Assembly (NCBI GenBank): GCA_020722645.1
Contig: DYKL01000003.1
Location: 1 to 40,985, forward strand
Direction of reading: 5' to 3'
Source: Acetofilamentum sp.
Lineage (GTDB): Bacteria; Bacteroidota; Bacteroidia; Bacteroidales; JAFGUD01
Length of the DNA: 40,985 nucleotides
Shown here: positions 1-40,985 of the stretch, in pieces
Layout: each line of letters begins with the position of its first letter
How positions within the stretch are numbered: position 1 is the first letter of the stretch
Made by a program: the position numbers and the translations under genes
The notes under the pieces: generated by a model
Databases searched by the model: none
The model's input: the letters and a program-made list of their open reading frames with translations, nothing else
What the model was told of the DNA's origin: nothing

Positions 1-3
1 TTT

Positions 4-152
4 TCCTTAAATCTGTAAGTCTATACTTATATATCTGAAATTCAGTCAGGTGAAATACTTACAGTACAGGCACCTGACTGGTGCAAACTACATGTTGCAG
101 GTGTTTTCACCTGCAACCACTTACGAAAAGACTTGCGGATTTAAGGTTTTTT
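4..152 (+). ncRNA. Candidate structured small RNA or 3'-UTR element ending in an intrinsic terminator (family not recognised)
   Basis: A 17-bp closing helix pairs 5-21 with 130-146; its two G.U pairs (14:137, 16:135) would be A.C mismatches on the other strand. There are two perfect 10-bp hairpins: 43-52/71-80 (18-nt loop) and 94-103/108-117 (UUUU loop). A T6 run follows at 147-152. No ORF. The 5' side may continue beyond the window. Confidence 0.4.
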
Positions 153-1356
153 AAAAAATGTAAATCACAATGTTTATATCAGTATAGTCAAGATTAAATT
201 TTTCTGCGACTGTTTTGTTTGTTGTTATTCCTTTAAGCATATATACAGCATTTCTGCAACTGACATTATTCAGAATAAAAGGAATTATCCCTCCGCATTT
301 TGTAATATCAGCCAGATATGGAGTAAGAAGGTTGCTGATTGCAACTGAAGATGTTCTTGAAACTCTTGATGCAATATTCGGAACACAATAATGAATTACT
401 CCTTCTTTTACAAAAGTAGGGTTCTTGAAACTTGTTATCTTTGATGATTCGATAACTGAACCAGTATCTACTTTTAAATCAATAATAACAGCCCCTTGTT
501 TCATCAGATTCAACATTTCATTTGTAATAATAAAATCATCGTTAATTCCTTTTTCGAGAGTATTAATTAAAACATCGGCATTTATTAAAGCTCTGTGAAG
601 TGATTGGTTTGAAAGTGTTGATGTATAAAGGTGTTGACCGAAAAAGTCGTGCAGTTTAATCAGTTTTTTTATAGAATTGTCGAATACTTTAACATTGGCG
701 CCCAAGCCCATAGCTATTTTTACTGCATACTGTGAGCAAATTTCTGATCCGAGAATTATAATCTCAGAGGGTTCAATGCCGGATATACCACCAAGCATGT
801 TTCCGTTACCTCCGTTTGTATTGCTCATAATTTCTGCCGCAATCATAACAGATGAACTGCCAATTATTTCTCCAATTATGTGCAAAAATGGGTTAAACCC
901 CTGATTGTCCAAGAAAAATTCAAAAGCTAATGCTGTTGTTTTTTTTTCTTTTAATTTTTTTAAATTTTTTTCGTTTTGAGTAAAAAGATTGATAGCCGAA
1001 AAAATAATTTTATCTTGTCCTAAAAAATCAATCTCTTTTTCTGATAAAGGCGATATTTTGATTATAATATCGCTTTGGCTGAATATATCTTTGTGGCTTT
1101 GTGATATTGTTGCACCATTTTCGGAATAATCAAAATCAGAGAAATTTGCACCTACACCGGCATTTTTTTCTATCAGAATTTTATAGCCCATTTTAGTCAA
1201 AATTCTTACACTTTCAGGGGTAAATGCAATTCGTTTTTCTTCGGGATTAATTTCGCAGGGTATGCCAATTGTATATTTTTTGTTGAAAGTTAAATCTTTA
1301 ATTGGCTGTAATTGTGTTTTTATAACATTTTTAGATATTGTTTTTTCTGTAATCAT
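151..1356 (-). CDS. Alanine dehydrogenase / PNT-family protein (divergent)
   Basis: 401-aa ORF. The N-terminus IGIPCEINPEEKRIAFTPESVRIL resembles the AlaDH/PNT N-terminal signature. The central segment IIILGSEICSQYAVKIAMGLGANVKVFD aligns to the Rossmann segment, but the GxGxxG motif is eroded. Confidence 0.7.
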   Translation of the reverse strand: MITEKTISKNVIKTQLQPIKDLTFNKKYTIGIPCEINPEEKRIAFTPESVRILTKMGYKILIEKNAGVGANFSDFDYSENGATISQSHKDIFSQSDIIIKISPLSEKEIDFLGQDKIIFSAINLFTQNEKNLKKLKEKKTTALAFEFFLDNQGFNPFLHIIGEIIGSSSVMIAAEIMSNTNGGNGNMLGGISGIEPSEIIILGSEICSQYAVKIAMGLGANVKVFDNSIKKLIKLHDFFGQHLYTSTLSNQSLHRALINADVLINTLEKGINDDFIITNEMLNLMKQGAVIIDLKVDTGSVIESSKITSFKNPTFVKEGVIHYCVPNIASRVSRTSSVAISNLLTPYLADITKCGGIIPFILNNVSCRNAVYMLKGITTNKTVAEKFNLDYTDINIVIYIF

Positions 1357-1438
1357 AGTTTAACTTATGTTGGATTGTTGTTTTGTTAATTAAAGAAAAT
1401 TTCGGATAAAAGTAATACAAATTGTTGAAAATAAAAAA

Positions 1439-2884
1439 TCAATTTTCATAGCCTTTCAAAAGTCTGATAATCATCTTTATGTTAATTATTTTGAATAAAA
1501 ATGCACATATAAAACCCCATATTATTATTAGAGAAAAACCTATTTTCCAATCTGTTTCGATTTTTCTGATTAAAAAAGTCGATATAATGAATAAAATTAA
1601 AAACAGTGCAATTGAAAAAGTTTTTTTTTGTGAAAATTTTATTTTTAAAAGGCGAAAACTGAAAAATAACTGTAAAACTGCTGTAAATAATTGAGTTGAT
1701 ATTGCGGCAACTGCTGCTCCCTGTGCTTTTAATGGAGGAATAAGAGTTAAATTCAATACAATATTTATTATAACGGCTCCTGCAGCAATATAATTTAGTT
1801 TTTTCAAATTGCCGTTTGCTGTTAATAATGTCCCGAAAATATAATTTGAAGAAATTGGTATAAATGTAATTATCAGAATTGAGAAAACTTTTGATGACAC
1901 TCCGTAAGTGTCGTGATATAACAGTTCTATGATTTCATTACTGTATAAAACAGATGAAACTACAAAAATAATAGAGGGAGTAATCAGCAAAAAGAATGAA
2001 AATTCTACTAAATCGTCTATTTTTTGCTTTTTAAAAATCATTCGTGAGAAAATTGGCAGAAGTAAAGCTGCGAAAAGAAGTGAAAATTGAGACAAAGCAT
2101 CTAACAATCTGAAAGATTGTGCATATATTCCTGCTTGTAATTTGCCATCAGGCAGTAGCCTTTCAATTAAAATCGCATCAAAACGGCTGTGTATAGACAT
2201 CAGGAAAACTAAAATTGCATAAGGGTATGTTTGTTTAAGCGTTGATAGCAAAAAAGGTTTGTTAATTCTGAATTTAAAAGTTTCTGAATGATGAAGTACA
2301 ATAAAAAATGATACAAAGGCTGTTATAAAGTAAGCAATTGTTTGGCTGTATATAAATACGGAAATGTTTAATTTTATATTTAAAAAATTATTCCACAATA
2401 TTACCGACATTATTGCAATCATCAAAAACCTATCTAATACAGAAATCATACTGTCTGTCTTAAAAAAATGCAAAGCGGAAATATTTGACCTTAAATATAA
2501 AATAAGTGATAGTAAAAATTGATTTAAAATAAGGAAAATAAGCAGTTTGAACTGCATTAAGTCATAACCGGCAATAAAACCTGCTGTAAGAGTGATTGCA
2601 GTATAAATTATTGCAAGCATTGTCTTTAAAACAACAATATTTGAAAAATATTTGGATAATAATTGTTTATGCTGAGCTATGTTGCGGTTGTTGAAATTTG
2701 TCAACCCCAAATCCAACAGTATATTAAAAAGTATTGAAAGATTGAACAGCGTAAAATAAATTCCATAATCAGCCGAACCGATTTTGTTTTGAACAACACG
2801 GTCAATTCCCAACACCCAAAAAGGTTTGACAAGCAGATTTAATGTGATGAGAAATAACAGATTAACAAAAAAATTCTTTTTCAA
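1439..2884 (-). CDS. Polysaccharide/oligosaccharide flippase (Wzx-like, MOP superfamily)
   Basis: 481-aa polytopic membrane protein with about 12-14 hydrophobic segments. Size and N-terminus (VKPFWVLGIDRVVQN) are typical of polysaccharide biosynthesis flippases. Apparent TTG start. Confidence 0.7.
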   Translation of the reverse strand: MKKNFFVNLLFLITLNLLVKPFWVLGIDRVVQNKIGSADYGIYFTLFNLSILFNILLDLGLTNFNNRNIAQHKQLLSKYFSNIVVLKTMLAIIYTAITLTAGFIAGYDLMQFKLLIFLILNQFLLSLILYLRSNISALHFFKTDSMISVLDRFLMIAIMSVILWNNFLNIKLNISVFIYSQTIAYFITAFVSFFIVLHHSETFKFRINKPFLLSTLKQTYPYAILVFLMSIHSRFDAILIERLLPDGKLQAGIYAQSFRLLDALSQFSLLFAALLLPIFSRMIFKKQKIDDLVEFSFFLLITPSIIFVVSSVLYSNEIIELLYHDTYGVSSKVFSILIITFIPISSNYIFGTLLTANGNLKKLNYIAAGAVIINIVLNLTLIPPLKAQGAAVAAISTQLFTAVLQLFFSFRLLKIKFSQKKTFSIALFLILFIISTFLIRKIETDWKIGFSLIIIWGFICAFLFKIINIKMIIRLLKGYEN

Positions 2885-2939
2885 AACGTCTTATTTCTTG
2901 TTTATGTAAATCTGCAAAATTAATCAAAATAAGAATAGT

Positions 2940-4277
2940 TTACTGAATAATTTTCTTTTTGATTTGTATTGATTTGATAATTATGAAGATAAGTACAAAT
3001 AACGAAATAATTGAAATAATTAATGTTAATTCAAAGTATGCAGGGAAATATTTCAACGTTATCTTGTGGTGTCCTTTTTTAATTAAAAACCCTGTAAATC
3101 CTGTATTTGCCAAAATATATTTTGTGTTTATACCATCTATAAAGATTCTCCAGCCTTTATCATACGGAATAGTGAAAAAAAGCAGTTTGTCTTGTGTAAT
3201 TTCTATTTCGCCCTCTATATGTTTATGTTTGAACGATGTCATTTTAAAGGTTTCTTTTTTAAGGCTGTCTATCATTTTTGAATAAATATCAAAGTTGAAT
3301 TTATCAACAGTTACTAAACTATTTGTGTCTAATATACTTAAATTGTGTTCAAGGTTTTTATCCTCAATGACTACAGCACTAAGTAAAGCCTGTTGTTTTT
3401 TGAATGGTGTTAGTTTTTCAAATGTTTCAATTGGGATATATTTTGAATAAGTGTATCCAAAAGGGACAAAATATTTATTTTCAAGAATTAAAATATTGTT
3501 CATATATCCAATGCTGTCGAAACCGCTGAACATCAGTTTGTTTTCCAAGTTGCGAGTCAAAAAATATTTTACATTGGCAAAAGTCATCAAAAGCGGTATT
3601 CCTCTTACTCCGGTTGCCCATCTGGTTTGACCTTCGTTCCCTTTTTGAATAACTCCCACTTCTTCTAAAAATCGAATATAGTATTTTTGATTGAACGAAC
3701 CATACGAAGGTGTGCTGAAATATCCCTGAGCTTTTGCGTCATTAAGGCTTGAATGCTGCGAGTTTCCGGAAAAATAGTCTTTGTCAATTCTGTAAAACAT
3801 CGTGCTGTCTGTTTGCCTTAGATAATCTACAATTTCTATTGTTCCGTCTTTATATCCCGCCATTGTTCCTTTCATTTCATTGGTCATATAAACATCTCTG
3901 TCGTTTACCGAAAACCATGAGATATAGCTTACTTCCAGAGTAACAATAACAATCAATGCAATTTTTATAAAAGTTCTGTTTTTTTGTGAGTTTATTAAAA
4001 ATAACAATAAAGCATACAACATCAGAAACAAACTTATAATCAATTTCATTTTGAAATTAACCATTGTGTTATTAAAATCAAAATAAGGGAAATGTAAAAT
4101 AATTAACAAAACACCCGTCGAAACTACTATAAATACCGGATTTATTTTTTTGCCTGATGATAATTTATCTAAAGAATACATTGCAAAAAATAAAATTGTA
4201 AACGGTACAAATACATCAATGCTGTTTTTGAAATAATTACCAATAAAAAGATTTACAGCGTGTCTTAGAATTGGCAC
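2940..4277 (-). CDS. YfhO-family membrane protein, C-terminal fragment (frame continues from upstream fragment after a 1-nt shift)
   Basis: 445 aa. The C-terminal FTIPYDKGWRIFIDGINTKYILANTGFTGFLIKKGHHKITLKYFP is the typical YfhO C-terminus. The listed start is a GTG inside an open frame that extends upstream across the T12 tract. Confidence 0.75.
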   Translation of the reverse strand: MPILRHAVNLFIGNYFKNSIDVFVPFTILFFAMYSLDKLSSGKKINPVFIVVSTGVLLIILHFPYFDFNNTMVNFKMKLIISLFLMLYALLLFLINSQKNRTFIKIALIVIVTLEVSYISWFSVNDRDVYMTNEMKGTMAGYKDGTIEIVDYLRQTDSTMFYRIDKDYFSGNSQHSSLNDAKAQGYFSTPSYGSFNQKYYIRFLEEVGVIQKGNEGQTRWATGVRGIPLLMTFANVKYFLTRNLENKLMFSGFDSIGYMNNILILENKYFVPFGYTYSKYIPIETFEKLTPFKKQQALLSAVVIEDKNLEHNLSILDTNSLVTVDKFNFDIYSKMIDSLKKETFKMTSFKHKHIEGEIEITQDKLLFFTIPYDKGWRIFIDGINTKYILANTGFTGFLIKKGHHKITLKYFPAYFELTLIISIISLFVLIFIIIKSIQIKKKIIQ

Positions 4278-4285
4278 ATAAGCGA

Positions 4286-5383
4286 CTAAAAGCCAGAATA
4301 AAAGAAAGATACCGTAAAAAATTTTTTGTTTTTTATTAAAAAAAAAAAAGCATAAGTGAAAATCGAAAGACTTATAATTCCAATGTAAAAAAGAGCGGCT
4401 TCGAGATAATTATACCAACCTTTAAATTCGCTGCCTGAGCCTAAAAGGTCGTTTCCGAAAAATCTTAAAGTTGTTGTAACTCTACGTAAATATGCATCTA
4501 AAATTTCAGGGTTTTGTATCAGAGTTTTAGCCTGATTGACATTTCCGCTTACACGAGGACTTTCGAACATCATCAGGAAATTTGTCAGAGCTCTTGGTGC
4601 ATTTAATGCTACTGCCAAAATTGCAAACCCCGCCATTTTAAAAAATAGTTTATGGTAACCGCCAAATTTTCCGTCATTTGTGTCTAAGTGCCTGATTATA
4701 GAGTACATAAACAGAAAAATACCGTTTACTGCCAAACAGAAAAAATTATCGCTAAGTAAATAAAATGCAATAAAGAAATATATCCATCTTTTTTTCAATA
4801 GTAATTGCTCGAATGAAAAAAACAGAAAAACTGAATATAACAATCGGTGGGCGTGTCCCCATTGAGAGCCTACTATAAGATATCCCGAAAACTGCAGTAA
4901 CAAACCACCTATAATACATGTGAATTTTGAATAATTTAAAGTTTTAAAATATAAAAATCCCAAAATGCCAATCGGTAAAAAATATAAAAAATAATAAATA
5001 AAAAACCTGTAATACCATAAATTGATTCCAAAAATCAACTGCAATATTTGGGTAAAAATTGGAAAAGGATTTAAAGTAATAGAGCTTGAAACACTTTGTC
5101 CCATTCCTGTATAAAAAGTCCATGTTCTAAAAAAACCTTCTGATTTTTGGAGATTTATACCTTGTATGTAATTTGGGAAAGTTATGTTTATAGAATCGCT
5201 TCCAATATCTTGAAAAAAATACAGAAAATTTCCGGTAATAAAATCTTTAAAAACTATATATGAAGCAGTAAATGAAACTAATATAAAAATCCAAAAACCA
5301 TATTTTTCAATAAAATATTCTAATGAGAATTTACTTTGATTTATTTTTTCATTTATAACAATTTTTTTTTGGTTATTCTTCAT
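4286..5383 (-). CDS. YfhO-family membrane protein, N-terminal fragment
   Basis: 365 aa. FFQDIGSDSINITFPNY...WTFYTGMGQS is the typical YfhO N-terminal motif region. The ORF stops 8 nt before the next ORF, in a different frame. Confidence 0.75.
   Translation of the reverse strand: MKNNQKKIVINEKINQSKFSLEYFIEKYGFWIFILVSFTASYIVFKDFITGNFLYFFQDIGSDSINITFPNYIQGINLQKSEGFFRTWTFYTGMGQSVSSSITLNPFPIFTQILQLIFGINLWYYRFFIYYFLYFLPIGILGFLYFKTLNYSKFTCIIGGLLLQFSGYLIVGSQWGHAHRLLYSVFLFFSFEQLLLKKRWIYFFIAFYLLSDNFFCLAVNGIFLFMYSIIRHLDTNDGKFGGYHKLFFKMAGFAILAVALNAPRALTNFLMMFESPRVSGNVNQAKTLIQNPEILDAYLRRVTTTLRFFGNDLLGSGSEFKGWYNYLEAALFYIGIISLSIFTYAFFFLIKNKKFFTVSFFYSGF
4338..4349. repeat. A12/T12 homopolymer at the YfhO frame break
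   Basis: Twelve consecutive A on the + strand (T12 on the coding strand, read as FFFL). Adding one T fuses the two YfhO frames. Confidence 0.95.
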
Positions 5384-5543
5384 TTTTTCTTAATTTTGAA
5401 ATTTTTATATGTTAAAATTTATTATAGTATATAAAAATACAAATTGCTGATAGTTAAAACATTATTAATATTTTCTTTCTTTATTTTGTAATGTTGATTT
5501 GACAAAAGTAAATAAAAAAAAATGATTCAAAAATAAAAACAAA

Positions 5544-8276
5544 TTGAAAAAGACCTACTACATTTTTTTTATAATAATTATTTTTTTATCGTCTTGCAAC
5601 TTAAAAACTAACAAGATAAGTTCTGATGTTTCAAAAATAGACTTATCTGAAAAAGTTTTTGACAAGTATAATGTTTATTCATTAGCCGGCAGATGGAATT
5701 TTTATTGGGATACACTTTTAGAACCCTCTGAACTCAAAAATGTTAATATAAATCCTAAAGTTGTTTATACTCCGGCTTCTTGGGCTGAATATGAAATTGA
5801 TAATAAAAATTTACCAGCTACTGGTATTGCTACATACAATACTCAAATAATTTTGCCGGAAAAAGGCTTCTATGCGATGAAATTTAAAAGAATTTTTTTA
5901 TCCTACAAAGTTTGGATTAACGATTCTATTGCATTGGAAGTCGGTAAAGTATCTTCTGTCAAAAAAGGTTTTATTCCTAATGATTTAACAAAAGAACATA
6001 TTTTTTATACCGATACAAATATTGTTGATTTGACAATTCAGGTGTCAAACCATTTTTATAGAAAATCAGGTATTACAAACAATGTCGTTATTGGAACACC
6101 CGAATCAATAGAAAAATTGGCATATTCGAATCTCCTTTATGAAGTTTTCATTATCGGGGCTCTTGTTTTTATGATGATTTTCTATTTTATCCTCTATTTT
6201 TACAATAAACAAGTTAAATCAAATCTGTTTTTCTCATTATTTCTCTTTTTTGAAATACTGACTCTTGGTTTTGACGGAGAATTGTTTTTTGTCAGAATTT
6301 TTCCCCAGATTAACTGGATTATCGCATCAAAAGCATGGAACATTTCTTCTTTTCTTAGACCTCTGTTTTTATTGCTTTTTATAGAAGGTTTAACAAAAGA
6401 CTATTTTTCGCAGATTATTAAAAAAGTTTCTGTTTATTTTGTAGCTATAATGGCTCTTTTTATAGCTTTTACACCTGTTAAAATATACACACATACATTA
6501 TTACTTTTTATAATTTTTGCTCTCGGTTCTTTGATATACGAAATTTTTGTTACAGCAAAATCAATAAAACAGAACAAAAATATAATTTTTGCAATCTTGG
6601 GGCTGTCATTTATCTTTTTATCAACCATAAATGATACTTTATACGATTATAATATAATCAAAAGCTTTTATTCTGTAGGACTTGGTATTTTCTTGTTTGC
6701 ATTATTGCAGGCATTTCTGCTTTCTGTTAAAAATGCGGAATTATTCGAAAAAGCAGAAAATCTTACAAGTAGTGTTGAAATTCAAAATCGTCTAAAAGAG
6801 GCTCTACTTTCTACTCCTTCTTACGATATTGACAGTTCTTTGTTAGCTTTTGTAGAAAATGTAGGTGTTGAAAAAATTATGGTTTTTTCTATCGAAAACG
6901 AAAAAATATTTATCAGCAATTATGTCAAAAAAGACCAGACAAAACAAAAAGTTAAAATACCCGTTGAGTTTGACCAAAAAAATGAATTGTTTTATACAGA
7001 TTTTGTTAAAAAAGCTTTTTTAAATCACGAAATAACTGTCTTTTCTACTAAGAAAAAAAAGGATACAACAAATGACTATTTTGCTAAGAATAATATTAAA
7101 AATATAATTGTATTACCGCTTTTAGAGAAAGAAAACGTAATCGCAGTCATTTACATAGAAAATAAAATTTCGTACCTTACTAATTCCCAGTTAGCTGTCA
7201 TAAAATCCACTTCCTCGCAGTTTTATAATATTATAAATACTGCTGTTGCTTATATAAGGCTTAAAGCAGTTAATGAATATCTCGAAAAAGAAGTAAATAT
7301 AAGAACTGCCGAAGTCGAAAAACAAAAACACGATATTGATCATAAAAATCAAGAATTGGACGAAAAAATTCAGTTGCTCGAAGAACAATATATAATCCAG
7401 CAGGAAATTAACAGCGAACTTGAAACCCAAAACTTAGAGCTTGAAACTCAAAACGAACAAATAAGCGAACAAAACGAAGAAATCATTCAGCAAAAAGAAC
7501 AATTAGAAAAACACAATAAGTTAATTTCCGAGAATATTGAATATGCAAGCACAATTCTTAAAGGTTTGAATCAGACTGAAGTTGAAATTCCGTTTAGTAG
7601 CTCATTTTATTTAAGTTTGCCCAGAGACATAGTAAGCGGAGATTTTTTTTGGAGCAAACTTATCGGAAATAAATTCGTTTTTATCCTTGGTGATAGTACC
7701 GGACACGGCGTGCCTGGTGCTTTATTGAGCATTTTGGGTATTCGTCTGTTGAATAAAATTATCGCTGACCTTTTCGAAAAAGACTCTGATACCTTACCAT
7801 CTGCTATTCTGGATAATCTTAGGGATACGGTCAAAAAGCAACTTTCAGACGAAAACTCAGAAATGAAAGACGGATATGATATGTCTTGTTGCATTTATGA
7901 TACAAAATCTATGGAACTTTTATACTCTGGTGCATATAATCCTGTCTTTATTATTCGCGATAATAATATTATTCAACTAAAACCAGATAGAATGCCAATT
8001 GGCATTTATATTACAGGTTTTGAAAAACCTTTTTCACATCAAAAAATTCAGATTTTGCAAAAAGACAGAATTTATCTGTTTACTGACGGATTTATTGACC
8101 AATTTGGTGAAAAAACTGGCGAAAAAATATATATGACTAATTTTAAAAAAATTTTAATTGAAATGCAAAATCAGAATTTATCGGATCAAAAGAAATTGTT
8201 GGAAAATTTTTTTGCTGGTTGGAAAGGTAAAAAACCGCAAATCGACGATGTTAGTGTTGTCGGTTTTGAAGTTTAA
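5544..8276 (+). CDS. 7TMR-DISM sensor lipoprotein with GAF-like region, coiled coil and C-terminal SpoIIE/PP2C phosphatase domain (paralog 1, canonical motifs)
   Basis: 910 aa with a TTG start. Lipobox FLSSC. Extracellular GRWNFYWDTLLEP motif (7TMR-DISMED2-like). Seven hydrophobic helices at about aa 195-395. PP2C motifs are SGDFFW, GDSTGHGVPGALLS (7692-7712), TDGFIDQFG and IDDVSVVGFEV. Confidence 0.85.
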   Translation: MKKTYYIFFIIIIFLSSCNLKTNKISSDVSKIDLSEKVFDKYNVYSLAGRWNFYWDTLLEPSELKNVNINPKVVYTPASWAEYEIDNKNLPATGIATYNTQIILPEKGFYAMKFKRIFLSYKVWINDSIALEVGKVSSVKKGFIPNDLTKEHIFYTDTNIVDLTIQVSNHFYRKSGITNNVVIGTPESIEKLAYSNLLYEVFIIGALVFMMIFYFILYFYNKQVKSNLFFSLFLFFEILTLGFDGELFFVRIFPQINWIIASKAWNISSFLRPLFLLLFIEGLTKDYFSQIIKKVSVYFVAIMALFIAFTPVKIYTHTLLLFIIFALGSLIYEIFVTAKSIKQNKNIIFAILGLSFIFLSTINDTLYDYNIIKSFYSVGLGIFLFALLQAFLLSVKNAELFEKAENLTSSVEIQNRLKEALLSTPSYDIDSSLLAFVENVGVEKIMVFSIENEKIFISNYVKKDQTKQKVKIPVEFDQKNELFYTDFVKKAFLNHEITVFSTKKKKDTTNDYFAKNNIKNIIVLPLLEKENVIAVIYIENKISYLTNSQLAVIKSTSSQFYNIINTAVAYIRLKAVNEYLEKEVNIRTAEVEKQKHDIDHKNQELDEKIQLLEEQYIIQQEINSELETQNLELETQNEQISEQNEEIIQQKEQLEKHNKLISENIEYASTILKGLNQTEVEIPFSSSFYLSLPRDIVSGDFFWSKLIGNKFVFILGDSTGHGVPGALLSILGIRLLNKIIADLFEKDSDTLPSAILDNLRDTVKKQLSDENSEMKDGYDMSCCIYDTKSMELLYSGAYNPVFIIRDNNIIQLKPDRMPIGIYITGFEKPFSHQKIQILQKDRIYLFTDGFIDQFGEKTGEKIYMTNFKKILIEMQNQNLSDQKKLLENFFAGWKGKKPQIDDVSVVGFEV

Positions 8277-8281
8277 TTTCA

Positions 8282-10957
8282 ATGAATTTCAAATATTTAT
8301 ACATATTTGCTTTTTTGTCGTTGTTGTTTTTATCTTCTTGTAATAACAAAGAAGAAAAGAAAAATATAACTGCCGAAAATGGTGTTATAGTGATAAATAA
8401 CTTCGGAAACAATAAAAATTATCCCCTTGACGGAGATTGGGAATTTTATTGGAGTCAGTTGTTATTTCCTGTGAATTTTGAAAATTATAATATTGATACC
8501 GTTGATTTTGTAAAAGTTAATGGCGTTTGGAATAATTACATTGTTGATGATAATAAAATCGGTAAAAACGGCTTTGGTACTTTTCATCTTAAACTTGTTG
8601 TTCCAAAAGGTGAATATGGACTGAAAATCAGAAGAATAGAAACTGCCTATAATCTTTGGATAGATGACGTGCTAATTACAAGCAACGGAAATGTCGGCAA
8701 AGACAAAGAATCATCAGTTGCTCAGCTTCACCCAAAAATTGTTTTTTTTGATGTGAAAAATGATACAACAGATGTTGTTATTCAGGTCAGCAATTTTCAC
8801 CATCGGGTAGGAGGGATACAAAACAAAATTTTCATTGGAAAACCAAAAGATATTTATTGGAGTCAAACTGTAAGTTTGCTTACAACTTTTTTTCTAACCG
8901 GTAGTTTTTTGATTATAGCAATTTATTTCCTTTTTACTTTTATTTTTACTTCCCATAGTGGATTAGCTCCTCTTTATTTCAGCTTAACTATTATTTTCAG
9001 CATATTGTTTGCTCTTGTTAATGGTGAAAGTTTTTTTACCAAAATATTTACTGAAATGCCATGGGAAATGGTCAAAAAAACTGATTTTATAGGAAACTAC
9101 GGTAGGCTGATTTGTTTTATATTGTTTCTTAAGAGCATTTTTATGCAACATAAAATTTTATCTAATCTTTTAACAACAATAATTACCGTAATTTTTTCTC
9201 TTTTTGTTTTAGTCGTAATCGTTACTCCCGCATCTTTTTATACAAATACTTTGTATCCTTTTTTAGCTCTTACATTTGTAATTTTAATTTTTATTTCAGT
9301 TAAACTTTTTATTTTAGCCTTAAAAAAAGACACACCTGCAACAATTGTTTTGTTTGGAATAATAACAGTTGTAATCACTTTTGTTAATGATGCTCTTTCT
9401 TATGCTAATTTAATTAATACGCCTTATGTAGCAAATATTGGACTTTTTGTGTTTCTTCTGGCTAATTCCGTTGTCCTTGCCCTTAACATTTCTAATGCAA
9501 GAAAAACAAATGTTCAATATACGGCTTTGTTTGAAAATATCAATAAAATCCGATATGAACTATACAATATTAATTCATTCGACCTTGGTAAAATGTTAAG
9601 CATTGTAACCGTTGAAGTTAAATCTGACTTTTCTTCAATCTTTTTTATTGAAGACAACAAATATAAATGTGAAATTATTTATAATGCAGGTAATACTGAC
9701 AGTGCATTTTTAGGCGATGCTTTAAAAATTGATTTTAACGAAACTCTATTTGAGTATGTTAATCGAAAGAAGAAAACTATTGCTGTTAAAGATTACATTC
9801 TTTTACCTATTTACGATGAAAAAAAGATTAAAGCGGTTGTTTTTTTCAAGGAAGTTAAAGCCAGACTAAAACAAAGCACTGAAATTCTGGAAATGCTTCA
9901 AAATGAGTTTGATACATTTATTAGTAATTACACTTATTATTATCAACTACAAAATTTGAACAAAAACCTTGAAAAGATTGTAGAACAAAGAACAAACCTC
10001 ATTTTTAAACAAAAAGATGAACTGTTTATAAAACAAGCCTCACTTGATGAAAAATTGGAAGAGCTTAATATCAGCAACAGTATTATTGACGATATGAACA
10101 TAGAACTTATTAAAAAAGCATCTCTTATTGCTCAAAAAATAAAAGAATCAGAAGAAAAACAGAACAAAATAAAAAATCAGAAAGAAGTTATTGAATACAA
10201 AAATAAAACTATTTCAAGTAGCATTAATTATTCAAAAACTATTCAATCTACATTATTAAAATATACTCAACAAATTCCGAAATCTGAATATTTTGAAATT
10301 TCAATGCCTCGAAATATGGTAAGCGGAGATTTCTGGTTTTCTCAAAATTATAAAAATTACACAATAATTGCATTTTTTGATTCAACCGATACAAACGTTA
10401 TATCCACATTTTTATCTATTTATATAAAATCATTATTTGAGGAAGTTTTTAACAAAAACCCCGAACTTGTTATAAAAAGCCCTGATTTGTTTTTGAAGGA
10501 TATGAAAAATATATTCTTTGAAACTATTGACAAAGAAAGCCCGAAAGATGATGACTATGATGTGTTTTTATGCGTTATAAATCAGGAAAATGGAAAAATG
10601 GTTTATGCCGGCGAGGGTATTATAGCAAATATTGCAAGAGAAAAAGAAATTTTGGATTTAAACCTTGCAAAAAAAGTTTTTGTCGAAAGAAAAAATGTAG
10701 AATATGACAGCTCTGTTTTTGAGCTGCATTACGGAGATACTCTGTATGTTCAGTCTGACGGTTTGATTAATCAAATCGGACAAAAAACAAAGAAAAAATT
10801 TGGTCAGATAGCATTAAATAATATGCTGGGTGAAATTCAAAATTATGATTTCAACAAACAAAAAAATGAAATTATTAACACGTTTAAAACTTGGAAAGGT
10901 GACTTTAAGCAAGTAGATGATTACTTGTTTGTTGGTTTCAAGTTTATTGAATCTTAA
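8282..10957 (+). CDS. 7TMR-DISM sensor lipoprotein with degenerate PP2C-like C-terminal domain (paralog 2)
   Basis: 891 aa. Lipobox FLSSC and GDWEFYWSQLLFP motif. Same architecture as paralog 1. The metal-site motif reads FFDSTDTNVISTF (10379-10399) instead of D-x-T-G-H-G. Starts 5 nt after the paralog 1 stop. Confidence 0.8.
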   Translation: MNFKYLYIFAFLSLLFLSSCNNKEEKKNITAENGVIVINNFGNNKNYPLDGDWEFYWSQLLFPVNFENYNIDTVDFVKVNGVWNNYIVDDNKIGKNGFGTFHLKLVVPKGEYGLKIRRIETAYNLWIDDVLITSNGNVGKDKESSVAQLHPKIVFFDVKNDTTDVVIQVSNFHHRVGGIQNKIFIGKPKDIYWSQTVSLLTTFFLTGSFLIIAIYFLFTFIFTSHSGLAPLYFSLTIIFSILFALVNGESFFTKIFTEMPWEMVKKTDFIGNYGRLICFILFLKSIFMQHKILSNLLTTIITVIFSLFVLVVIVTPASFYTNTLYPFLALTFVILIFISVKLFILALKKDTPATIVLFGIITVVITFVNDALSYANLINTPYVANIGLFVFLLANSVVLALNISNARKTNVQYTALFENINKIRYELYNINSFDLGKMLSIVTVEVKSDFSSIFFIEDNKYKCEIIYNAGNTDSAFLGDALKIDFNETLFEYVNRKKKTIAVKDYILLPIYDEKKIKAVVFFKEVKARLKQSTEILEMLQNEFDTFISNYTYYYQLQNLNKNLEKIVEQRTNLIFKQKDELFIKQASLDEKLEELNISNSIIDDMNIELIKKASLIAQKIKESEEKQNKIKNQKEVIEYKNKTISSSINYSKTIQSTLLKYTQQIPKSEYFEISMPRNMVSGDFWFSQNYKNYTIIAFFDSTDTNVISTFLSIYIKSLFEEVFNKNPELVIKSPDLFLKDMKNIFFETIDKESPKDDDYDVFLCVINQENGKMVYAGEGIIANIAREKEILDLNLAKKVFVERKNVEYDSSVFELHYGDTLYVQSDGLINQIGQKTKKKFGQIALNNMLGEIQNYDFNKQKNEIINTFKTWKGDFKQVDDYLFVGFKFIES

Positions 10958-13653
10958 TGAATAATAAGTTAGTTTTTATATTATTATTTGGACTTTTTGT
11001 GTTTTTTTTCACTTCGTGTAAAAAAGAAAATTCTGAAAATCAAAAAGTAGTCAAGGGTGTTATAAATCTATCTGATTTTGACAAAGATAAAATTTATACT
11101 ATTCAAGGCGACTGGGAATTTTATTGGAATAAACTTTTAAAACCTTCCGAAATCAGAAACCTTCCGTCCGATTCTGTGAATTACACTTATGTGAACAACG
11201 GCTGGAACGATTTTATTTATAACGGACAAAAAATTAAAGGGTTTGGTTTTGCAACATACAGACTCAAAATAATAGCACCACAAGGTTTATATACTATCAA
11301 ATTCAGACAAATTCTGTCTGCATACAAAGTATGGATAAATGATAAATTGGTTTCACAAGTTGGTAATCCGGGAGATATTAATACACATAATGCCAAGATA
11401 TTGCCGAATGAAATTGTTTTTAGGTCTGTATCAGATACAATTGAAGTTGTTTTGCAGGTTAGTAATTATTCGCACAGAGTAGGAGGTATTCAGGAACTTG
11501 TAACTATCGGAAAACCTAATGTAATAACCGAAAGAGTAAAGAATAGTCTGAATTATTCGTTCTTTATTCTCGGTTCCGAAGCAATTTTTGCTTTGTATTT
11601 CCTTTTAACTTTCTTTTTCCGCCGAAAAAACATAGCTTATCTCTATTTTAGTTTCAGCATACTTACATCTTTGCTGTTTGAGATAGTAAATAATGAAATG
11701 TTTTTTATGAGAGTCTTGTCTGAAATTTCGAGTTTTGAATTAATCAAAAAAATCGACTTTTTATGCAATTACACTCGCCTCACATTTTTTAGTTTATTCT
11801 TTTGGGCTTTTTTTAAAGACAATAAAATAATAAACAAATATGTTTTCAGTGTTATTTTATCTATTTCTGTTATACTGGATTTGTATGTCTTATTTACTCC
11901 TTGCCGACTTTACTCAGAAACATTAATGTTTTTTATGGCGTTTGGTCTTATCAGTTTCCTTTATTTTACTTTTTCATTGTTGTACGGACTTTTCAAAAAA
12001 GTTAAAAATATTGTTTTTTCGTTTATCGGTATGTTAATTTTTAATATAGGACTTATAAATGATATTCTTTTCAATCTGAATGTTATTAATTCAATTTATT
12101 TGTTAAACACCGGATTGCTTATATTTTTTATTATGCAGAGTATTATACTTGCTCTTAATTATTCTTATACGCAATCAAGCGTTAATATTTTATCTAACAG
12201 ATTTATAGTGCTTGACCGTCTTAGAAATTCCTTTTTAAATATTACTTCTTACGATTTACCTAAAGCTTTGGAAATTATCAGTGCTGAATACGAAGCAGAT
12301 AAAATTGAAATTCTTGTTTATAATAACAAAAAAACATATTGCGAAAGCAAAAAACAAGATGGAAGTATTCTTTTTGCTCAGATGGAGCAGAATTTGACTT
12401 CTGATTTTGATGAAAATTTATTTATTGATTCAACCGTTAAATCTAAAAATTTACTTTTTCATAAAGATGAGTTTTCTGTTTTTTCTATGCCTTTAATTCA
12501 AAATGAAGAAATCAAGGCTGTCCTATTGCTTGGTAGAATTAAAAAATTCACTAAAGAAGAGCTTACTATTCTTGAAGATATATCTTCTCATATATCAGTT
12601 ATTTTTGAAAATTATAACTATTTCTGGACTTTGGACAAAATCAATAAAAATCTTGAGTTTTTAATTGATAAAAGAACAAAACTGGCATATAAACAAAAAG
12701 ATGAGCTAATTGCAAAAACGTTTGAACTTGACAAAAAAATTGAAGAACTTAATATTTCTTCAAAAATTGTTGATGATTTGAATCAGGAACTAATTACAAA
12801 CAGAAGAGAAATTACAGAGGCGCAACAAAAACTTATGATTCAGCAACAGGAAATTAATTCTCAGAAATTATTATTGACTGATAAAACCAAAAATATTAAT
12901 TCAAGCATAAATTATGCTCAAAAAATACATAAAACTTTATTTAGAATAAATCAAAGAGTTGATAACACAGAGATTTTTGAGTTTGCTAAACCAAAAGATA
13001 TTGTAAGTGGCGATTTCTGGGGCGTTTTTAAATCTGCTAACAAAATATACGTTACATTGGTTGATAGCACCGGACAGAACGTCAGTGGTACTTTTCTGAG
13101 TTTTTTAATTCTTTCTTTCATCGAAGAAATTATAATTGACAATTTCAGAAATGACTTGTCATCTGCTGATATTCTATATTTACTGAAAAATAAATACCTG
13201 AAATTTATTGGTGCTGAAAAAACTTCCAGACTAATTCAAGATAGCTTTGATATATCACTTGTTGCTTTTGACAATCGAAACAATGTGCTTGAGTTCAGCG
13301 GTGCAGGGCAACCGGCTTTGATTGTGCGAAAAGGTGAAAATATTTTTCTCGAACCTGATATAAGCCCTGTTGGTGGGCATCAACATTTTTTCGACAACAA
13401 ATACAAAAACAAAAAAATCGAGTACAAAAAAAACGATACTGTTTATTTATTCAGTGACGGATTTAGTAATCAGATTACAAAAGAAACTAAACAAAAATTT
13501 GGTATAAATAATTTTTTACTGTTGCTTAACAGCATTTCTCCTTATGCTTTCGATAAACAAAAACACGATTTAAATGAAAAATTTGATGAACTTTTGCAAA
13601 ACATCAGACAAATTGATGATGTTTTAGTCGTTGGTGTAAAGTTTAATATCTGA
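10957..13653 (+). CDS. 7TMR-DISM sensor lipoprotein with partly degenerate PP2C-like C-terminal domain (paralog 3)
   Basis: 898 aa. Lipobox FFTSC and GDWEFYWNKLLKP motif. The motif reads LVDSTGQNVSGTF (13063-13083). The start ATG overlaps the paralog 2 stop (TAATG). Confidence 0.8.
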   Translation: MNNKLVFILLFGLFVFFFTSCKKENSENQKVVKGVINLSDFDKDKIYTIQGDWEFYWNKLLKPSEIRNLPSDSVNYTYVNNGWNDFIYNGQKIKGFGFATYRLKIIAPQGLYTIKFRQILSAYKVWINDKLVSQVGNPGDINTHNAKILPNEIVFRSVSDTIEVVLQVSNYSHRVGGIQELVTIGKPNVITERVKNSLNYSFFILGSEAIFALYFLLTFFFRRKNIAYLYFSFSILTSLLFEIVNNEMFFMRVLSEISSFELIKKIDFLCNYTRLTFFSLFFWAFFKDNKIINKYVFSVILSISVILDLYVLFTPCRLYSETLMFFMAFGLISFLYFTFSLLYGLFKKVKNIVFSFIGMLIFNIGLINDILFNLNVINSIYLLNTGLLIFFIMQSIILALNYSYTQSSVNILSNRFIVLDRLRNSFLNITSYDLPKALEIISAEYEADKIEILVYNNKKTYCESKKQDGSILFAQMEQNLTSDFDENLFIDSTVKSKNLLFHKDEFSVFSMPLIQNEEIKAVLLLGRIKKFTKEELTILEDISSHISVIFENYNYFWTLDKINKNLEFLIDKRTKLAYKQKDELIAKTFELDKKIEELNISSKIVDDLNQELITNRREITEAQQKLMIQQQEINSQKLLLTDKTKNINSSINYAQKIHKTLFRINQRVDNTEIFEFAKPKDIVSGDFWGVFKSANKIYVTLVDSTGQNVSGTFLSFLILSFIEEIIIDNFRNDLSSADILYLLKNKYLKFIGAEKTSRLIQDSFDISLVAFDNRNNVLEFSGAGQPALIVRKGENIFLEPDISPVGGHQHFFDNKYKNKKIEYKKNDTVYLFSDGFSNQITKETKQKFGINNFLLLLNSISPYAFDKQKHDLNEKFDELLQNIRQIDDVLVVGVKFNI

Positions 13654-13707
13654 ATTCTTGTCTAATTATTGATTATTAGATGTTTCCTTTAAATTTTTTA
13701 CTTATTT

Positions 13708-14880
13708 ATGAATATAGTTAATTTTTCTGACACAGAAACAGCCTTTCGGATAAAATCTTATAAAGAACTGAAAAGAGCTGTTTTTTTATTCAAATTGATA
13801 AATTTCAGGTTTTTTGTAAAATTATCACGATTTTTTACAAATCTTGCTTTGAAAATCAGATTCCCTATTGCTTGGGCTGTTAAACCAACTGTTTATAAGC
13901 ATTTTGTAGCCGGCGAAACAATCCAGAGTTGCAGCAAAATAATAGATAAATATAGAGAGTTTAATGTTAAAATAATTCTGGATTATTCAGTTGAAAGCGG
14001 TAAAAAAATTGAAGACATAGAAAAAACGTTGGCTGAAACTCTCCGAACAATTGATAACGCTGCAAAAATTGAAAATGTACCTTTTGTTGTTTTCAAACCA
14101 ACAGCATTGTCGCTTGTTCATATTCTTGAAAAAGCATCAAAACAAACTCCGCTGGATAATACAGAAAATGATGAACTGAATAATTTTAAAAACCGTGTAA
14201 AAATATTGTGTCAAAAAGCTTTTGATTCAGGAATACCTATATTATTTGATGCAGAAGATGTTGCTTATCAGAATATTATTGACCAAACTGCTTATGAAAT
14301 GATGTTGTTTTATAACAAAGATAGAGCAATTGTTTACAATACGCTCCAAATGTATCGTTCAGACAGGATAAATTATCTGAGTAATTTATACAAAAAATCA
14401 GTTGATGATAATATTTATTTAGGATTAAAATTTGTCAGAGGTGCGTATATGGAACACGAAAGAGAATTAGCAAAAAATTCAGGTTATGCAGACCCTATTC
14501 ATAAAACAAAGCAAGATACAGATAATGCTTATAATGAGGCTTTAAGATTTTCGGTTGAGCATATTGACAGAATTTATATTTTTAATGCTACACACAACCA
14601 AGAAAGCACACTTCTTTTAGTTGATTTGATGGCAAAAAACAAAATTTCTAATAATGATAAAAGATGTTATTTTTCGCAATTATACGGTATGAGCGATAAT
14701 ATTTCGTTTAATCTTGCAAAATCGGGCTTTAATGTTGCAAAATATACTCCTTATGGACCTGTAAGACAGGTTTTACCATATCTCTTGAGGCGTGTTGAGG
14801 AAAATTCATCTGTTGCCGGACAAACATCAAGAGAATTGGGTTTATTGAAGAACGAATTAAAAAGGAGGAAAATAAAATAA
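13708..14880 (+). CDS. Proline dehydrogenase (monofunctional PutA-like)
   Basis: 390 aa. Motifs LQMYRSDR, GLKFVRGAYMEHERELA and QLYGMSDNISFNLAKSGFNVAKYTPYGPVRQVLPYLLRRVEENSSV are characteristic of the proline dehydrogenase family. Confidence 0.85.
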   Translation: MNIVNFSDTETAFRIKSYKELKRAVFLFKLINFRFFVKLSRFFTNLALKIRFPIAWAVKPTVYKHFVAGETIQSCSKIIDKYREFNVKIILDYSVESGKKIEDIEKTLAETLRTIDNAAKIENVPFVVFKPTALSLVHILEKASKQTPLDNTENDELNNFKNRVKILCQKAFDSGIPILFDAEDVAYQNIIDQTAYEMMLFYNKDRAIVYNTLQMYRSDRINYLSNLYKKSVDDNIYLGLKFVRGAYMEHERELAKNSGYADPIHKTKQDTDNAYNEALRFSVEHIDRIYIFNATHNQESTLLLVDLMAKNKISNNDKRCYFSQLYGMSDNISFNLAKSGFNVAKYTPYGPVRQVLPYLLRRVEENSSVAGQTSRELGLLKNELKRRKIK

Positions 14881-14897
14881 AAAAACCATTAATTTAT

Positions 14898-15030
14898 CAA
14901 TAGTTCGGTATATTTTGAAGTAATTCGTTAATATTCAGCAAATTGATTTTGTATGTGTAACAAATTAGTAGTTGATTGAAAATCAATAATTTGCTAATTT
15001 GCTAATTGAAAAATTAACGAATTATTGTTT
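14898..15030. repeat. Dispersed inverted-repeat element, copy A (133 nt)
   Basis: Aligns by eye at roughly 80% identity with 39272-39423. Has a perfect 12-bp inverted repeat, taattcgttaat (14921-14932) / attaacgaatta (15013-15024), and an inner palindrome ATTGAAAATCAAT. Five phased AATT-octamers lie at 14988-15027. An outer IR, aaccattaat 14884-14893 / attaatggtt 15031-15040, flanks the element. Confidence 0.8.
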
Positions 15031-15121
15031 ATTAATGGTTTTATATAAATATAGGTTAAAATCTGATATTATTTTATTTTGATTTATAAAATTCAGATAT
15101 TTAATATTTTTTGAAAAAAAA

Positions 15122-15586
15122 TTATTTGCTGCCAACAAATGAAAGTATTCCAACTGCACAGGTTTTTTTATCTGTTACACCATCTTTGAATCTTATAGAA
15201 ACATAGTACATTCCTGATTTTCTGCATACGAAATCAAAAGAGTTGTAATGTTTTCCGCTAGCAGGATCGTAAGTCGATCCATAAGGATCTGTTTTTTCAG
15301 GATGTTGGCTATCGTATAAGGTTAAAATTACTTTCTTTTCAAATCCTTCTGGAACGCATAGATTAAATCTGTAATGTGCGTCTTTATTTAATACAACTGT
15401 CCAACGAGCTCCACTTTCTGCAGCAGTTGTGTTTTTCAACTTTGTATTGAAGTCTCTTAAATAGATACTTTGTGTTTCTGTTGCACAAGCATAAACCATT
15501 TTTTGAGGACATTGTGCTTTGGCTTTTTGTGGCAGTAAACTAAAAACAGCAAATGCAGCAATCAATGAAATTATGAATTTTTTCAT
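15122..15586 (-). CDS. Small secreted Cys-containing protein, unknown function
   Basis: 154 aa. Signal peptide MKKFIISLIAAFAVFSLLPQKAKA. Five Cys in the mature part. The start lies 1 nt after the stop of the upstream lipoprotein gene. Confidence 0.6.
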   Translation of the reverse strand: MKKFIISLIAAFAVFSLLPQKAKAQCPQKMVYACATETQSIYLRDFNTKLKNTTAAESGARWTVVLNKDAHYRFNLCVPEGFEKKVILTLYDSQHPEKTDPYGSTYDPASGKHYNSFDFVCRKSGMYYVSIRFKDGVTDKKTCAVGILSFVGSK

Positions 15587-15587
15587 A

Positions 15588-16526
15588 TTACAATTTTATT
15601 AGTTTGTTACGAATTTTTTCTGTTGTTGATATTATTTGTTGAAGTTGTTCGTCAGTAATTTCGACGACACTAACTTCATTTTGAGTTATAACTACGTGAC
15701 CATCAATAACTTCTGTTACAGGGTCGCCTACTTCGTAAGTTATTTTTACTTGGTCAAAAATATTTTGAAATTCCTTAAAATCAGCAACTAAACTTTCAAA
15801 ATAAGGATCATCTGAATATATTTTCAGTATGGGGTAAAGCATACTAAATAAAATTTTCTGTTCTCCGATTCTTTCTCTTAATTTTTCTGTCTCTTTTTCG
15901 CTTGCCACTTGTGTCAGCAAATATAAACCTTCTAACCAAACGCCTGTAATAACAAGTAAACTCAAATTGCTTCTTGCACTTTCTCTTAGATATGAGTCCA
16001 TTTCCTGAAAACTCTGCACAGATAAAAATAGCAGAGAGTCTATATTATCGTTGCTTGTTGCTATTCTTTTAAATGATTGAAAATCAAAAAACTGGCTTAC
16101 TTTCAAATCGTCAGAAAGACGTTTGATAGCAGAAAGATATTCAACTATAAGCGAAGACCTTTGATATACGTTTAGATAACCCAAATCTGCACTTAACATA
16201 CCTAAAGCCATTGCTTTTTTGTTGTTTGTATCGTAATTTTCAGTAAGTTTAGGATCAACCAAATATTTTTTTGAAAATTCAACATTTAAACTGTTCATTA
16301 AAGCAGCCATTTCTACAGGAGAAGAAAAACTGCTGATGATTTCATTAATTGCTTCTTCGTTTATAACAACTGATTGAGTATTATCCTGCTCAGTTATCAG
16401 ATTATTTAAATCGTTTTCATCTTTGTTCTTACAGCCTAATGTATATGATTGCACGTATAGAAAAAAAACGATACAAATTATGCTTAGTATGTATTTTTTT
16501 AGCATATTGAATGGTTTATTATGCAA
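15588..16526 (-). CDS. Putative lipoprotein, unknown function
   Basis: 312 aa. Lipobox-like YTLGCKN after a hydrophobic segment. The listed start is TTG. An ATG at 16505 (MLKKYIL...) is the more likely start. Confidence 0.6.
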   Translation of the reverse strand: MHNKPFNMLKKYILSIICIVFFLYVQSYTLGCKNKDENDLNNLITEQDNTQSVVINEEAINEIISSFSSPVEMAALMNSLNVEFSKKYLVDPKLTENYDTNNKKAMALGMLSADLGYLNVYQRSSLIVEYLSAIKRLSDDLKVSQFFDFQSFKRIATSNDNIDSLLFLSVQSFQEMDSYLRESARSNLSLLVITGVWLEGLYLLTQVASEKETEKLRERIGEQKILFSMLYPILKIYSDDPYFESLVADFKEFQNIFDQVKITYEVGDPVTEVIDGHVVITQNEVSVVEITDEQLQQIISTTEKIRNKLIKL

Positions 16527-16672
16527 AAATAAAAAATAATTTTGATAAAATAAAAAAAAATAATTTTATCTTTATGTATTTTGCTCTGAATATATTTAAA
16601 ATAAGTGTGTTATAATTTGAATAACTCTATTATTTTGTTTTTTATTTTTGTTCCGTTAGATGTTTTTTTGTT

Positions 16673-19600
16673 TTATATAATTGACAGAACGATTAATCCA
16701 ATAACTATAACTGCTGTTGATATTAAAAGTATATATTTTAGTTTTTTTTGTTTTTTTATAAATTTAAAAATTTTCTCAATTCCTGAAATACCTCTTTTAA
16801 GATGCTCAAAATAAAGAGGAGGATATAAAAGTAAAGTCATAAACCAAATGACAGCCATGTTAAACCAATATGTATCAAAATGTTTTCCGAAGAAATATTT
16901 TTCAGGAGCGTAAAAATGTGCTCTGAATCCTATAAAATTACTGTCGTCAGGTTCTTGGAAAATTGGCTCTGCCTGTCGTACTAGTTCATCTTTATATCTT
17001 AAAATTTTGTATTTTTCGTATGTGTTGGTAACTATATCTTTTACGTGTTCATTTTCGTATTTGTTACGTAATCTTATATATAAACCAGGGTCTTTTAATG
17101 CCATTGCATTTTTTAAAGCTTCTTTTTCGGAATCTTTCTGAAAATTTATTGTTCCGTAAAATTTTCCAAGTTCTTCAAAATAATAAACCGTTTCATCATA
17201 AATATCTTCATCGAATTTTTCTAATGTCAGGTAATCCATATAATCATAACTAACGTCTTCACCTGTTTTAGTAAGCTCCTTGCCGATTTCGTTTTTGAGC
17301 AAAGCAAGATTTTCAGTAATTATCTGGTCGATAGAATCTACATTGGCTTCTTCGTCAAAGTCTTTTGTGTCAATTCCGTCAATAATATCTGTAAGTGCTT
17401 CTTCCAATTCTGGTATCCAGTGAACTTGCATAAAGTCGGCTTTGCTTATCTGACGGTCAATTTCGAAAAATGCTTCTTCAAATACATTGTTTTTAAACTG
17501 ATGCACCATTAAAGCTTCGTATGCCCATCTGGACTGCATAAACTCTGCAACTACCGGAACCTTGTCTATACTTCCGATTTTTCTGTTTAATTTGCTAAAG
17601 CTGAACATTGCACCGCCTAATGACATTAATGGAATCATTATCAGCGGAATTAGGATATATATTGTTACGGCTGAATTGAAAGTTGCTGAAATATTAAGCC
17701 CCAGCATATTGGCATATACAAAAGTTGAAAATAGTGCAAACCAATAAAAAAAGTTCATTCCCACAATTCCCAACATTGTATTTCCTATCAAGACGTATTC
17801 AATTGCCTGTATTGCTGAAATAACAGTAAGAATTATTATTTTAGCCATTAAATAGCTTGACCGCGAAAGGTTTAGAAATGCTTCCCGTTTTAATATTTTT
17901 CTGTCTCTGTATATTTCTTCGGCACTAACAGTAAGTCCCAGGAATAATGCAACTACAATGCTCATAAATATGAACGGTGGAATGTTTTCATTGTCGAAGA
18001 AAATATATACGTTTGAGGTCGGGTCGGCAATATAGCGTATTAAAAATGATAAAATGAATGCAAGTAAAGGTGCTTCTGTCATACTAAGCACAATATACTG
18101 TGTATTGCTTAATTTAGAAAGCAAATCTCGTGTCAAAAATATTTTTAACTGATTAAACCAGTTTGGCAAATTAAGTGTTTTTTCGGGTTTATCGTCCGAT
18201 TTTTCGACACGTGATATTTCTTTTTGACCATAGTAGGTTTCAGACCAAGCAATCGGTGTTACTTTTCTGTTTGGAGTGTATCTGCCGAACTCATCAACAA
18301 CTTTTGCTTCTATAATATCAAAAATCAGTTCAGGTTTTACTGTTCCGCAAACATGGCATTCTCCAACATCACTGCTGACTTGTTTATCAAGGGTTTTGAA
18401 GTATATAATTGCTTCAACAGGGTTCCCGTAATATACCTGATAGCCACCTGTATCTAAAATCATCATATTATCAAACATTTTGTAAATGTCTGATGACGGT
18501 TGGTGGATTACTACAAAAATTAGTTTCCCTTTCAGAGCTAATTCTCTCAGAAGGTCCATTACATTTTCAGAATCTCTTGAAGAAAGACCCGATGTCGGTT
18601 CATCAACAAAAAGAATCAAAGGTTCTCTGATTAATTCTAATGCAATATTGAGTCTTTTTCTTTGTCCGCCGCTTATAAGTTTGTTGAAAACATTACCTAC
18701 TTTAAGGTGTTTTATTTTATCAAGACCTAAATTAGTAAGTGTTTGATTAACAAGATTAGTTAAATCTGAGTCTTTTTTATCTTTAAAACAAAGTTTGGCA
18801 CTGTAGTATAGGTTTTGAAAAACAGTTAATTCTTCAATTAATAGGTCGTCTTGTGGTATGTAGCCAATTGTTCCTTCAAGTTTATCTTTTTGTGTATGTA
18901 GATTTAAGTTATTAATCATTACAGATCCGGAAGTGGGAGTGTAAATACCGGATAAAATATTTAATAAAGTGGTTTTTCCTGAGCCGCTTGCTCCGAGAAT
19001 TCCTATTAGTTTTCCTTGTGTTTCGGATAAATTGATTCTTTGTAAGCCTATATCTCCTGTTGGAAATTTATAATGAACATCTTTAACGTCGAATGATAAT
19101 TTAGAAACAGAAATGTCAGATAAGAATTTTGCAACAACATCGCTGTAATAAACAGGTTTTCCTTTTGGTAGTTTCAGAGTACTTCCGGTTGCGTATAGGT
19201 AAATTCTTTGGTTGCTTATAGGTAAACCGTTTAAAAGGACGCCTTCGTTACCGGTGTAACGCATAAAATATAATTCTGAACTTGAAATTCTCAGAACTAA
19301 AATTTTACCGTCAATATGGTCTGTCTTAATAGAAAGGCAGCTTTGACACAAAACATCTTCATCGTCAATAATTAAAATGCAACTTTTGTCAATTTTTTCA
19401 AGTTCATTTTCAATAACAAAGTCTCTGATGTTTGAATAATCTTCTTTTGAAACATTAAACACCTCTGCAACGGTATCAATAATAGCCATTCTTTGTTCTG
19501 TAAACTGACGGCTAGTATTTACCATTTCGAAAAGACGGACAAGTACAACAATTTTTTGGTTTTGGTCTAAGGTTTTATTGATTTTTCTGCAAAGACCTAA

Positions 19601-19837
19601 TGTTCTAACGGATTCTTGAACCGGCGTGAGTTGTTTTTTCTTTTTTTCAACTTGTGCAAATTCGTCAATTTCAGCTTTTTCCTTGAATTTTTTAAGATAT
19701 TCCTGTACAGCTTCATGACCGAGTTGTTGTGTTAAAAAAGATTCAACAAATTCCAGTTCTTTTGTGTGTACTCCTTCATCTTGTTTTGCGATAATGGCAA
19801 GGAGTTGAATTAAGGCATTTAATATTTCTTCACTCAT
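16673..19837 (-). CDS. ABC transporter, fused ATP-binding and ABC-2-type permease (ABCG-like NBD-TMD order) with a roughly 245-aa N-terminal regulatory extension
   Basis: 1054 aa. Walker A GASGSGKTTLLNILSG, signature LSGGQRKRLNIALELI, Walker B ILFVDEPTSGL, and H-loop VIHQPS. At least six C-terminal TM helices with a long loop before the last ones. The N-terminus carries two TerB-like helical segments plus a beta-rich segment. Confidence 0.85.
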   Translation of the reverse strand: MSEEILNALIQLLAIIAKQDEGVHTKELEFVESFLTQQLGHEAVQEYLKKFKEKAEIDEFAQVEKKKKQLTPVQESVRTLGLCRKINKTLDQNQKIVVLVRLFEMVNTSRQFTEQRMAIIDTVAEVFNVSKEDYSNIRDFVIENELEKIDKSCILIIDDEDVLCQSCLSIKTDHIDGKILVLRISSSELYFMRYTGNEGVLLNGLPISNQRIYLYATGSTLKLPKGKPVYYSDVVAKFLSDISVSKLSFDVKDVHYKFPTGDIGLQRINLSETQGKLIGILGASGSGKTTLLNILSGIYTPTSGSVMINNLNLHTQKDKLEGTIGYIPQDDLLIEELTVFQNLYYSAKLCFKDKKDSDLTNLVNQTLTNLGLDKIKHLKVGNVFNKLISGGQRKRLNIALELIREPLILFVDEPTSGLSSRDSENVMDLLRELALKGKLIFVVIHQPSSDIYKMFDNMMILDTGGYQVYYGNPVEAIIYFKTLDKQVSSDVGECHVCGTVKPELIFDIIEAKVVDEFGRYTPNRKVTPIAWSETYYGQKEISRVEKSDDKPEKTLNLPNWFNQLKIFLTRDLLSKLSNTQYIVLSMTEAPLLAFILSFLIRYIADPTSNVYIFFDNENIPPFIFMSIVVALFLGLTVSAEEIYRDRKILKREAFLNLSRSSYLMAKIIILTVISAIQAIEYVLIGNTMLGIVGMNFFYWFALFSTFVYANMLGLNISATFNSAVTIYILIPLIMIPLMSLGGAMFSFSKLNRKIGSIDKVPVVAEFMQSRWAYEALMVHQFKNNVFEEAFFEIDRQISKADFMQVHWIPELEEALTDIIDGIDTKDFDEEANVDSIDQIITENLALLKNEIGKELTKTGEDVSYDYMDYLTLEKFDEDIYDETVYYFEELGKFYGTINFQKDSEKEALKNAMALKDPGLYIRLRNKYENEHVKDIVTNTYEKYKILRYKDELVRQAEPIFQEPDDSNFIGFRAHFYAPEKYFFGKHFDTYWFNMAVIWFMTLLLYPPLYFEHLKRGISGIEKIFKFIKKQKKLKYILLISTAVIVIGLIVLSII

Positions 19838-19858
19838 TTTTTAATAATAGACATAATA

Positions 19859-20251
19859 TTAGTCCACTTCATAGCTTACTTGTTCAAAAGGTACTTCAAC
19901 TATATCAGCATATTCTTCGCCTGCCTCTTCCATATCTTCATCATCTTCGGGATAATGCCATCTAACGAGTACATCGTGACCGTCGTCGTACATATCTTCT
20001 AATTTTAATAAAACGTCAAGCAATAATTTTGAAGATGCTGTGTTGAAATATTCGAGTTTGAAATCGAAAATCGTTTTTTCCATAGGTGACTGTGCATATT
20101 CATCTAACCACTCTAATATAGGTTCGTAAAATGCTACAACATCTTCGGGCAGTGAACGACCCGAAATTTCAAAAATCGGATTATCTTTATTTGGATCTAA
20201 TATTACCTTAGGAGTGTCATCTGTACCTTGAATTTTAATTGGCTGTAACAT
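19859..20251 (-). CDS. DUF1987 / SiaC-like regulatory phosphoprotein
   Basis: 130 aa. Motifs GTDDTPKVILDP, ISGRSLPEDVVAFYEPILEWL, LEYFNTASSK (candidate phospho-Thr71, codon 20039-20041), VRWHYPEDD, and an acidic tail. These match my recollection of the DUF1987 family pattern. Confidence 0.7.
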   Translation of the reverse strand: MLQPIKIQGTDDTPKVILDPNKDNPIFEISGRSLPEDVVAFYEPILEWLDEYAQSPMEKTIFDFKLEYFNTASSKLLLDVLLKLEDMYDDGHDVLVRWHYPEDDEDMEEAGEEYADIVEVPFEQVSYEVD

Positions 20252-20276
20252 ATTTGATTTTTTTTTTTGTTAAAAA

Positions 20277-20867
20277 TTAGTTATCTGATTTTAAACGAGA
20301 AATAGTAGAAGTAAGAACAAAAAATGATTTTTCTTCGTCAATTTTGATGAAACTGTAAACCAGTTTTTGTCCTGTTTTTCGGGCAATATCAATAAAACCT
20401 AATCCGGCACCACCTTTTTCCGAAAGACGTCCTTCTTTAATTTTTTGTTTATAGAGTTTATTAAGCTCTTCTTTGTCGAGTTGATTTATGTGTTCAAGCA
20501 TTTTTTTCAACTCGTCAATTTTTTCGTTGATAACCACATTTCCGGTTGTAACGTTATATTCTTTTTCGTCTTTGCTTACCAAAAAAATACCTCTTCCATC
20601 TTTAGACTCAACAAAGTTAAACTGATTATCTGCGTGTTTGCTTATGTTTTGTAAACATTCGACCATAACATGAAAAACTTTCTTTTGAACCGAACTGTAA
20701 TCTTCATCCTTAATCATATTGTTTTCAGTCAAAGATGTAAAAGCTTTGGTTATCTGATGTGTAATTTCTCCCTCGTAAGCTAAGTTTATATTGTTTTTTT
20801 TCATCTTAAGATAAAAATCGTAAACAAACTCAAGGGATTTTTTACTGTCTTTTAAAATATTTGCCAT
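20277..20867 (-). CDS. SiaB-like protein kinase (GHKL/HATPase-like, anti-sigma-kinase fold)
   Basis: 196 aa. N-box-like VECLQNISKH and G2-box GGAGLGFIDIARKTG. Its size, and its position between a PP2C gene and a DUF1987 gene, fit the assignment. Confidence 0.7.
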   Translation of the reverse strand: MANILKDSKKSLEFVYDFYLKMKKNNINLAYEGEITHQITKAFTSLTENNMIKDEDYSSVQKKVFHVMVECLQNISKHADNQFNFVESKDGRGIFLVSKDEKEYNVTTGNVVINEKIDELKKMLEHINQLDKEELNKLYKQKIKEGRLSEKGGAGLGFIDIARKTGQKLVYSFIKIDEEKSFFVLTSTISRLKSDN

Positions 20868-20882
20868 ATTTAGAAAAAGTTT

Positions 20883-23492
20883 TTAAAATTCAACACCTAA
20901 TAATATTATATCATCAATTTGTTTGTGTTCTCCTTTCCAGTTTAAGAAAAGGTTTTCAATAATATTTGAAAATTCAAAAATGCTTGCATTTTTGTTTTCT
21001 TCAATTGTTTCTCTGATTTTGTTGTTTTTCATTTTCTCTCCTTTTTCACCACCAACTTGGTCAGCAAGACCATCAGAAAACAAAAATATTTTGTCGTTTT
21101 GCTTGTAATTAATAACGTAGTTTTCAAAGTTTTTTTCAGTTTTATTTTTCATAGGAATTCCTCCTATGGCTTTCAAAGAACCTTTATACTGTACTAATTC
21201 ACCATTATTTTTCAGATAATAAAGAGGTCTGTGTGCCCCTGCAAAGTCTAATTGATTTGTTTCAAAATTTATTTTACATAATGCAATATCCATACCATCT
21301 CTTGCTTCTGCGTCTATATCGTCTTGCTTTAATGTTTTTCTGACATTGAAATGAAGTTTGTCAAGGATTTGCCCTGCATTTAATTCTTTTCCTTCGGTAG
21401 ATACTATGTTGTTAATCAGGAAGTAACCAATAAAAGAAAGCAGTGCGCCCGGAACTCCGTGTCCGGTACAGTCTATGGCTGCAATATAAACGATGTTTTG
21501 TTGTGGGAAAATCCATGGAATATCGCCGCTTACTACATCGCGGGGGCGATAAAACATAAATGATTTGGGTAATGCATTCCTGATTTTATCTTCAGTCGGC
21601 AGAATAGCAGTTTGTATTCTTCTGGCGTAGTTAATACTTTCAGTGATACTTTTGTTCTTTTGTTCTATTTCTATTTGAATAAGTTTTTGTTCCGTAATAT
21701 CGTGAGCAACAAAAAGAACGGTTTCTAATTCATTGTATTCGTTAAATTCTGGGATTGCGTTAAATTGAACAATGCGGTCGTTCTGTCCTTCTGAGCCAGG
21801 GAAAACAGTTTCAGATTCAAATTTTACGTTGTTTTTTAAAATCTTGTCAAGGGCATTCTGAAAAACAAGTTCAATTTCAGCAGGTAAATTAGCTTCATTT
21901 ATGATATTTCCGATAAGGTTCCTTTTTCCGATACTGATGAACTGTTCTGCGATAGGATTTGCGTAAAAGAACCTACCTTCTGTATTTACTCGCACAATCA
22001 TATCAATTGAATTTTCGGAAAGAGCTTGCATTCTACCGCTCATTCTTTGTGCTTTTTCAGCAATTTTACGAACAGTTATGTCACGTGTATTAAAAATTAT
22101 ACCGTTAATAGCGGGGTTTTTGAGAAGATTTCTGCCGGTTGTTTCCAGCCAGATTTCTTCATTGTCGGATTTTTTGAATGTTGTTTCAAATGAAACAGGT
22201 TTTTCGGGATTATCAATTAAAGTAACAAAAGAAGATTTGAATTTATTGTTTGTATCTTCATCAAATACTAAAAATCCGTTTAGACCAACCAGTTCTTCGG
22301 CATTCATTCCAAGAATAGATTTTATAGACGGGCTTTCATAAGTGATAGTTCCGTTTTTGTTGTAAATTGAAATAACCTCAGATGCATTTTCCAACAAAGA
22401 ATAGAGCCTTTTTTGAGAACGTTCAACTTCTGCAATTTGGGCAGCAAGTTTACGGTTTGTTTCTTCCAGCTCCTTTTGAGTTTTCTTCATCTGTTCTGCA
22501 TTATATCTTAATTCTTCTTCATTTTTTTTGAGTTTATAAGTCATCTCCCTTGATTCTTGAAGAAGTTTTTCGGTTCTTTCGTTAACTTTAAGATTAAATA
22601 CAGTTTGCCCGACTATGTTTGAGATTTCTCTCATTAAGTTGATGGTTTTTTCAGGAAGTTTAGTTTCTAACGAAGCTATTTCTATAACACCCTGAAGTTT
22701 TTCATCACCCAGAAGTGGTGTAATTATAAGTGTTTTAGGTTTTTTGTCGCCAATAATACCGGAAGAGATTGTTGTGTAATTTTCGGGAATTTCACGTCTA
22801 TAAATAATGTCTTTTTCAAAAGCCGCAGCTCCAATAAGTCCTTGTCCGACTTTGAAAGATTTGTCAAAATATTTGCGGCGGTTGTATGCGTAATTAGCAA
22901 TGTTTTTTAAAAGTTTGTCATCTTCGTCATAAATGTAAAAAGCCCCTTGAACTGCATTCATATAATCAACCAAAGTCAATGTAGTCTCGTATGCTAAATC
23001 TTCAATTTTATTGTGAAAACGAAGTATGTCGCCAACTAATTCCTTCCCTTTTGCAATCCAGCTTTGTTCGGCTTCTCTTTGTGATGTTTCGATAAGGTTA
23101 TTACGCATAAGTAATAATGATTGCCCAAGCATATCGTTTGGATCGACTTCTAAGTCAGCAGCAAGTTCTCCTTGTCCGATTTTTTTTGCAAAATCAGAAT
23201 TTTTTTGGAGAACATCATTCATTTTGATGATAGTATAGTTAAGCTGATTTCTTATTTTTATAGTATTAATAATAAGAATATGAAATACTAGTGCTAAAAC
23301 TAAAGGTGCAGTATCTACAATATATATAATTGTATTGTTTGAGTGTATGTATTTAATACCGTTTATGTCAAATAAAAGGTCAAACCGATTTATTTCTATA
23401 ATCCAAGAAGTTAATAGAAACTGAAGTCCTATCAGAAATCCCAATAAGGTGTATTTATATCTTGTTTTTTTATTTATTGTGTCTTTATTCAT
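20883..23492 (-). CDS. Membrane-anchored GAF-PAS-PAS sensor with SpoIIE/PP2C phosphatase domain (SiaA-like role)
   Basis: 869 aa. Two N-terminal TM helices. GAF-like segment (GQGLIGAAAFEKDIIY...LQGVIEIASL). Two PAS/PAC-like segments (...FNTRDITVRKIAE and ...VAHDITEQKLIQ). PP2C motifs SGDIPW, AIDCTGHGVPGALLSF, FSDGLADQVGG and IDDIILLGVEF. Confidence 0.85.
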   Translation of the reverse strand: MNKDTINKKTRYKYTLLGFLIGLQFLLTSWIIEINRFDLLFDINGIKYIHSNNTIIYIVDTAPLVLALVFHILIINTIKIRNQLNYTIIKMNDVLQKNSDFAKKIGQGELAADLEVDPNDMLGQSLLLMRNNLIETSQREAEQSWIAKGKELVGDILRFHNKIEDLAYETTLTLVDYMNAVQGAFYIYDEDDKLLKNIANYAYNRRKYFDKSFKVGQGLIGAAAFEKDIIYRREIPENYTTISSGIIGDKKPKTLIITPLLGDEKLQGVIEIASLETKLPEKTINLMREISNIVGQTVFNLKVNERTEKLLQESREMTYKLKKNEEELRYNAEQMKKTQKELEETNRKLAAQIAEVERSQKRLYSLLENASEVISIYNKNGTITYESPSIKSILGMNAEELVGLNGFLVFDEDTNNKFKSSFVTLIDNPEKPVSFETTFKKSDNEEIWLETTGRNLLKNPAINGIIFNTRDITVRKIAEKAQRMSGRMQALSENSIDMIVRVNTEGRFFYANPIAEQFISIGKRNLIGNIINEANLPAEIELVFQNALDKILKNNVKFESETVFPGSEGQNDRIVQFNAIPEFNEYNELETVLFVAHDITEQKLIQIEIEQKNKSITESINYARRIQTAILPTEDKIRNALPKSFMFYRPRDVVSGDIPWIFPQQNIVYIAAIDCTGHGVPGALLSFIGYFLINNIVSTEGKELNAGQILDKLHFNVRKTLKQDDIDAEARDGMDIALCKINFETNQLDFAGAHRPLYYLKNNGELVQYKGSLKAIGGIPMKNKTEKNFENYVINYKQNDKIFLFSDGLADQVGGEKGEKMKNNKIRETIEENKNASIFEFSNIIENLFLNWKGEHKQIDDIILLGVEF

Positions 23493-23562
23493 TTAGACAT
23501 AAAATTATTTTCACAAAAGTACAAATAAAAAGTTTAAAATTATTATTTTTAAAAAAAATGTT

Positions 23563-26500
23563 TTATTCAAAAGTATCAAGCCATTCTTTATATAAATTAT
23601 CATCTTCTTGGTCAAATTTATCTGTTATGCTATCTTCAATTTCTTTTAGACGTTGATTTTCTTCTTCGGCTAACTGAAATTCTTTTAGTAATTCTTCCAT
23701 ATTCTGAGTCATAATTTTTTCTTGAATTACAAGTTCATTTTCAAGTCTTTTTTGTTCAGAAATATCAAAAGCCAGATATAATATTTTTACAATATTTCCA
23801 TGTATGTTTTTTACAGGAGTATATTGGTTTAAAAGCCAGACATCTTCGTCTGTCATTTTGTTTTTTCTTTTTACAACTATTTGTTGAAGTTCTCCTTGGT
23901 TGACTTTTTTCCAAATTTTTTCAAATTCTTCAAATTCTTCTTCTGGAATGAATTCTTTAATGTTTTTACCAATCATTATTTCAGGATCATATCCTAAAGT
24001 AGAAACGTGAATACTGTTTGAAGAAACAAAAGTACCTTCGGGTAAATACTCAGCTCGCATTAGTGTTTGATCCACCGCAGAAAACAATGCTGTTAGTTCC
24101 AGTTCGTTTTGTTGAGTTTTTTCGAGTAGTTCTTTTGTTTGTTGTTCCATTTTTTTTTCTTCGGTAATATCAATACCAAGATACAGTATTTCAATTACAT
24201 CACCTTTTGTGTCAAAAACCGGATTATATTGGTTTTTCAACCAAATGTCTTCGTCTGTAGTTTTGTTTTTTCTTCTAGCAACAAGTTCTTTTTGATTCCC
24301 TTTACAAACTTCTTTCCAGAGAATTTCAAAATCCTCTTTTTCATTTTCAGGAATAAATTCAAGAATTTTTTTACCAATCATACTGTTTACTTCATAACCC
24401 ATTATTGATTGGTGTACCTGATTTGATTCTATGAACACACCTTCTGTTGTATATCTGGCGCGCATAATAGTCCTATCAATACCGCTAAGAATGTTTTTAA
24501 GGGCAAGTTCTTTTAATTGAGCTTCACTAAGAAGGTCGGCAGCCATTTGTTCTACTTGTTTCTGTTCTGTTATGTCTATTGCAAGATATAAAACTTTAAT
24601 AACACTGCCTGTATTATCTTTGATAGGTGTGTATTGGTTTAATAACCAGACATCTTCTCCGGTTGCTTTATTGGTTCTTTTTACGGTAATTTGTTCAAGG
24701 TTTCCTTCTTTTACGCTATCCCATATAATAATGAAATTTTCTTTGTCTTCTTCGGACAAAAATTCCAGTATATTTTTACCAATCATATTTTGTTTGTCAT
24801 ATCCGAGAGTGTGGGTATGAATTTCGTTTGCATCAACAAAAGTACCATCGGGAAGATATTCTGCTCTCATAATTGCCTGGTCTATACCGGATAAAATACC
24901 GCTTAACTGAATTTCTTTTTGTTGAGCTTCGGTAAGTAGCTTTGCAGCAATTTGTTCTGCCTTTTTTTGTTCGGTAATATCAATACCCAGATAAAGAATT
25001 TTAATAACGTCACCGTCTTGATTTTCGATTGGCGTGTATTGATTTAACAGCCATATATCTTCTCCGGTGGACATATTGATTCTTTTGACAGTGGCTTGTT
25101 CCAGATTACCTCTCTTGACTCTGTTCCAAATTTTATGAAAATTATCTCTTTCGTTTTCGGGAATAAATTCAGTAATATTTTTCCCTTTCATATTTTCAAT
25201 GTCGTATCCCAGAGTTTGAGCGTGAATATCGTTTGCATTGATAAAGGTTCCATCAATATAATATTCGGCACGCATTATTGCCTGGTCGATACCGGTAAAT
25301 ATACCTCTTAGTTCAAGCTCGTTTTGTTTTGTTTGAGTAAGCAGCTCCTGTGCTTTTGCTTCTGCTTGTTTTTGTTCAGTAATATCAATAGCCAGATAGA
25401 GGATTTTAACAATATTATTATTTTCGTCAGAAATAGGGTTGTATTGATTTATTAACCATATTTCTTTGCCAGTACTTTTATTTACTCTTTTAACTGTAAG
25501 TTCTTTTGGCTTTCCGGAAACAACTTCTTTCCATAATTTTTTAAAATTTTCTCTTTCTTCTTCCTGAATGAAATCAAGGATGTTTTTACCTGACATATTC
25601 TGAATTTCGTAACCCATAATTCTTTGGTGAACAGAATTCGAGTTAATAAAGGTTCCGTCGACTGAGTATTCAGCACGCATAATTGTTCTATCTACGCCGG
25701 AGAGAACTCCTTTAAGCTCAACCTCTTTTTCTTGAGTTTCTTTAAGTAATTTTTGGGATTTTTCTTCAGCAACTTTTTGTTCGGTAATGTCAATAGCAAG
25801 ATAGAGAACTTTAATAACTTTGCCTTTGTCATCTTTGATAGGAGTGTACTGGTTCAAAAGCCAAATATCGGCTCCTGTCATTTTATTCTGACGTTTAACT
25901 GTAATTTGAATAGGTCTTCCGGCAGATACATCAGACCAAATTCTGTTAAAATTGTTAAGGTCTTCTTTTTGGATAAATTCGAAAATGCTTTTTCCCTTCA
26001 TTGCTTCAATTTCATAACCCATTGTTTGTCTGTGAACAAGGTTTGAATTGATGAATTTACCGTCAGGAGAATATTCGGCACGCATAAGAGTTTGGTCAAC
26101 ACCTGTAAGAATACCGGTCATTTCGATTTCGTTTCTTTTAGCTATCTGGTGTGCTTTGGTAACTTCCTGCATAGTATCCTGCAGAATTTTTTCACGGTTA
26201 GCTAATTCATCGGATTTTTTCTGAGATTCTTTAAGAAGTTCAATAGTTCTTGCGTTGATTTTTGCAGTTTCGAGAGTAGCAGCAATAGAACGGCAAAGCG
26301 TTTCAGAAAATTCCACTTCAAATTTTTCGAAATTTCTGATAGAAGCTATTTCAATTACCCCAAGTAAACCATTGTCGGTAAGTAAAGGGAGAATAAGAAG
26401 GTTGTTTGGTGGAGCATCACCAAGACCGGATTCAATTTCAAGATAGTCAGATGGTATTTGAGTCAGATGAATAGATGATTGGTCAATAGCAACTGTTCCG

Positions 26501-27690
26501 ATTAATCCTTCACCCAAATTGATTTTTTTTGAATAGAATTTTTTGCGGTCGTAAGCAAAAGCTCCAAAAAGTTCAAGGAATGGGGGTTGATTTTCAGGTG
26601 TTTGCAATATAAAAAGACCCCCGACAGAAGCTTCAAGATATTTAACAAATTCTTTAATGATTACATCAGTAAGTTTTTTCAAATCGTTTGAGAACTGTCT
26701 CATTAATTCAGAAAACTTGTTAATTCCAATGTTTGCCCATTCTTTTTGTTTGTCTTCTTTCAGCCTCAGTTCTAATTCTTTCTGAGAATTTACAAGTTGT
26801 TCTCTAAGAGAAATTATTGTGCTTGAAATTTTATCGTTTTTACTTTGTTCGACAATCTGAAATTCGTAATTTTTATTTTTAAGTTCTGATATATAGTTGT
26901 TTATTCTGTTGTAGTTGTCGTTTATTTTAATAATAGAATCAATCGTTTCCGAACTGATTTTTTTGTCGTCAGGAGTAAGTTTAATATTTTCACCCGCAGA
27001 GAGTTTTTTTAAATAATGATTTATGGTCTGAGGAAGTCTTAGATTATCTTTAAAGAATATTATGCTTAAAAAAGCAAAAAGGATTACGAAGACAAAAAAG
27101 CTGATTATTGTAAATAAAATAGTATTTTTTATGTTTTTTTGAAGTTCAATTATTGTTTTTGTAAAATTTTGATTGTTTTCTACTTTGAGCTTTTTAAGTA
27201 TAACTGCAATGTTTTGAAAAGAAAGTAATTCCTTATTAAACAGTCTGCTTATGTTTTTCAGGTTAATTTCTTCTTTTTTATATTCGTTAAAGATTTCGTA
27301 AACAATGTTCTGAAATATTTGGTATTCTGTTGAAAATTCATCAATTATGATATTTTCATCTACGCTTGAAGTAATGTTTTTGAATTGTTTTGTTATTTGT
27401 AAAATAGAGTCATTGGTTTGAAAGAAAGCGTTTTGAATTTCAATAAAATCGTCTAATTTTTCGTAAGAAATATGATTAAATACAATAAATGAATTTATAA
27501 TCCTTTCAGAATTATTTATTAAGTTGTTTTTTTGGAGGAAAGTGTTGGTCAGGTAGTTTTTCTGATTTTCAATTCTGTTCTGAAATGTATTGAAATTTAC
27601 TATAAGCAAAATAATATATACCCCAACAATTGAGGATAAAATTAAAATTTTCAATCTAATTGATAAGTTTTTCAGATTTATTTTGCTCAT
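23563..27690 (-). CDS. TM-(HAMP-like)-GAF-6xPAS sensor protein with no recognisable output domain
   Basis: 1375 aa. TM helices at about aa 14-33 and 191-213. GAF-like segment (GEGLIGTVAIDQSSIH...LLGVIEIASI). Six tandem 135-aa PAS/PAC-like repeats (xGxLxGVDxxIMRAEY...YLAIDITEQK). A 58-aa helical, acidic C-terminal tail. Confidence 0.85.
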   Translation of the reverse strand: MSKINLKNLSIRLKILILSSIVGVYIILLIVNFNTFQNRIENQKNYLTNTFLQKNNLINNSERIINSFIVFNHISYEKLDDFIEIQNAFFQTNDSILQITKQFKNITSSVDENIIIDEFSTEYQIFQNIVYEIFNEYKKEEINLKNISRLFNKELLSFQNIAVILKKLKVENNQNFTKTIIELQKNIKNTILFTIISFFVFVILFAFLSIIFFKDNLRLPQTINHYLKKLSAGENIKLTPDDKKISSETIDSIIKINDNYNRINNYISELKNKNYEFQIVEQSKNDKISSTIISLREQLVNSQKELELRLKEDKQKEWANIGINKFSELMRQFSNDLKKLTDVIIKEFVKYLEASVGGLFILQTPENQPPFLELFGAFAYDRKKFYSKKINLGEGLIGTVAIDQSSIHLTQIPSDYLEIESGLGDAPPNNLLILPLLTDNGLLGVIEIASIRNFEKFEVEFSETLCRSIAATLETAKINARTIELLKESQKKSDELANREKILQDTMQEVTKAHQIAKRNEIEMTGILTGVDQTLMRAEYSPDGKFINSNLVHRQTMGYEIEAMKGKSIFEFIQKEDLNNFNRIWSDVSAGRPIQITVKRQNKMTGADIWLLNQYTPIKDDKGKVIKVLYLAIDITEQKVAEEKSQKLLKETQEKEVELKGVLSGVDRTIMRAEYSVDGTFINSNSVHQRIMGYEIQNMSGKNILDFIQEEERENFKKLWKEVVSGKPKELTVKRVNKSTGKEIWLINQYNPISDENNNIVKILYLAIDITEQKQAEAKAQELLTQTKQNELELRGIFTGIDQAIMRAEYYIDGTFINANDIHAQTLGYDIENMKGKNITEFIPENERDNFHKIWNRVKRGNLEQATVKRINMSTGEDIWLLNQYTPIENQDGDVIKILYLGIDITEQKKAEQIAAKLLTEAQQKEIQLSGILSGIDQAIMRAEYLPDGTFVDANEIHTHTLGYDKQNMIGKNILEFLSEEDKENFIIIWDSVKEGNLEQITVKRTNKATGEDVWLLNQYTPIKDNTGSVIKVLYLAIDITEQKQVEQMAADLLSEAQLKELALKNILSGIDRTIMRARYTTEGVFIESNQVHQSIMGYEVNSMIGKKILEFIPENEKEDFEILWKEVCKGNQKELVARRKNKTTDEDIWLKNQYNPVFDTKGDVIEILYLGIDITEEKKMEQQTKELLEKTQQNELELTALFSAVDQTLMRAEYLPEGTFVSSNSIHVSTLGYDPEIMIGKNIKEFIPEEEFEEFEKIWKKVNQGELQQIVVKRKNKMTDEDVWLLNQYTPVKNIHGNIVKILYLAFDISEQKRLENELVIQEKIMTQNMEELLKEFQLAEEENQRLKEIEDSITDKFDQEDDNLYKEWLDTFE
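23689..26118 (-). repeat. Six in-frame 405-bp tandem repeats encoding the PAS modules
   Basis: The conserved DNA block ggtaatatcaata(c/g)c(c/a)agata recurs at about 23760, 24165, 24570, 24975, 25380 and 25785, giving a 405-nt period. The protein period is exactly 135 aa (aa 525-1334). Confidence 0.9.
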
Positions 27691-27807
27691 TCGAAAAATT
27701 TGTTCAAATATGAAATATACAAAAATAGATTAATTTTTCTTTTTATAAAATATCTTAATAAAAATATTATAAACAATTTGTTATTGCAATTAAAATGCCA
27801 ACCAAAA

Positions 27808-28377
27808 TTACTTAGTAAGTATAAATTTTTTTACAGTATTTTTAATATCGTAAATAGCTTGTTCAAGCTTATCGTTAATTATTGTAATATCAAATTCTTG
27901 TTCGAAAGATAACTCAAATTGAGCTTTGATAATTCTTTTTTTTAGGCTTTCTTCGTTTTCAGTTGCTCTTTTTTCAAGTCTTTTTTTTAATTCATCAATA
28001 TTAGGTGGTCTGATAAAAATAGATAAAGATTTATCCGGATAATTTTTTTTAATATTCAGTCCACCTTTTACATCAACATCAAAAATTATGTTTTGGTTTT
28101 TTTTCCAGATTCTTTCAACTTCGCATTTTAGTGTACCATAGTATTGGTTTTCATAAACTTCTTCCCATTCAATAAATTCATTGTTTGCGATTTTTTCTTT
28201 AAAAAGTTCGGGAGAAATAAAATAATAATCGACACCATCTTTTTCGTTATCTCTCGGTTTTCTGCTTGTTGCTGACACAGAGAAAGATAAGTTAAAGGCG
28301 GTATCTTTCAATAACTCTTTAACAAGTGTTGTTTTTCCGGCACCGGAAGGAGCAGACACTATAATCATTTTATTCAT
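27808..28377 (-). CDS. gmk: Guanylate kinase
   Basis: 189 aa. P-loop SAPSGAGKTTL, and SATSRKPRDNEKDGVDYYF followed by EWEEVYENQYYGT, are classic Gmk motifs. Confidence 0.9.
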   Translation of the reverse strand: MNKMIIVSAPSGAGKTTLVKELLKDTAFNLSFSVSATSRKPRDNEKDGVDYYFISPELFKEKIANNEFIEWEEVYENQYYGTLKCEVERIWKKNQNIIFDVDVKGGLNIKKNYPDKSLSIFIRPPNIDELKKRLEKRATENEESLKKRIIKAQFELSFEQEFDITIINDKLEQAIYDIKNTVKKFILTK

Positions 28378-28381
28378 AAAC

Positions 28382-31300
28382 TTATAATTTGAAACCGATT
28401 ACTAAAATATCGTCAGTTTGAGGTGTTGTTGCTCTCCAATTTTCAATGTTTTCATCAAGAATCTGTTTTTGTTCAAGCATAGGTTTTTTATGAATTTCAA
28501 AAAGCAATTCTTTAAAACGCTTAATCATAAATTTTGAATGGTCGTCACCTCCGAATTGGTCGGCATAACCGTCAGAAAATATATAAAACCAAGTAGGAGA
28601 AGTGTATTTAATTGTATCTTTTTCAAAATCACCGAACTGAAATCCACCGATTGATTGTCGGTTGCCCTTAACTTTGAATACTTCATCGTTTGAGATGTAG
28701 AACATAGGATTTTTTGCACCGGAATATTCCAAAATGTTATTTGCTTTGTCAATAACACATAATCCCATATCCATACCGTCTTGATTTTCAGTAGTATCTT
28801 GTTTAAGAGCAAATCTAACATATTTATTTAATCTGACTAATATTTCCGAGGCATCTGAAATATTTTCGCTTGTAACAATAGTAGTAAGAATTTCAGCACC
28901 AATCATGCTCATAAATGCACCGGGAACTCCGTGTCCAGTGCAGTCCACAGCAGCGATAAAAACTTTGTCTTTTCGTTGAGCAAACCAATAGAAATCGCCT
29001 GAAACAATGTCTCTGGGTTTGAAAAGAATAAAATAGTTATCTAAATGAGCCTTGATATTTATTTCAAGAGGAAGCATTGCTGTTTGAATTCTTTTTGCGT
29101 ATTCAATGCTTGAAGTAATATCTTTATTTATTTTCTGTATTTTTTCGTTTTGTTCAGCTAATTTGTCTCTTTGTGTAAGAATTTCTTCTTTTTGCATTTC
29201 AATTTCTTTGGTGCGAAGTTTTACTTGTTCTTCGAGATATTGCTTTTGCTTTCTCAGTCTTCTTGTATAAAGATAAACAATTAGCCAAATCAATAAACCG
29301 GCTATAATAATATATCCGATAAAAGCAAAAACTGTCAGATACCAAGGCGGTTTAATAATGAATTCATAAGTTGCCAAAGTACTTTCAACATTGAATTGAT
29401 TTCTGGCTTTAACCATAAATTTGTATTCGCCGGGTTTAAGGTTAGAATAGTCTTTATAATTTTCTTTTGTCCATTCCGACCATTTTTTGTCGTTACCTTC
29501 AAGAAAATAAGTGTATTGAATGTTTTGTGGCGATTGATAGTAAGCTCCGCTGAAATTAAATCTCAGGTTGCCGAATTTATAAGGAAGGGTAGGTATGTCT
29601 TTTAATTTTTGTTCAAATTCAATCAATGAGTCAGTAGTGGTGAAAGTTCCGTTGAAAATTATAGAATCAGAATTTAGAATTTTTACTGATCTTATAAATG
29701 CCGGAAAAGAAATAAGATAATTGTTTTTGATTTTGGAATCGTAATGTATAATTCCTTCTGTACTGCCAATAATATATTCAGAATCTTCAATCTGGTCAAT
29801 AAAGAAAATTTTGTTTTTTAAAGAAAGAAATTCATCTTTAATTTTAATATATCCGGTGTCTGTTTTTTTAAGCAAACAAAGTTCGTATTCTGTTTGTTCT
29901 TTTAACTGAATTTGTTCTTTGTACCAGTAATTATCGTGTGAGTCGATTGTTATGAAAAAAATTTGTGATTTTTTGTTTATTTGATTACCTTCGTTTATAA
30001 CTGAATTTAGTTTTTCATAAGGTTCAAACTTGTCTGAATTGTAATTATATGTAAAAATTCCTCCAATTGTTGTGAAAAGAATTTCGTCCTTAATTTTGAA
30101 TATTTTGTTGTCTAATTGAGAAGGGAGTCCGTTTAATCCGCTTGTTGTGTCAAAAACAGTAAGTTGGTCTATTTTAGTGTAATTTTCATCAAATTTTATT
30201 CTGTAAATACCTTGTGTTTGGTTTGCTACCCAAAAGTTACCGTGATCGTCTTGTTCAAGATAATTACCGCTTATATTTTGAATATCGTGAGAGAGTTCCC
30301 ATTTGTTATTTTCTTTTTTGTATATAAAAATAACAGTTGAAATTCCAATAATTGTGTTCGGGTCGTCAAAAGGGATTCTGAATACTTTTACTCCCCTTAA
30401 AGCTCTGTCTATTCCTTCGGCAAGAATGTAATTTGCTTTGAAATCTTGTATTTCATATAAACCGTTGTCAGATGCAGCTATAAGTTTTGATTCAATAATG
30501 TCTAAAAATTGAGTTTTAATATCGCCTTGTTCGTTATTGATAAGGTTGAATTTGTCAATGTTAATTTTGTCTTCGTAAGTGCCCCATTTTTTGTAATATA
30601 CACCCGAGGCAGTGGCTATGTATAAAATATCATTAAATATTTTTGAATAAAAACTTGTAGCTTCTTTGTCAAAATTGTAATATTGTTCGTAAATAGAGAA
30701 AGGAGAGAAAAGGTAAATAGATGAAATACCATTCTCGGTGCAAAGCCATAAATTGTCTTGATTATCGAAGCCGGCACGTCTAATTATATCATTTTTCAGA
30801 CCGTTTTGAACGTTAATAAATTGAATAATTTTAAAATTTTTGTCGGTAATAAGTAACCCACCGTTGTATAGCATAAATCCCAGATAATCGTCTTTGATGT
30901 TAATAGCTCTATAGATATTATGGTTTAGAATGTTGTCAATAGGAGAATTAATTTTGTTAAAGTTACCGTCTTTCATTGTAAACATACCATCGAACCATGT
31001 AAGAATAAGCAATGAATCGTTTTTGTAATCCAAAACGGCTCTAACCATAGAATTGCTTAAAATGCTCGAATTATCAATAAATTTTAAATCATTGTTTTCA
31101 ATCTGATACAGTCCTTTGTATTTTGTATAAATGTAAATTTCATCAAGGGGTTTAAAAGTCATAAGAAACAGACCTTCAGGGAAATATTGTTCGACAGGAA
31201 GAACAATAATAGAATCGTTTTTGTACAAAAATAATTCGTCAAAAGTTTGAAAAACAACAGATGAATCTTTTGAAATATATATATCCCAAATTTTTTGAAA

Positions 31301-31681
31301 GTCTTGAAAAGCAGGAGGCACTTTGTTTTTTATACTTTGAAATATTAGACTTCCGTTTTTAGTTGGTTTTAAGTAACCAATTTCGTTGTCTCCTCCCACA
31401 TACACAGTGTTTTTGTCGTCAATACAGAGTGATGTTACCGACGTAGATGCAACTTTAATTTTGTTCCAGTTTTGTCCGTCAAATTCCAGAACCACTCCGT
31501 CAGAGTTGCCGAAATACATAAGCCCTCTTTGATCTTGAACGACAATCCAATTTTGCCTTGCTCCTTTGTAATCGTCAGTTGTGTAATTAATCACATAAGG
31601 AATTGCTCCCGTATTTTTTATTTGTGAGTAACAATTGATTGAAAGGAGTAACAGAATTATTATTTTTGCAATACTTTTCAT
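28382..31681 (-). CDS. Periplasmic beta-propeller (two-component regulator propeller) / Y_Y_Y sensor with TM helix, coiled coil and SpoIIE/PP2C phosphatase domain
   Basis: 1099 aa with a signal peptide. A long beta-rich region is followed by a Y_Y_Y-like block (YQSPQNIQYTYFLEGNDKKWSEWT...LKPGEYKFMVKARN). TM helix YLTVFAFIGYIIIAGLLIWLIVYLY. PP2C motifs SGDFYWF, AVDCTGHGVPGAFMSM, FSDGYADQFGG and TDDILVIGFKL. Confidence 0.85.
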   Translation of the reverse strand: MKSIAKIIILLLLSINCYSQIKNTGAIPYVINYTTDDYKGARQNWIVVQDQRGLMYFGNSDGVVLEFDGQNWNKIKVASTSVTSLCIDDKNTVYVGGDNEIGYLKPTKNGSLIFQSIKNKVPPAFQDFQKIWDIYISKDSSVVFQTFDELFLYKNDSIIVLPVEQYFPEGLFLMTFKPLDEIYIYTKYKGLYQIENNDLKFIDNSSILSNSMVRAVLDYKNDSLLILTWFDGMFTMKDGNFNKINSPIDNILNHNIYRAINIKDDYLGFMLYNGGLLITDKNFKIIQFINVQNGLKNDIIRRAGFDNQDNLWLCTENGISSIYLFSPFSIYEQYYNFDKEATSFYSKIFNDILYIATASGVYYKKWGTYEDKINIDKFNLINNEQGDIKTQFLDIIESKLIAASDNGLYEIQDFKANYILAEGIDRALRGVKVFRIPFDDPNTIIGISTVIFIYKKENNKWELSHDIQNISGNYLEQDDHGNFWVANQTQGIYRIKFDENYTKIDQLTVFDTTSGLNGLPSQLDNKIFKIKDEILFTTIGGIFTYNYNSDKFEPYEKLNSVINEGNQINKKSQIFFITIDSHDNYWYKEQIQLKEQTEYELCLLKKTDTGYIKIKDEFLSLKNKIFFIDQIEDSEYIIGSTEGIIHYDSKIKNNYLISFPAFIRSVKILNSDSIIFNGTFTTTDSLIEFEQKLKDIPTLPYKFGNLRFNFSGAYYQSPQNIQYTYFLEGNDKKWSEWTKENYKDYSNLKPGEYKFMVKARNQFNVESTLATYEFIIKPPWYLTVFAFIGYIIIAGLLIWLIVYLYTRRLRKQKQYLEEQVKLRTKEIEMQKEEILTQRDKLAEQNEKIQKINKDITSSIEYAKRIQTAMLPLEINIKAHLDNYFILFKPRDIVSGDFYWFAQRKDKVFIAAVDCTGHGVPGAFMSMIGAEILTTIVTSENISDASEILVRLNKYVRFALKQDTTENQDGMDMGLCVIDKANNILEYSGAKNPMFYISNDEVFKVKGNRQSIGGFQFGDFEKDTIKYTSPTWFYIFSDGYADQFGGDDHSKFMIKRFKELLFEIHKKPMLEQKQILDENIENWRATTPQTDDILVIGFKL

Positions 31682-31829
31682 CAGTTATTTTTTTGTAAAA
31701 AATTTATTTACAATGTCAATTTGATATTTATTTTGAGCGTTAAAATTAAAAAAATAAATTGTTTTTAAAATAAAAAAAATGATAAAAAAAAATATGCTAT
31801 CATAAACTATTGTTTTGTAATGTGTTAGC

Positions 31830-34019
31830 TTAAAAGGTTTGGAAAATTATTTTGTTTTTGTCATCTATAATTAAATAATATAAAATGTTTGATAACTTAA
31901 AACTATTTTTTGAATCAATTTTAGTATTGAAGCCGATTATATTAATTGTTTTGCTATTAATTTTATATGCATATATGCCCCATAAATAGTAATTAGGCAT
32001 TAATTCATTTATAATAAGATTTTTGCCGTCGATTGAAATTTTTATTGAAATAATATTTGATTTAGTGTTTAAAAAATTGTTTTCGTTGATTGTAATTCTT
32101 CTGTAATTAGCTAATAAAACATAAGATGTGTCCATTTTTAAAATATTAATGATATCTGCGTCAAAATAAAAGTTGTTTTTCCACTCTGTGTTAAAGTCAT
32201 TAAGGTTGATTTTTTCGATTGATACAGTATCTTTTTTGTCTGTAAAATAATCCAACAAACTTCCGTGATAGGTTATTAGAACGTTATTGTTGATTTCATC
32301 ATATAATATTTTTCTTGCTAATTTTGTGTTTTTAAGTTGTTTCTTTTGTAATTGTTTGCCGTCTAAGTCGTATTTAATAAAATAATTAGTATTTTTTTTG
32401 TTTGTTTTCGTATGTGTAATCAAGAATATATTTTTTTCACCGGTTATTATTTTTGTTCCATACTCAAATATGTCAGAGCCTTGTGTATTTGAATTAAGCC
32501 ACAAAATTTTATTATCAGACATTTTTGCAATAAAAGCACAGGAACTGTTTTTTTGTTTAAAATATCCAGTAATATATTTGTCTCCGTTTTTGCAATCAGA
32601 TATATCTGTTGTGTAATATTTGTTTTCTTCTGCATTTTCAGGCTCAGTTGTCTCAACGAAAAGATGGATTTTTGAATTTTTGAAATCAACATACATTGGA
32701 TTTGAATGAACATAAAAAATTTCTGTTGCTGTAAAATATTTTAAATTTTTCAATGATTCAGTATATAAATCATTGAGTTCTTTTTTTTGTGTTTCGTAGT
32801 ATTTTTCGAGTCCATTGAAACCTTGATAATTGAAATCAATAAATGATTTGTATTTAAGGTAGTTATCTTCGGTTATTTTTAGTTTAAGTTCAGTTAAAAG
32901 AGAATCTGCTTTTTGTTTTTTTACAGTAAGAATATAGTACTCAATTGCTTTTGATTCGATATTGTTTGTTTTGTTGGAAGTATCATTGTATGTTTTTTTA
33001 TATTGTACCAAAAAATCAATTTTTGCTTTTTTAAATAGGAACAATACCGTAATCATTGAGTTATAATCATACTTTTCAATTTCATTTATTACTTTTTGGT
33101 CAATAATGTATGTTTTATAAGAATTTGAATGACTTTTTTTTGAGTTAAGTTCGTTTTCTTTATCTGTAAGTTCTTTATTTGTTTTAATTATAGTTTCTCT
33201 GAAATGAGTTATTTCTCCCGTAAGGTTTTCTTGAATATCAACAGCCCAGGATTTGTAATCCCATATAAGAATAGAATCAATCAAAAAATTTGAACGAGAA
33301 ATACCGTCTAAACGATATATTTTTATTGGTTTAATTACAATATTTTGATTGTAATTTTTTATCGGATAATTTGTAATTGATAGTTTGTATTGTTCAAAAA
33401 AGTACAATGAAGAGTCGTAGGATAAAATTAATTCGTTTGTTGATTTTAATGTTTGTGTCCTTTCGGATAGATAAATGTCGCTTAATTTGTTGTGTTTTTC
33501 AATTATTGATAAAAATTTATCAATGGTCTTGTTGTAAGTATCTACTAATTTGATGAAAATAGAGTTAGTATTTTCAGCATTTTTTTGATATTCTTCTATT
33601 TTTTGTATTTGGGTATTAATATAATCAACAACAATTTCATATTCGATTTTATCTATTTTTTTAAATTCTGGGATTGTTTTATAGTAATTTTGGTTTTTCC
33701 GGCAATCTTTTGTGTCTTGTTGAAGTTTACTTAAACATAAGTTGTAGAAAAGTTTTGTATTGTAAACATAATATAATGTCTGATTCAAATCAATTAGCGG
33801 GTCTGAGTTAATTGCCCAAAAATATGAAATGTTAGCTAATTGGAAATAAGTATTTGGGAATTCAGGATTTGATTGTTGAAATTGAAATAACAAAGAATAT
33901 GCTTTGCTGTAATTTTTTTGATTTATTAATTCAATAATATCATCATATTTTATAGTATTTTGCGAAAAAAGAAATGTTGTTGTAAAAAGAGAAAATATTA
34001 TTAGTTTTAATGTTTTCAT
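31830..34019 (-). CDS. Secreted hypothetical protein (helical N-terminal half, beta-rich C-terminal half)
   Basis: 729-aa ORF with signal peptide MKTLKLIIFSLFTTTFLFSQ. I recognise no family motif. Confidence 0.5.
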   Translation of the reverse strand: MKTLKLIIFSLFTTTFLFSQNTIKYDDIIELINQKNYSKAYSLLFQFQQSNPEFPNTYFQLANISYFWAINSDPLIDLNQTLYYVYNTKLFYNLCLSKLQQDTKDCRKNQNYYKTIPEFKKIDKIEYEIVVDYINTQIQKIEEYQKNAENTNSIFIKLVDTYNKTIDKFLSIIEKHNKLSDIYLSERTQTLKSTNELILSYDSSLYFFEQYKLSITNYPIKNYNQNIVIKPIKIYRLDGISRSNFLIDSILIWDYKSWAVDIQENLTGEITHFRETIIKTNKELTDKENELNSKKSHSNSYKTYIIDQKVINEIEKYDYNSMITVLFLFKKAKIDFLVQYKKTYNDTSNKTNNIESKAIEYYILTVKKQKADSLLTELKLKITEDNYLKYKSFIDFNYQGFNGLEKYYETQKKELNDLYTESLKNLKYFTATEIFYVHSNPMYVDFKNSKIHLFVETTEPENAEENKYYTTDISDCKNGDKYITGYFKQKNSSCAFIAKMSDNKILWLNSNTQGSDIFEYGTKIITGEKNIFLITHTKTNKKNTNYFIKYDLDGKQLQKKQLKNTKLARKILYDEINNNVLITYHGSLLDYFTDKKDTVSIEKINLNDFNTEWKNNFYFDADIINILKMDTSYVLLANYRRITINENNFLNTKSNIISIKISIDGKNLIINELMPNYYLWGIYAYKINSKTINIIGFNTKIDSKNSFKLSNILYYLIIDDKNKIIFQTF

Positions 34020-34072
34020 AAATATTTCAAAAAATGTTATTTATTGTTTATTAGAATTTTAAATAATGTTAT

Positions 34073-36079
34073 TTAATAATCAACTTCAATTATCTTCATT
34101 TCAACACGACGATTTTTTGCTCTGTTTTCATCAGAATCATTGGGGACTAAAGGCTGCGTTTCTCCGTATCCTTGCGATACCATTTTTGATTTGTCAATGT
34201 TTTTGTTAATTAGATATTCAATTACCGAATTCGCTCTTTTTTCAGATAAAAGCAAATTGTATTCTTCAGAGCCTATGTCGTCAGTATGAGCAGAAATTTC
34301 AACTTTTATTTCGGGATTATCATTAAGCAATTTTGCAACAAAATCTAATTCTTTGTATGACTCAACTCTAATTTCTGCAGAATTGGTTTCAAATGTTATG
34401 TTATTAAGTTCAATTCTGACATCTTGTTTAAGAGCTTGTAGTTTTATTTCTTGTTTTTGAGTTTTATCGTCTGTTATTTCAAAAGTTGTATTGTAAAAAG
34501 CATAACCCTGAGGATTAATCGTTACATCGTATTTATCGCCTTTTCTGAAAAATATTACTACATTTCCGCTGGAATCAGTCTGGGCTCTGTATGTAATTTT
34601 ATTAGAAGTACTTAAATTAGTCAAAATTATTTCGCAATCAACTGGTTTTCCACTTTGTAGGTCAGAAATGTTAAAAAGATATTCTGATTTTTGTGAAACA
34701 ATTTCAATATTCTTTTCAAAATTATCAAAAATAACTGCTTCTGTCAAATCAAAATCGAATTCATAAGGTTCTGAAAATTCGTTTTTTAGTGTAAAATTGT
34801 ATTTTTTACCGATATTTAATTCTATTTCATATTTTCCGTTGTTTTTTTCCGTTATTTCAGCATTGATGGTTTTGTTTTCCTGTTCATCAAAAATTGAAAT
34901 GTCAACGTTAAGCGGCTCAAAAATTTCTTTATCATAAACATTCAGATTCAATGTTACGGTGTTAAAAAGATTTACATTTATTGTGTCAATGATTTTTTTA
35001 TAATTGGAATTGTTGTAGTAAACGTATTTATGCGAATAACCGTCGGCTGAAAAATCCAAAATAAACTTTGAATCAGGTTGAGTGAAAATCACAAAATTTC
35101 CTGAAAAAGCATCATTATAGTAAATACCTTCTGTAGCTGTTGAAATTGGGTTAAGAAGTTGGATTTTTGCACTAATGGGATTATTATTTGTGTCGGTTAT
35201 ACAGCCTGATATTATGAAATTTTTTTCGGGTTTAAACTCCATTGGATACTTTGAAATAAAAATTTTCGATTTTTTTGGATTTGGCTTGATTGCAAATATT
35301 ATTTCTGTAGCGTTCATATCTACTGAAGGGTATAAAACGTCATCTTTTGATAACTCTCCTATTTTTTTAGGAATATTCCAAATATCATTGTAATGGTTTT
35401 TGGTATAATATATGGAAAATACTTTTTCGTTGTTTCTTTTTGATGCAAAAATCAATGATTTATTGTCCGACAGTACTCTGGGAGTTCTTTCACAGCCACT
35501 GTTTAAAGGGACAATCAGCGGAGTCGGATTTTCCCATTGTTGCTTAATGTTTTTTTTTGTATAGTAAATTTTGCCGCAATCAGGTTCTTTTTCCTGTTCA
35601 AATCTAATAAAATACAAAATGTTATCGTTTGGTGAAATTGACGGCTCTGCTTCATTTTTCTCTGAATTGATTATCTTTGGCAAAGGCACCGGAACTGACC
35701 AGCCTGTTTGGGTTCTATTGACGAAAAAAATATCTGTATTATTGCCATTCATCGCTTCAAAATAAAGTTTGTTTCCGTCATAATTATATGCAGGCGAATT
35801 TTTATAGACATTTTCTCCGATGAAATTGCTGATTTCTTTTATTTCGACAGGTTGAGACCAATTTGAATTATCTTTTAAACATTCAAAAAAAAGATATTTA
35901 TTTTCTTTTTGAACAACAAAACACAAATATTTACCATCAAAGCTAATTGCAGGAGCTGAAATGTAATCAATATCTTCAAAATTCTGAAAAACTATTTCGT
36001 CTGAGGGTATTTCTGTTTGTGCTGATATTGAAATACCTATAAAAAATAATAGAATAAATATGATTGTTTTTTTATACAT
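34073..36079 (-). CDS. OmpA-family protein with TolB-like (PD40) repeats and carboxypeptidase-regulatory-like domains
   Basis: 668 aa with a signal peptide. PD40-like segments (YNYDGNKLYF, SISPNDNILYF, LSDNKSLIFAS). The C-terminal OmpA-like domain reads NITFETNSAEI...ISAHTDDIGSEEYNLLLSEKRANSV...NRAKNRRVEMKI. Confidence 0.85.
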   Translation of the reverse strand: MYKKTIIFILLFFIGISISAQTEIPSDEIVFQNFEDIDYISAPAISFDGKYLCFVVQKENKYLFFECLKDNSNWSQPVEIKEISNFIGENVYKNSPAYNYDGNKLYFEAMNGNNTDIFFVNRTQTGWSVPVPLPKIINSEKNEAEPSISPNDNILYFIRFEQEKEPDCGKIYYTKKNIKQQWENPTPLIVPLNSGCERTPRVLSDNKSLIFASKRNNEKVFSIYYTKNHYNDIWNIPKKIGELSKDDVLYPSVDMNATEIIFAIKPNPKKSKIFISKYPMEFKPEKNFIISGCITDTNNNPISAKIQLLNPISTATEGIYYNDAFSGNFVIFTQPDSKFILDFSADGYSHKYVYYNNSNYKKIIDTINVNLFNTVTLNLNVYDKEIFEPLNVDISIFDEQENKTINAEITEKNNGKYEIELNIGKKYNFTLKNEFSEPYEFDFDLTEAVIFDNFEKNIEIVSQKSEYLFNISDLQSGKPVDCEIILTNLSTSNKITYRAQTDSSGNVVIFFRKGDKYDVTINPQGYAFYNTTFEITDDKTQKQEIKLQALKQDVRIELNNITFETNSAEIRVESYKELDFVAKLLNDNPEIKVEISAHTDDIGSEEYNLLLSEKRANSVIEYLINKNIDKSKMVSQGYGETQPLVPNDSDENRAKNRRVEMKIIEVDY

Positions 36080-36084
36080 AAAAT

Positions 36085-36570
36085 CTAAAATTCAAATGTT
36101 TTTTTTGTTTCTTTACATGAAAATTCTTCGGCTTTTGGGATTTCGTTATATGTAAAAATCAATAAATTTTTTTGGTCTTTGTATAAATCTGTCAAAATTG
36201 AATTTGTAATAGTAACATAATTAAGTTTTTCCTTGTATTTTATTTTGAAATACAGCCACAAAGTTATATCTTCAATTTTTCTGCCAATAAATAAATAATT
36301 TTTGTTTTTAATTTCCTGATTGTCTATTTCAAGCACCAAATTTTTCACAATATAATCTCTTATGTATTTGTCTGTGTCAGGGTTTTCGTTTTCTTTTCCG
36401 ATGTTGATTTTTTCGTTATAATAATTTTCAAGAATCATTTCAAAATCGTCAATAAAAATACGTATCGAAATATCAAAACATTTTTCTGAATTGTTGTAAT
36501 CAATATTTGTAATAGACAAATGTACCGGATGTAGCAATATACTGAATATCAGAGTTAAAATAGTTGTCAT
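36085..36570 (-). CDS. DUF6702-like small protein
   Basis: 161 aa. HPVHLSITNIDYNNSEKCFDISIRIFIDDFE resembles the DUF6702 N-terminal pattern as I remember it. It is divergently paired with a HupE/UreJ gene, and its start lies 5 nt upstream of the OmpA-family gene. Confidence 0.5.
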   Translation of the reverse strand: MTTILTLIFSILLHPVHLSITNIDYNNSEKCFDISIRIFIDDFEMILENYYNEKINIGKENENPDTDKYIRDYIVKNLVLEIDNQEIKNKNYLFIGRKIEDITLWLYFKIKYKEKLNYVTITNSILTDLYKDQKNLLIFTYNEIPKAEEFSCKETKKTFEF

Positions 36571-36677
36571 TTTTTTTTAAATTTATTTCAAAAATAGTAA
36601 AAATTCTTAAATATTAAAGTTTTTTTTGAAGAACATTTTAATAAGTATTTTATTTGTTTTACAAAAATAGTAAAATT

Positions 36678-37265
36678 ATGTTTGGATTTTATTTCAAATT
36701 AGGAGTTTCTCATATTCTTGATTTGCAAGCTTATGACCACATTTTATTTATAACCGCAATGACTGCTGTATATGTTTTGAAAGAGTGGAAACACGTTATA
36801 ATTCTTGCAACTGCTTTTACAATAGGTCATTCACTTACTCTGGCACTTGCCACTTTGAATTTAATAAATGTAAATGTTCAATTAATTGAAGTTTTAATAG
36901 TTGTTACAATTTTTATTACAGGCTTAGTGAATATATTTAAAATTAAAGATGATTATTCGGCTAAAATACAGGTTTACAAGTATATAACAGCATTATTCTT
37001 TGGCTTAATTCACGGTCTGGGATTTTCTTCATATTTGAAATATTTACTTGGACAGGAGGCTGATATAGTCAAGCCTTTATTTGCTTTTAACATCGGATTA
37101 GAAGTGGGACAAATAGTAATAATTTTCATAAGCTTAATTTTGTCGTTTATTTTGATAAATAAATTAAATGTAAAAAGACGTGAGTGGAATTTGGTAATTT
37201 CAGGAGCGGCTATGGGTATATCTTTAATGTTGTTTATTGAAAGAATGCTGGGATTTGGAAGTTGA
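36678..37265 (+). CDS. HupE/UreJ-family membrane protein
   Basis: HILDLQAYDHILFI and GLIHGLGFS motifs with about 6 TM helices. I prefer the ATG at 36678 (MFGFYFKLG...) to the TTG at 36654 given in the ORF track. Confidence 0.7.
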   Translation: MFGFYFKLGVSHILDLQAYDHILFITAMTAVYVLKEWKHVIILATAFTIGHSLTLALATLNLINVNVQLIEVLIVVTIFITGLVNIFKIKDDYSAKIQVYKYITALFFGLIHGLGFSSYLKYLLGQEADIVKPLFAFNIGLEVGQIVIIFISLILSFILINKLNVKRREWNLVISGAAMGISLMLFIERMLGFGS

Positions 37266-37273
37266 TTTTTTGA

Positions 37274-39292
37274 TTATTCAATGTTTTTATCCGGATTCTC
37301 GAAATGAAATATTTTTTTGTTGATTTTAGATTTGTCGTCGATTTCTCTTATTTGTATAGTAAATATAATATCTTCGTATATTTGTTTGATGGTGAACGGT
37401 ATTTTAATATCAGACTTTTTTGAGATTTTTTTATAATTTGAATATTCTACGATTTGAACCGTAGTAAATTTTCCGTCAATTTTAAAATAGGTTTCGGTTT
37501 TGATTTTTTCTTTGAAGTTTAAATCGTAATAATCAAGATAATAGAAGTTAAAGGGAGTGTTGATTTTTAAAACAAAAATGTTTTTTTTCATTAATGCTGT
37601 ATCGCAAATAATTTCGGGTTCATAATTCAATTTAGTGTAAAATAATTCAGGGAAAATATAAGCTTGATAAATTTTTGTCCAAAATACTTCGCTTGTATAA
37701 AATTCTGCACCTAATGCCGAACTGTCGAGCCATACTTCTTCATTTGCAATCTGTAAATTTTGTAAAAGCGTATCTTCGTCTATAATAAGTTGAGTTTTGT
37801 AATAGTACAAATCCGGATATTTTTTGTATATTATGCCTTCAACATTATAAATGGTATCTGCGTTATAAACAGCATCGAATTTAATTGTAAGGTTTTTTAG
37901 TTTAGTGGCTGCATTGCAGGCATTTAAGTAGTCATTGATGATATAATCACTGTCAAAGTTTTTTCGAATTATTTTATACAAATTTTTGTCTTTATCATAA
38001 AAGTTAACTTTGAATATTTTAGCAATTGAATACAACTGGCATATTAGTTCCTGATAATTTCCTCTTACATATATTGATAAGTTATCCGGCTTAAAAACTT
38101 CTGATGAAATGTTATTTATTTCTGAAGCAGGGATTTTATTAATATTCTGAGCATAAGTTTCAAAATATGATTTAGATAATTCGTATCTGTCTGTAATATA
38201 GGCATATTGAGCGATATTATATGGATTTTGCAAAGTATTAAAAAAACTGTTTACAATATCAGATTTTGCGTTATTAATTTCAGCTTTTGACGTTCCGTAA
38301 ATTACCATATCTCTTATAGATTGAATGCTTTGAAATACTGCCTGCGACAAATCATTTGGTTTAGTATCAAATGCCAGATAAAAATCTGTTATTAAAGGTC
38401 TTGGAGTTATCGAAAATTCAATGTTTTCGGCATAATTATATTTTGGTAATATTTCAGTTATTTTATTTTCAAAAACTTTTGCTGCAATTTCAACTGCCAT
38501 AAAATTTTCTTCATCATAGAAATGTTTTACCGGACGGCTGATTGCAACTTGTGGAGATGTTTTTCTGTCGTTGTAAAAAACTTGAGTTTCTCCGATAAAA
38601 TTGCTTAAAGTGAAAATTTGTTTTGTAACATCGTCAAAAGTCCATAGAGCGAAGTGTCTTGTTGCATATTTTACTATCGTATCGTGTTCAATATTTCCGA
38701 CAGCAATAATGTATGAATGGTTTGCTTTTATTATTTTTTTGTGAATTTCCGATACAATAAATTCATCTATATAACTCATTTCATTTTCATCAGGGAAAAC
38801 AGCCCAGTCGCTAAAATCACCAAATGAATAGTATCTTGATTCGTGCCATAATTCAGTGCGTGAATTTTTTTCATTTTTAATTATACTGATAAGGTAATCT
38901 CTTGATTTTTCTACATTTTCTTTACTTAAATCAGTGTATAGCAAGTTCAATCTCATAAAGTTCATCAATGAATCAATCGCGTCGTTTTCGCAGACTAAAT
39001 TTTTTGAGATTTGAGTTTTGTATGTTTTTTCAAATCCTGTTAAATGGCTTAGTATTTCAATTGCACCGGGATTTTCTCTGTCGCTGTTTGAATGGAAGTC
39101 AATTATAAATTTGAAATTGATGTAATCAAAATCATCTGTTTTAACTGTAATAATAGATAAACCATTTGATAAAACAGTCTTTTTGTAATCAGATAAATCT
39201 TTTAAAACTTCTTGAGAATACGAACTGAAGCAAATTGATAAAAAAAAGATTATTATTATGTTGTTTTTTAACAATAGTTCGGCATATTTCAT
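37274..39292 (-). CDS. Secreted M16 (pitrilysin)-like protein lacking the HxxEH zinc motif
   Basis: 672 aa with a signal-like N-terminus. LSNGLSIITVKTDD...NPGAIEILSHLTGFEKT aligns to the M16 N-terminal region, but the zinc site reads EILSH. No HxxEH occurs anywhere in the protein. Confidence 0.4.
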   Translation of the reverse strand: MKYAELLLKNNIIIIFFLSICFSSYSQEVLKDLSDYKKTVLSNGLSIITVKTDDFDYINFKFIIDFHSNSDRENPGAIEILSHLTGFEKTYKTQISKNLVCENDAIDSLMNFMRLNLLYTDLSKENVEKSRDYLISIIKNEKNSRTELWHESRYYSFGDFSDWAVFPDENEMSYIDEFIVSEIHKKIIKANHSYIIAVGNIEHDTIVKYATRHFALWTFDDVTKQIFTLSNFIGETQVFYNDRKTSPQVAISRPVKHFYDEENFMAVEIAAKVFENKITEILPKYNYAENIEFSITPRPLITDFYLAFDTKPNDLSQAVFQSIQSIRDMVIYGTSKAEINNAKSDIVNSFFNTLQNPYNIAQYAYITDRYELSKSYFETYAQNINKIPASEINNISSEVFKPDNLSIYVRGNYQELICQLYSIAKIFKVNFYDKDKNLYKIIRKNFDSDYIINDYLNACNAATKLKNLTIKFDAVYNADTIYNVEGIIYKKYPDLYYYKTQLIIDEDTLLQNLQIANEEVWLDSSALGAEFYTSEVFWTKIYQAYIFPELFYTKLNYEPEIICDTALMKKNIFVLKINTPFNFYYLDYYDLNFKEKIKTETYFKIDGKFTTVQIVEYSNYKKISKKSDIKIPFTIKQIYEDIIFTIQIREIDDKSKINKKIFHFENPDKNIE

Positions 39293-39423
39293 AGTAATTT
39301 GTTAATATTCAGCGAATTATGTTTATGCGAGTAACAAATTGGTAAATAATTGAAAATCAATAATTTGCTTCCTTCGTTATTACTCAGGATGACGCTAATT
39401 GAAAAATTAACGAATTATTGTTT
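39272..39423. repeat. Dispersed inverted-repeat element, copy B (152 nt)
   Basis: Homologous to 14898-15030. It carries a 25-nt segment (tccttcgttattactcaggatgacg) where copy A has aatttg. The IR is taatttgttaat / attaacgaatta, with one T:G position. Its left end overlaps the first 7 codons of the 672-aa gene. Confidence 0.8.
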
Positions 39424-39428
39424 TAACA

Positions 39429-40502
39429 TTAAATCGTTATATGTTTTTCAAGAAAACTATTTAAGTCTGTGTTCTTTAATTTTTTGATATTTTCTTCAAA
39501 AGTTTTGATGTTTTCAGTGAAAAATTGTATGAAATTTTCTTCGAAAAGTTTATTTTGTTGTATTGAAAAAAATAACTTTTTATTATGCAAGTATTTTGCC
39601 AAATATTCTTGTTCGGTTTGACCGGGAGTCGGCACCAAAATTGCTGTTTTTTGTATTGTTAGTAAGTCCATTATAGTTGAGTAACCTGCACGTGCTATAA
39701 TAATTTTTGTATGTTTAAGCAGCGAATAAAATTCATTTGTCGAAATATGATTTTTTATAGTTATGTTTTTTTCCAAATAAAAGTTTTTTGAAAAAGGTTT
39801 TCCACTCAAAATTAGTGTTTTAAAATTAGTGTTTTTAAGTAATAATTTAATTTTACTTTCGAAAATGCTTCTTTGTGGTTCGGGACCTGAAACGATACAA
39901 ATAATTTCATATTTTTCAACCATTGATATTTCTTTAGCGTCTGAAAACCTTGATAACAGCCCTGATTTATAAACAGGAATTTTCAATTTATACGAATCAG
40001 AGAGTTTACCGCTGAAATTGTCTTCGTTATCCGGTATCCAGCATTCATCAAATTTTTCAATATTAAATCTGTTAATTTTATTAATAATTTTAGTGAAAAT
40101 TTTAAAGTTTTTAGGCATCAATATATTTATCTGATGGCAAATAAATATTGATTTTACCTTTTTTGAAAAAAATCCAAATCTATTATCAGAAATAATAACG
40201 TTGATTTTATATTTATTAATGTATTTTTTTAAGAATAATCTGTTTTTGATGTAAAAAATAAACAATCTGGGGATATAAAATAATATTTTAAAGGGTAGTA
40301 ATGTTTTGTTTTTTGTATATTTTATTTTCAGAAATGGTGCTTTTATTATTTGATAATCATTTAGTTCTTGTTCTAGAAAATAAAAGGAATCTCCATCAGC
40401 GGCTACAAAAACATTATGTTTGGTTTTTAGTCGCAAAATTATCGGAACTATTCTTGTAGCGTGTCCGATACCCCAATTTAAAGGCGAGATTAGGATATTC
40501 AT
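39429..40502 (-). CDS. GT-B glycosyltransferase (MurG/GT28-like; TIGR00661-type)
   Basis: 357 aa. N-terminal LNWGIGHATR. C-terminal ARAGYSTIMDLLTIQKTAILVPTPGQTEQEYLAKYL is typical of the GT28-like C-terminal domain. Confidence 0.65.
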   Translation of the reverse strand: MNILISPLNWGIGHATRIVPIILRLKTKHNVFVAADGDSFYFLEQELNDYQIIKAPFLKIKYTKNKTLLPFKILFYIPRLFIFYIKNRLFLKKYINKYKINVIISDNRFGFFSKKVKSIFICHQINILMPKNFKIFTKIINKINRFNIEKFDECWIPDNEDNFSGKLSDSYKLKIPVYKSGLLSRFSDAKEISMVEKYEIICIVSGPEPQRSIFESKIKLLLKNTNFKTLILSGKPFSKNFYLEKNITIKNHISTNEFYSLLKHTKIIIARAGYSTIMDLLTIQKTAILVPTPGQTEQEYLAKYLHNKKLFFSIQQNKLFEENFIQFFTENIKTFEENIKKLKNTDLNSFLEKHITI

Positions 40503-40513
40503 TAAACAGTTTT

Positions 40514-40929
40514 AATTAGCCAATTTGTCAATTCGATAATTAGCCAATTCGTCAATTCGTTAATTAGCCAATTAGCCAATTCGTCAATTCGTTAATTAGC
40601 CAATTCGTTAATTAGCCAATTTGTCAATTCGTTAATTAGCCAATTTGTCAATTCGATAATTAGCCAATTCGTCAATTCGTTAATTAGCCAATTAGCCAAT
40701 TTGTCAATTCGATAATTAGCCAATTCGTCAATTCGTTAATTAGCCAATTAGCCAATTCGTCAATTCGTTAATTAGCCAATTCGTTAATTAGCCAATTTGT
40801 CAATTCGTTAATTAGCCAATTTGTCAATTCGTTAATTAGCCAATTAGCCAATTCGTCAATTCGTTAATTAGCCAATTCGTTAATTAGCCAATTTGTCAAT
40901 TCGATAATTAGCCAATTAGCCAATTCGTT
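40514..40929. repeat. Phased octamer word array, 52 units of AATTNGNY
   Basis: Hand parse gives AATTAGCC x22, AATTCGTT x13, AATTTGTC x7, AATTCGTC x6 and AATTCGAT x4, all in a single 8-nt register with no indels. Stops occur in all frames. Confidence 0.95.
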
Positions 40930-40985
40930 AATTATCACATTATCACATTATCACATTATCACATTATCACATTATCACATTATCA
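40930..40985. repeat. Octamer tandem repeat (C/A)ATTATCA x7, in phase with the preceding array; truncated by the window end
   Basis: AATTATCA followed by CATTATCA x6, reaching the last base of the window. Confidence 0.95.

Follow-up and report, generated by a model that had tools for sequence, protein, structure and literature searches.

In Pseudomonas aeruginosa, the SiaABCD partner switch has SiaA as its phosphatase, and the PP2C domain of SiaA (structure 6K4E) forms a dimer through alpha1-alpha3. According to the structural report, D457, D474, D600 and D653, with the main-chain carbonyl of residue 475, coordinate the M1 and M2 metals of this domain, G477 is listed as strictly conserved, and D604 supports a metal M3 (PMC7647112). 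A mechanism in which a helical linker acts on an alpha1/alpha2 switch is described for RsbU, RsbP, SpoIIE and SiaA (PMC8080068, PMC12143880), and the alpha1 element sets metal affinity, rate and specificity in the RsbU/RsbP/SpoIIE-type enzymes (PMC8080068). Some Bacteroidales have greatly enlarged sets of SiaA-type PP2C sensor phosphatases, with about 50 in the 3.9-Mb genome studied here together with about 20 SiaC targets.

The window, i.e. the whole stretch of 40,985 nucleotides that was analysed, contains three consecutive genes for such receptors, here called A, B and C (Table 1). We propose, at a probability of roughly 0.55, that B and C act together with A as phosphatase subunits that are under selection, bind metal and have been re-tuned or attenuated.

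Table 1. Coordinates of the features of the A/B/C locus in the window
Feature	Position	Strand	Remark
Possible Bacteroidetes-type -7 promoter element upstream of A	5391..5398	+	TAATTTTG; pattern match only, weak
Gene A	5544..8276	+	ORF; 910 aa, TTG start; canonical 7TMR-DISM receptor with SiaA-type PP2C domain
Ectodomain of A	5604..6128	+	
7TMR-DISM membrane core of A	6135..6725	+	Pfam PF07695
PP2C domain of A	7587..8273	+	custom HMM and Pfam SpoIIE
Motif II loop and start of helix alpha1, A	7689..7721	+	GDSTGHGVPGA, canonical
DG..DQ block of A	8082..8102	+	TDGFIDQ
A/B junction	8274..8284	+	TAA, 5 nt (TTTCA), ATG
Gene B	8282..10957	+	ORF; 891 aa; non-canonical paralog, loop most derived
Ectodomain of B	8342..8878	+	sugar-binding-like jelly-roll fold in model
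7TMR-DISM membrane core of B	8879..9481	+	Pfam PF07695
PP2C domain of B	10274..10948	+	custom HMM and Pfam SpoIIE
Motif II loop, B	10376..10408	+	FDSTDTNVIST; Asp ligand retained
DG..DQ-equivalent block of B	10754..10774	+	SDGLINQ
B/C junction	10955..10959	+	TAATG, one base common to stop and start
Gene C	10957..13653	+	ORF; 898 aa; non-canonical paralog
Ectodomain of C	11020..11556	+	
7TMR-DISM membrane core of C	11557..12153	+	Pfam PF07695
PP2C domain of C	12961..13647	+	custom HMM and Pfam SpoIIE
Motif II loop, C	13060..13092	+	VDSTGQNVSGT
DG..DQ-equivalent block of C	13453..13473	+	SDGFSNQ

Gene arrangement and sensor half

The three co-linear paralogs, their lengths and their spacing are as an earlier note on this DNA had described them. 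Comparison among the window's own genes placed the paralogy far beyond chance (E 6e-85 to 8e-151), with pairwise identities of 26% for A-B, 28% for A-C and 35% for B-C, and the locus is best explained as an operon of three paralogous envelope sensors. In the equivalents from genome G001, the A-B gap is 2 nt and B and C overlap by 4 nt. The candidate promoter element upstream of A follows TAnnTTTG, which we take to be the -7 consensus; a scan with sigma-70 rules, which do not fit Bacteroidota, gave 62 promoter-like sites against 56.1 expected, and a terminator scan found none between A, B and C or after them. Among sequencing runs, no RNA run was listed for the locus, the single match being a DNA run that may be its source.

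In each protein a lipobox-like Cys, judged by eye, follows the N-terminal hydrophobic stretch as in bacterial lipoproteins (LSSC in A and B, FTSC in C), in agreement with the earlier reading; it was also noticed that this Cys is absent from the C2 subclade. Of the GDWEFYW-type motif noted in all three proteins, B and C have the form GDWEFYW and A has GRWNFYW. The ectodomains are 31-39% identical to one another and matched no Pfam family at E values up to 5, including no 7TMR-DISMED-type domain. The model of the B ectodomain (pLDDT 85.8, pTM 0.83) had GH2 glycosidase N-terminal domains as its best PDB matches (6ncx_D, E 7.9e-07, TMq 0.53), and an Atlas search of the ectodomain gave weak leads only, to BetaGal_ABD2/GH2_N (0.77).

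The seven transmembrane helices that had been noticed correspond to Pfam 7TMR-DISM_7TM (cut-off 29 bits), which scored 63.8, 64.6 and 61.7 bits in A, B and C and covered profile positions 3-203 of 205 in A and B and 5-203 in C. The GAF-like region is less clear: GAF_2 reached 18.1 bits in A and 19.7 bits in C, under the cut-off of 28.6, and did not match B. GAF scored above cut-off in two relatives (29.3 and 23.6 bits versus 22.4), and the middle region of the three proteins is probably a GAF that has diverged. The coiled coil noted before the PP2C end appears in the model of B as a 60-residue helix directly N-terminal to the PP2C domain. A heptad and charge analysis of this linker, meant to separate homo- from heterodimers, was abandoned as the register shifts along the helix.

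Metal ligands and altered residues of the PP2C domains

The PP2C-like end was recognised in all three proteins by Pfam SpoIIE (PF07228, cut-off 25 bits) and by a custom HMM with envelopes at residues 682-910 of A, 665-889 of B and 669-897 of C. The SpoIIE scores drop from 73.9 bits in A to 40.4 in C and 28.4 in B, the last barely above the cut-off, which is a counterpoint to regarding B and C as working subunits. SiaA-PP2C (6k4e) was the best solved match of each domain, with E values of 5.1e-18 (A), 1.6e-09 (B) and 3e-09 (C). When residues 600-891 of B were modelled (pLDDT 85.7), the alpha-beta-beta-alpha PP2C fold was predicted to be intact, and the best PDB match of the model was 6k4e_B (E 2.0e-17, TM-score 0.89 on the target, rmsd 2.4 Å). 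With a cut-off of 700 bits, the SiaA equivalog model (NCBIfam NF038263) gave 116.7, 83.1 and 81.6 bits for A, B and C and matched only in its PP2C part (positions 384-657 of 658), indicating that the three are not SiaA orthologs.

Metal ligands were mapped by alignment to 6k4e, read with the residue roles given in PMC7647112. On these roles, the equivalents of the SiaA ligands are one backbone atom and the Asp residues of SGD, D-S-T and DG together with the leading Asp of DD; in A, D717 corresponds to SiaA D474, S718 to the C475 carbonyl and G720 to G477. The DG of TDGFIDQ, SDGLINQ and SDGFSNQ corresponds to D600/G601 and is retained, the later D of the block being the D604 equivalent. The earlier note had proposed an erosion of the metal-site motif, on the understanding that the altered residues form the binuclear site, and had named changed positions that are not metal ligands as the outcome contrary to its proposal. 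The alignment to 6k4e gave this outcome for M1/M2: with the roles described in the SiaA report, the altered positions are non-ligands, and A, B and C have each retained the full set of M1/M2 Asp ligands. The motifs themselves had been read correctly, i.e. the three loops, the KDGYD, DDDYD and QDSFD blocks, and SGDF and the final DD in all three proteins, except that the spans quoted for the loops (7692-7712, 10379-10399 and 13063-13083) encode seven residues only (DSTGHGV, DSTDTNV and DSTGQNV).

Loss of a ligand Asp, the mark of a pseudo-phosphatase, was thus found in none of the three. The M1/M2 Asp ligands are invariant in 8/8 orthologs of A, B and C, in 22/22 B/C-clade domains and in 24 of the 25 members of the wider non-canonical clade; the two non-canonical genes of family f53 have them as well. 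What has changed in the lineage of B and C are non-ligands, namely 1) the His and second Gly of GHG, 2) the Pro-Gly with which the switch helix alpha1 starts, 3) the Gly of DGxD, and 4) the third-metal Asp, replaced by Asn or Lys. The canonical pattern (D-[CS]-T-G-H-G-V-P-G-A, DGxD and DG..DQ) is present in A and not in B or C, which depart from it by G722 to N, H721 to T or Q, D852 to N and G777 to D or S; it occurs in 42/46 PP2C domains of the genome and in 148 of 155 domains from the 150 best representatives plus A. G722, H721 and G725 are each found in 100% of 152 canonical domains; in the B/C clade, G722 is N in 21 of 22 sequences, H721 is R, I, Q, H or other, and G725 is A, S or G. D852, at the position of SiaA D604, is D in 95% of the 152 canonical domains and N or K in 22/22 B/C-clade domains. 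In addition, the window's B has an Asp at the Gly equivalent to G477. RsbX, a solved phosphoserine phosphatase, has Ser at the position of the loop His, indicating that this His is not universal in the wider family; a literature search on the role of the loop His returned nothing usable. As a counterpoint, the replaced residues are invariant in the 152 canonical domains and may therefore be essential for catalysis, in which case B and C could be inactive.

Ancestry and linkage of the non-canonical genes

A has orthologs in G001 (63% identity) and G002 (47%). B and C are 50% identical to their G001 orthologs overall and 45-47% in the PP2C domain, the domain value for A being 57%; the closeness of domain and overall identities indicates that the PP2C domain of B and C is not specifically relaxed. 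In a careful tree, the canonical clade, in which A grouped with the first, canonical genes of G300 and G189, was supported at 99/99. G300's second gene joined B and C at 99/97, and the whole non-canonical clade received 91/94. Quick trees had the same topology, with the non-canonical clade at 92 and 81. The deep nodes carry long branches (1.87 for the second gene of G300), and long-branch attraction is possible. The best matches of this gene outside its own genome are the C and B genes of the window's genus. Metagenomic members of the non-canonical clade are P0007-P0016, P0116-P0119, P0142, P0144, P0151, P0181 and P0122, and the C-clade relatives in metagenomes are 39-50% identical. The B clade comprises four sequences on a long stem (0.84), with end branches of 0.36-0.50 in the careful tree, similar to the 0.43-0.55 of C.

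The tree and the motif table do not agree with a stepwise change, as had been claimed. B and C inherited their common changes from a single ancestor (G to N, VPGA to V-S/T-x-T, DG to DS/DD and DQ to NQ), and private to the window's B are only G to D and H to T, found in 1/4 B-clade sequences. What survives of the earlier claim is the asymmetry, which is real and conserved, A being canonical and B and C outliers, without the metal-site erosion and the stepwise order. Two candidate histories were dropped: erosion proceeding from A to C to B, rejected by the tree and motif table, and B as a dying gene, rejected by conservation within the B clade.

A canonical gene directly followed by a non-canonical one is also present in two other genomes of another family, and canonical and non-canonical genes adjoin with tight spacing in 5/5 genomes with visible context (G000, G001, G002, G300 and G189). 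On the careful tree, the non-canonical lineage directly downstream of a canonical A-type gene appears to predate the split of two Bacteroidales families, and it appears to have been duplicated once more in the window's genus. A scan of genome contigs with B gave at least 80 loci; of those listed, none exceeded 32% identity, most matched in the sensor half only, and no orthologous triplet was among them. Metagenome contigs scanned with a B/C alignment, using general 7TMR-DISM words as patterns, likewise gave at least 80 loci, and those listed did not exceed 33% identity or include any member of the B/C clade.

It is hardly credible that B and C are redundant duplicates drifting neutrally to pseudogenes. 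Their Pfam scores are lower, and they evolve faster than A (50% versus 63% identity to the G001 orthologs). However, three genomes have uninterrupted reading frames of about 890-900 codons, the derived residues are shared, together with all Asp ligands, by at least 22 clade members, the lineage seems to be older than the family split, and a confident fold is predicted for the B domain; neutral decay is thus already contradicted by the conservation data.

Truly dead domains do occur among the relatives. P0122, inside the non-canonical clade, has lost all four ligand positions (N, Q, NN and a single D) with the rest of the protein kept, indicating that catalysis is dispensable in at least one branch. 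G352, from a third family, has an independent overlapping pair of a dead upstream gene and a canonical gene, and P0145 has one dead (domain 1) and one canonical PP2C domain in a single chain. These three cases, the tight adjacency in 5/5 genomes, and the location of the changed residues, which fall within the loop and helix responsible for dimer contacts and switching in SiaA (PMC7647112, PMC8080068), favour a doubtful alternative, the one put forward in the earlier note, in which B and C are dead pseudo-phosphatases that form heterodimers with A via crossing linker helices and alpha1/alpha2, giving one active site with two sensors. Complex prediction for residues 576-910 of A with 565-898 of C, the only pair folded, lent it weak support: the score was 0.41 (runs 0.43, 0.41 and 0.40; best control 0.00), with at least 79% of contacts agreeing and a partner pLDDT of at least 78. 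The mark for such predictions is reached by 116/157 solved complexes and 2/215 mismatches, but scores of 0.60 or less reach it in only 18 of the 157 solved complexes, plus both passing mismatches. Moreover, a solved SiaA homodimer exists, so that the pass may reflect likeness, and close cousins of true partners also pass in the tool's own test. Retention of the M1/M2 ligands in 24/25 clade members is unexpected if catalysis or metal binding is unneeded; two other overlapping tandem PP2C gene pairs in the genome are both canonical, and C364 is an orphan gene with a non-canonical loop and no PP2C neighbour.

In an unlikely variant, A+B and A+C would be obligate asymmetric heterodimers, in which the two-metal centre of the divergent subunit holds phospho-SiaC without turning it over, its third-metal site and switch being disabled. 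If so, one extracellular signal would gate the single active site of the partner, making this a PP2C equivalent, in bacteria, of pseudokinase/kinase pairs, and one maintained across Bacteroidales families.

Signalling context and comparison with known systems

The genome has 53 SpoIIE, 20 SiaC, 16 DUF6272 (SiaB-like) matches and 1 STAS match, and five other genomes with canonical/non-canonical pairs have 14-20 SiaC matches each. The numbers of SpoIIE, SiaC and SiaB-like matches make a SiaB/SiaC partner switch the likely target. No SiaB, SiaC or SiaD gene lies inside the A/B/C operon; the nearest SiaB/SiaC gene lies on the opposite strand at a distance of about 6 kb and has a phosphatase of its own. 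Counterpoints to be recorded here are the Asp of B at the G477-equivalent Gly, the ligand loss in P0122 and the operon without SiaB or SiaC.

With about 20 SiaC paralogs to tell apart and ectodomains that differ, three independent, fully active homodimeric receptor phosphatases could be imagined, B and C being retargeted to other SiaC paralogs or another metal and tied to A by co-transcription only. The retained M1/M2 ligands fit this, as do the common occurrence of tandem canonical pairs and the contribution of the switch element to substrate specificity in SpoIIE and RsbU (PMC8080068). We regard it as quite improbable, since it leaves unexplained 1) why changes arose here alone, at positions invariant in 152 canonical domains that serve many SiaC paralogs, 2) why the pairing with a canonical gene persists across families, and 3) why P0122 lost its ligands.

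The reading of B and C as selected subunits acting with A would work as follows. A ligand bound outside would act through the helical linker on the alpha1/alpha2 switch of a dimeric PP2C domain, which would dephosphorylate one or more of the roughly 20 SiaC-type phosphoproteins and so counter the SiaB-like (DUF6272) kinases. A would be the canonical enzyme, and B and C an old non-canonical sister lineage rather than decaying copies. B and C may bind metal and phospho-substrate with changed catalysis, metal dependence or switch behaviour, their catalysis probably being attenuated, and may pass two extra extracellular signals into the partner-switch pathway of A. The B/C lineage is a natural experiment on the role of the invariant loop, switch and third-metal residues, and on whether mixed dimers form among PP2C receptors. 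If the divergent subunits are attenuated or substrate-trapping, Ser/Thr partner switching in bacteria would gain a layer of pseudoenzyme type.

Among known systems, SiaA provides the best sequence match of all three PP2C domains, with the same acidic residues, and the window's genome encodes many SiaC and SiaB-like (DUF6272) proteins. Unlike SiaA, A, B and C have a 7TMR-DISM receptor with a predicted jelly-roll ectodomain as the sensor, and B and C are without equivalents of H478, G479 and D604. As in the RsbU/RsbP/SpoIIE-type PPM phosphatases, a helical linker directly precedes the PPM domain and the metal ligands are retained. In B and C, divergence falls in the loop that provides the M2 carbonyl ligand and where alpha1 begins. 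Those enzymes, however, act on STAS-domain proteins and either are soluble or have other membrane domains, whereas in the window's genome STAS is nearly absent (1 match) and SiaC-type targets are abundant; regulation by the linker is presumed for A, B and C.

RssB of Escherichia coli is a response regulator whose inactive PP2C-like domain is without catalytic residues and serves a purpose other than catalysis. P0122 and the upstream gene of G352 resemble it in having lost ligand Asp residues; B and C, unlike RssB, retain every M1/M2 ligand and hence fall outside the usual definition of a pseudo-phosphatase. Among the papers of the collection searched, none combined '7TMR-DISM' and 'SpoIIE'. 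With RetS and LadS of the GacS network, A, B and C share the 7TMR-DISM membrane core and, judging from the model of the B ectodomain, perhaps a carbohydrate-binding-like ectodomain. In the RetS-GacS heteromer, a 7TMR-DISM sensor acts on a catalytically competent partner and not by its own catalysis. The output of A, B and C, unlike that of RetS and LadS, is a PP2C domain and not a histidine kinase.

Organization and domains of the three paralogs

Three co-linear paralogous 7TMR-DISM-PP2C genes, designated A, B and C, are separated by a 5-nt gap (A/B) and a TAATG overlap (B/C) in the window sequence, in agreement with the tight packing described in the earlier note. In Pfam, all three matched 7TMR-DISM_7TM at 62-65 bits (cut-off, 29 bits) and SpoIIE at 73.9 (A), 40.4 (C) and 28.4 bits (B) (cut-off, 25 bits); their pairwise identity was 26-35%. 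At each N-terminus, a hydrophobic segment is accompanied by a lipobox-like Cys. The window's three proteins, their counterparts in G001, another genome of the genus, and the database relatives P0007, P0008, P0010, P0116 and P0118 all carry the lipobox Cys. In the other C subclade, whose members include the gene of G002 (a third genome of the genus), P0009 and P0012-P0016, the signal peptide is of the ordinary kind and lacks this Cys. It was also noticed that the A-type gene is assigned a TTG start in each of the three genomes from the genus (window 5544; loci L093 12018 and L094 9868), and that the signal peptide of the window's A is devoid of Met.

No Pfam family was matched by the ectodomain. 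A model of the B ectodomain (pLDDT 85.8) was similar to the sugar-binding jelly roll at the N-terminus of GH2 glycosidases, the nearest structure being 6ncx_D (E 7.9e-07, TMq 0.53). The GAF-like region proposed earlier was retained as a weak likeness (18-20 bits versus a Pfam cut-off of 28.6), with no GAF match in the middle region of B; GAF scored above its cut-off in two relatives. The model of B residues 600-891 (pLDDT 85.7) placed a helix of 60 residues ahead of a PP2C fold, with SiaA-PP2C (6k4e_B) as the best solved match (E 2.0e-17, target TM-score 0.89, rmsd 2.4 A).

Features of the window and of two other loci, with coordinates
Feature	Coordinates	Strand	Description
YfhO-family gene	2940-5383	-	split into ORFs 4286-5383 and 2940-4277, in different frames
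A	5544-8276	+	ORF, 910 aa, TTG start
Loop string of A	7689-7721	+	11 residues
B	8282-10957	+	ORF, 891 aa
Loop string of B	10376-10408	+	11 residues
C	10957-13653	+	ORF, 898 aa
Loop string of C	13060-13092	+	11 residues
Gene row	16673-23492	-	PAS/GAF/PP2C, DUF6272 (SiaB-like), SiaC and TerB-ABC exporter genes (Pfam)
PAS/GAF/PP2C + DUF6272 + SiaC module	19859-23492	-	Pfam matches
GAF/PAS protein	23563-27690	-	1375 aa; GAF and at least 6 PAS domains; no output domain (Pfam)
Orphan gene, contig C364 of the same genome	7078-10812 (L178 2079-5812)		Reg_prop/PAS/PP2C, 1244 aa
Gene pair of G352:C39 (L179)	6460-11740		overlapping; upstream PP2C dead, downstream paralog canonical

Motif changes and the SiaA metal site

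By sequence, SiaA-PP2C was the sole close solved relative (E 5.1e-18 for A, 1.6e-09 for B and 3e-09 for C; profile search, E 1.4e-35), and its residues were mapped to A by the numbering offset of their alignment. As described in the SiaA study (PMC7647112), M1 and M2 of the binuclear centre are bound by conserved Asp, the strictly conserved residues being D457, D474, G477, D600, G601 and D653, and the backbone carbonyl of residue 475 is also an M2 ligand; D600 is the ligand of a third metal, M3, which D604 and D534 support via waters. The motifs quoted in the earlier note are real, its coordinates spanning the 7-residue cores of the 11-residue strings. The stepwise erosion of the metal site deduced from them was not upheld: the differences exist, yet the M1/M2 ligands are invariant in 8/8 proteins from the three genomes of the genus, so no ligand of the binuclear site has been lost, and the changed positions in the alignment are other than M1/M2 ligands.

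Correspondence of SiaA residues, and residues at these and other positions in canonical and B/C-clade domains
SiaA	A	State in A, B and C	Canonical (n=152)	B/C clade (n=22)
D457	D of SGD	kept, also in relatives		
D474	D of D-S-T	kept, also in relatives		
475 carbonyl	residue after D of D-S-T	backbone atom		
G477	G720	Asp solely in the window's B		
H478	H721	altered in B and C	100% H	variable (R, I, Q, H, other)
G479	G722	N in B and C	100% G	N in 21/22
	G725		100% G	A, S or G
	G777		97% G	S in most
D534	last D of DGxD	kept		
D600-G601	DG	kept, also in relatives		
D604	D of DQ (D852)	N in B and C	95% D	N (12) or K (10)
D653	first D of DD	kept, also in relatives		
	G699, D700, D717, D841, D848, G849, Q853, D901, D902		conserved	same in 22/22

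In B and C, the start of helix alpha1 is changed from VPGA to V-S/T-x-T, and the Gly of DGxD is replaced. Substitution of Gly by Asn (21/22) or Asp (1/22) would be conservative in a positive-phi turn, and Ser and Thr should be good helix caps. At the position of the loop His, the phosphoserine phosphatase RsbX, whose structure is solved, carries Ser.

A custom profile detected 56 PP2C domain pieces in the window's genome, and 42 of the 46 with a visible loop contained D-[CS]-T-G-H-G, the exceptions being B, C and one gene each on contigs C364 and C411. The C364 protein combines a divergent loop (GHR) with DSID and NQ and is without a PP2C neighbour. An exhaustive profile search yielded 34,110 representatives at E up to 0.001; the best 150 of these plus A (155 domains) comprised 148 canonical domains, 6 B/C-like domains and a ligand-less one (P0145 domain 1). 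As given by gene calls, P0141, P0143 and P0145 are TPR-PP2C-TPR-PP2C double proteins (putative fusions), in which 1) both PP2C domains of P0141 are canonical, 2) the first of P0143 is altered around the third-metal site, and 3) P0145 has a first domain devoid of all ligands and a canonical second one.

Canonical/non-canonical gene pairs

An orthologous A-B-C triplet, the recurrence of which bears on the earlier note, is present in G001 (2-nt gap, 4-nt overlap), and in G002 a C-type gene comes after A. Orthologs shared 63% identity for A and 50% each for B and C, with 57%, 45% and 47% for the respective PP2C domains; judged from these sequences, the PP2C domain is no more relaxed than the remainder of each protein. 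Database searches enlarged the B clade by 3 members and the C clade by about 14, and close relatives occurred in only 6 of 401 sampled genomes of the order. In G300 and G189, from another Bacteroidales family, an overlapping non-canonical gene comes after a canonical 7TMR-DISM-PP2C gene; it retains SGD, D, DG and DD, but D852 is Lys and both the loop and DGxD are altered. Outside its own genome, the second gene of G300 best matched the C and B genes of the window's genus. In a careful tree (22 rows, LG+C20+F+G4; ultrafast bootstrap/SH-aLRT), A grouped with the canonical first genes (99/99) and B and C with G300's second gene (99/97), B being sister to C (97/95) on a long stem (0.84); the entire non-canonical clade received 91/94, with the caveat of long deep branches, and quick trees under other samplings were concordant. 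The relative P0122, sister to the second gene of G189 (100/100, 37% identical), has lost all four ligand positions and retained the receptor. The upstream protein of the pair in G352, from a third family, is a 7TMR-DISM/GAF protein with a PP2C remnant without ligand residues, and this pair is independent of the window's clade in the tree. These results support the conserved canonical/non-canonical pairing as a more interesting result than erosion. A literature search found no paper combining "7TMR-DISM" and "SpoIIE".

The hetero-oligomers suggested in the earlier note would imply that B and C pair with A in mixed dimers. A complex prediction for A 576-910 with C 565-898 points faintly in that direction, scoring 0.41 against 0.00 for the best control, with runs agreeing in at least 79% of contacts and a partner pLDDT of at least 78. 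In all, 116/157 solved complexes and 2/215 mismatches attained the mark, but at scores of 0.60 or less, the range of the A+C prediction, only 18/157 solved complexes and both passing mismatches did so. The pass could also stem from likeness to the solved SiaA homodimer. Against obligate pairing, two further overlapping PP2C gene pairs in the window's genome have both members canonical, and the divergent loop occurs in the orphan C364 gene as well.

Partner-switch context and proposed mechanism

The partner-switch repertoire of the window's genome is very large for 3.9 Mb, with 53 SpoIIE, 20 SiaC and 16 DUF6272 (SiaB-like) matches against a single STAS match; SiaC matches numbered 14-20 in each of the five other genomes that have such gene pairs. 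The triplet operon itself is without a SiaB or SiaC gene. A proline dehydrogenase gene follows C in the window and G001, and in the window, as in G001, G002 and G300, the A-type gene has a divergent YfhO-family membrane protein gene beside it. The YfhO gene is intact in the other three genomes; the two window ORFs match residues 2-355 (67% identity) and 369-811 (64% identity) of the 812-aa G001 ortholog, the split being a frameshift or an assembly error.

Since the changes in B and C are located at the loop, the switch start and the M3 support, it is most likely that both proteins would keep binding of metal and of phospho-SiaC, with catalysis altered, probably weaker, or regulation different. 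Signalling-helix outputs include PP2C (PMC1592074). The SiaA-PP2C dimer forms via alpha1-alpha3 (PMC7647112), and in RsbU and SpoIIE metal binding, rate and specificity are governed by a crossing helical linker together with an alpha1/alpha2 switch (PMC8080068, PMC12143880). By analogy with SiaA, RsbU and SpoIIE, A, B and C may be dimeric receptors, in which the signal of a sugar-type ligand would pass through the long helix to the alpha1/alpha2 switch.

What the first reader, a model, noticed from the sequence alone, without database searches (positions are those of the whole stretch)
16673..23492. SiaA/SiaB/SiaC-type threonine-phosphorylation switch with no diguanylate cyclase, operonic with a long ABC exporter
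Seen: four minus-strand genes are separated by only 15, 25 and 21 nt. They are an 869-aa TM-GAF-PAS-PAS-PP2C protein (DCTGHGVPGA), a 196-aa HATPase-like protein (VECLQNISKH ... GGAGLGFIDIARK), a 130-aa protein with YFNTASSK and VRWHY motifs, and a 1054-aa ABC NBD-TMD fusion.

Established: in Pseudomonas aeruginosa, SiaA (PP2C), SiaB (kinase) and SiaC (DUF1987, phosphorylated on a Thr in an NTSS-type motif) control the diguanylate cyclase SiaD by partner switching.

Inference: no GGDEF gene exists anywhere in this window, and the siaD position is occupied by the ABC protein. The phosphorylation state of the 130-aa protein may therefore gate a transporter rather than c-di-GMP synthesis. As far as I know this output has not been described for this switch.
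Basis: partly seen in the sequence, partly recalled or inferred. Interest (0 to 1): 0.8.

Follow-up and report, generated by a model that had tools for sequence, protein, structure and literature searches.

The report
Phospho-switch operon coupled to ABC exporter
A three-protein phosphorylation switch, known only as a controller of a biofilm signalling enzyme in Pseudomonas, is here fixed in a conserved operon with a membrane ABC exporter in many Bacteroidales species, so it probably switches a transporter on and off instead.

Summary
Four minus-strand genes, 15, 25 and 21 nt apart, encode:
- a TM-GAF-PAS-PAS-PP2C phosphatase;
- a SiaB-family kinase (NF038262, 172.7 bits against a cutoff of 85);
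- a SiaC/DUF1987 protein (PF09345, 135 bits) whose Thr71 aligns with the P. aeruginosa phospho-site Thr68;
- a 1054-aa ABC half-transporter.

No GGDEF domain or motif occurs in the window or in 80 related loci.

The order phosphatase-kinase-SiaC-ABC, followed by a 312-aa lipoprotein and a 154-aa secreted protein, holds in 79 of 80 species-level genomes. It also holds in four more distant lineages, with tight spacing and all catalytic motifs invariant.

The ABC protein carries a previously unnoted cytoplasmic N-terminal module: a TerB-like helical bundle plus an FHA-like beta domain that lacks the canonical phosphothreonine-binding residues.

The ABC family is wider than the switch-linked clade. 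Distant members stand alone or next to the lipoprotein gene. Only the linked clade has a basic patch (residues 73-110), opposite a very acidic SiaC-like protein.

Direct gating of the transporter is a well-supported inference, not shown. I found no published description. Verdict: new variant of a known kind.

The parts
23563..27690 (-). 1375-aa membrane sensor: two TM segments, GAF, six PAS domains, no output domain. It lies 70 nt upstream of the phosphatase gene and is the likely input partner of the switch.
   Evidence: ORF. Pfam GAF_2 and 6 PAS stretches, with no catalytic domain. TM segments at 13-31 and 195-213. A homologous PAS/GAF sensor lies upstream of the phosphatase gene in most of the 80 related loci, though its size and number vary.
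20883..23492 (-). SiaA-like sensor phosphatase, 869 aa: 2 TM, GAF, PAS, PAS, PP2C (SpoIIE).
   Evidence: Pfam SpoIIE at 668-868, GAF_2 and PAS. NF038263 SiaA matches the C-terminal 260 residues at 1.8e-45 but falls below the equivalog cutoff. The PP2C metal-binding motifs SGD, DCTGHGVPG, RDGMD, DG..DQ and DD are 100% conserved in 67 orthologues.
20277..20867 (-). SiaB-family protein kinase, 196 aa.
   Evidence: NF038262 at 172.7 bits (cutoff 85) and PF19788 DUF6272 at 1.1e-42. It aligns over 164 residues with P. aeruginosa SiaB, PDB 6kko_A. E70, N74 and GGAGLG are 100% conserved in 77 orthologues.
19859..20251 (-). SiaC-family (DUF1987, STAS-related) phosphoprotein, 130 aa, net charge -25. The putative phospho-acceptor is Thr71 (codon 20039-20041).
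   Evidence: PF09345 at 135 bits. It aligns with SiaC structures 6k4f and 6kko, placing NTAS on NTSS so that T71 equals T68. N70-T71-A72-S73-S74-K75 and the acidic helix DDEDM.EAGEEY are invariant or nearly so in 80 orthologues. Net charge.
19391..19837 (-). ABC protein residues 1-149: cytoplasmic TerB-like helical bundle. It holds an invariant N-terminal helix (MSEEIL.AL.QL.AIIAKQD) and a clade-specific basic pair of helices (residues 73-110). This is the proposed docking site for the SiaC-like protein.
   Evidence: Pfam TerB at 30.2 bits (cutoff 24.4). AF2 model with pLDDT 86; Foldseek hit to PG1108, 2h5n. Conservation. Net charge of residues 73-110 is +5.6 in the switch-linked clade against -3.0 in unlinked clades.
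19103..19390 (-). ABC protein residues 150-245: FHA-like beta domain without the canonical phosphothreonine-binding residues.
   Evidence: AF2 model. Most of the top 50 Foldseek PDB hits, including the first seven, are FHA domains: MEK1, CEP170, Rad53, EssC, with E from 1.5e-3 and TMt 0.45-0.59. There is no Pfam FHA hit and no hhalign similarity to a canonical FHA. The conserved residues are G196, N203, G218, Y230 and S232, with no Arg or His.
16673..19102 (-). ABC protein residues 246-1054: nucleotide-binding domain, ABC-2/ABCG-type membrane domain (TM1-5), a roughly 200-aa poorly conserved insert predicted to be periplasmic, then two C-terminal TM segments.
   Evidence: ABC_tran at 265-416, ABC2_membrane at 563-751, and TIGR00955 (ABCG-type) at 7e-72. 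Walker A, Walker B and the H-loop are 100% conserved in 76 orthologues. Hydropathy and per-domain conservation.
15588..16526 (-). 312-aa predicted lipoprotein (signal peptide, LGC lipobox). It is a conserved partner of this ABC family, and its fold has no PDB neighbour.
   Evidence: ORF. It lies downstream of the ABC gene in 72 of 80 loci and directly upstream of the ABC gene in 34 loci of unlinked clades. No Pfam or NCBIfam hit. AF2 pLDDT 83.5; best Foldseek E 0.37.
15122..15586 (-). 154-aa secreted, cysteine-containing protein. Its gene starts 1 nt after the lipoprotein gene ends.
   Evidence: ORF, with a signal-peptide-like N-terminus. It is conserved after the lipoprotein gene in 72 loci, with a median gap of 2 nt. 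No family hit.

Best explanation
This is a conserved Bacteroidales operon that joins a SiaA/SiaB/SiaC-type threonine-phosphorylation partner switch to an ABC exporter module.

Shown:
- A membrane GAF-PAS-PAS PP2C phosphatase, a SiaB-family kinase and a SiaC-family protein with the conserved phospho-Thr are encoded directly upstream of an ABCG-like half-transporter.
- The transporter carries a cytoplasmic TerB-like plus FHA-like N-terminal module.
- A lipoprotein gene and a small secreted-protein gene follow.
- All catalytic motifs are intact, there is no diguanylate cyclase, and the order is fixed across species.

Inferred mechanism:
- The kinase phosphorylates Thr71 of the SiaC-like protein.
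- The sensor phosphatase removes the phosphate when its GAF/PAS domains, and probably the neighbouring 1375-aa multi-PAS sensor, perceive a signal.
- The unphosphorylated, very acidic SiaC-like protein then binds the cytoplasmic part of the ABC dimer. The most likely site is the clade-specific basic helices 73-110 of the TerB-like module, or else the ATPase domain. Binding changes dimerisation or ATPase activity and so switches export on or off.
- Phosphorylation releases it.

This follows two precedents: unphosphorylated SiaC clamps the helical stalk of the SiaD dimer, and the STAS protein MlaB binds the ABC ATPase MlaF. The exported substrate is unknown. The periplasmic insert, the lipoprotein and the secreted protein point to an envelope-directed process.
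For: - **Family membership.** The three switch proteins pass the family models and keep the phospho-site. Catalytic residues of phosphatase, kinase, SiaC motif and ABC ATPase are 100% conserved in 67-80 orthologues.
- **Synteny.** The order SiaA-SiaB-SiaC-ABC holds in 79 of 80 species-representative genomes, and in 72 of those 80 loci the two downstream genes follow in the same order. SiaC-like identity across them is 70-90% and ABC identity 52-71%.
- **Spacing.** Median gaps are 28, 12, 41, 62 and 2 nt.
- **Distant lineages.** The same linkage appears in distant relatives of the ABC N-terminus at 39-48% identity, including a Flavobacteriales MAG.
- **No cyclase.** No GG[DE]EF motif occurs in roughly 1.4 Mb of related loci.
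- **Only cytoplasmic candidate.** The ABC protein is the only conserved cytoplasm-exposed non-switch, non-sensor protein in the cluster. Its N-terminal 245 residues form a dedicated regulatory-looking module.
- **One clade.** All 77 switch-linked ABC proteins form one pure clade.
- **Charge match.** That clade alone has a net-positive helix pair at 73-110 (+5.6 against -3.0), opposite a SiaC-like protein of net charge -14 to -27.
- **Precedents.** SiaC binds a basic helical stalk and is released by T68 phosphorylation, and the authors propose that DUF1987 proteins regulate adjacent proteins (PMC8457831). The STAS protein MlaB binds the ABC ATPase MlaF, and a phosphomimetic T52E weakens binding (PMC7367683).
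Against: - No direct test of binding was possible.
- Synteny shows a functional link, not direction. The transporter could feed information into the switch, or both could serve a third partner.
- The ABC family works without the switch in other clades, so the switch is an add-on.
- The charge difference is essentially one clade against the rest, so it could be a single historical event. The window protein itself has +4, and some unlinked members reach +1 to +2.
- There are two exceptions: L005 has SiaC without the ABC gene, and L087 has the ABC gene without the switch.
- Phosphorylation of Thr71 is not demonstrated.
Confidence: 0.55

Rival explanations
1. The link is real but the polarity or contact differs. 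The FHA-like domain of the ABC protein recognises the phosphorylated Thr71, so the phospho-form rather than the unphosphorylated form is recruited to the transporter. This would resemble the way FHA domains of the mycobacterial ABC exporter Rv1747 read phosphothreonine.
For: The beta domain at residues 150-245 has an FHA-like fold; most top Foldseek hits, including the first seven, are FHA domains, several of them solved with pThr peptides. It sits immediately before the ATPase domain in the same N-terminal position as in Rv1747 (my own knowledge of that protein). A pThr-producing kinase is encoded two genes upstream.
Against: There is no Pfam FHA hit and no profile similarity to a canonical FHA. 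The Arg, Ser-x-x-His and Asn residues that bind phosphothreonine are not conserved; the family-invariant residues are G196, N203, G218, Y230 and S232. The FHA-like domain is also present in clades that lack the switch. In the one studied system, phosphorylation releases SiaC from its target.
Confidence: 0.12
2. The switch and the transporter are co-expressed, but the SiaC-like protein acts on something else, such as an unlinked enzyme or a transcription or sigma-factor regulator. Alternatively, the transporter module is an input: its activity or its periplasmic partners report envelope status to the phosphatase or kinase, as flux-sensing ABC transporters do for some kinases.
For: Synteny alone does not give direction. 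The ABC-lipoprotein pair functions without the switch in other clades. L005 keeps SiaB and SiaC without the ABC gene. The window encodes four further PP2C sensor phosphatases, which suggests a broader network around a single SiaB/SiaC pair.
Against: SiaC-family proteins have no DNA-binding or enzymatic domain, and in the studied case they act on the protein encoded next to them. No other conserved cytoplasmic candidate lies in the cluster. The ABC protein has a dedicated cytoplasmic N-terminal module whose surface charge changes specifically in the linked clade. The phosphatase already has its own GAF and PAS input domains.
Confidence: 0.28
3. The adjacency is fortuitous or an annotation artefact, and the four genes have no functional relation.
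For: None beyond the general possibility. The promoter and terminator scans were uninformative.
Against: The same gene order holds in 79 of 80 species-level genomes and in distant lineages, with gaps of tens of nucleotides. All ORFs have strong family support and conserved catalytic residues.
Confidence: 0.02

Closest known systems
SiaABCD partner-switching system of Pseudomonas aeruginosa (PA0172-PA0169)
   Same: The three regulatory parts occur in the same order: a membrane sensor PP2C phosphatase, a SiaB-family kinase, and a DUF1987/SiaC phosphoprotein. The N-T-x-S phospho-site motif is the same (T71 equals T68), and the target gene lies immediately downstream (PMC8457831; bioRxiv 10.1101/674879).
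   Different: - There is no SiaD or GGDEF gene; an ABC half-transporter occupies that position.
- All three proteins miss the NCBIfam equivalog cutoffs, so they are paralogous family members rather than orthologues.
- The phosphatase sensor region is GAF-PAS-PAS; only the C-terminal 260 residues match the SiaA model.
- The SiaC-like protein is far more acidic (-25 against about -10).
- An extra multi-PAS sensor, a lipoprotein and a secreted protein belong to the unit.
MlaB-MlaF in the MlaFEDB phospholipid ABC transporter of E. coli
   Same: A small STAS-fold protein binds and regulates the ATPase of an ABC transporter. The Thr at the classical STAS phospho-position lies in the interface, and a phosphomimetic weakens binding (PMC7367683). 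SiaC is described as structurally STAS-related (PMC8457831).
   Different: No kinase or phosphatase is known for MlaB, and its phosphorylation is stated to be an open question. Here a dedicated kinase and phosphatase are encoded next to the STAS-like protein. The transporter type differs: MlaE/MCE importer-like against an ABCG-like NBD-TMD fusion. Binding of the SiaC-like protein to the ABC protein has not been shown here.
Rv1747 of Mycobacterium tuberculosis (FHA-FHA-NBD-TMD ABC exporter regulated by Ser/Thr phosphorylation)
   Same: An ABCG-like exporter with NBD-TMD order carries an N-terminal FHA-type regulatory module and is linked to Thr phosphorylation signalling. This comparison rests on my own knowledge; the FHA-like fold here is.
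   Different: Rv1747 has two canonical FHA domains that bind pThr in its own linker after phosphorylation by a Hanks-type kinase. Here there is one FHA-like domain lacking the pThr-binding residues, preceded by a TerB-like bundle. The kinase is a SiaB-type (GHKL-like) partner-switch kinase acting on a separate small protein.
Classical STAS partner switches (SpoIIAA/SpoIIAB/SpoIIE, RsbV/RsbW/RsbU, HsbA/HsbR)
   Same: The logic is a PP2C phosphatase, a GHKL-type Ser/Thr kinase and a small phosphoprotein that changes partners according to its phospho-state (named).
   Different: The outputs of those systems are sigma factors or diguanylate cyclases. The phosphoprotein here belongs to the DUF1987 family rather than Pfam STAS, and the kinase belongs to the SiaB/DUF6272 family.

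Membership tests
SiaABC-type partner switch | Small phosphoprotein of the SiaC/DUF1987 family | tested here: met
   PF09345 at 135 bits against a cutoff of 24.5. It aligns over residues 1-123 with SiaC structures 6k4f and 6kko.
SiaABC-type partner switch | Conserved phospho-acceptor Thr in the N-T-S-S type motif at the start of helix alpha2 | tested here: met
   YFNTASSK aligns with YLNTSSIK, so T71 equals T68 (T68 is the phospho-site in bioRxiv 10.1101/674879). The motif is 100% conserved in 80 orthologues.
SiaABC-type partner switch | SiaB-family kinase encoded next to the phosphoprotein | tested here: met
   NF038262 at 172.7 bits against a cutoff of 85. It aligns with SiaB 6kko_A with the catalytic Glu conserved. 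The gap to the SiaC-like gene is 25 nt.
SiaABC-type partner switch | PP2C-type sensor phosphatase with intact metal-binding aspartates | tested here: met
   Pfam SpoIIE at 55.4 bits against a cutoff of 25. The NF038263 model matches positions 401-655. Aspartate motifs are 100% conserved.
SiaABCD orthologues (P. aeruginosa equivalogs) | Scores above the NCBIfam equivalog cutoffs for SiaA, SiaB and SiaC | tested here: not met
   SiaA scores 155.6 against 700, SiaB 87.9 against 225, and SiaC 80.5 against 150.
SiaABCD orthologues (P. aeruginosa equivalogs) | GGDEF diguanylate cyclase (SiaD) as the downstream target gene | tested here: not met
   There is no GGDEF Pfam hit in the window. No GG[DE]EF motif occurs in the window or in the 80 related loci. 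An ABC gene is downstream in 79 of 80 loci.
SiaABC-type partner switch | Actual Thr phosphorylation and dephosphorylation, and phospho-dependent partner binding | not testable with these tools
   This needs Phos-tag or MS and binding assays.
ABC exporter, ABC-2/ABCG-like (type V) half-transporter | NBD with Walker A, Walker B and H-loop, followed by an ABC-2 type membrane domain in one chain | tested here: met
   ABC_tran at 108.4 bits and ABC2_membrane at 68.9 bits. TIGR00955 scores 7e-72, below its subfamily cutoff. The ATPase motifs are 100% conserved.
FHA domain | FHA beta-sandwich fold | tested here: inconclusive
   The AF2 model is confident over residues 150-240. Most top Foldseek hits, including the first seven, are FHA domains, but E-values are only 1.5e-3 to 0.3 and TMt is 0.45-0.59.
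FHA domain | Sequence-profile membership and conserved pThr-binding residues (Gly-Arg, Ser-x-x-His, Asn-Gly) | tested here: not met
   No Pfam FHA hit even at E=10. hhalign against a canonical FHA found nothing. No invariant Arg or His occurs in 33 or 52 family members.
TerB domain | Match to PF05099 | tested here: met
   30.2-32.3 bits against a cutoff of 24.4, over residues 8-138. Structural hit to the TerB-like protein PG1108, 2h5n.
STAS-protein-regulated ABC transporter (MlaB-MlaF type) | Physical complex between the STAS-like protein and the ABC ATPase | not testable with these tools
   Multimer modelling was not available, and the fusion attempts failed.

The most novel reading that the evidence does not exclude
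A dedicated kinase-phosphatase pair toggles a STAS-like protein that directly gates an ABC exporter. This would be the first natural example of a partner switch whose output is membrane transport. It would also be a ready-made answer to the open question, raised for MlaB-MlaF, of whether STAS-type regulators of ABC transporters are controlled by phosphorylation. In the window's genome it may integrate several PP2C sensor inputs, and in related lineages a CheR/CheB methylation module.
Probability: 0.45. Interest if true: 0.78.

Novelty: new variant of a known kind. Interest (0 to 1): 0.62.

Why it matters
The Sia-type switch has been studied only in Pseudomonas aeruginosa, where it controls c-di-GMP synthesis. 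Here the same three-protein logic is fixed to a transporter. From my own knowledge, this phylum largely lacks c-di-GMP signalling.

If the inference holds, three things follow:
- The known outputs of partner switching, so far sigma factors, cyclases and secretion regulators, would extend to direct post-translational control of an ABC exporter.
- The phospho-regulated STAS-ABC mechanism that the MlaFB structural work left open would become experimentally testable.
- A function-linked handle would exist for a large uncharacterised Bacteroidota ABC family (626 clusters at 50% identity) and its lipoprotein partner, whose fold has no solved relative.

Tried and rejected
1. **Complex modelling.** I tried to model the SiaC-like protein with ABC residues 1-253. 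A typed fusion with a linker gave a MAFFT alignment in which ABC homologues were misaligned onto the SiaC part. The job was not run, so no complex model exists.
2. **Sequence evidence for an FHA domain.** Only fold similarity remains.
3. **Function of the 312-aa lipoprotein.** There is no Pfam or NCBIfam hit. The AF2 model is good, but Foldseek against PDB found nothing (best E 0.37).
4. **Defence-system reading.** PADLOC gave only generic ABC-ATPase matches. Rejected.
5. **RNA elements.** Rfam at gathering thresholds found nothing in the window.
6. **Promoter and terminator scan.** Counts were not above shuffled expectation, and the consensus is unsuited to Bacteroidota.
7. **First charge calculation.** The version using raw coordinates was confounded by a variable Lys-rich linker. 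The alignment-based version replaces it.
8. **Clade-specific positions.** They are denser in the N-terminal module (0.13 and 0.09) than in the NBD or TMD (0.04 and 0.06). Faster-evolving regions would show this anyway, so it counts only as weak support.
9. **Alignment of seven distant ABC N-termini.** It was too divergent for the locus scan, so a two-sequence alignment was used instead.
Full report
**1. Observation**

The window has about 29% GC and its proteins look Bacteroidales-like. It holds a run of minus-strand ORFs:

| Coordinates | Length |
|---|---|
| 27690-23563 | 1375 aa |
| 23492-20883 | 869 aa |
| 20867-20277 | 196 aa |
| 20251-19859 | 130 aa |
| 19837-16673 | 1054 aa |
| 16526-15588 | 312 aa |
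| 15586-15122 | 154 aa |

The four genes of the finding are separated by 15, 25 and 21 nt, as stated, and every quoted motif is present.

Profile searches gave:
- 869 aa: GAF_2, two PAS domains and a SpoIIE/PP2C domain. The C-terminal 260 residues match the SiaA model at 1.8e-45.
- 196 aa: DUF6272 at 1.1e-42 and the NCBIfam SiaB-family kinase model at 172.7 bits (cutoff 85).
- 130 aa: Pfam SiaC (DUF1987) at 135 bits (cutoff 24.5).

None of the three regulators reaches the equivalog cutoffs for P. aeruginosa SiaA, SiaB or SiaC. They are family members, not orthologues.

Against solved structures, the 130-aa protein aligns with SiaC (6k4f, 6kko) so that YFNTASSK lies on YLNTSSIK. Thr71 therefore corresponds to the experimentally phosphorylated Thr68. 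The 196-aa protein aligns over 164 residues with SiaB.

No ORF in the window has a GGDEF domain, and no GG[DE]EF motif exists in any frame.

**2. Conservation of the arrangement**

The SiaC-like protein is unusually conserved; the best 120 database relatives are at least 80% identical. I scanned one genome per species (GTDB representatives) with its most conserved peptides. Most are labelled Bacteroidales. Others include Draconibacterium, Tenuifilaceae, Salinivirgaceae, Rikenellaceae, Williamwhitmania and Perlabentimonas.

- In 79 of the 80 loci the order phosphatase, kinase, SiaC-like, ABC is kept on one strand.
- In the 72 loci where the two downstream genes were found, the 312-aa and 154-aa homologues follow.
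- Median gaps are 28, 12, 41, 62 and 2 nt.
- The one exception, L005, has a split phosphatase gene and an AT-rich region after SiaC.
- None of the roughly 1.4 Mb contains a GG[DE]EF motif in an ORF of 60 aa or more.
- Catalytic residues are 100% conserved across 67-80 orthologues. This covers the PP2C aspartate motifs, kinase E70, N74 and GGAGLG, the SiaC N-T-A-S-S-K motif, and the ABC Walker A, Walker B and H-loop.

Mean identity to the window protein:

| Protein or region | Identity |
|---|---|
| SiaC-like | 0.74 |
| Kinase | 0.65 |
| ABC (whole) | 0.56 |
| ABC NBD | 0.74 |
| ABC TMD | 0.68 |
| ABC TerB-like | 0.60 |
| ABC FHA-like | 0.53 |
| Phosphatase | 0.50 |
| Lipoprotein | 0.41 |
| Secreted protein | 0.36 |

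**3. The reverse direction**

I started from the ABC N-terminal module.
- Distant relatives at 39-48% identity were looked up on their contigs. Four of five lineages again lie directly downstream of SpoIIE, DUF6272 and SiaC genes. One of these is a Flavobacteriales MAG and one has two tandem kinase genes.
- The fifth, L087, comes from a frameshift-ridden assembly with a transposase nearby. It has the ABC, lipoprotein and secreted-protein genes but no switch.

An exhaustive HMMER search shows that the N-terminal module defines a sizeable family. It gave 626 clusters at 50% identity with E of 1e-3 or better, and full-length members are 980-1160 aa.

A metagenome scan seeded with two of the most distant members returned 80 loci. 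In these:
- The switch is absent next to the ABC gene in nearly all.
- 34 have the lipoprotein gene directly upstream of the ABC gene.
- 34 have neither. In the loci inspected, the neighbours look like unrelated housekeeping genes, as judged by eye from the translated sequences.
- 10 more lack enough upstream sequence to judge.
- Three carry SiaB or SiaC genes in other positions.

In a neighbour-joining tree of 126 full-length ABC proteins, all 77 switch-linked ones form a single pure clade, at 55% or more identity to the window. The unlinked ones are 37-46% identical.

The ancient unit is therefore the ABC protein plus its lipoprotein. The Sia-type switch is a clade-specific regulatory addition that is then kept faithfully. 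Sampling is anchored, on SiaC for one set and on distant ABC members for the other. Clade purity is consequently partly a sampling outcome.

**4. Anatomy of the ABC protein**

An AlphaFold2 model of residues 1-253, built with 33 homologues (pLDDT 86, pTM 0.82), shows a helical bundle (3-149) and a beta domain (154-240).

Foldseek against the PDB returns mostly FHA domains for the beta part: MEK1 at E 1.5e-3, then CEP170, Rad53 FHA1 and EssC. It returns the TerB-like protein PG1108 for the helical part. Sequence methods see no FHA. The residues conserved across the family are G196, N203, G218, Y230 and S232, with no Arg or His. I call it FHA-like and do not file it as a phosphothreonine reader.

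The extreme N-terminal helix, MSEEIL.AL.QL.AIIAKQD, is almost invariant.

Hydropathy puts four clear TM segments at 582-741; a fifth, at about 695-715, fell below the threshold and I placed it by eye. There follow a poorly conserved insert of about 200 aa (791-985, identity 0.34), which I infer to be periplasmic, and two more TM segments, of which the hydropathy scan found only the last (1036-1054) and I placed the other (about 1000-1020) by eye.

The 312-aa protein has a signal peptide and an LGC lipobox. The 154-aa protein has a signal peptide and five cysteines. The lipoprotein model is confident (pLDDT 83.5) but has no structural neighbour in the PDB, so the substrate remains unknown.

**5. 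A possible docking surface**

The SiaC-like protein has net charge -25 over 130 residues and an invariant acidic helix, DDEDM.EAGEEY.

In P. aeruginosa, unphosphorylated SiaC uses helices alpha2 and alpha3 and the N67-T68-S69 motif to clamp a basic helical stalk of the SiaD dimer. T68 phosphorylation abolishes binding (PMC8457831).

In an alignment-based comparison, ABC residues 73-110 form two helices of the TerB-like bundle. Their net charge is +5.6 (sd 0.8) in the 77 switch-linked proteins (window +4). In 48 unlinked family members it is -3.0 (sd 2.1). The neighbouring segment 111-149 does not differ.

Four distant switch-linked lineages give +6, +7, +4 and +2. L087 gives +6. Loci whose nearby SiaC-like protein is only mildly acidic give -1 to 0. 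Clade-specific substitutions include the charge reversals K18/D, K85/E and R116/E.

This fits electrostatic docking of the acidic SiaC-like protein on the TerB-like module. It is essentially a one-clade contrast, however, and is not proof.

**6. Mechanism: what is shown and what is inferred**

Shown:
- Family membership of the three switch proteins.
- The conserved phospho-site.
- Intact catalytic motifs.
- Absence of a cyclase.
- A fixed, tightly spaced gene order with an ABC exporter module.
- The domain architecture of the ABC protein.

Inferred:
- The kinase phosphorylates T71, and the GAF-PAS phosphatase reverses this on signal input.
- The output-less 1375-aa multi-PAS protein probably contributes to that input. 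In other lineages a CheR, sensor, CheR, CheB, GAF gene set sits upstream and may do the same.
- The unphosphorylated small protein binds the cytoplasmic part of the ABC dimer and changes its ATPase or transport activity.

A second precedent is MlaB, a STAS protein that binds the ABC ATPase MlaF. A T52E phosphomimetic weakens that binding, and the authors state that phosphoregulation is an open question because no kinase is known (PMC7367683). SiaC is described as structurally STAS-related.

Rivals:
- Phospho-dependent recruitment through the FHA-like domain. The missing pThr residues argue against it, as does the presence of the domain in unlinked clades.
- A different, unlinked target, or the transporter acting as an input. 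This is not excluded.
- Chance adjacency. This is excluded.

**7. Comparison with known systems and novelty**

The searchable literature contains the Sia system only for P. aeruginosa. One comparative paper cites it as an example. No paper mentions DUF1987, PF09345 or DUF6272 in another context.

The eLife structure paper does suggest in general terms that DUF1987 proteins modulate adjacent proteins, so the principle is anticipated. NCBI's separate "SiaB family" model shows that curators know the family is wider than SiaABCD.

What is new:
- The specific, conserved coupling to an ABC exporter.
- The TerB-like plus FHA-like regulatory module.
- The associated envelope proteins.
- The clade-specific basic patch.

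I rate this a new variant of a known kind. PADLOC and Rfam give no competing explanation.

**8. Verdict**

| Claim | Confidence |
|---|---|
| This is a Sia-type switch genetically dedicated to the ABC module | about 0.95 |
| Unphosphorylated SiaC-like protein directly gates the ABC protein | about 0.55 |
| The same link, but with phospho-dependent recruitment through the FHA-like domain | about 0.12 |

Interest: 0.62.

Noticed in passing
window 5544-13653 (+): Three tandem paralogous sensor phosphatases of 910, 891 and 898 aa, each 7TMR-DISM_7TM plus SpoIIE/PP2C. The first keeps the metal-binding motif DSTGHGVPGA. The second (DSTDTNVIST) and third (DSTGQNVSGT) are degenerate and may be pseudo-phosphatases.
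   Followed up: partly
window 28382-31681 (-): A 1099-aa Y_Y_Y plus SpoIIE sensor phosphatase whose PP2C domain is 40% identical to that of the SiaA-like protein. The window thus has five PP2C sensors but only one SiaB/SiaC pair, which hints at a multi-input switch.
   Followed up: partly
window 34073-36079 (-) and 31830-34019 (-); L012:321-1211; L087:439-3975: A PD40 + CarboxypepD_reg + OmpA protein, which from my own knowledge has the PorE-like architecture of type IX secretion, lies next to a 729-aa protein with no family hit. PorP/SprF genes lie upstream of the module in L012 and upstream of the ABC gene in L087. This may link the module to type IX secretion or the cell surface.
   Followed up: no
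L012:1394-6746; L083:1-5774; L084:575-6289: In many related loci the SiaA-like gene is preceded by CheR, a dCache/GAF membrane sensor, a second CheR, a CheB methylesterase without a receiver domain, and a small GAF protein. L083 also has CheD and a CheB with a receiver domain. No CheA or CheW was seen, so this may be a methylation-based adaptation module feeding a PP2C switch.
   Followed up: partly
L083:8378-9527: Two tandem DUF6272/SiaB-family kinase genes precede one SiaC-like gene.
   Followed up: no
window 15588-16526 (-): The conserved 312-aa lipoprotein gives a confident AlphaFold2 model: a helical bundle, a four-stranded sheet and a C-terminal helix (pLDDT 83.5). It has no PDB fold neighbour (best Foldseek E 0.37) and no Pfam or NCBIfam family. 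In unlinked clades its gene sits directly upstream of the ABC gene rather than downstream.
   Followed up: yes
window 16880-17467 (-), ABC residues 791-985: A poorly conserved insert of about 200 aa (identity 0.34) lies after TM5 of the ABC-2 membrane domain and is followed by two more TM segments. It is probably a periplasmic domain, which is unusual for bacterial ABC-2 exporters.
   Followed up: partly
window 23563-27690 (-); L001:1-6687; L003:2-6700: The upstream sensor has six near-identical PAS repeats and no output domain. In the closest relatives the homologous ORF is over 2200 aa, so the PAS array expands and contracts between close species.
   Followed up: no

What the first reader, a model, noticed from the sequence alone, without database searches (positions are those of the whole stretch)
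40514..40985. At least 472 bp of perfectly phased 8-nt 'words' with grammar-like order, abutting the glycosyltransferase start codon
Seen: 59 consecutive octamers keep one register with no indels. Fifty-two use five words fitting AATTNGNY: A=AATTAGCC x22, C=AATTCGTT x13, D=AATTTGTC x7, B=AATTCGTC x6, E=AATTCGAT x4. They are followed by (C/A)ATTATCA x7, running to the window end.

Word order is constrained. B and D occur only after A, E occurs only after D, and C and E are always followed by A. This yields the phrases A-B-C, A-D-E, A-D-C, A-C and A, and higher-order blocks such as ADEABCA, which recurs three times. Every frame has stops, so the array is non-coding. It starts 11 nt upstream of the ATG (40502) of the GT gene, so any promoter for that gene must lie inside or beyond it.

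Inference: possibilities include a slipped-strand, length-variable promoter or spacer (phase or rheostat control of a surface-glycan gene), an iterated protein-binding array, or a structural DNA element. I do not recognise it as a described repeat family.
Basis: seen in the sequence. Interest (0 to 1): 0.7.

Follow-up and report, generated by a model that had tools for sequence, protein, structure and literature searches.

The report
Giant octamer tandem repeat before gene
A real, non-coding array of at least 59 in-phase 8-base units sits 11 bases in front of a sugar-transferase gene. It is an unusually long example of a short repeat tract that many Bacteroidota carry at gene boundaries, and its function is unproven.

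Summary

The "grammar" is largely duplication history. A 17-word (136 bp) block occurs twice, which is longer than the order rules alone predict.

The array is not an assembly artefact. Two other assemblies of the same strain enter it, and one differs only by a 32-bp (4-word) gap.

Relatives with the same gene order (FTCD-GT-M16) have a 110-200 bp hairpin-bearing spacer there and no array. The array is therefore a lineage-specific expansion.

(AATTNGNN)n tracts are widespread: 88 of 118 hit loci are Bacteroidota, with a median of 7 units and a maximum of 27. They are anchored to gene boundaries with a fixed polarity. They overlap stop codons in sense, or lie 4-40 nt upstream of start codons in antisense, as here. 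One short tract sampled without bias is conserved across a clade rather than hypervariable.

No Bacteroidota -7 promoter motif lies in the array, so it is probably transcribed as a leader or intercistronic RNA.

The closest described relatives are long simple-sequence repeats with 5-11 nt units and MacGregor's TAACTGA heptamer arrays. I rate it a new variant of a known kind. Classical phase variation of a surface-glycan gene is not supported.

The parts
40514..40929 (+). 52 in-phase octamers fitting AATTNGNY (words A-E). The strand carrying the G is the + strand, so the array is antisense to the GT gene.
40930..40985 (+). A second sub-array in the same register, AATTATCA followed by CATTATCA x6. 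It is cut by the end of the window, so the true length and far flank are unknown.
40503..40513 (-). An 11-nt spacer (TAAACAGTTTT on the + strand) between the array and the GT start codon.
39429..40502 (-). Glycosyltransferase gene (357 aa; GT28 C-terminal domain, Glyco_trans_1_3, MJ1255-like) immediately downstream of the array.
   Evidence: The N-terminus matches homologues.
40514..40649 (+). First copy of an exactly duplicated 17-word (136 bp) block, ADEABCAABCACADCAD.
40690..40825 (+). Second copy of the 17-word (136 bp) block.
40538..40601 (+). Stretch ABCAABCA, within which an independent assembly (L001) lacks four words (32 bp). The exact position of the gap is ambiguous inside the repeat.
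39272..39425 (-). Copy 2 of a dispersed intergenic element of about 135-150 nt, inserted between the GT stop and the M16 start. Read on the minus strand it carries AATTCGTT AATTTTTC AATTAGCG (39416-39393), starting 12 nt after the GT stop. These are the same words as in the big array.
   Evidence: Relatives have GT and M16 adjacent.
14897..15033 (-). Copy 1 of the same dispersed element, between convergent genes. On the minus strand it reads AATTCGTT AATTTTTC AATTAGCA AATTAGCA AATTATTG (15023-14984). It has inverted-repeat ends and folds as a long hairpin (z = -4.8).

Best explanation
The feature is a genuine, non-coding, higher-order tandem repeat. It has 8-nt subunits that are grouped into 8-, 16- and 24-nt phrases (A, AC, ABC, ADE, ADC). 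These phrases have in turn been copied in blocks of up to 136 bp.

The array fills the spacer in front of the GT gene. In relatives, this spacer separates the GT gene from a co-directional formiminotransferase-cyclodeaminase (FTCD) gene.

I read it as a runaway, lineage-specific expansion of a kind of short (AATTNGNN)n tract that is common at gene boundaries in Bacteroidota. The window's array has that class's typical start-proximal geometry. It lies a few nucleotides upstream of a real start codon, with the G-containing strand antisense to the gene.

Growth and shrinkage occur by slipped-strand mispairing or unequal exchange between identical multi-word blocks. This is inferred from the block structure and from the 32-bp, 4-word difference between two assemblies.

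No Bacteroidota -7 promoter box lies within the 483 nt upstream of the ATG. The array is therefore most probably transcribed, either as a long 5' leader or as FTCD-GT intercistronic RNA. Any effect on GT and the downstream M16 peptidase would then come through the length or structure of the leader, or through factor binding to it. It would not come through promoter-spacer phase variation.

Shown: the anatomy, the independence from assembly, the absence in syntenic relatives, the class distribution, the polarity, and the conservation of one short tract.

Inferred: the expansion mechanism, transcription of the array, and any regulatory effect.
For: Block duplication goes beyond the grammar. The longest repeated block is 17 words, against a Markov mean of 9.2 (P=0.007) and a phrase-shuffle P of 0.001.

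Two other assemblies carry the same GT and enter the array. L002 is 100% identical and stops 28 nt into the array. L001 has 0 mismatches and one 32-nt gap.

In relatives whose GT is 52-59% identical, synteny is FTCD-GT-M16-HupE-DUF6272-OmpA. Their 110-200 bp FTCD-GT spacers contain hairpins and no octamer array.

Of these, 88 are Bacteroidota, including isolates and a complete chromosome. The 96 Bacteroidota arrays have a median of 7 words, a maximum of 27, and on average 0.56 distinct words per word.

The polarity is strong. A stop codon lies within 10 nt of the array on the sense side in 29/43 cases, against 3/42 on the antisense side (p=5e-9). A start codon lies within 20 nt in 13/39 cases when the array is antisense to the gene, against 2/39 when it is sense (p=0.003).

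Short tracts are conserved. An ortholog sample chosen without reference to the pattern covers the region upstream of hmgA. It shows the same 5-word tract 8 nt before the ATG in six genomes of the Flavobacterium johnsoniae clade, with 3 variable sites, while the DNA just upstream is unalignable. The tract is absent in two more distant species. The pairs L013/L082, L012/L118 and L062/L105 point the same way.

No TAnnTTTG motif occurs in the array on either strand, whereas four other window genes have one 26-38 nt upstream of their starts.

The same geometry was reported for TAACTGA heptamers. They lie in forward orientation 1-43 nt before starts and in reverse orientation right after a stop. Long arrays are missing from syntenic relatives, and contigs end inside the repeats (PMC4679880).
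Against: - The far end and true length are unknown, because the window ends in the array.
- The 32-bp difference could be a short-read collapse rather than real polymorphism.
- Transcription was not measured. A non-canonical promoter inside the array cannot be excluded.
- Typical start-proximal tracts are G-poor on the gene-sense strand. This array is not: its gene-sense words are GGCUAAUU, GACGAAUU and so on. Its gene-sense RNA is predicted to fold strongly (-91 kcal/mol over 298 nt, z=-13). It may therefore behave differently from the short tracts.
- The class statistics come from a capped, pattern-ascertained sample and my own ORF caller.
- Loci with AATTNG arrays also contain many other 7- and 8-nt arrays. 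The AATT-G core may therefore be one motif among many rather than a specific signal.
Confidence: 0.5

Rival explanations
1. Contingency locus. The array is a slippage-prone promoter or spacer tract whose unit number switches or tunes transcription of the GT gene.
For: There is a 32-bp (4-unit) difference between two assemblies that are otherwise 100% identical. The array lies directly upstream of a glycosyltransferase. Identical multi-word blocks would support misalignment.
Against: - No -7 (TAnnTTTG) motif, with or without a -33 partner, occurs in the array on either strand.
- The units are heterogeneous, with five words.
- The GT is a conserved, syntenic, housekeeping-type gene, not part of a variable glycan locus.
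- Short tracts of the same kind keep their unit number across species.
- The length difference may be an assembly collapse.
Confidence: 0.12
2. Iterated protein-binding array. The invariant AATT-G core, repeated every 8 bp, would be a landing pad for a DNA-binding protein such as a nucleoid-associated, ribbon-helix-helix-type or regulator protein. The variable positions would tune affinity.
For: AATT and G are invariant in all 52 words, while positions 5, 7 and 8 vary. Word vocabularies are lineage-specific (Jaccard within groups 0.097 against 0.049 between groups, P=0.0005), as expected if the words co-evolve with a trans-acting factor. Short tracts are conserved. From my own knowledge, the 8-bp period resembles the ParG/parH and omega-heptad operator arrays.
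Against: - No partition, replication or obvious cognate regulator gene lies in the 41 kb.
- Five words can be linked by about five substitutions, so the restriction to three positions is not significant within this array alone.
- Core invariance in the other arrays was imposed by my search pattern.
- The same loci hold many 7- and 8-nt arrays with unrelated motifs.
Confidence: 0.12
3. Minisatellite inside a MITE-like dispersed element. The array would be the expanded internal repeat of a third copy of the 135-150 nt inverted-repeat element seen twice in the window, comparable to the BrickBuilt MITE of Porphyromonas gingivalis.
For: Two copies of a dispersed element with inverted-repeat ends carry an in-phase tract, AATTCGTT AATTTTTC AATTAGCA/G (AATTAGCA) AATTATTG. 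These are the same or near-same words as the array's C, A and f. They are also the best matches to the array's interior elsewhere in the window. BrickBuilt is a precedent in Bacteroidales (PMC4596501).
Against: - The left flank of the array shows no significant similarity to the element ends, and the matches of array words to the element are only 12-20 nt at E=0.15.
- The far flank is missing.
- A metagenome scan for the element core gave only chance hits.
- The repeat units of BrickBuilt are 23 nt long.
Confidence: 0.15
4. Assembly or contig-end artefact. The array, or most of its length, would be produced by cycling through a de Bruijn-graph loop.
For: It lies at a contig end. It contains 136-bp exact duplicates, which are longer than usual k-mers. 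Two assemblies disagree by 32 bp.
Against: - Three independent assemblies (the window, JGI 3300000227 and Logan SRR1559028) all run from the GT gene into the same words.
- The word order is aperiodic, not a simple cycle.
- Comparable arrays exist in isolate genomes and a complete chromosome.
Confidence: 0.04

Closest known systems
Intergenic TAACTGA heptamer direct-repeat arrays of Beggiatoaceae, Cyanobacteria and some Bacteroidetes (MacGregor 2015, PMC4679880)
   Same: - Short-unit direct repeats that are intergenic and mixed with related variant units.
- Most lie within a few nucleotides upstream of a start codon in one orientation, and in the opposite orientation when immediately after a stop codon.
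- A few very long arrays occur (up to 43 copies) in Bacteroidetes, and these are absent from close relatives with the same gene neighbourhood.
- Contigs often end inside the repeats.
- All of these properties were reproduced here for the octamer arrays.
   Different: The unit is 8 nt with an AATT-G core and three free positions, not the fixed heptamer TAACTGA. The array here has at least 59 units with higher-order blocks. The TAACTGA arrays have no established function either; binding of S1, Csp or CsrA was only proposed.
Long simple-sequence repeats with 5-11 nt units in free-living prokaryotes (Mrazek et al. 2007, as summarised in PMC4679880)
   Same: A tandem array of a 5-11 nt unit, far longer than chance, that is intergenic and found in a non-pathogen-type genome. 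Slippage is the assumed generator.
   Different: That class was defined on near-identical units, with heptamers the most abundant. Bacteroidota were not among the ten genomes richest in 5-11 nt repeats that the summary lists. The array here is heteropolymeric, with an invariant core and a higher-order structure.
BrickBuilt MITE-borne minisatellite of Porphyromonas gingivalis (Klein et al. 2015, PMC4596501)
   Same: It is found in Bacteroidales. It is a spacer-less tandem repeat that is always intergenic and close to coding sequences, with variable repeat number and possible promoter activity.
   Different: Its unit is 23 nt. It has defined leader and tail segments with inverted-repeat ends and 19 copies per genome. 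Here the far end is unknown, the near flank shows no element end, and the subunit is 8 nt.
Contingency-locus simple-sequence repeats of host-adapted pathogens (promoter or 5'-UTR tracts, for example AGAT repeats upstream of uspA2, cited in PMC4679880)
   Same: A repeat tract directly upstream of a gene for an envelope-related enzyme, with a possible difference in unit number between samples.
   Different: The units are heterogeneous, there is no promoter motif in the tract, and the gene is conserved and syntenic. Sister tracts in other species are conserved rather than variable.
Higher-order repeat organisation of satellite DNA (my own knowledge, for example alpha-satellite higher-order repeats)
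   Same: Diverged monomers are arranged in fixed multi-monomer units that are themselves amplified. This gives 'grammar-like' order without any syntax.
   Different: The scale is different (8-nt monomers, 472+ bp in total). The host is a bacterium and the position is between genes.

Membership tests
Long simple-sequence repeat (LSSR) with a 5-11 nt unit | Head-to-tail repeats of a 1-11 nt unit that are longer than expected by chance in that sequence | tested here: met
   59 in-phase octamers. TRF score 550. 110 matches to the core pattern against 1.5 expected.
Long simple-sequence repeat (LSSR) with a 5-11 nt unit | Units essentially identical (a simple sequence) | tested here: not met
   There are five AATTNGNY words plus (C/A)ATTATCA. 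Only the AATT-G core is invariant.
TAACTGA-type start-codon-proximal direct-repeat arrays | The unit is the heptamer TAACTGA or a one-base variant | tested here: not met
   The unit is an octamer, AATTNGNY.
TAACTGA-type start-codon-proximal direct-repeat arrays | Intergenic, ending within a few to a few tens of nucleotides upstream of a start codon, in a fixed orientation | tested here: met
   The array ends 11 nt from the GT ATG. Its orientation (G strand antisense to the gene) is the one enriched at start codons in the class: 13/39 against 2/39, p=0.003.
TAACTGA-type start-codon-proximal direct-repeat arrays | Long arrays are lineage-specific and absent from relatives with the same gene neighbourhood | tested here: met
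   L121-L125 have the FTCD-GT-M16 order with 110-200 bp spacers and no array.
Contingency-locus (phase-variable) simple-sequence repeat | The tract is placed so that unit number changes the reading frame or the promoter -35/-10 (-33/-7) spacing | tested here: not met
   The array is upstream of the ATG, so it has no effect on the reading frame. No TAnnTTTG or TTTG-N18-22-TAnnTT motif occurs in the array on either strand.
Contingency-locus (phase-variable) simple-sequence repeat | Tract length is polymorphic among cells or close isolates | tested here: inconclusive
   There is one 32-bp gap between two assemblies that are otherwise identical. Both are short-read assemblies of a repeat that contains 136-bp duplicates.
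Contingency-locus (phase-variable) simple-sequence repeat | The controlled gene is a variable surface or virulence determinant | tested here: not met
   The GT is MJ1255-like, has more than 7,900 homologues, and sits in conserved synteny next to FTCD and an M16 peptidase.
MITE-borne minisatellite (BrickBuilt type) | The repeat block is flanked by leader and tail segments with terminal inverted repeats | tested here: inconclusive
   The near flank has no significant match to the ends of the dispersed element. The far flank lies beyond the window.
MITE-borne minisatellite (BrickBuilt type) | Many copies per genome with variable repeat number | not testable with these tools
   Only 41 kb of this genome is available. 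Two copies of an element that shares words with the array were seen. The metagenome scan for its core gave only chance hits.
Iteron or centromere-like protein-binding array | Adjacent gene for the cognate replication, partition or repressor protein | tested here: not met
   Pfam annotation of 23 of the 24 window ORFs of 100 aa or more shows no Rep, Par or ribbon-helix-helix gene. The one not scanned, 2959-3285 (+), lies inside the larger YfhO ORF on the opposite strand.
Iteron or centromere-like protein-binding array | Demonstrated sequence-specific protein binding to the repeats | not testable with these tools
   This needs EMSA, pull-down or ChIP.
Known structured RNA family (Rfam) | A match to a curated covariance model at its gathering score | tested here: not met
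   There are no Rfam matches anywhere in the window.

The most novel reading that the evidence does not exclude
AATTNGNN octamer tracts may form a phylum-wide, polar cis-element system in Bacteroidota that works at the RNA level. Sense tracts, (AAUUNGNN)n, start at stop codons and would make 3'-UTR modules. Complementary antisense tracts, (NNCNAAUU)n, sit just before start codons. The three free positions would give lineage-specific 'words' that act as addresses for a trans-acting RNA or RNA-binding protein, including possible pairing between 3'-UTR and 5'-leader tracts.

On this reading, the window's array of at least 59 units would be a hyper-expanded leader module of the GT operon. The 3' region of the same gene carries the complementary words AAUUCGUU and AAUUAGCG 12 nt after its stop codon.
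Probability: 0.08. Interest if true: 0.85.

Novelty: new variant of a known kind. Interest (0 to 1): 0.45.

Why it matters
On its own, the array is a striking but probably local expansion, of limited consequence.

Its value is as a pointer. Following it showed that short, heterogeneous octamer tracts with an AATT-G core are common in Bacteroidota. They are anchored to stop and start codons with a strict polarity and use lineage-specific words. In one sample chosen without reference to the pattern, the tract is conserved across a clade while neighbouring non-coding DNA has diverged beyond alignment.

Bacteroidota start translation without Shine-Dalgarno pairing and use unusual promoters (my own knowledge), and little is known about their leader and trailer signals. 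A conserved, repeat-built element at gene boundaries could be a tractable handle on that question, for example in Flavobacterium johnsoniae at hmgA.

It also gives a second, independent case of the unexplained geometry described for TAACTGA heptamers. This suggests a general phenomenon rather than a curiosity of one motif.

Tried and rejected
1. **Finding the far side of the array.** Exact-protein look-up of the GT gave only two short contigs, both ending in the array. Viral-contig scans for the A-B/D-C words gave nothing. A scan for (CATTATCA)3 gave one unrelated viral contig.

2. **BLAST of the array** against the plasmid and phage collections gave no match, possibly because of low-complexity masking.

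3. **Rfam** gave no family match in the window.

4. **The 'third copy of the dispersed element' idea.** The near flank is not significantly similar to the element, and only 12-20 nt word-level matches exist. I kept this as a weak rival.

5. **A promoter inside the array.** There is no TAnnTTTG on either strand. By eye, TTGACA and TTGACG hexamers on the GT-sense strand have no -10 partner at 16-18 nt, and Bacteroidota do not use that consensus anyway (my own knowledge).

6. **A Rho-utilisation site.** I rejected this because the C-rich transcript would be the strand antisense to GT in this array, but the other strand in most class members. There is no consistent C>G skew.

7. **A 'decay gradient'** (perfect units next to the gene, degenerate units further away) as the cause of the polarity. 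The in-phase core signal falls to background within one or two words on both sides, so I rejected it.

8. **RNA or DNA folding as a diagnostic.** Both strands fold better than shuffles (z=-13, -8 and -8). This follows trivially from the quasi-palindrome AATTNGCNAATT and is not informative.

9. **Literature searches** for octamer or 8-bp repeats in Bacteroidetes, Flavobacterium and Bacteroides, and for the word AATTAGCA, found no description of this subfamily.
Full report
**1.

Positions 40514-40985 parse into 59 octamers in one register without any indel. The counts are AATTAGCC (A) x22, AATTCGTT (C) x13, AATTTGTC (D) x7, AATTCGTC (B) x6 and AATTCGAT (E) x4. These are followed by AATTATCA x1 and CATTATCA x6, which run to the last base of the window.

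The word string is ADEABCAABCACADCADEABCAADEABCAABCACADCADCAABCACADEAAC-fFFFFFF.

TRF sees a 24-nt period (17.3 copies, score 550) and a perfect 8-nt period at the end. The core pattern occurs 110 times against 1.5 expected, and outside the array it occurs only at two short sites. All six frames are closed, with a longest open stretch of 47 codons.

The neighbouring gene is on the minus strand (39429-40502). Its ATG is 11 nt from the first word, and homologues start with the same residues, so the start codon is real.

**2. The array is not an artefact, but its exact length is insecure**

The identical GT protein is encoded on two other contigs from independent data sets. The Logan contig is 100% identical and stops 28 nt into the array. 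The JGI contig covers 245 nt of array with 0 mismatches over 1,439 nt, except for one 32-nt gap equal to four words.

This gap is either a real length polymorphism or a collapse during short-read assembly. The array contains a 136-bp exact duplicate, so short reads cannot settle the question.

**3. The 'grammar' is largely duplication history**

The string breaks into phrases: ABC x6, A x5, ADE x4, AC x4 and ADC x3. A 17-word block occurs twice (words 0-16 and 22-38). That is longer than a first-order Markov model with the same transition rules produces (mean 9.2, P=0.007), and longer than shuffled phrases give (P=0.001).

Few founder phrases copied in nested blocks produce order rules without any syntax, as in higher-order satellite repeats.

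The five words can be linked by about five substitutions. The restriction of variation to positions 5, 7 and 8 is therefore not significant within this array alone.

**4. Context**

The window is 29% G+C chromosomal DNA of a Bacteroidales-like organism. The GT is an MJ1255/TIGR00661-like enzyme with thousands of homologues, the nearest only 56-59% identical.

In those relatives the gene order FTCD - GT - M16 peptidase - HupE - DUF6272 - OmpA is conserved. Their FTCD-GT spacer is 110-200 bp and contains hairpins but no octamer array. The array is therefore a lineage-specific expansion inside a conserved, housekeeping-type gene cluster, not part of a variable glycan locus.

No Bacteroidota -7 box (TAnnTTTG) occurs on either strand in the 483 nt upstream of the ATG. 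Four other genes in the window have one 26-38 nt before their start codons. Either the promoter lies beyond the array or GT is co-transcribed with the upstream gene. In both cases the array would be transcribed.

**5. A wider class**

I scanned one genome per species for five consecutive AATTNG units at 8-nt spacing. By record title, 88 of these are Bacteroidota: Chitinophagaceae, Flavobacterium, Capnocytophaga, Paludibacter, rumen Bacteroidales and Saprospiraceae. They include isolates and one complete chromosome.

The 96 Bacteroidota arrays have a median of 7 words and a maximum of 27, and they are heterogeneous, with 0.56 distinct words per word. The window's array of at least 59 words is a clear outlier in length.

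The same 694 kb of loci also hold 65 period-7 arrays and many period-8 arrays with other motifs. AATTNG is therefore one subfamily in genomes that are generally rich in 7-8 nt repeats.

**6. Polarity at gene boundaries**

I oriented each array so that it reads AATTNGNN, and called genes with my own longest-ORF method.

- A gene whose sense strand matches the array ends within 10 nt of the first word in 29 of 43 cases. Often the stop codon lies inside the first words (AAT TAG, A ATT TGA, t|AA).
- A gene end facing the other side of the array is that close in only 3 of 42 cases (p=5e-9).
- Start codons lie within 20 nt in 13 of 39 cases when the array is antisense to the gene, against 2 of 39 when it is sense (p=0.003).
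- Many of these starts are plainly genuine N-termini: hmgA at 8 nt, thrC at 9 nt, pdxA at 18 nt and atpH at 5 nt.

The window's array, antisense to GT and 11 nt from its ATG, has exactly this start-proximal geometry. The in-phase signal does not decay gradually on either side, so the polarity is not a decay gradient.

**7. Short tracts are conserved, not hypervariable**

I sampled orthologs of the hmgA upstream region without reference to the pattern. The same five-word tract lies 8 nt before the ATG in six genomes of the Flavobacterium johnsoniae clade. The unit number is unchanged and only three sites vary, while the DNA just upstream cannot be aligned. Two more distant Flavobacterium species lack the tract.

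Three ortholog pairs found through the pattern agree:

| Pair | Array identity | Flank identity |
|---|---|---|
| L013/L082 | 64/64 | not computed separately (93.9% over the whole 4 kb alignment) |
| L012/L118 | 39/40 | 89% (coding) |
| L062/L105 | 46/48 | 85% (coding) |

Word vocabularies are lineage-specific. Jaccard similarity is 0.097 within groups and 0.049 between groups (P=0.0005).

**8. Local relatives of the words**

The window holds two copies of a 135-150 nt intergenic element with inverted-repeat ends, at 14897-15033 and 39272-39425. The second copy is inserted between GT and M16, which are adjacent in relatives.

On the minus strand these copies carry AATTCGTT AATTTTTC AATTAGCA/G ... 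AATTATTG, the same or near-same words as the big array. They are the best matches to the array's interior elsewhere in the window. However, the matches are short (E=0.15), and the array's near flank does not resemble the element ends. A MITE-borne origin therefore remains a weak rival.

**9. What it most likely is and does**

My best reading (confidence 0.5) is that this is a runaway expansion of a start-proximal Bacteroidota octamer tract. It would have grown by slipped-strand mispairing or unequal exchange of multi-word blocks. It is probably transcribed as a leader or intercistronic RNA, and any effect on GT and M16 would come through leader length, structure or factor binding.

The anatomy, independence from assembly, lineage specificity and class properties are shown. 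The expansion mechanism, transcription and any regulatory effect are inferred.

The rivals are:

| Rival | Confidence |
|---|---|
| MITE-borne minisatellite | 0.15 |
| Classical phase-variable promoter tract | 0.12 |
| Protein-binding array | 0.12 |
| Assembly artefact | 0.04 |

The array differs from typical class members in one respect. Its gene-sense words contain G, and its gene-sense RNA is predicted to fold strongly. That folding follows from the quasi-palindrome AATTNGCNAATT and is not diagnostic.

**10. Comparison with what is known**

The feature fits the broad class of long simple-sequence repeats with 5-11 nt units (Mrazek 2007, as summarised in PMC4679880).

It reproduces the geometry reported for TAACTGA heptamer arrays. 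Those lie in forward orientation 1-43 nt before starts and in reverse orientation right after a stop. They are mixed with related units, long arrays are absent from syntenic relatives, and contigs end inside the repeats. It is not a member of that family, because the unit differs.

BrickBuilt of P. gingivalis is a Bacteroidales precedent for an intergenic minisatellite.

I found no description of the AATTNGNN octamer subfamily or of its polarity.

**Verdict**

This is a new variant of a known kind, with interest 0.45. The most novel reading still open is an RNA-level, word-addressed system of gene-boundary elements. I give it a probability of about 0.08.

Noticed in passing
window 14897-15033 and 39272-39425: A dispersed intergenic element of about 135-150 nt is present in two copies that are 84% identical; copy 2 has a 19-nt insertion. 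It has inverted-repeat ends (CAATAGTTCGG... / ...CGAATTATTG). Copy 1 folds as a long hairpin (z=-4.8). Copy 2 is inserted between the GT stop and the M16 start, which are adjacent or overlapping in relatives. A similar end motif (TGATAACGGTTCGGCA) appears in the FTCD-GT spacer of relative L121.
   Followed up: partly
L003-L120 (genome-contig hits): AATTNGNN arrays are anchored to gene boundaries with a fixed polarity. In sense they overlap or abut the stop codon (29/43 against 3/42, p=5e-9). In antisense they lie 4-40 nt before real start codons (13/39 against 2/39 within 20 nt, p=0.003). No explanation so far accounts for both halves of the rule.
   Followed up: partly
L135-L138, L012 and L118 (about 48 nt upstream of the hmgA ATG); L139 and L140 for contrast: The five-word tract TTCAAATT TTCGAATT ATCTAATT TAYWAATT ATCTAATT lies 8 nt before the homogentisate dioxygenase start. 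It is conserved in six genomes of the F. johnsoniae clade, while adjacent non-coding DNA is unalignable. It is absent in two more distant Flavobacterium species.
   Followed up: yes
L003-L125 (694 kb of Bacteroidota loci): These loci are very rich in other short-unit arrays. TRF finds 65 period-7 and 137 period-8 arrays, with many unrelated motifs such as TGGTTTAT x11, CCTGTAAA x14, ATAATGG x12 and CTACTAC x11. Word vocabularies of the AATTNG arrays are lineage-specific (P=0.0005).
   Followed up: partly
L063 2820-3770 (Saprospiraceae MAG) and L004 4949-5097: Several AATTNGNN arrays lie in opposite orientations within 1 kb. Adjacent inverted arrays could pair as long imperfect hairpins.
   Followed up: no
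L134 5258-5318 (IMG/VR viral contig): AATTATCA followed by CATTATCA x6 is the same sub-array as at the window end. Here it sits in the loop between two arms of about 25 nt of a long inverted repeat. It is otherwise unrelated to the window.
   Followed up: no
window 23563-27690 (minus strand): A 1,375-aa ORF contains six tandem 405-nt (135-aa) repeats that are 62-71% identical. They correspond to repeated PAS domains and follow a GAF domain.
   Followed up: partly
window 5544-13653, 20883-23492 and 28382-31681: Three tandem paralogous proteins of about 900 aa carry 7TMR-DISM and SpoIIE (PP2C) domains. Two more SpoIIE-domain sensors, a SiaC-family phosphoprotein and a DUF6272 gene (19859-20867) lie nearby. 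Together they form a dense cluster of partner-switching-type signalling genes.
   Followed up: partly
window 40-125 and L124/L125 about 5905-5975: The palindrome CAGGTGTTTTCACCTG occurs within nested hairpins downstream of the alanine-dehydrogenase-like gene. The same palindrome occurs in the FTCD-GT spacer of a relative. It may be a shared REP-like or terminator hairpin.
   Followed up: no
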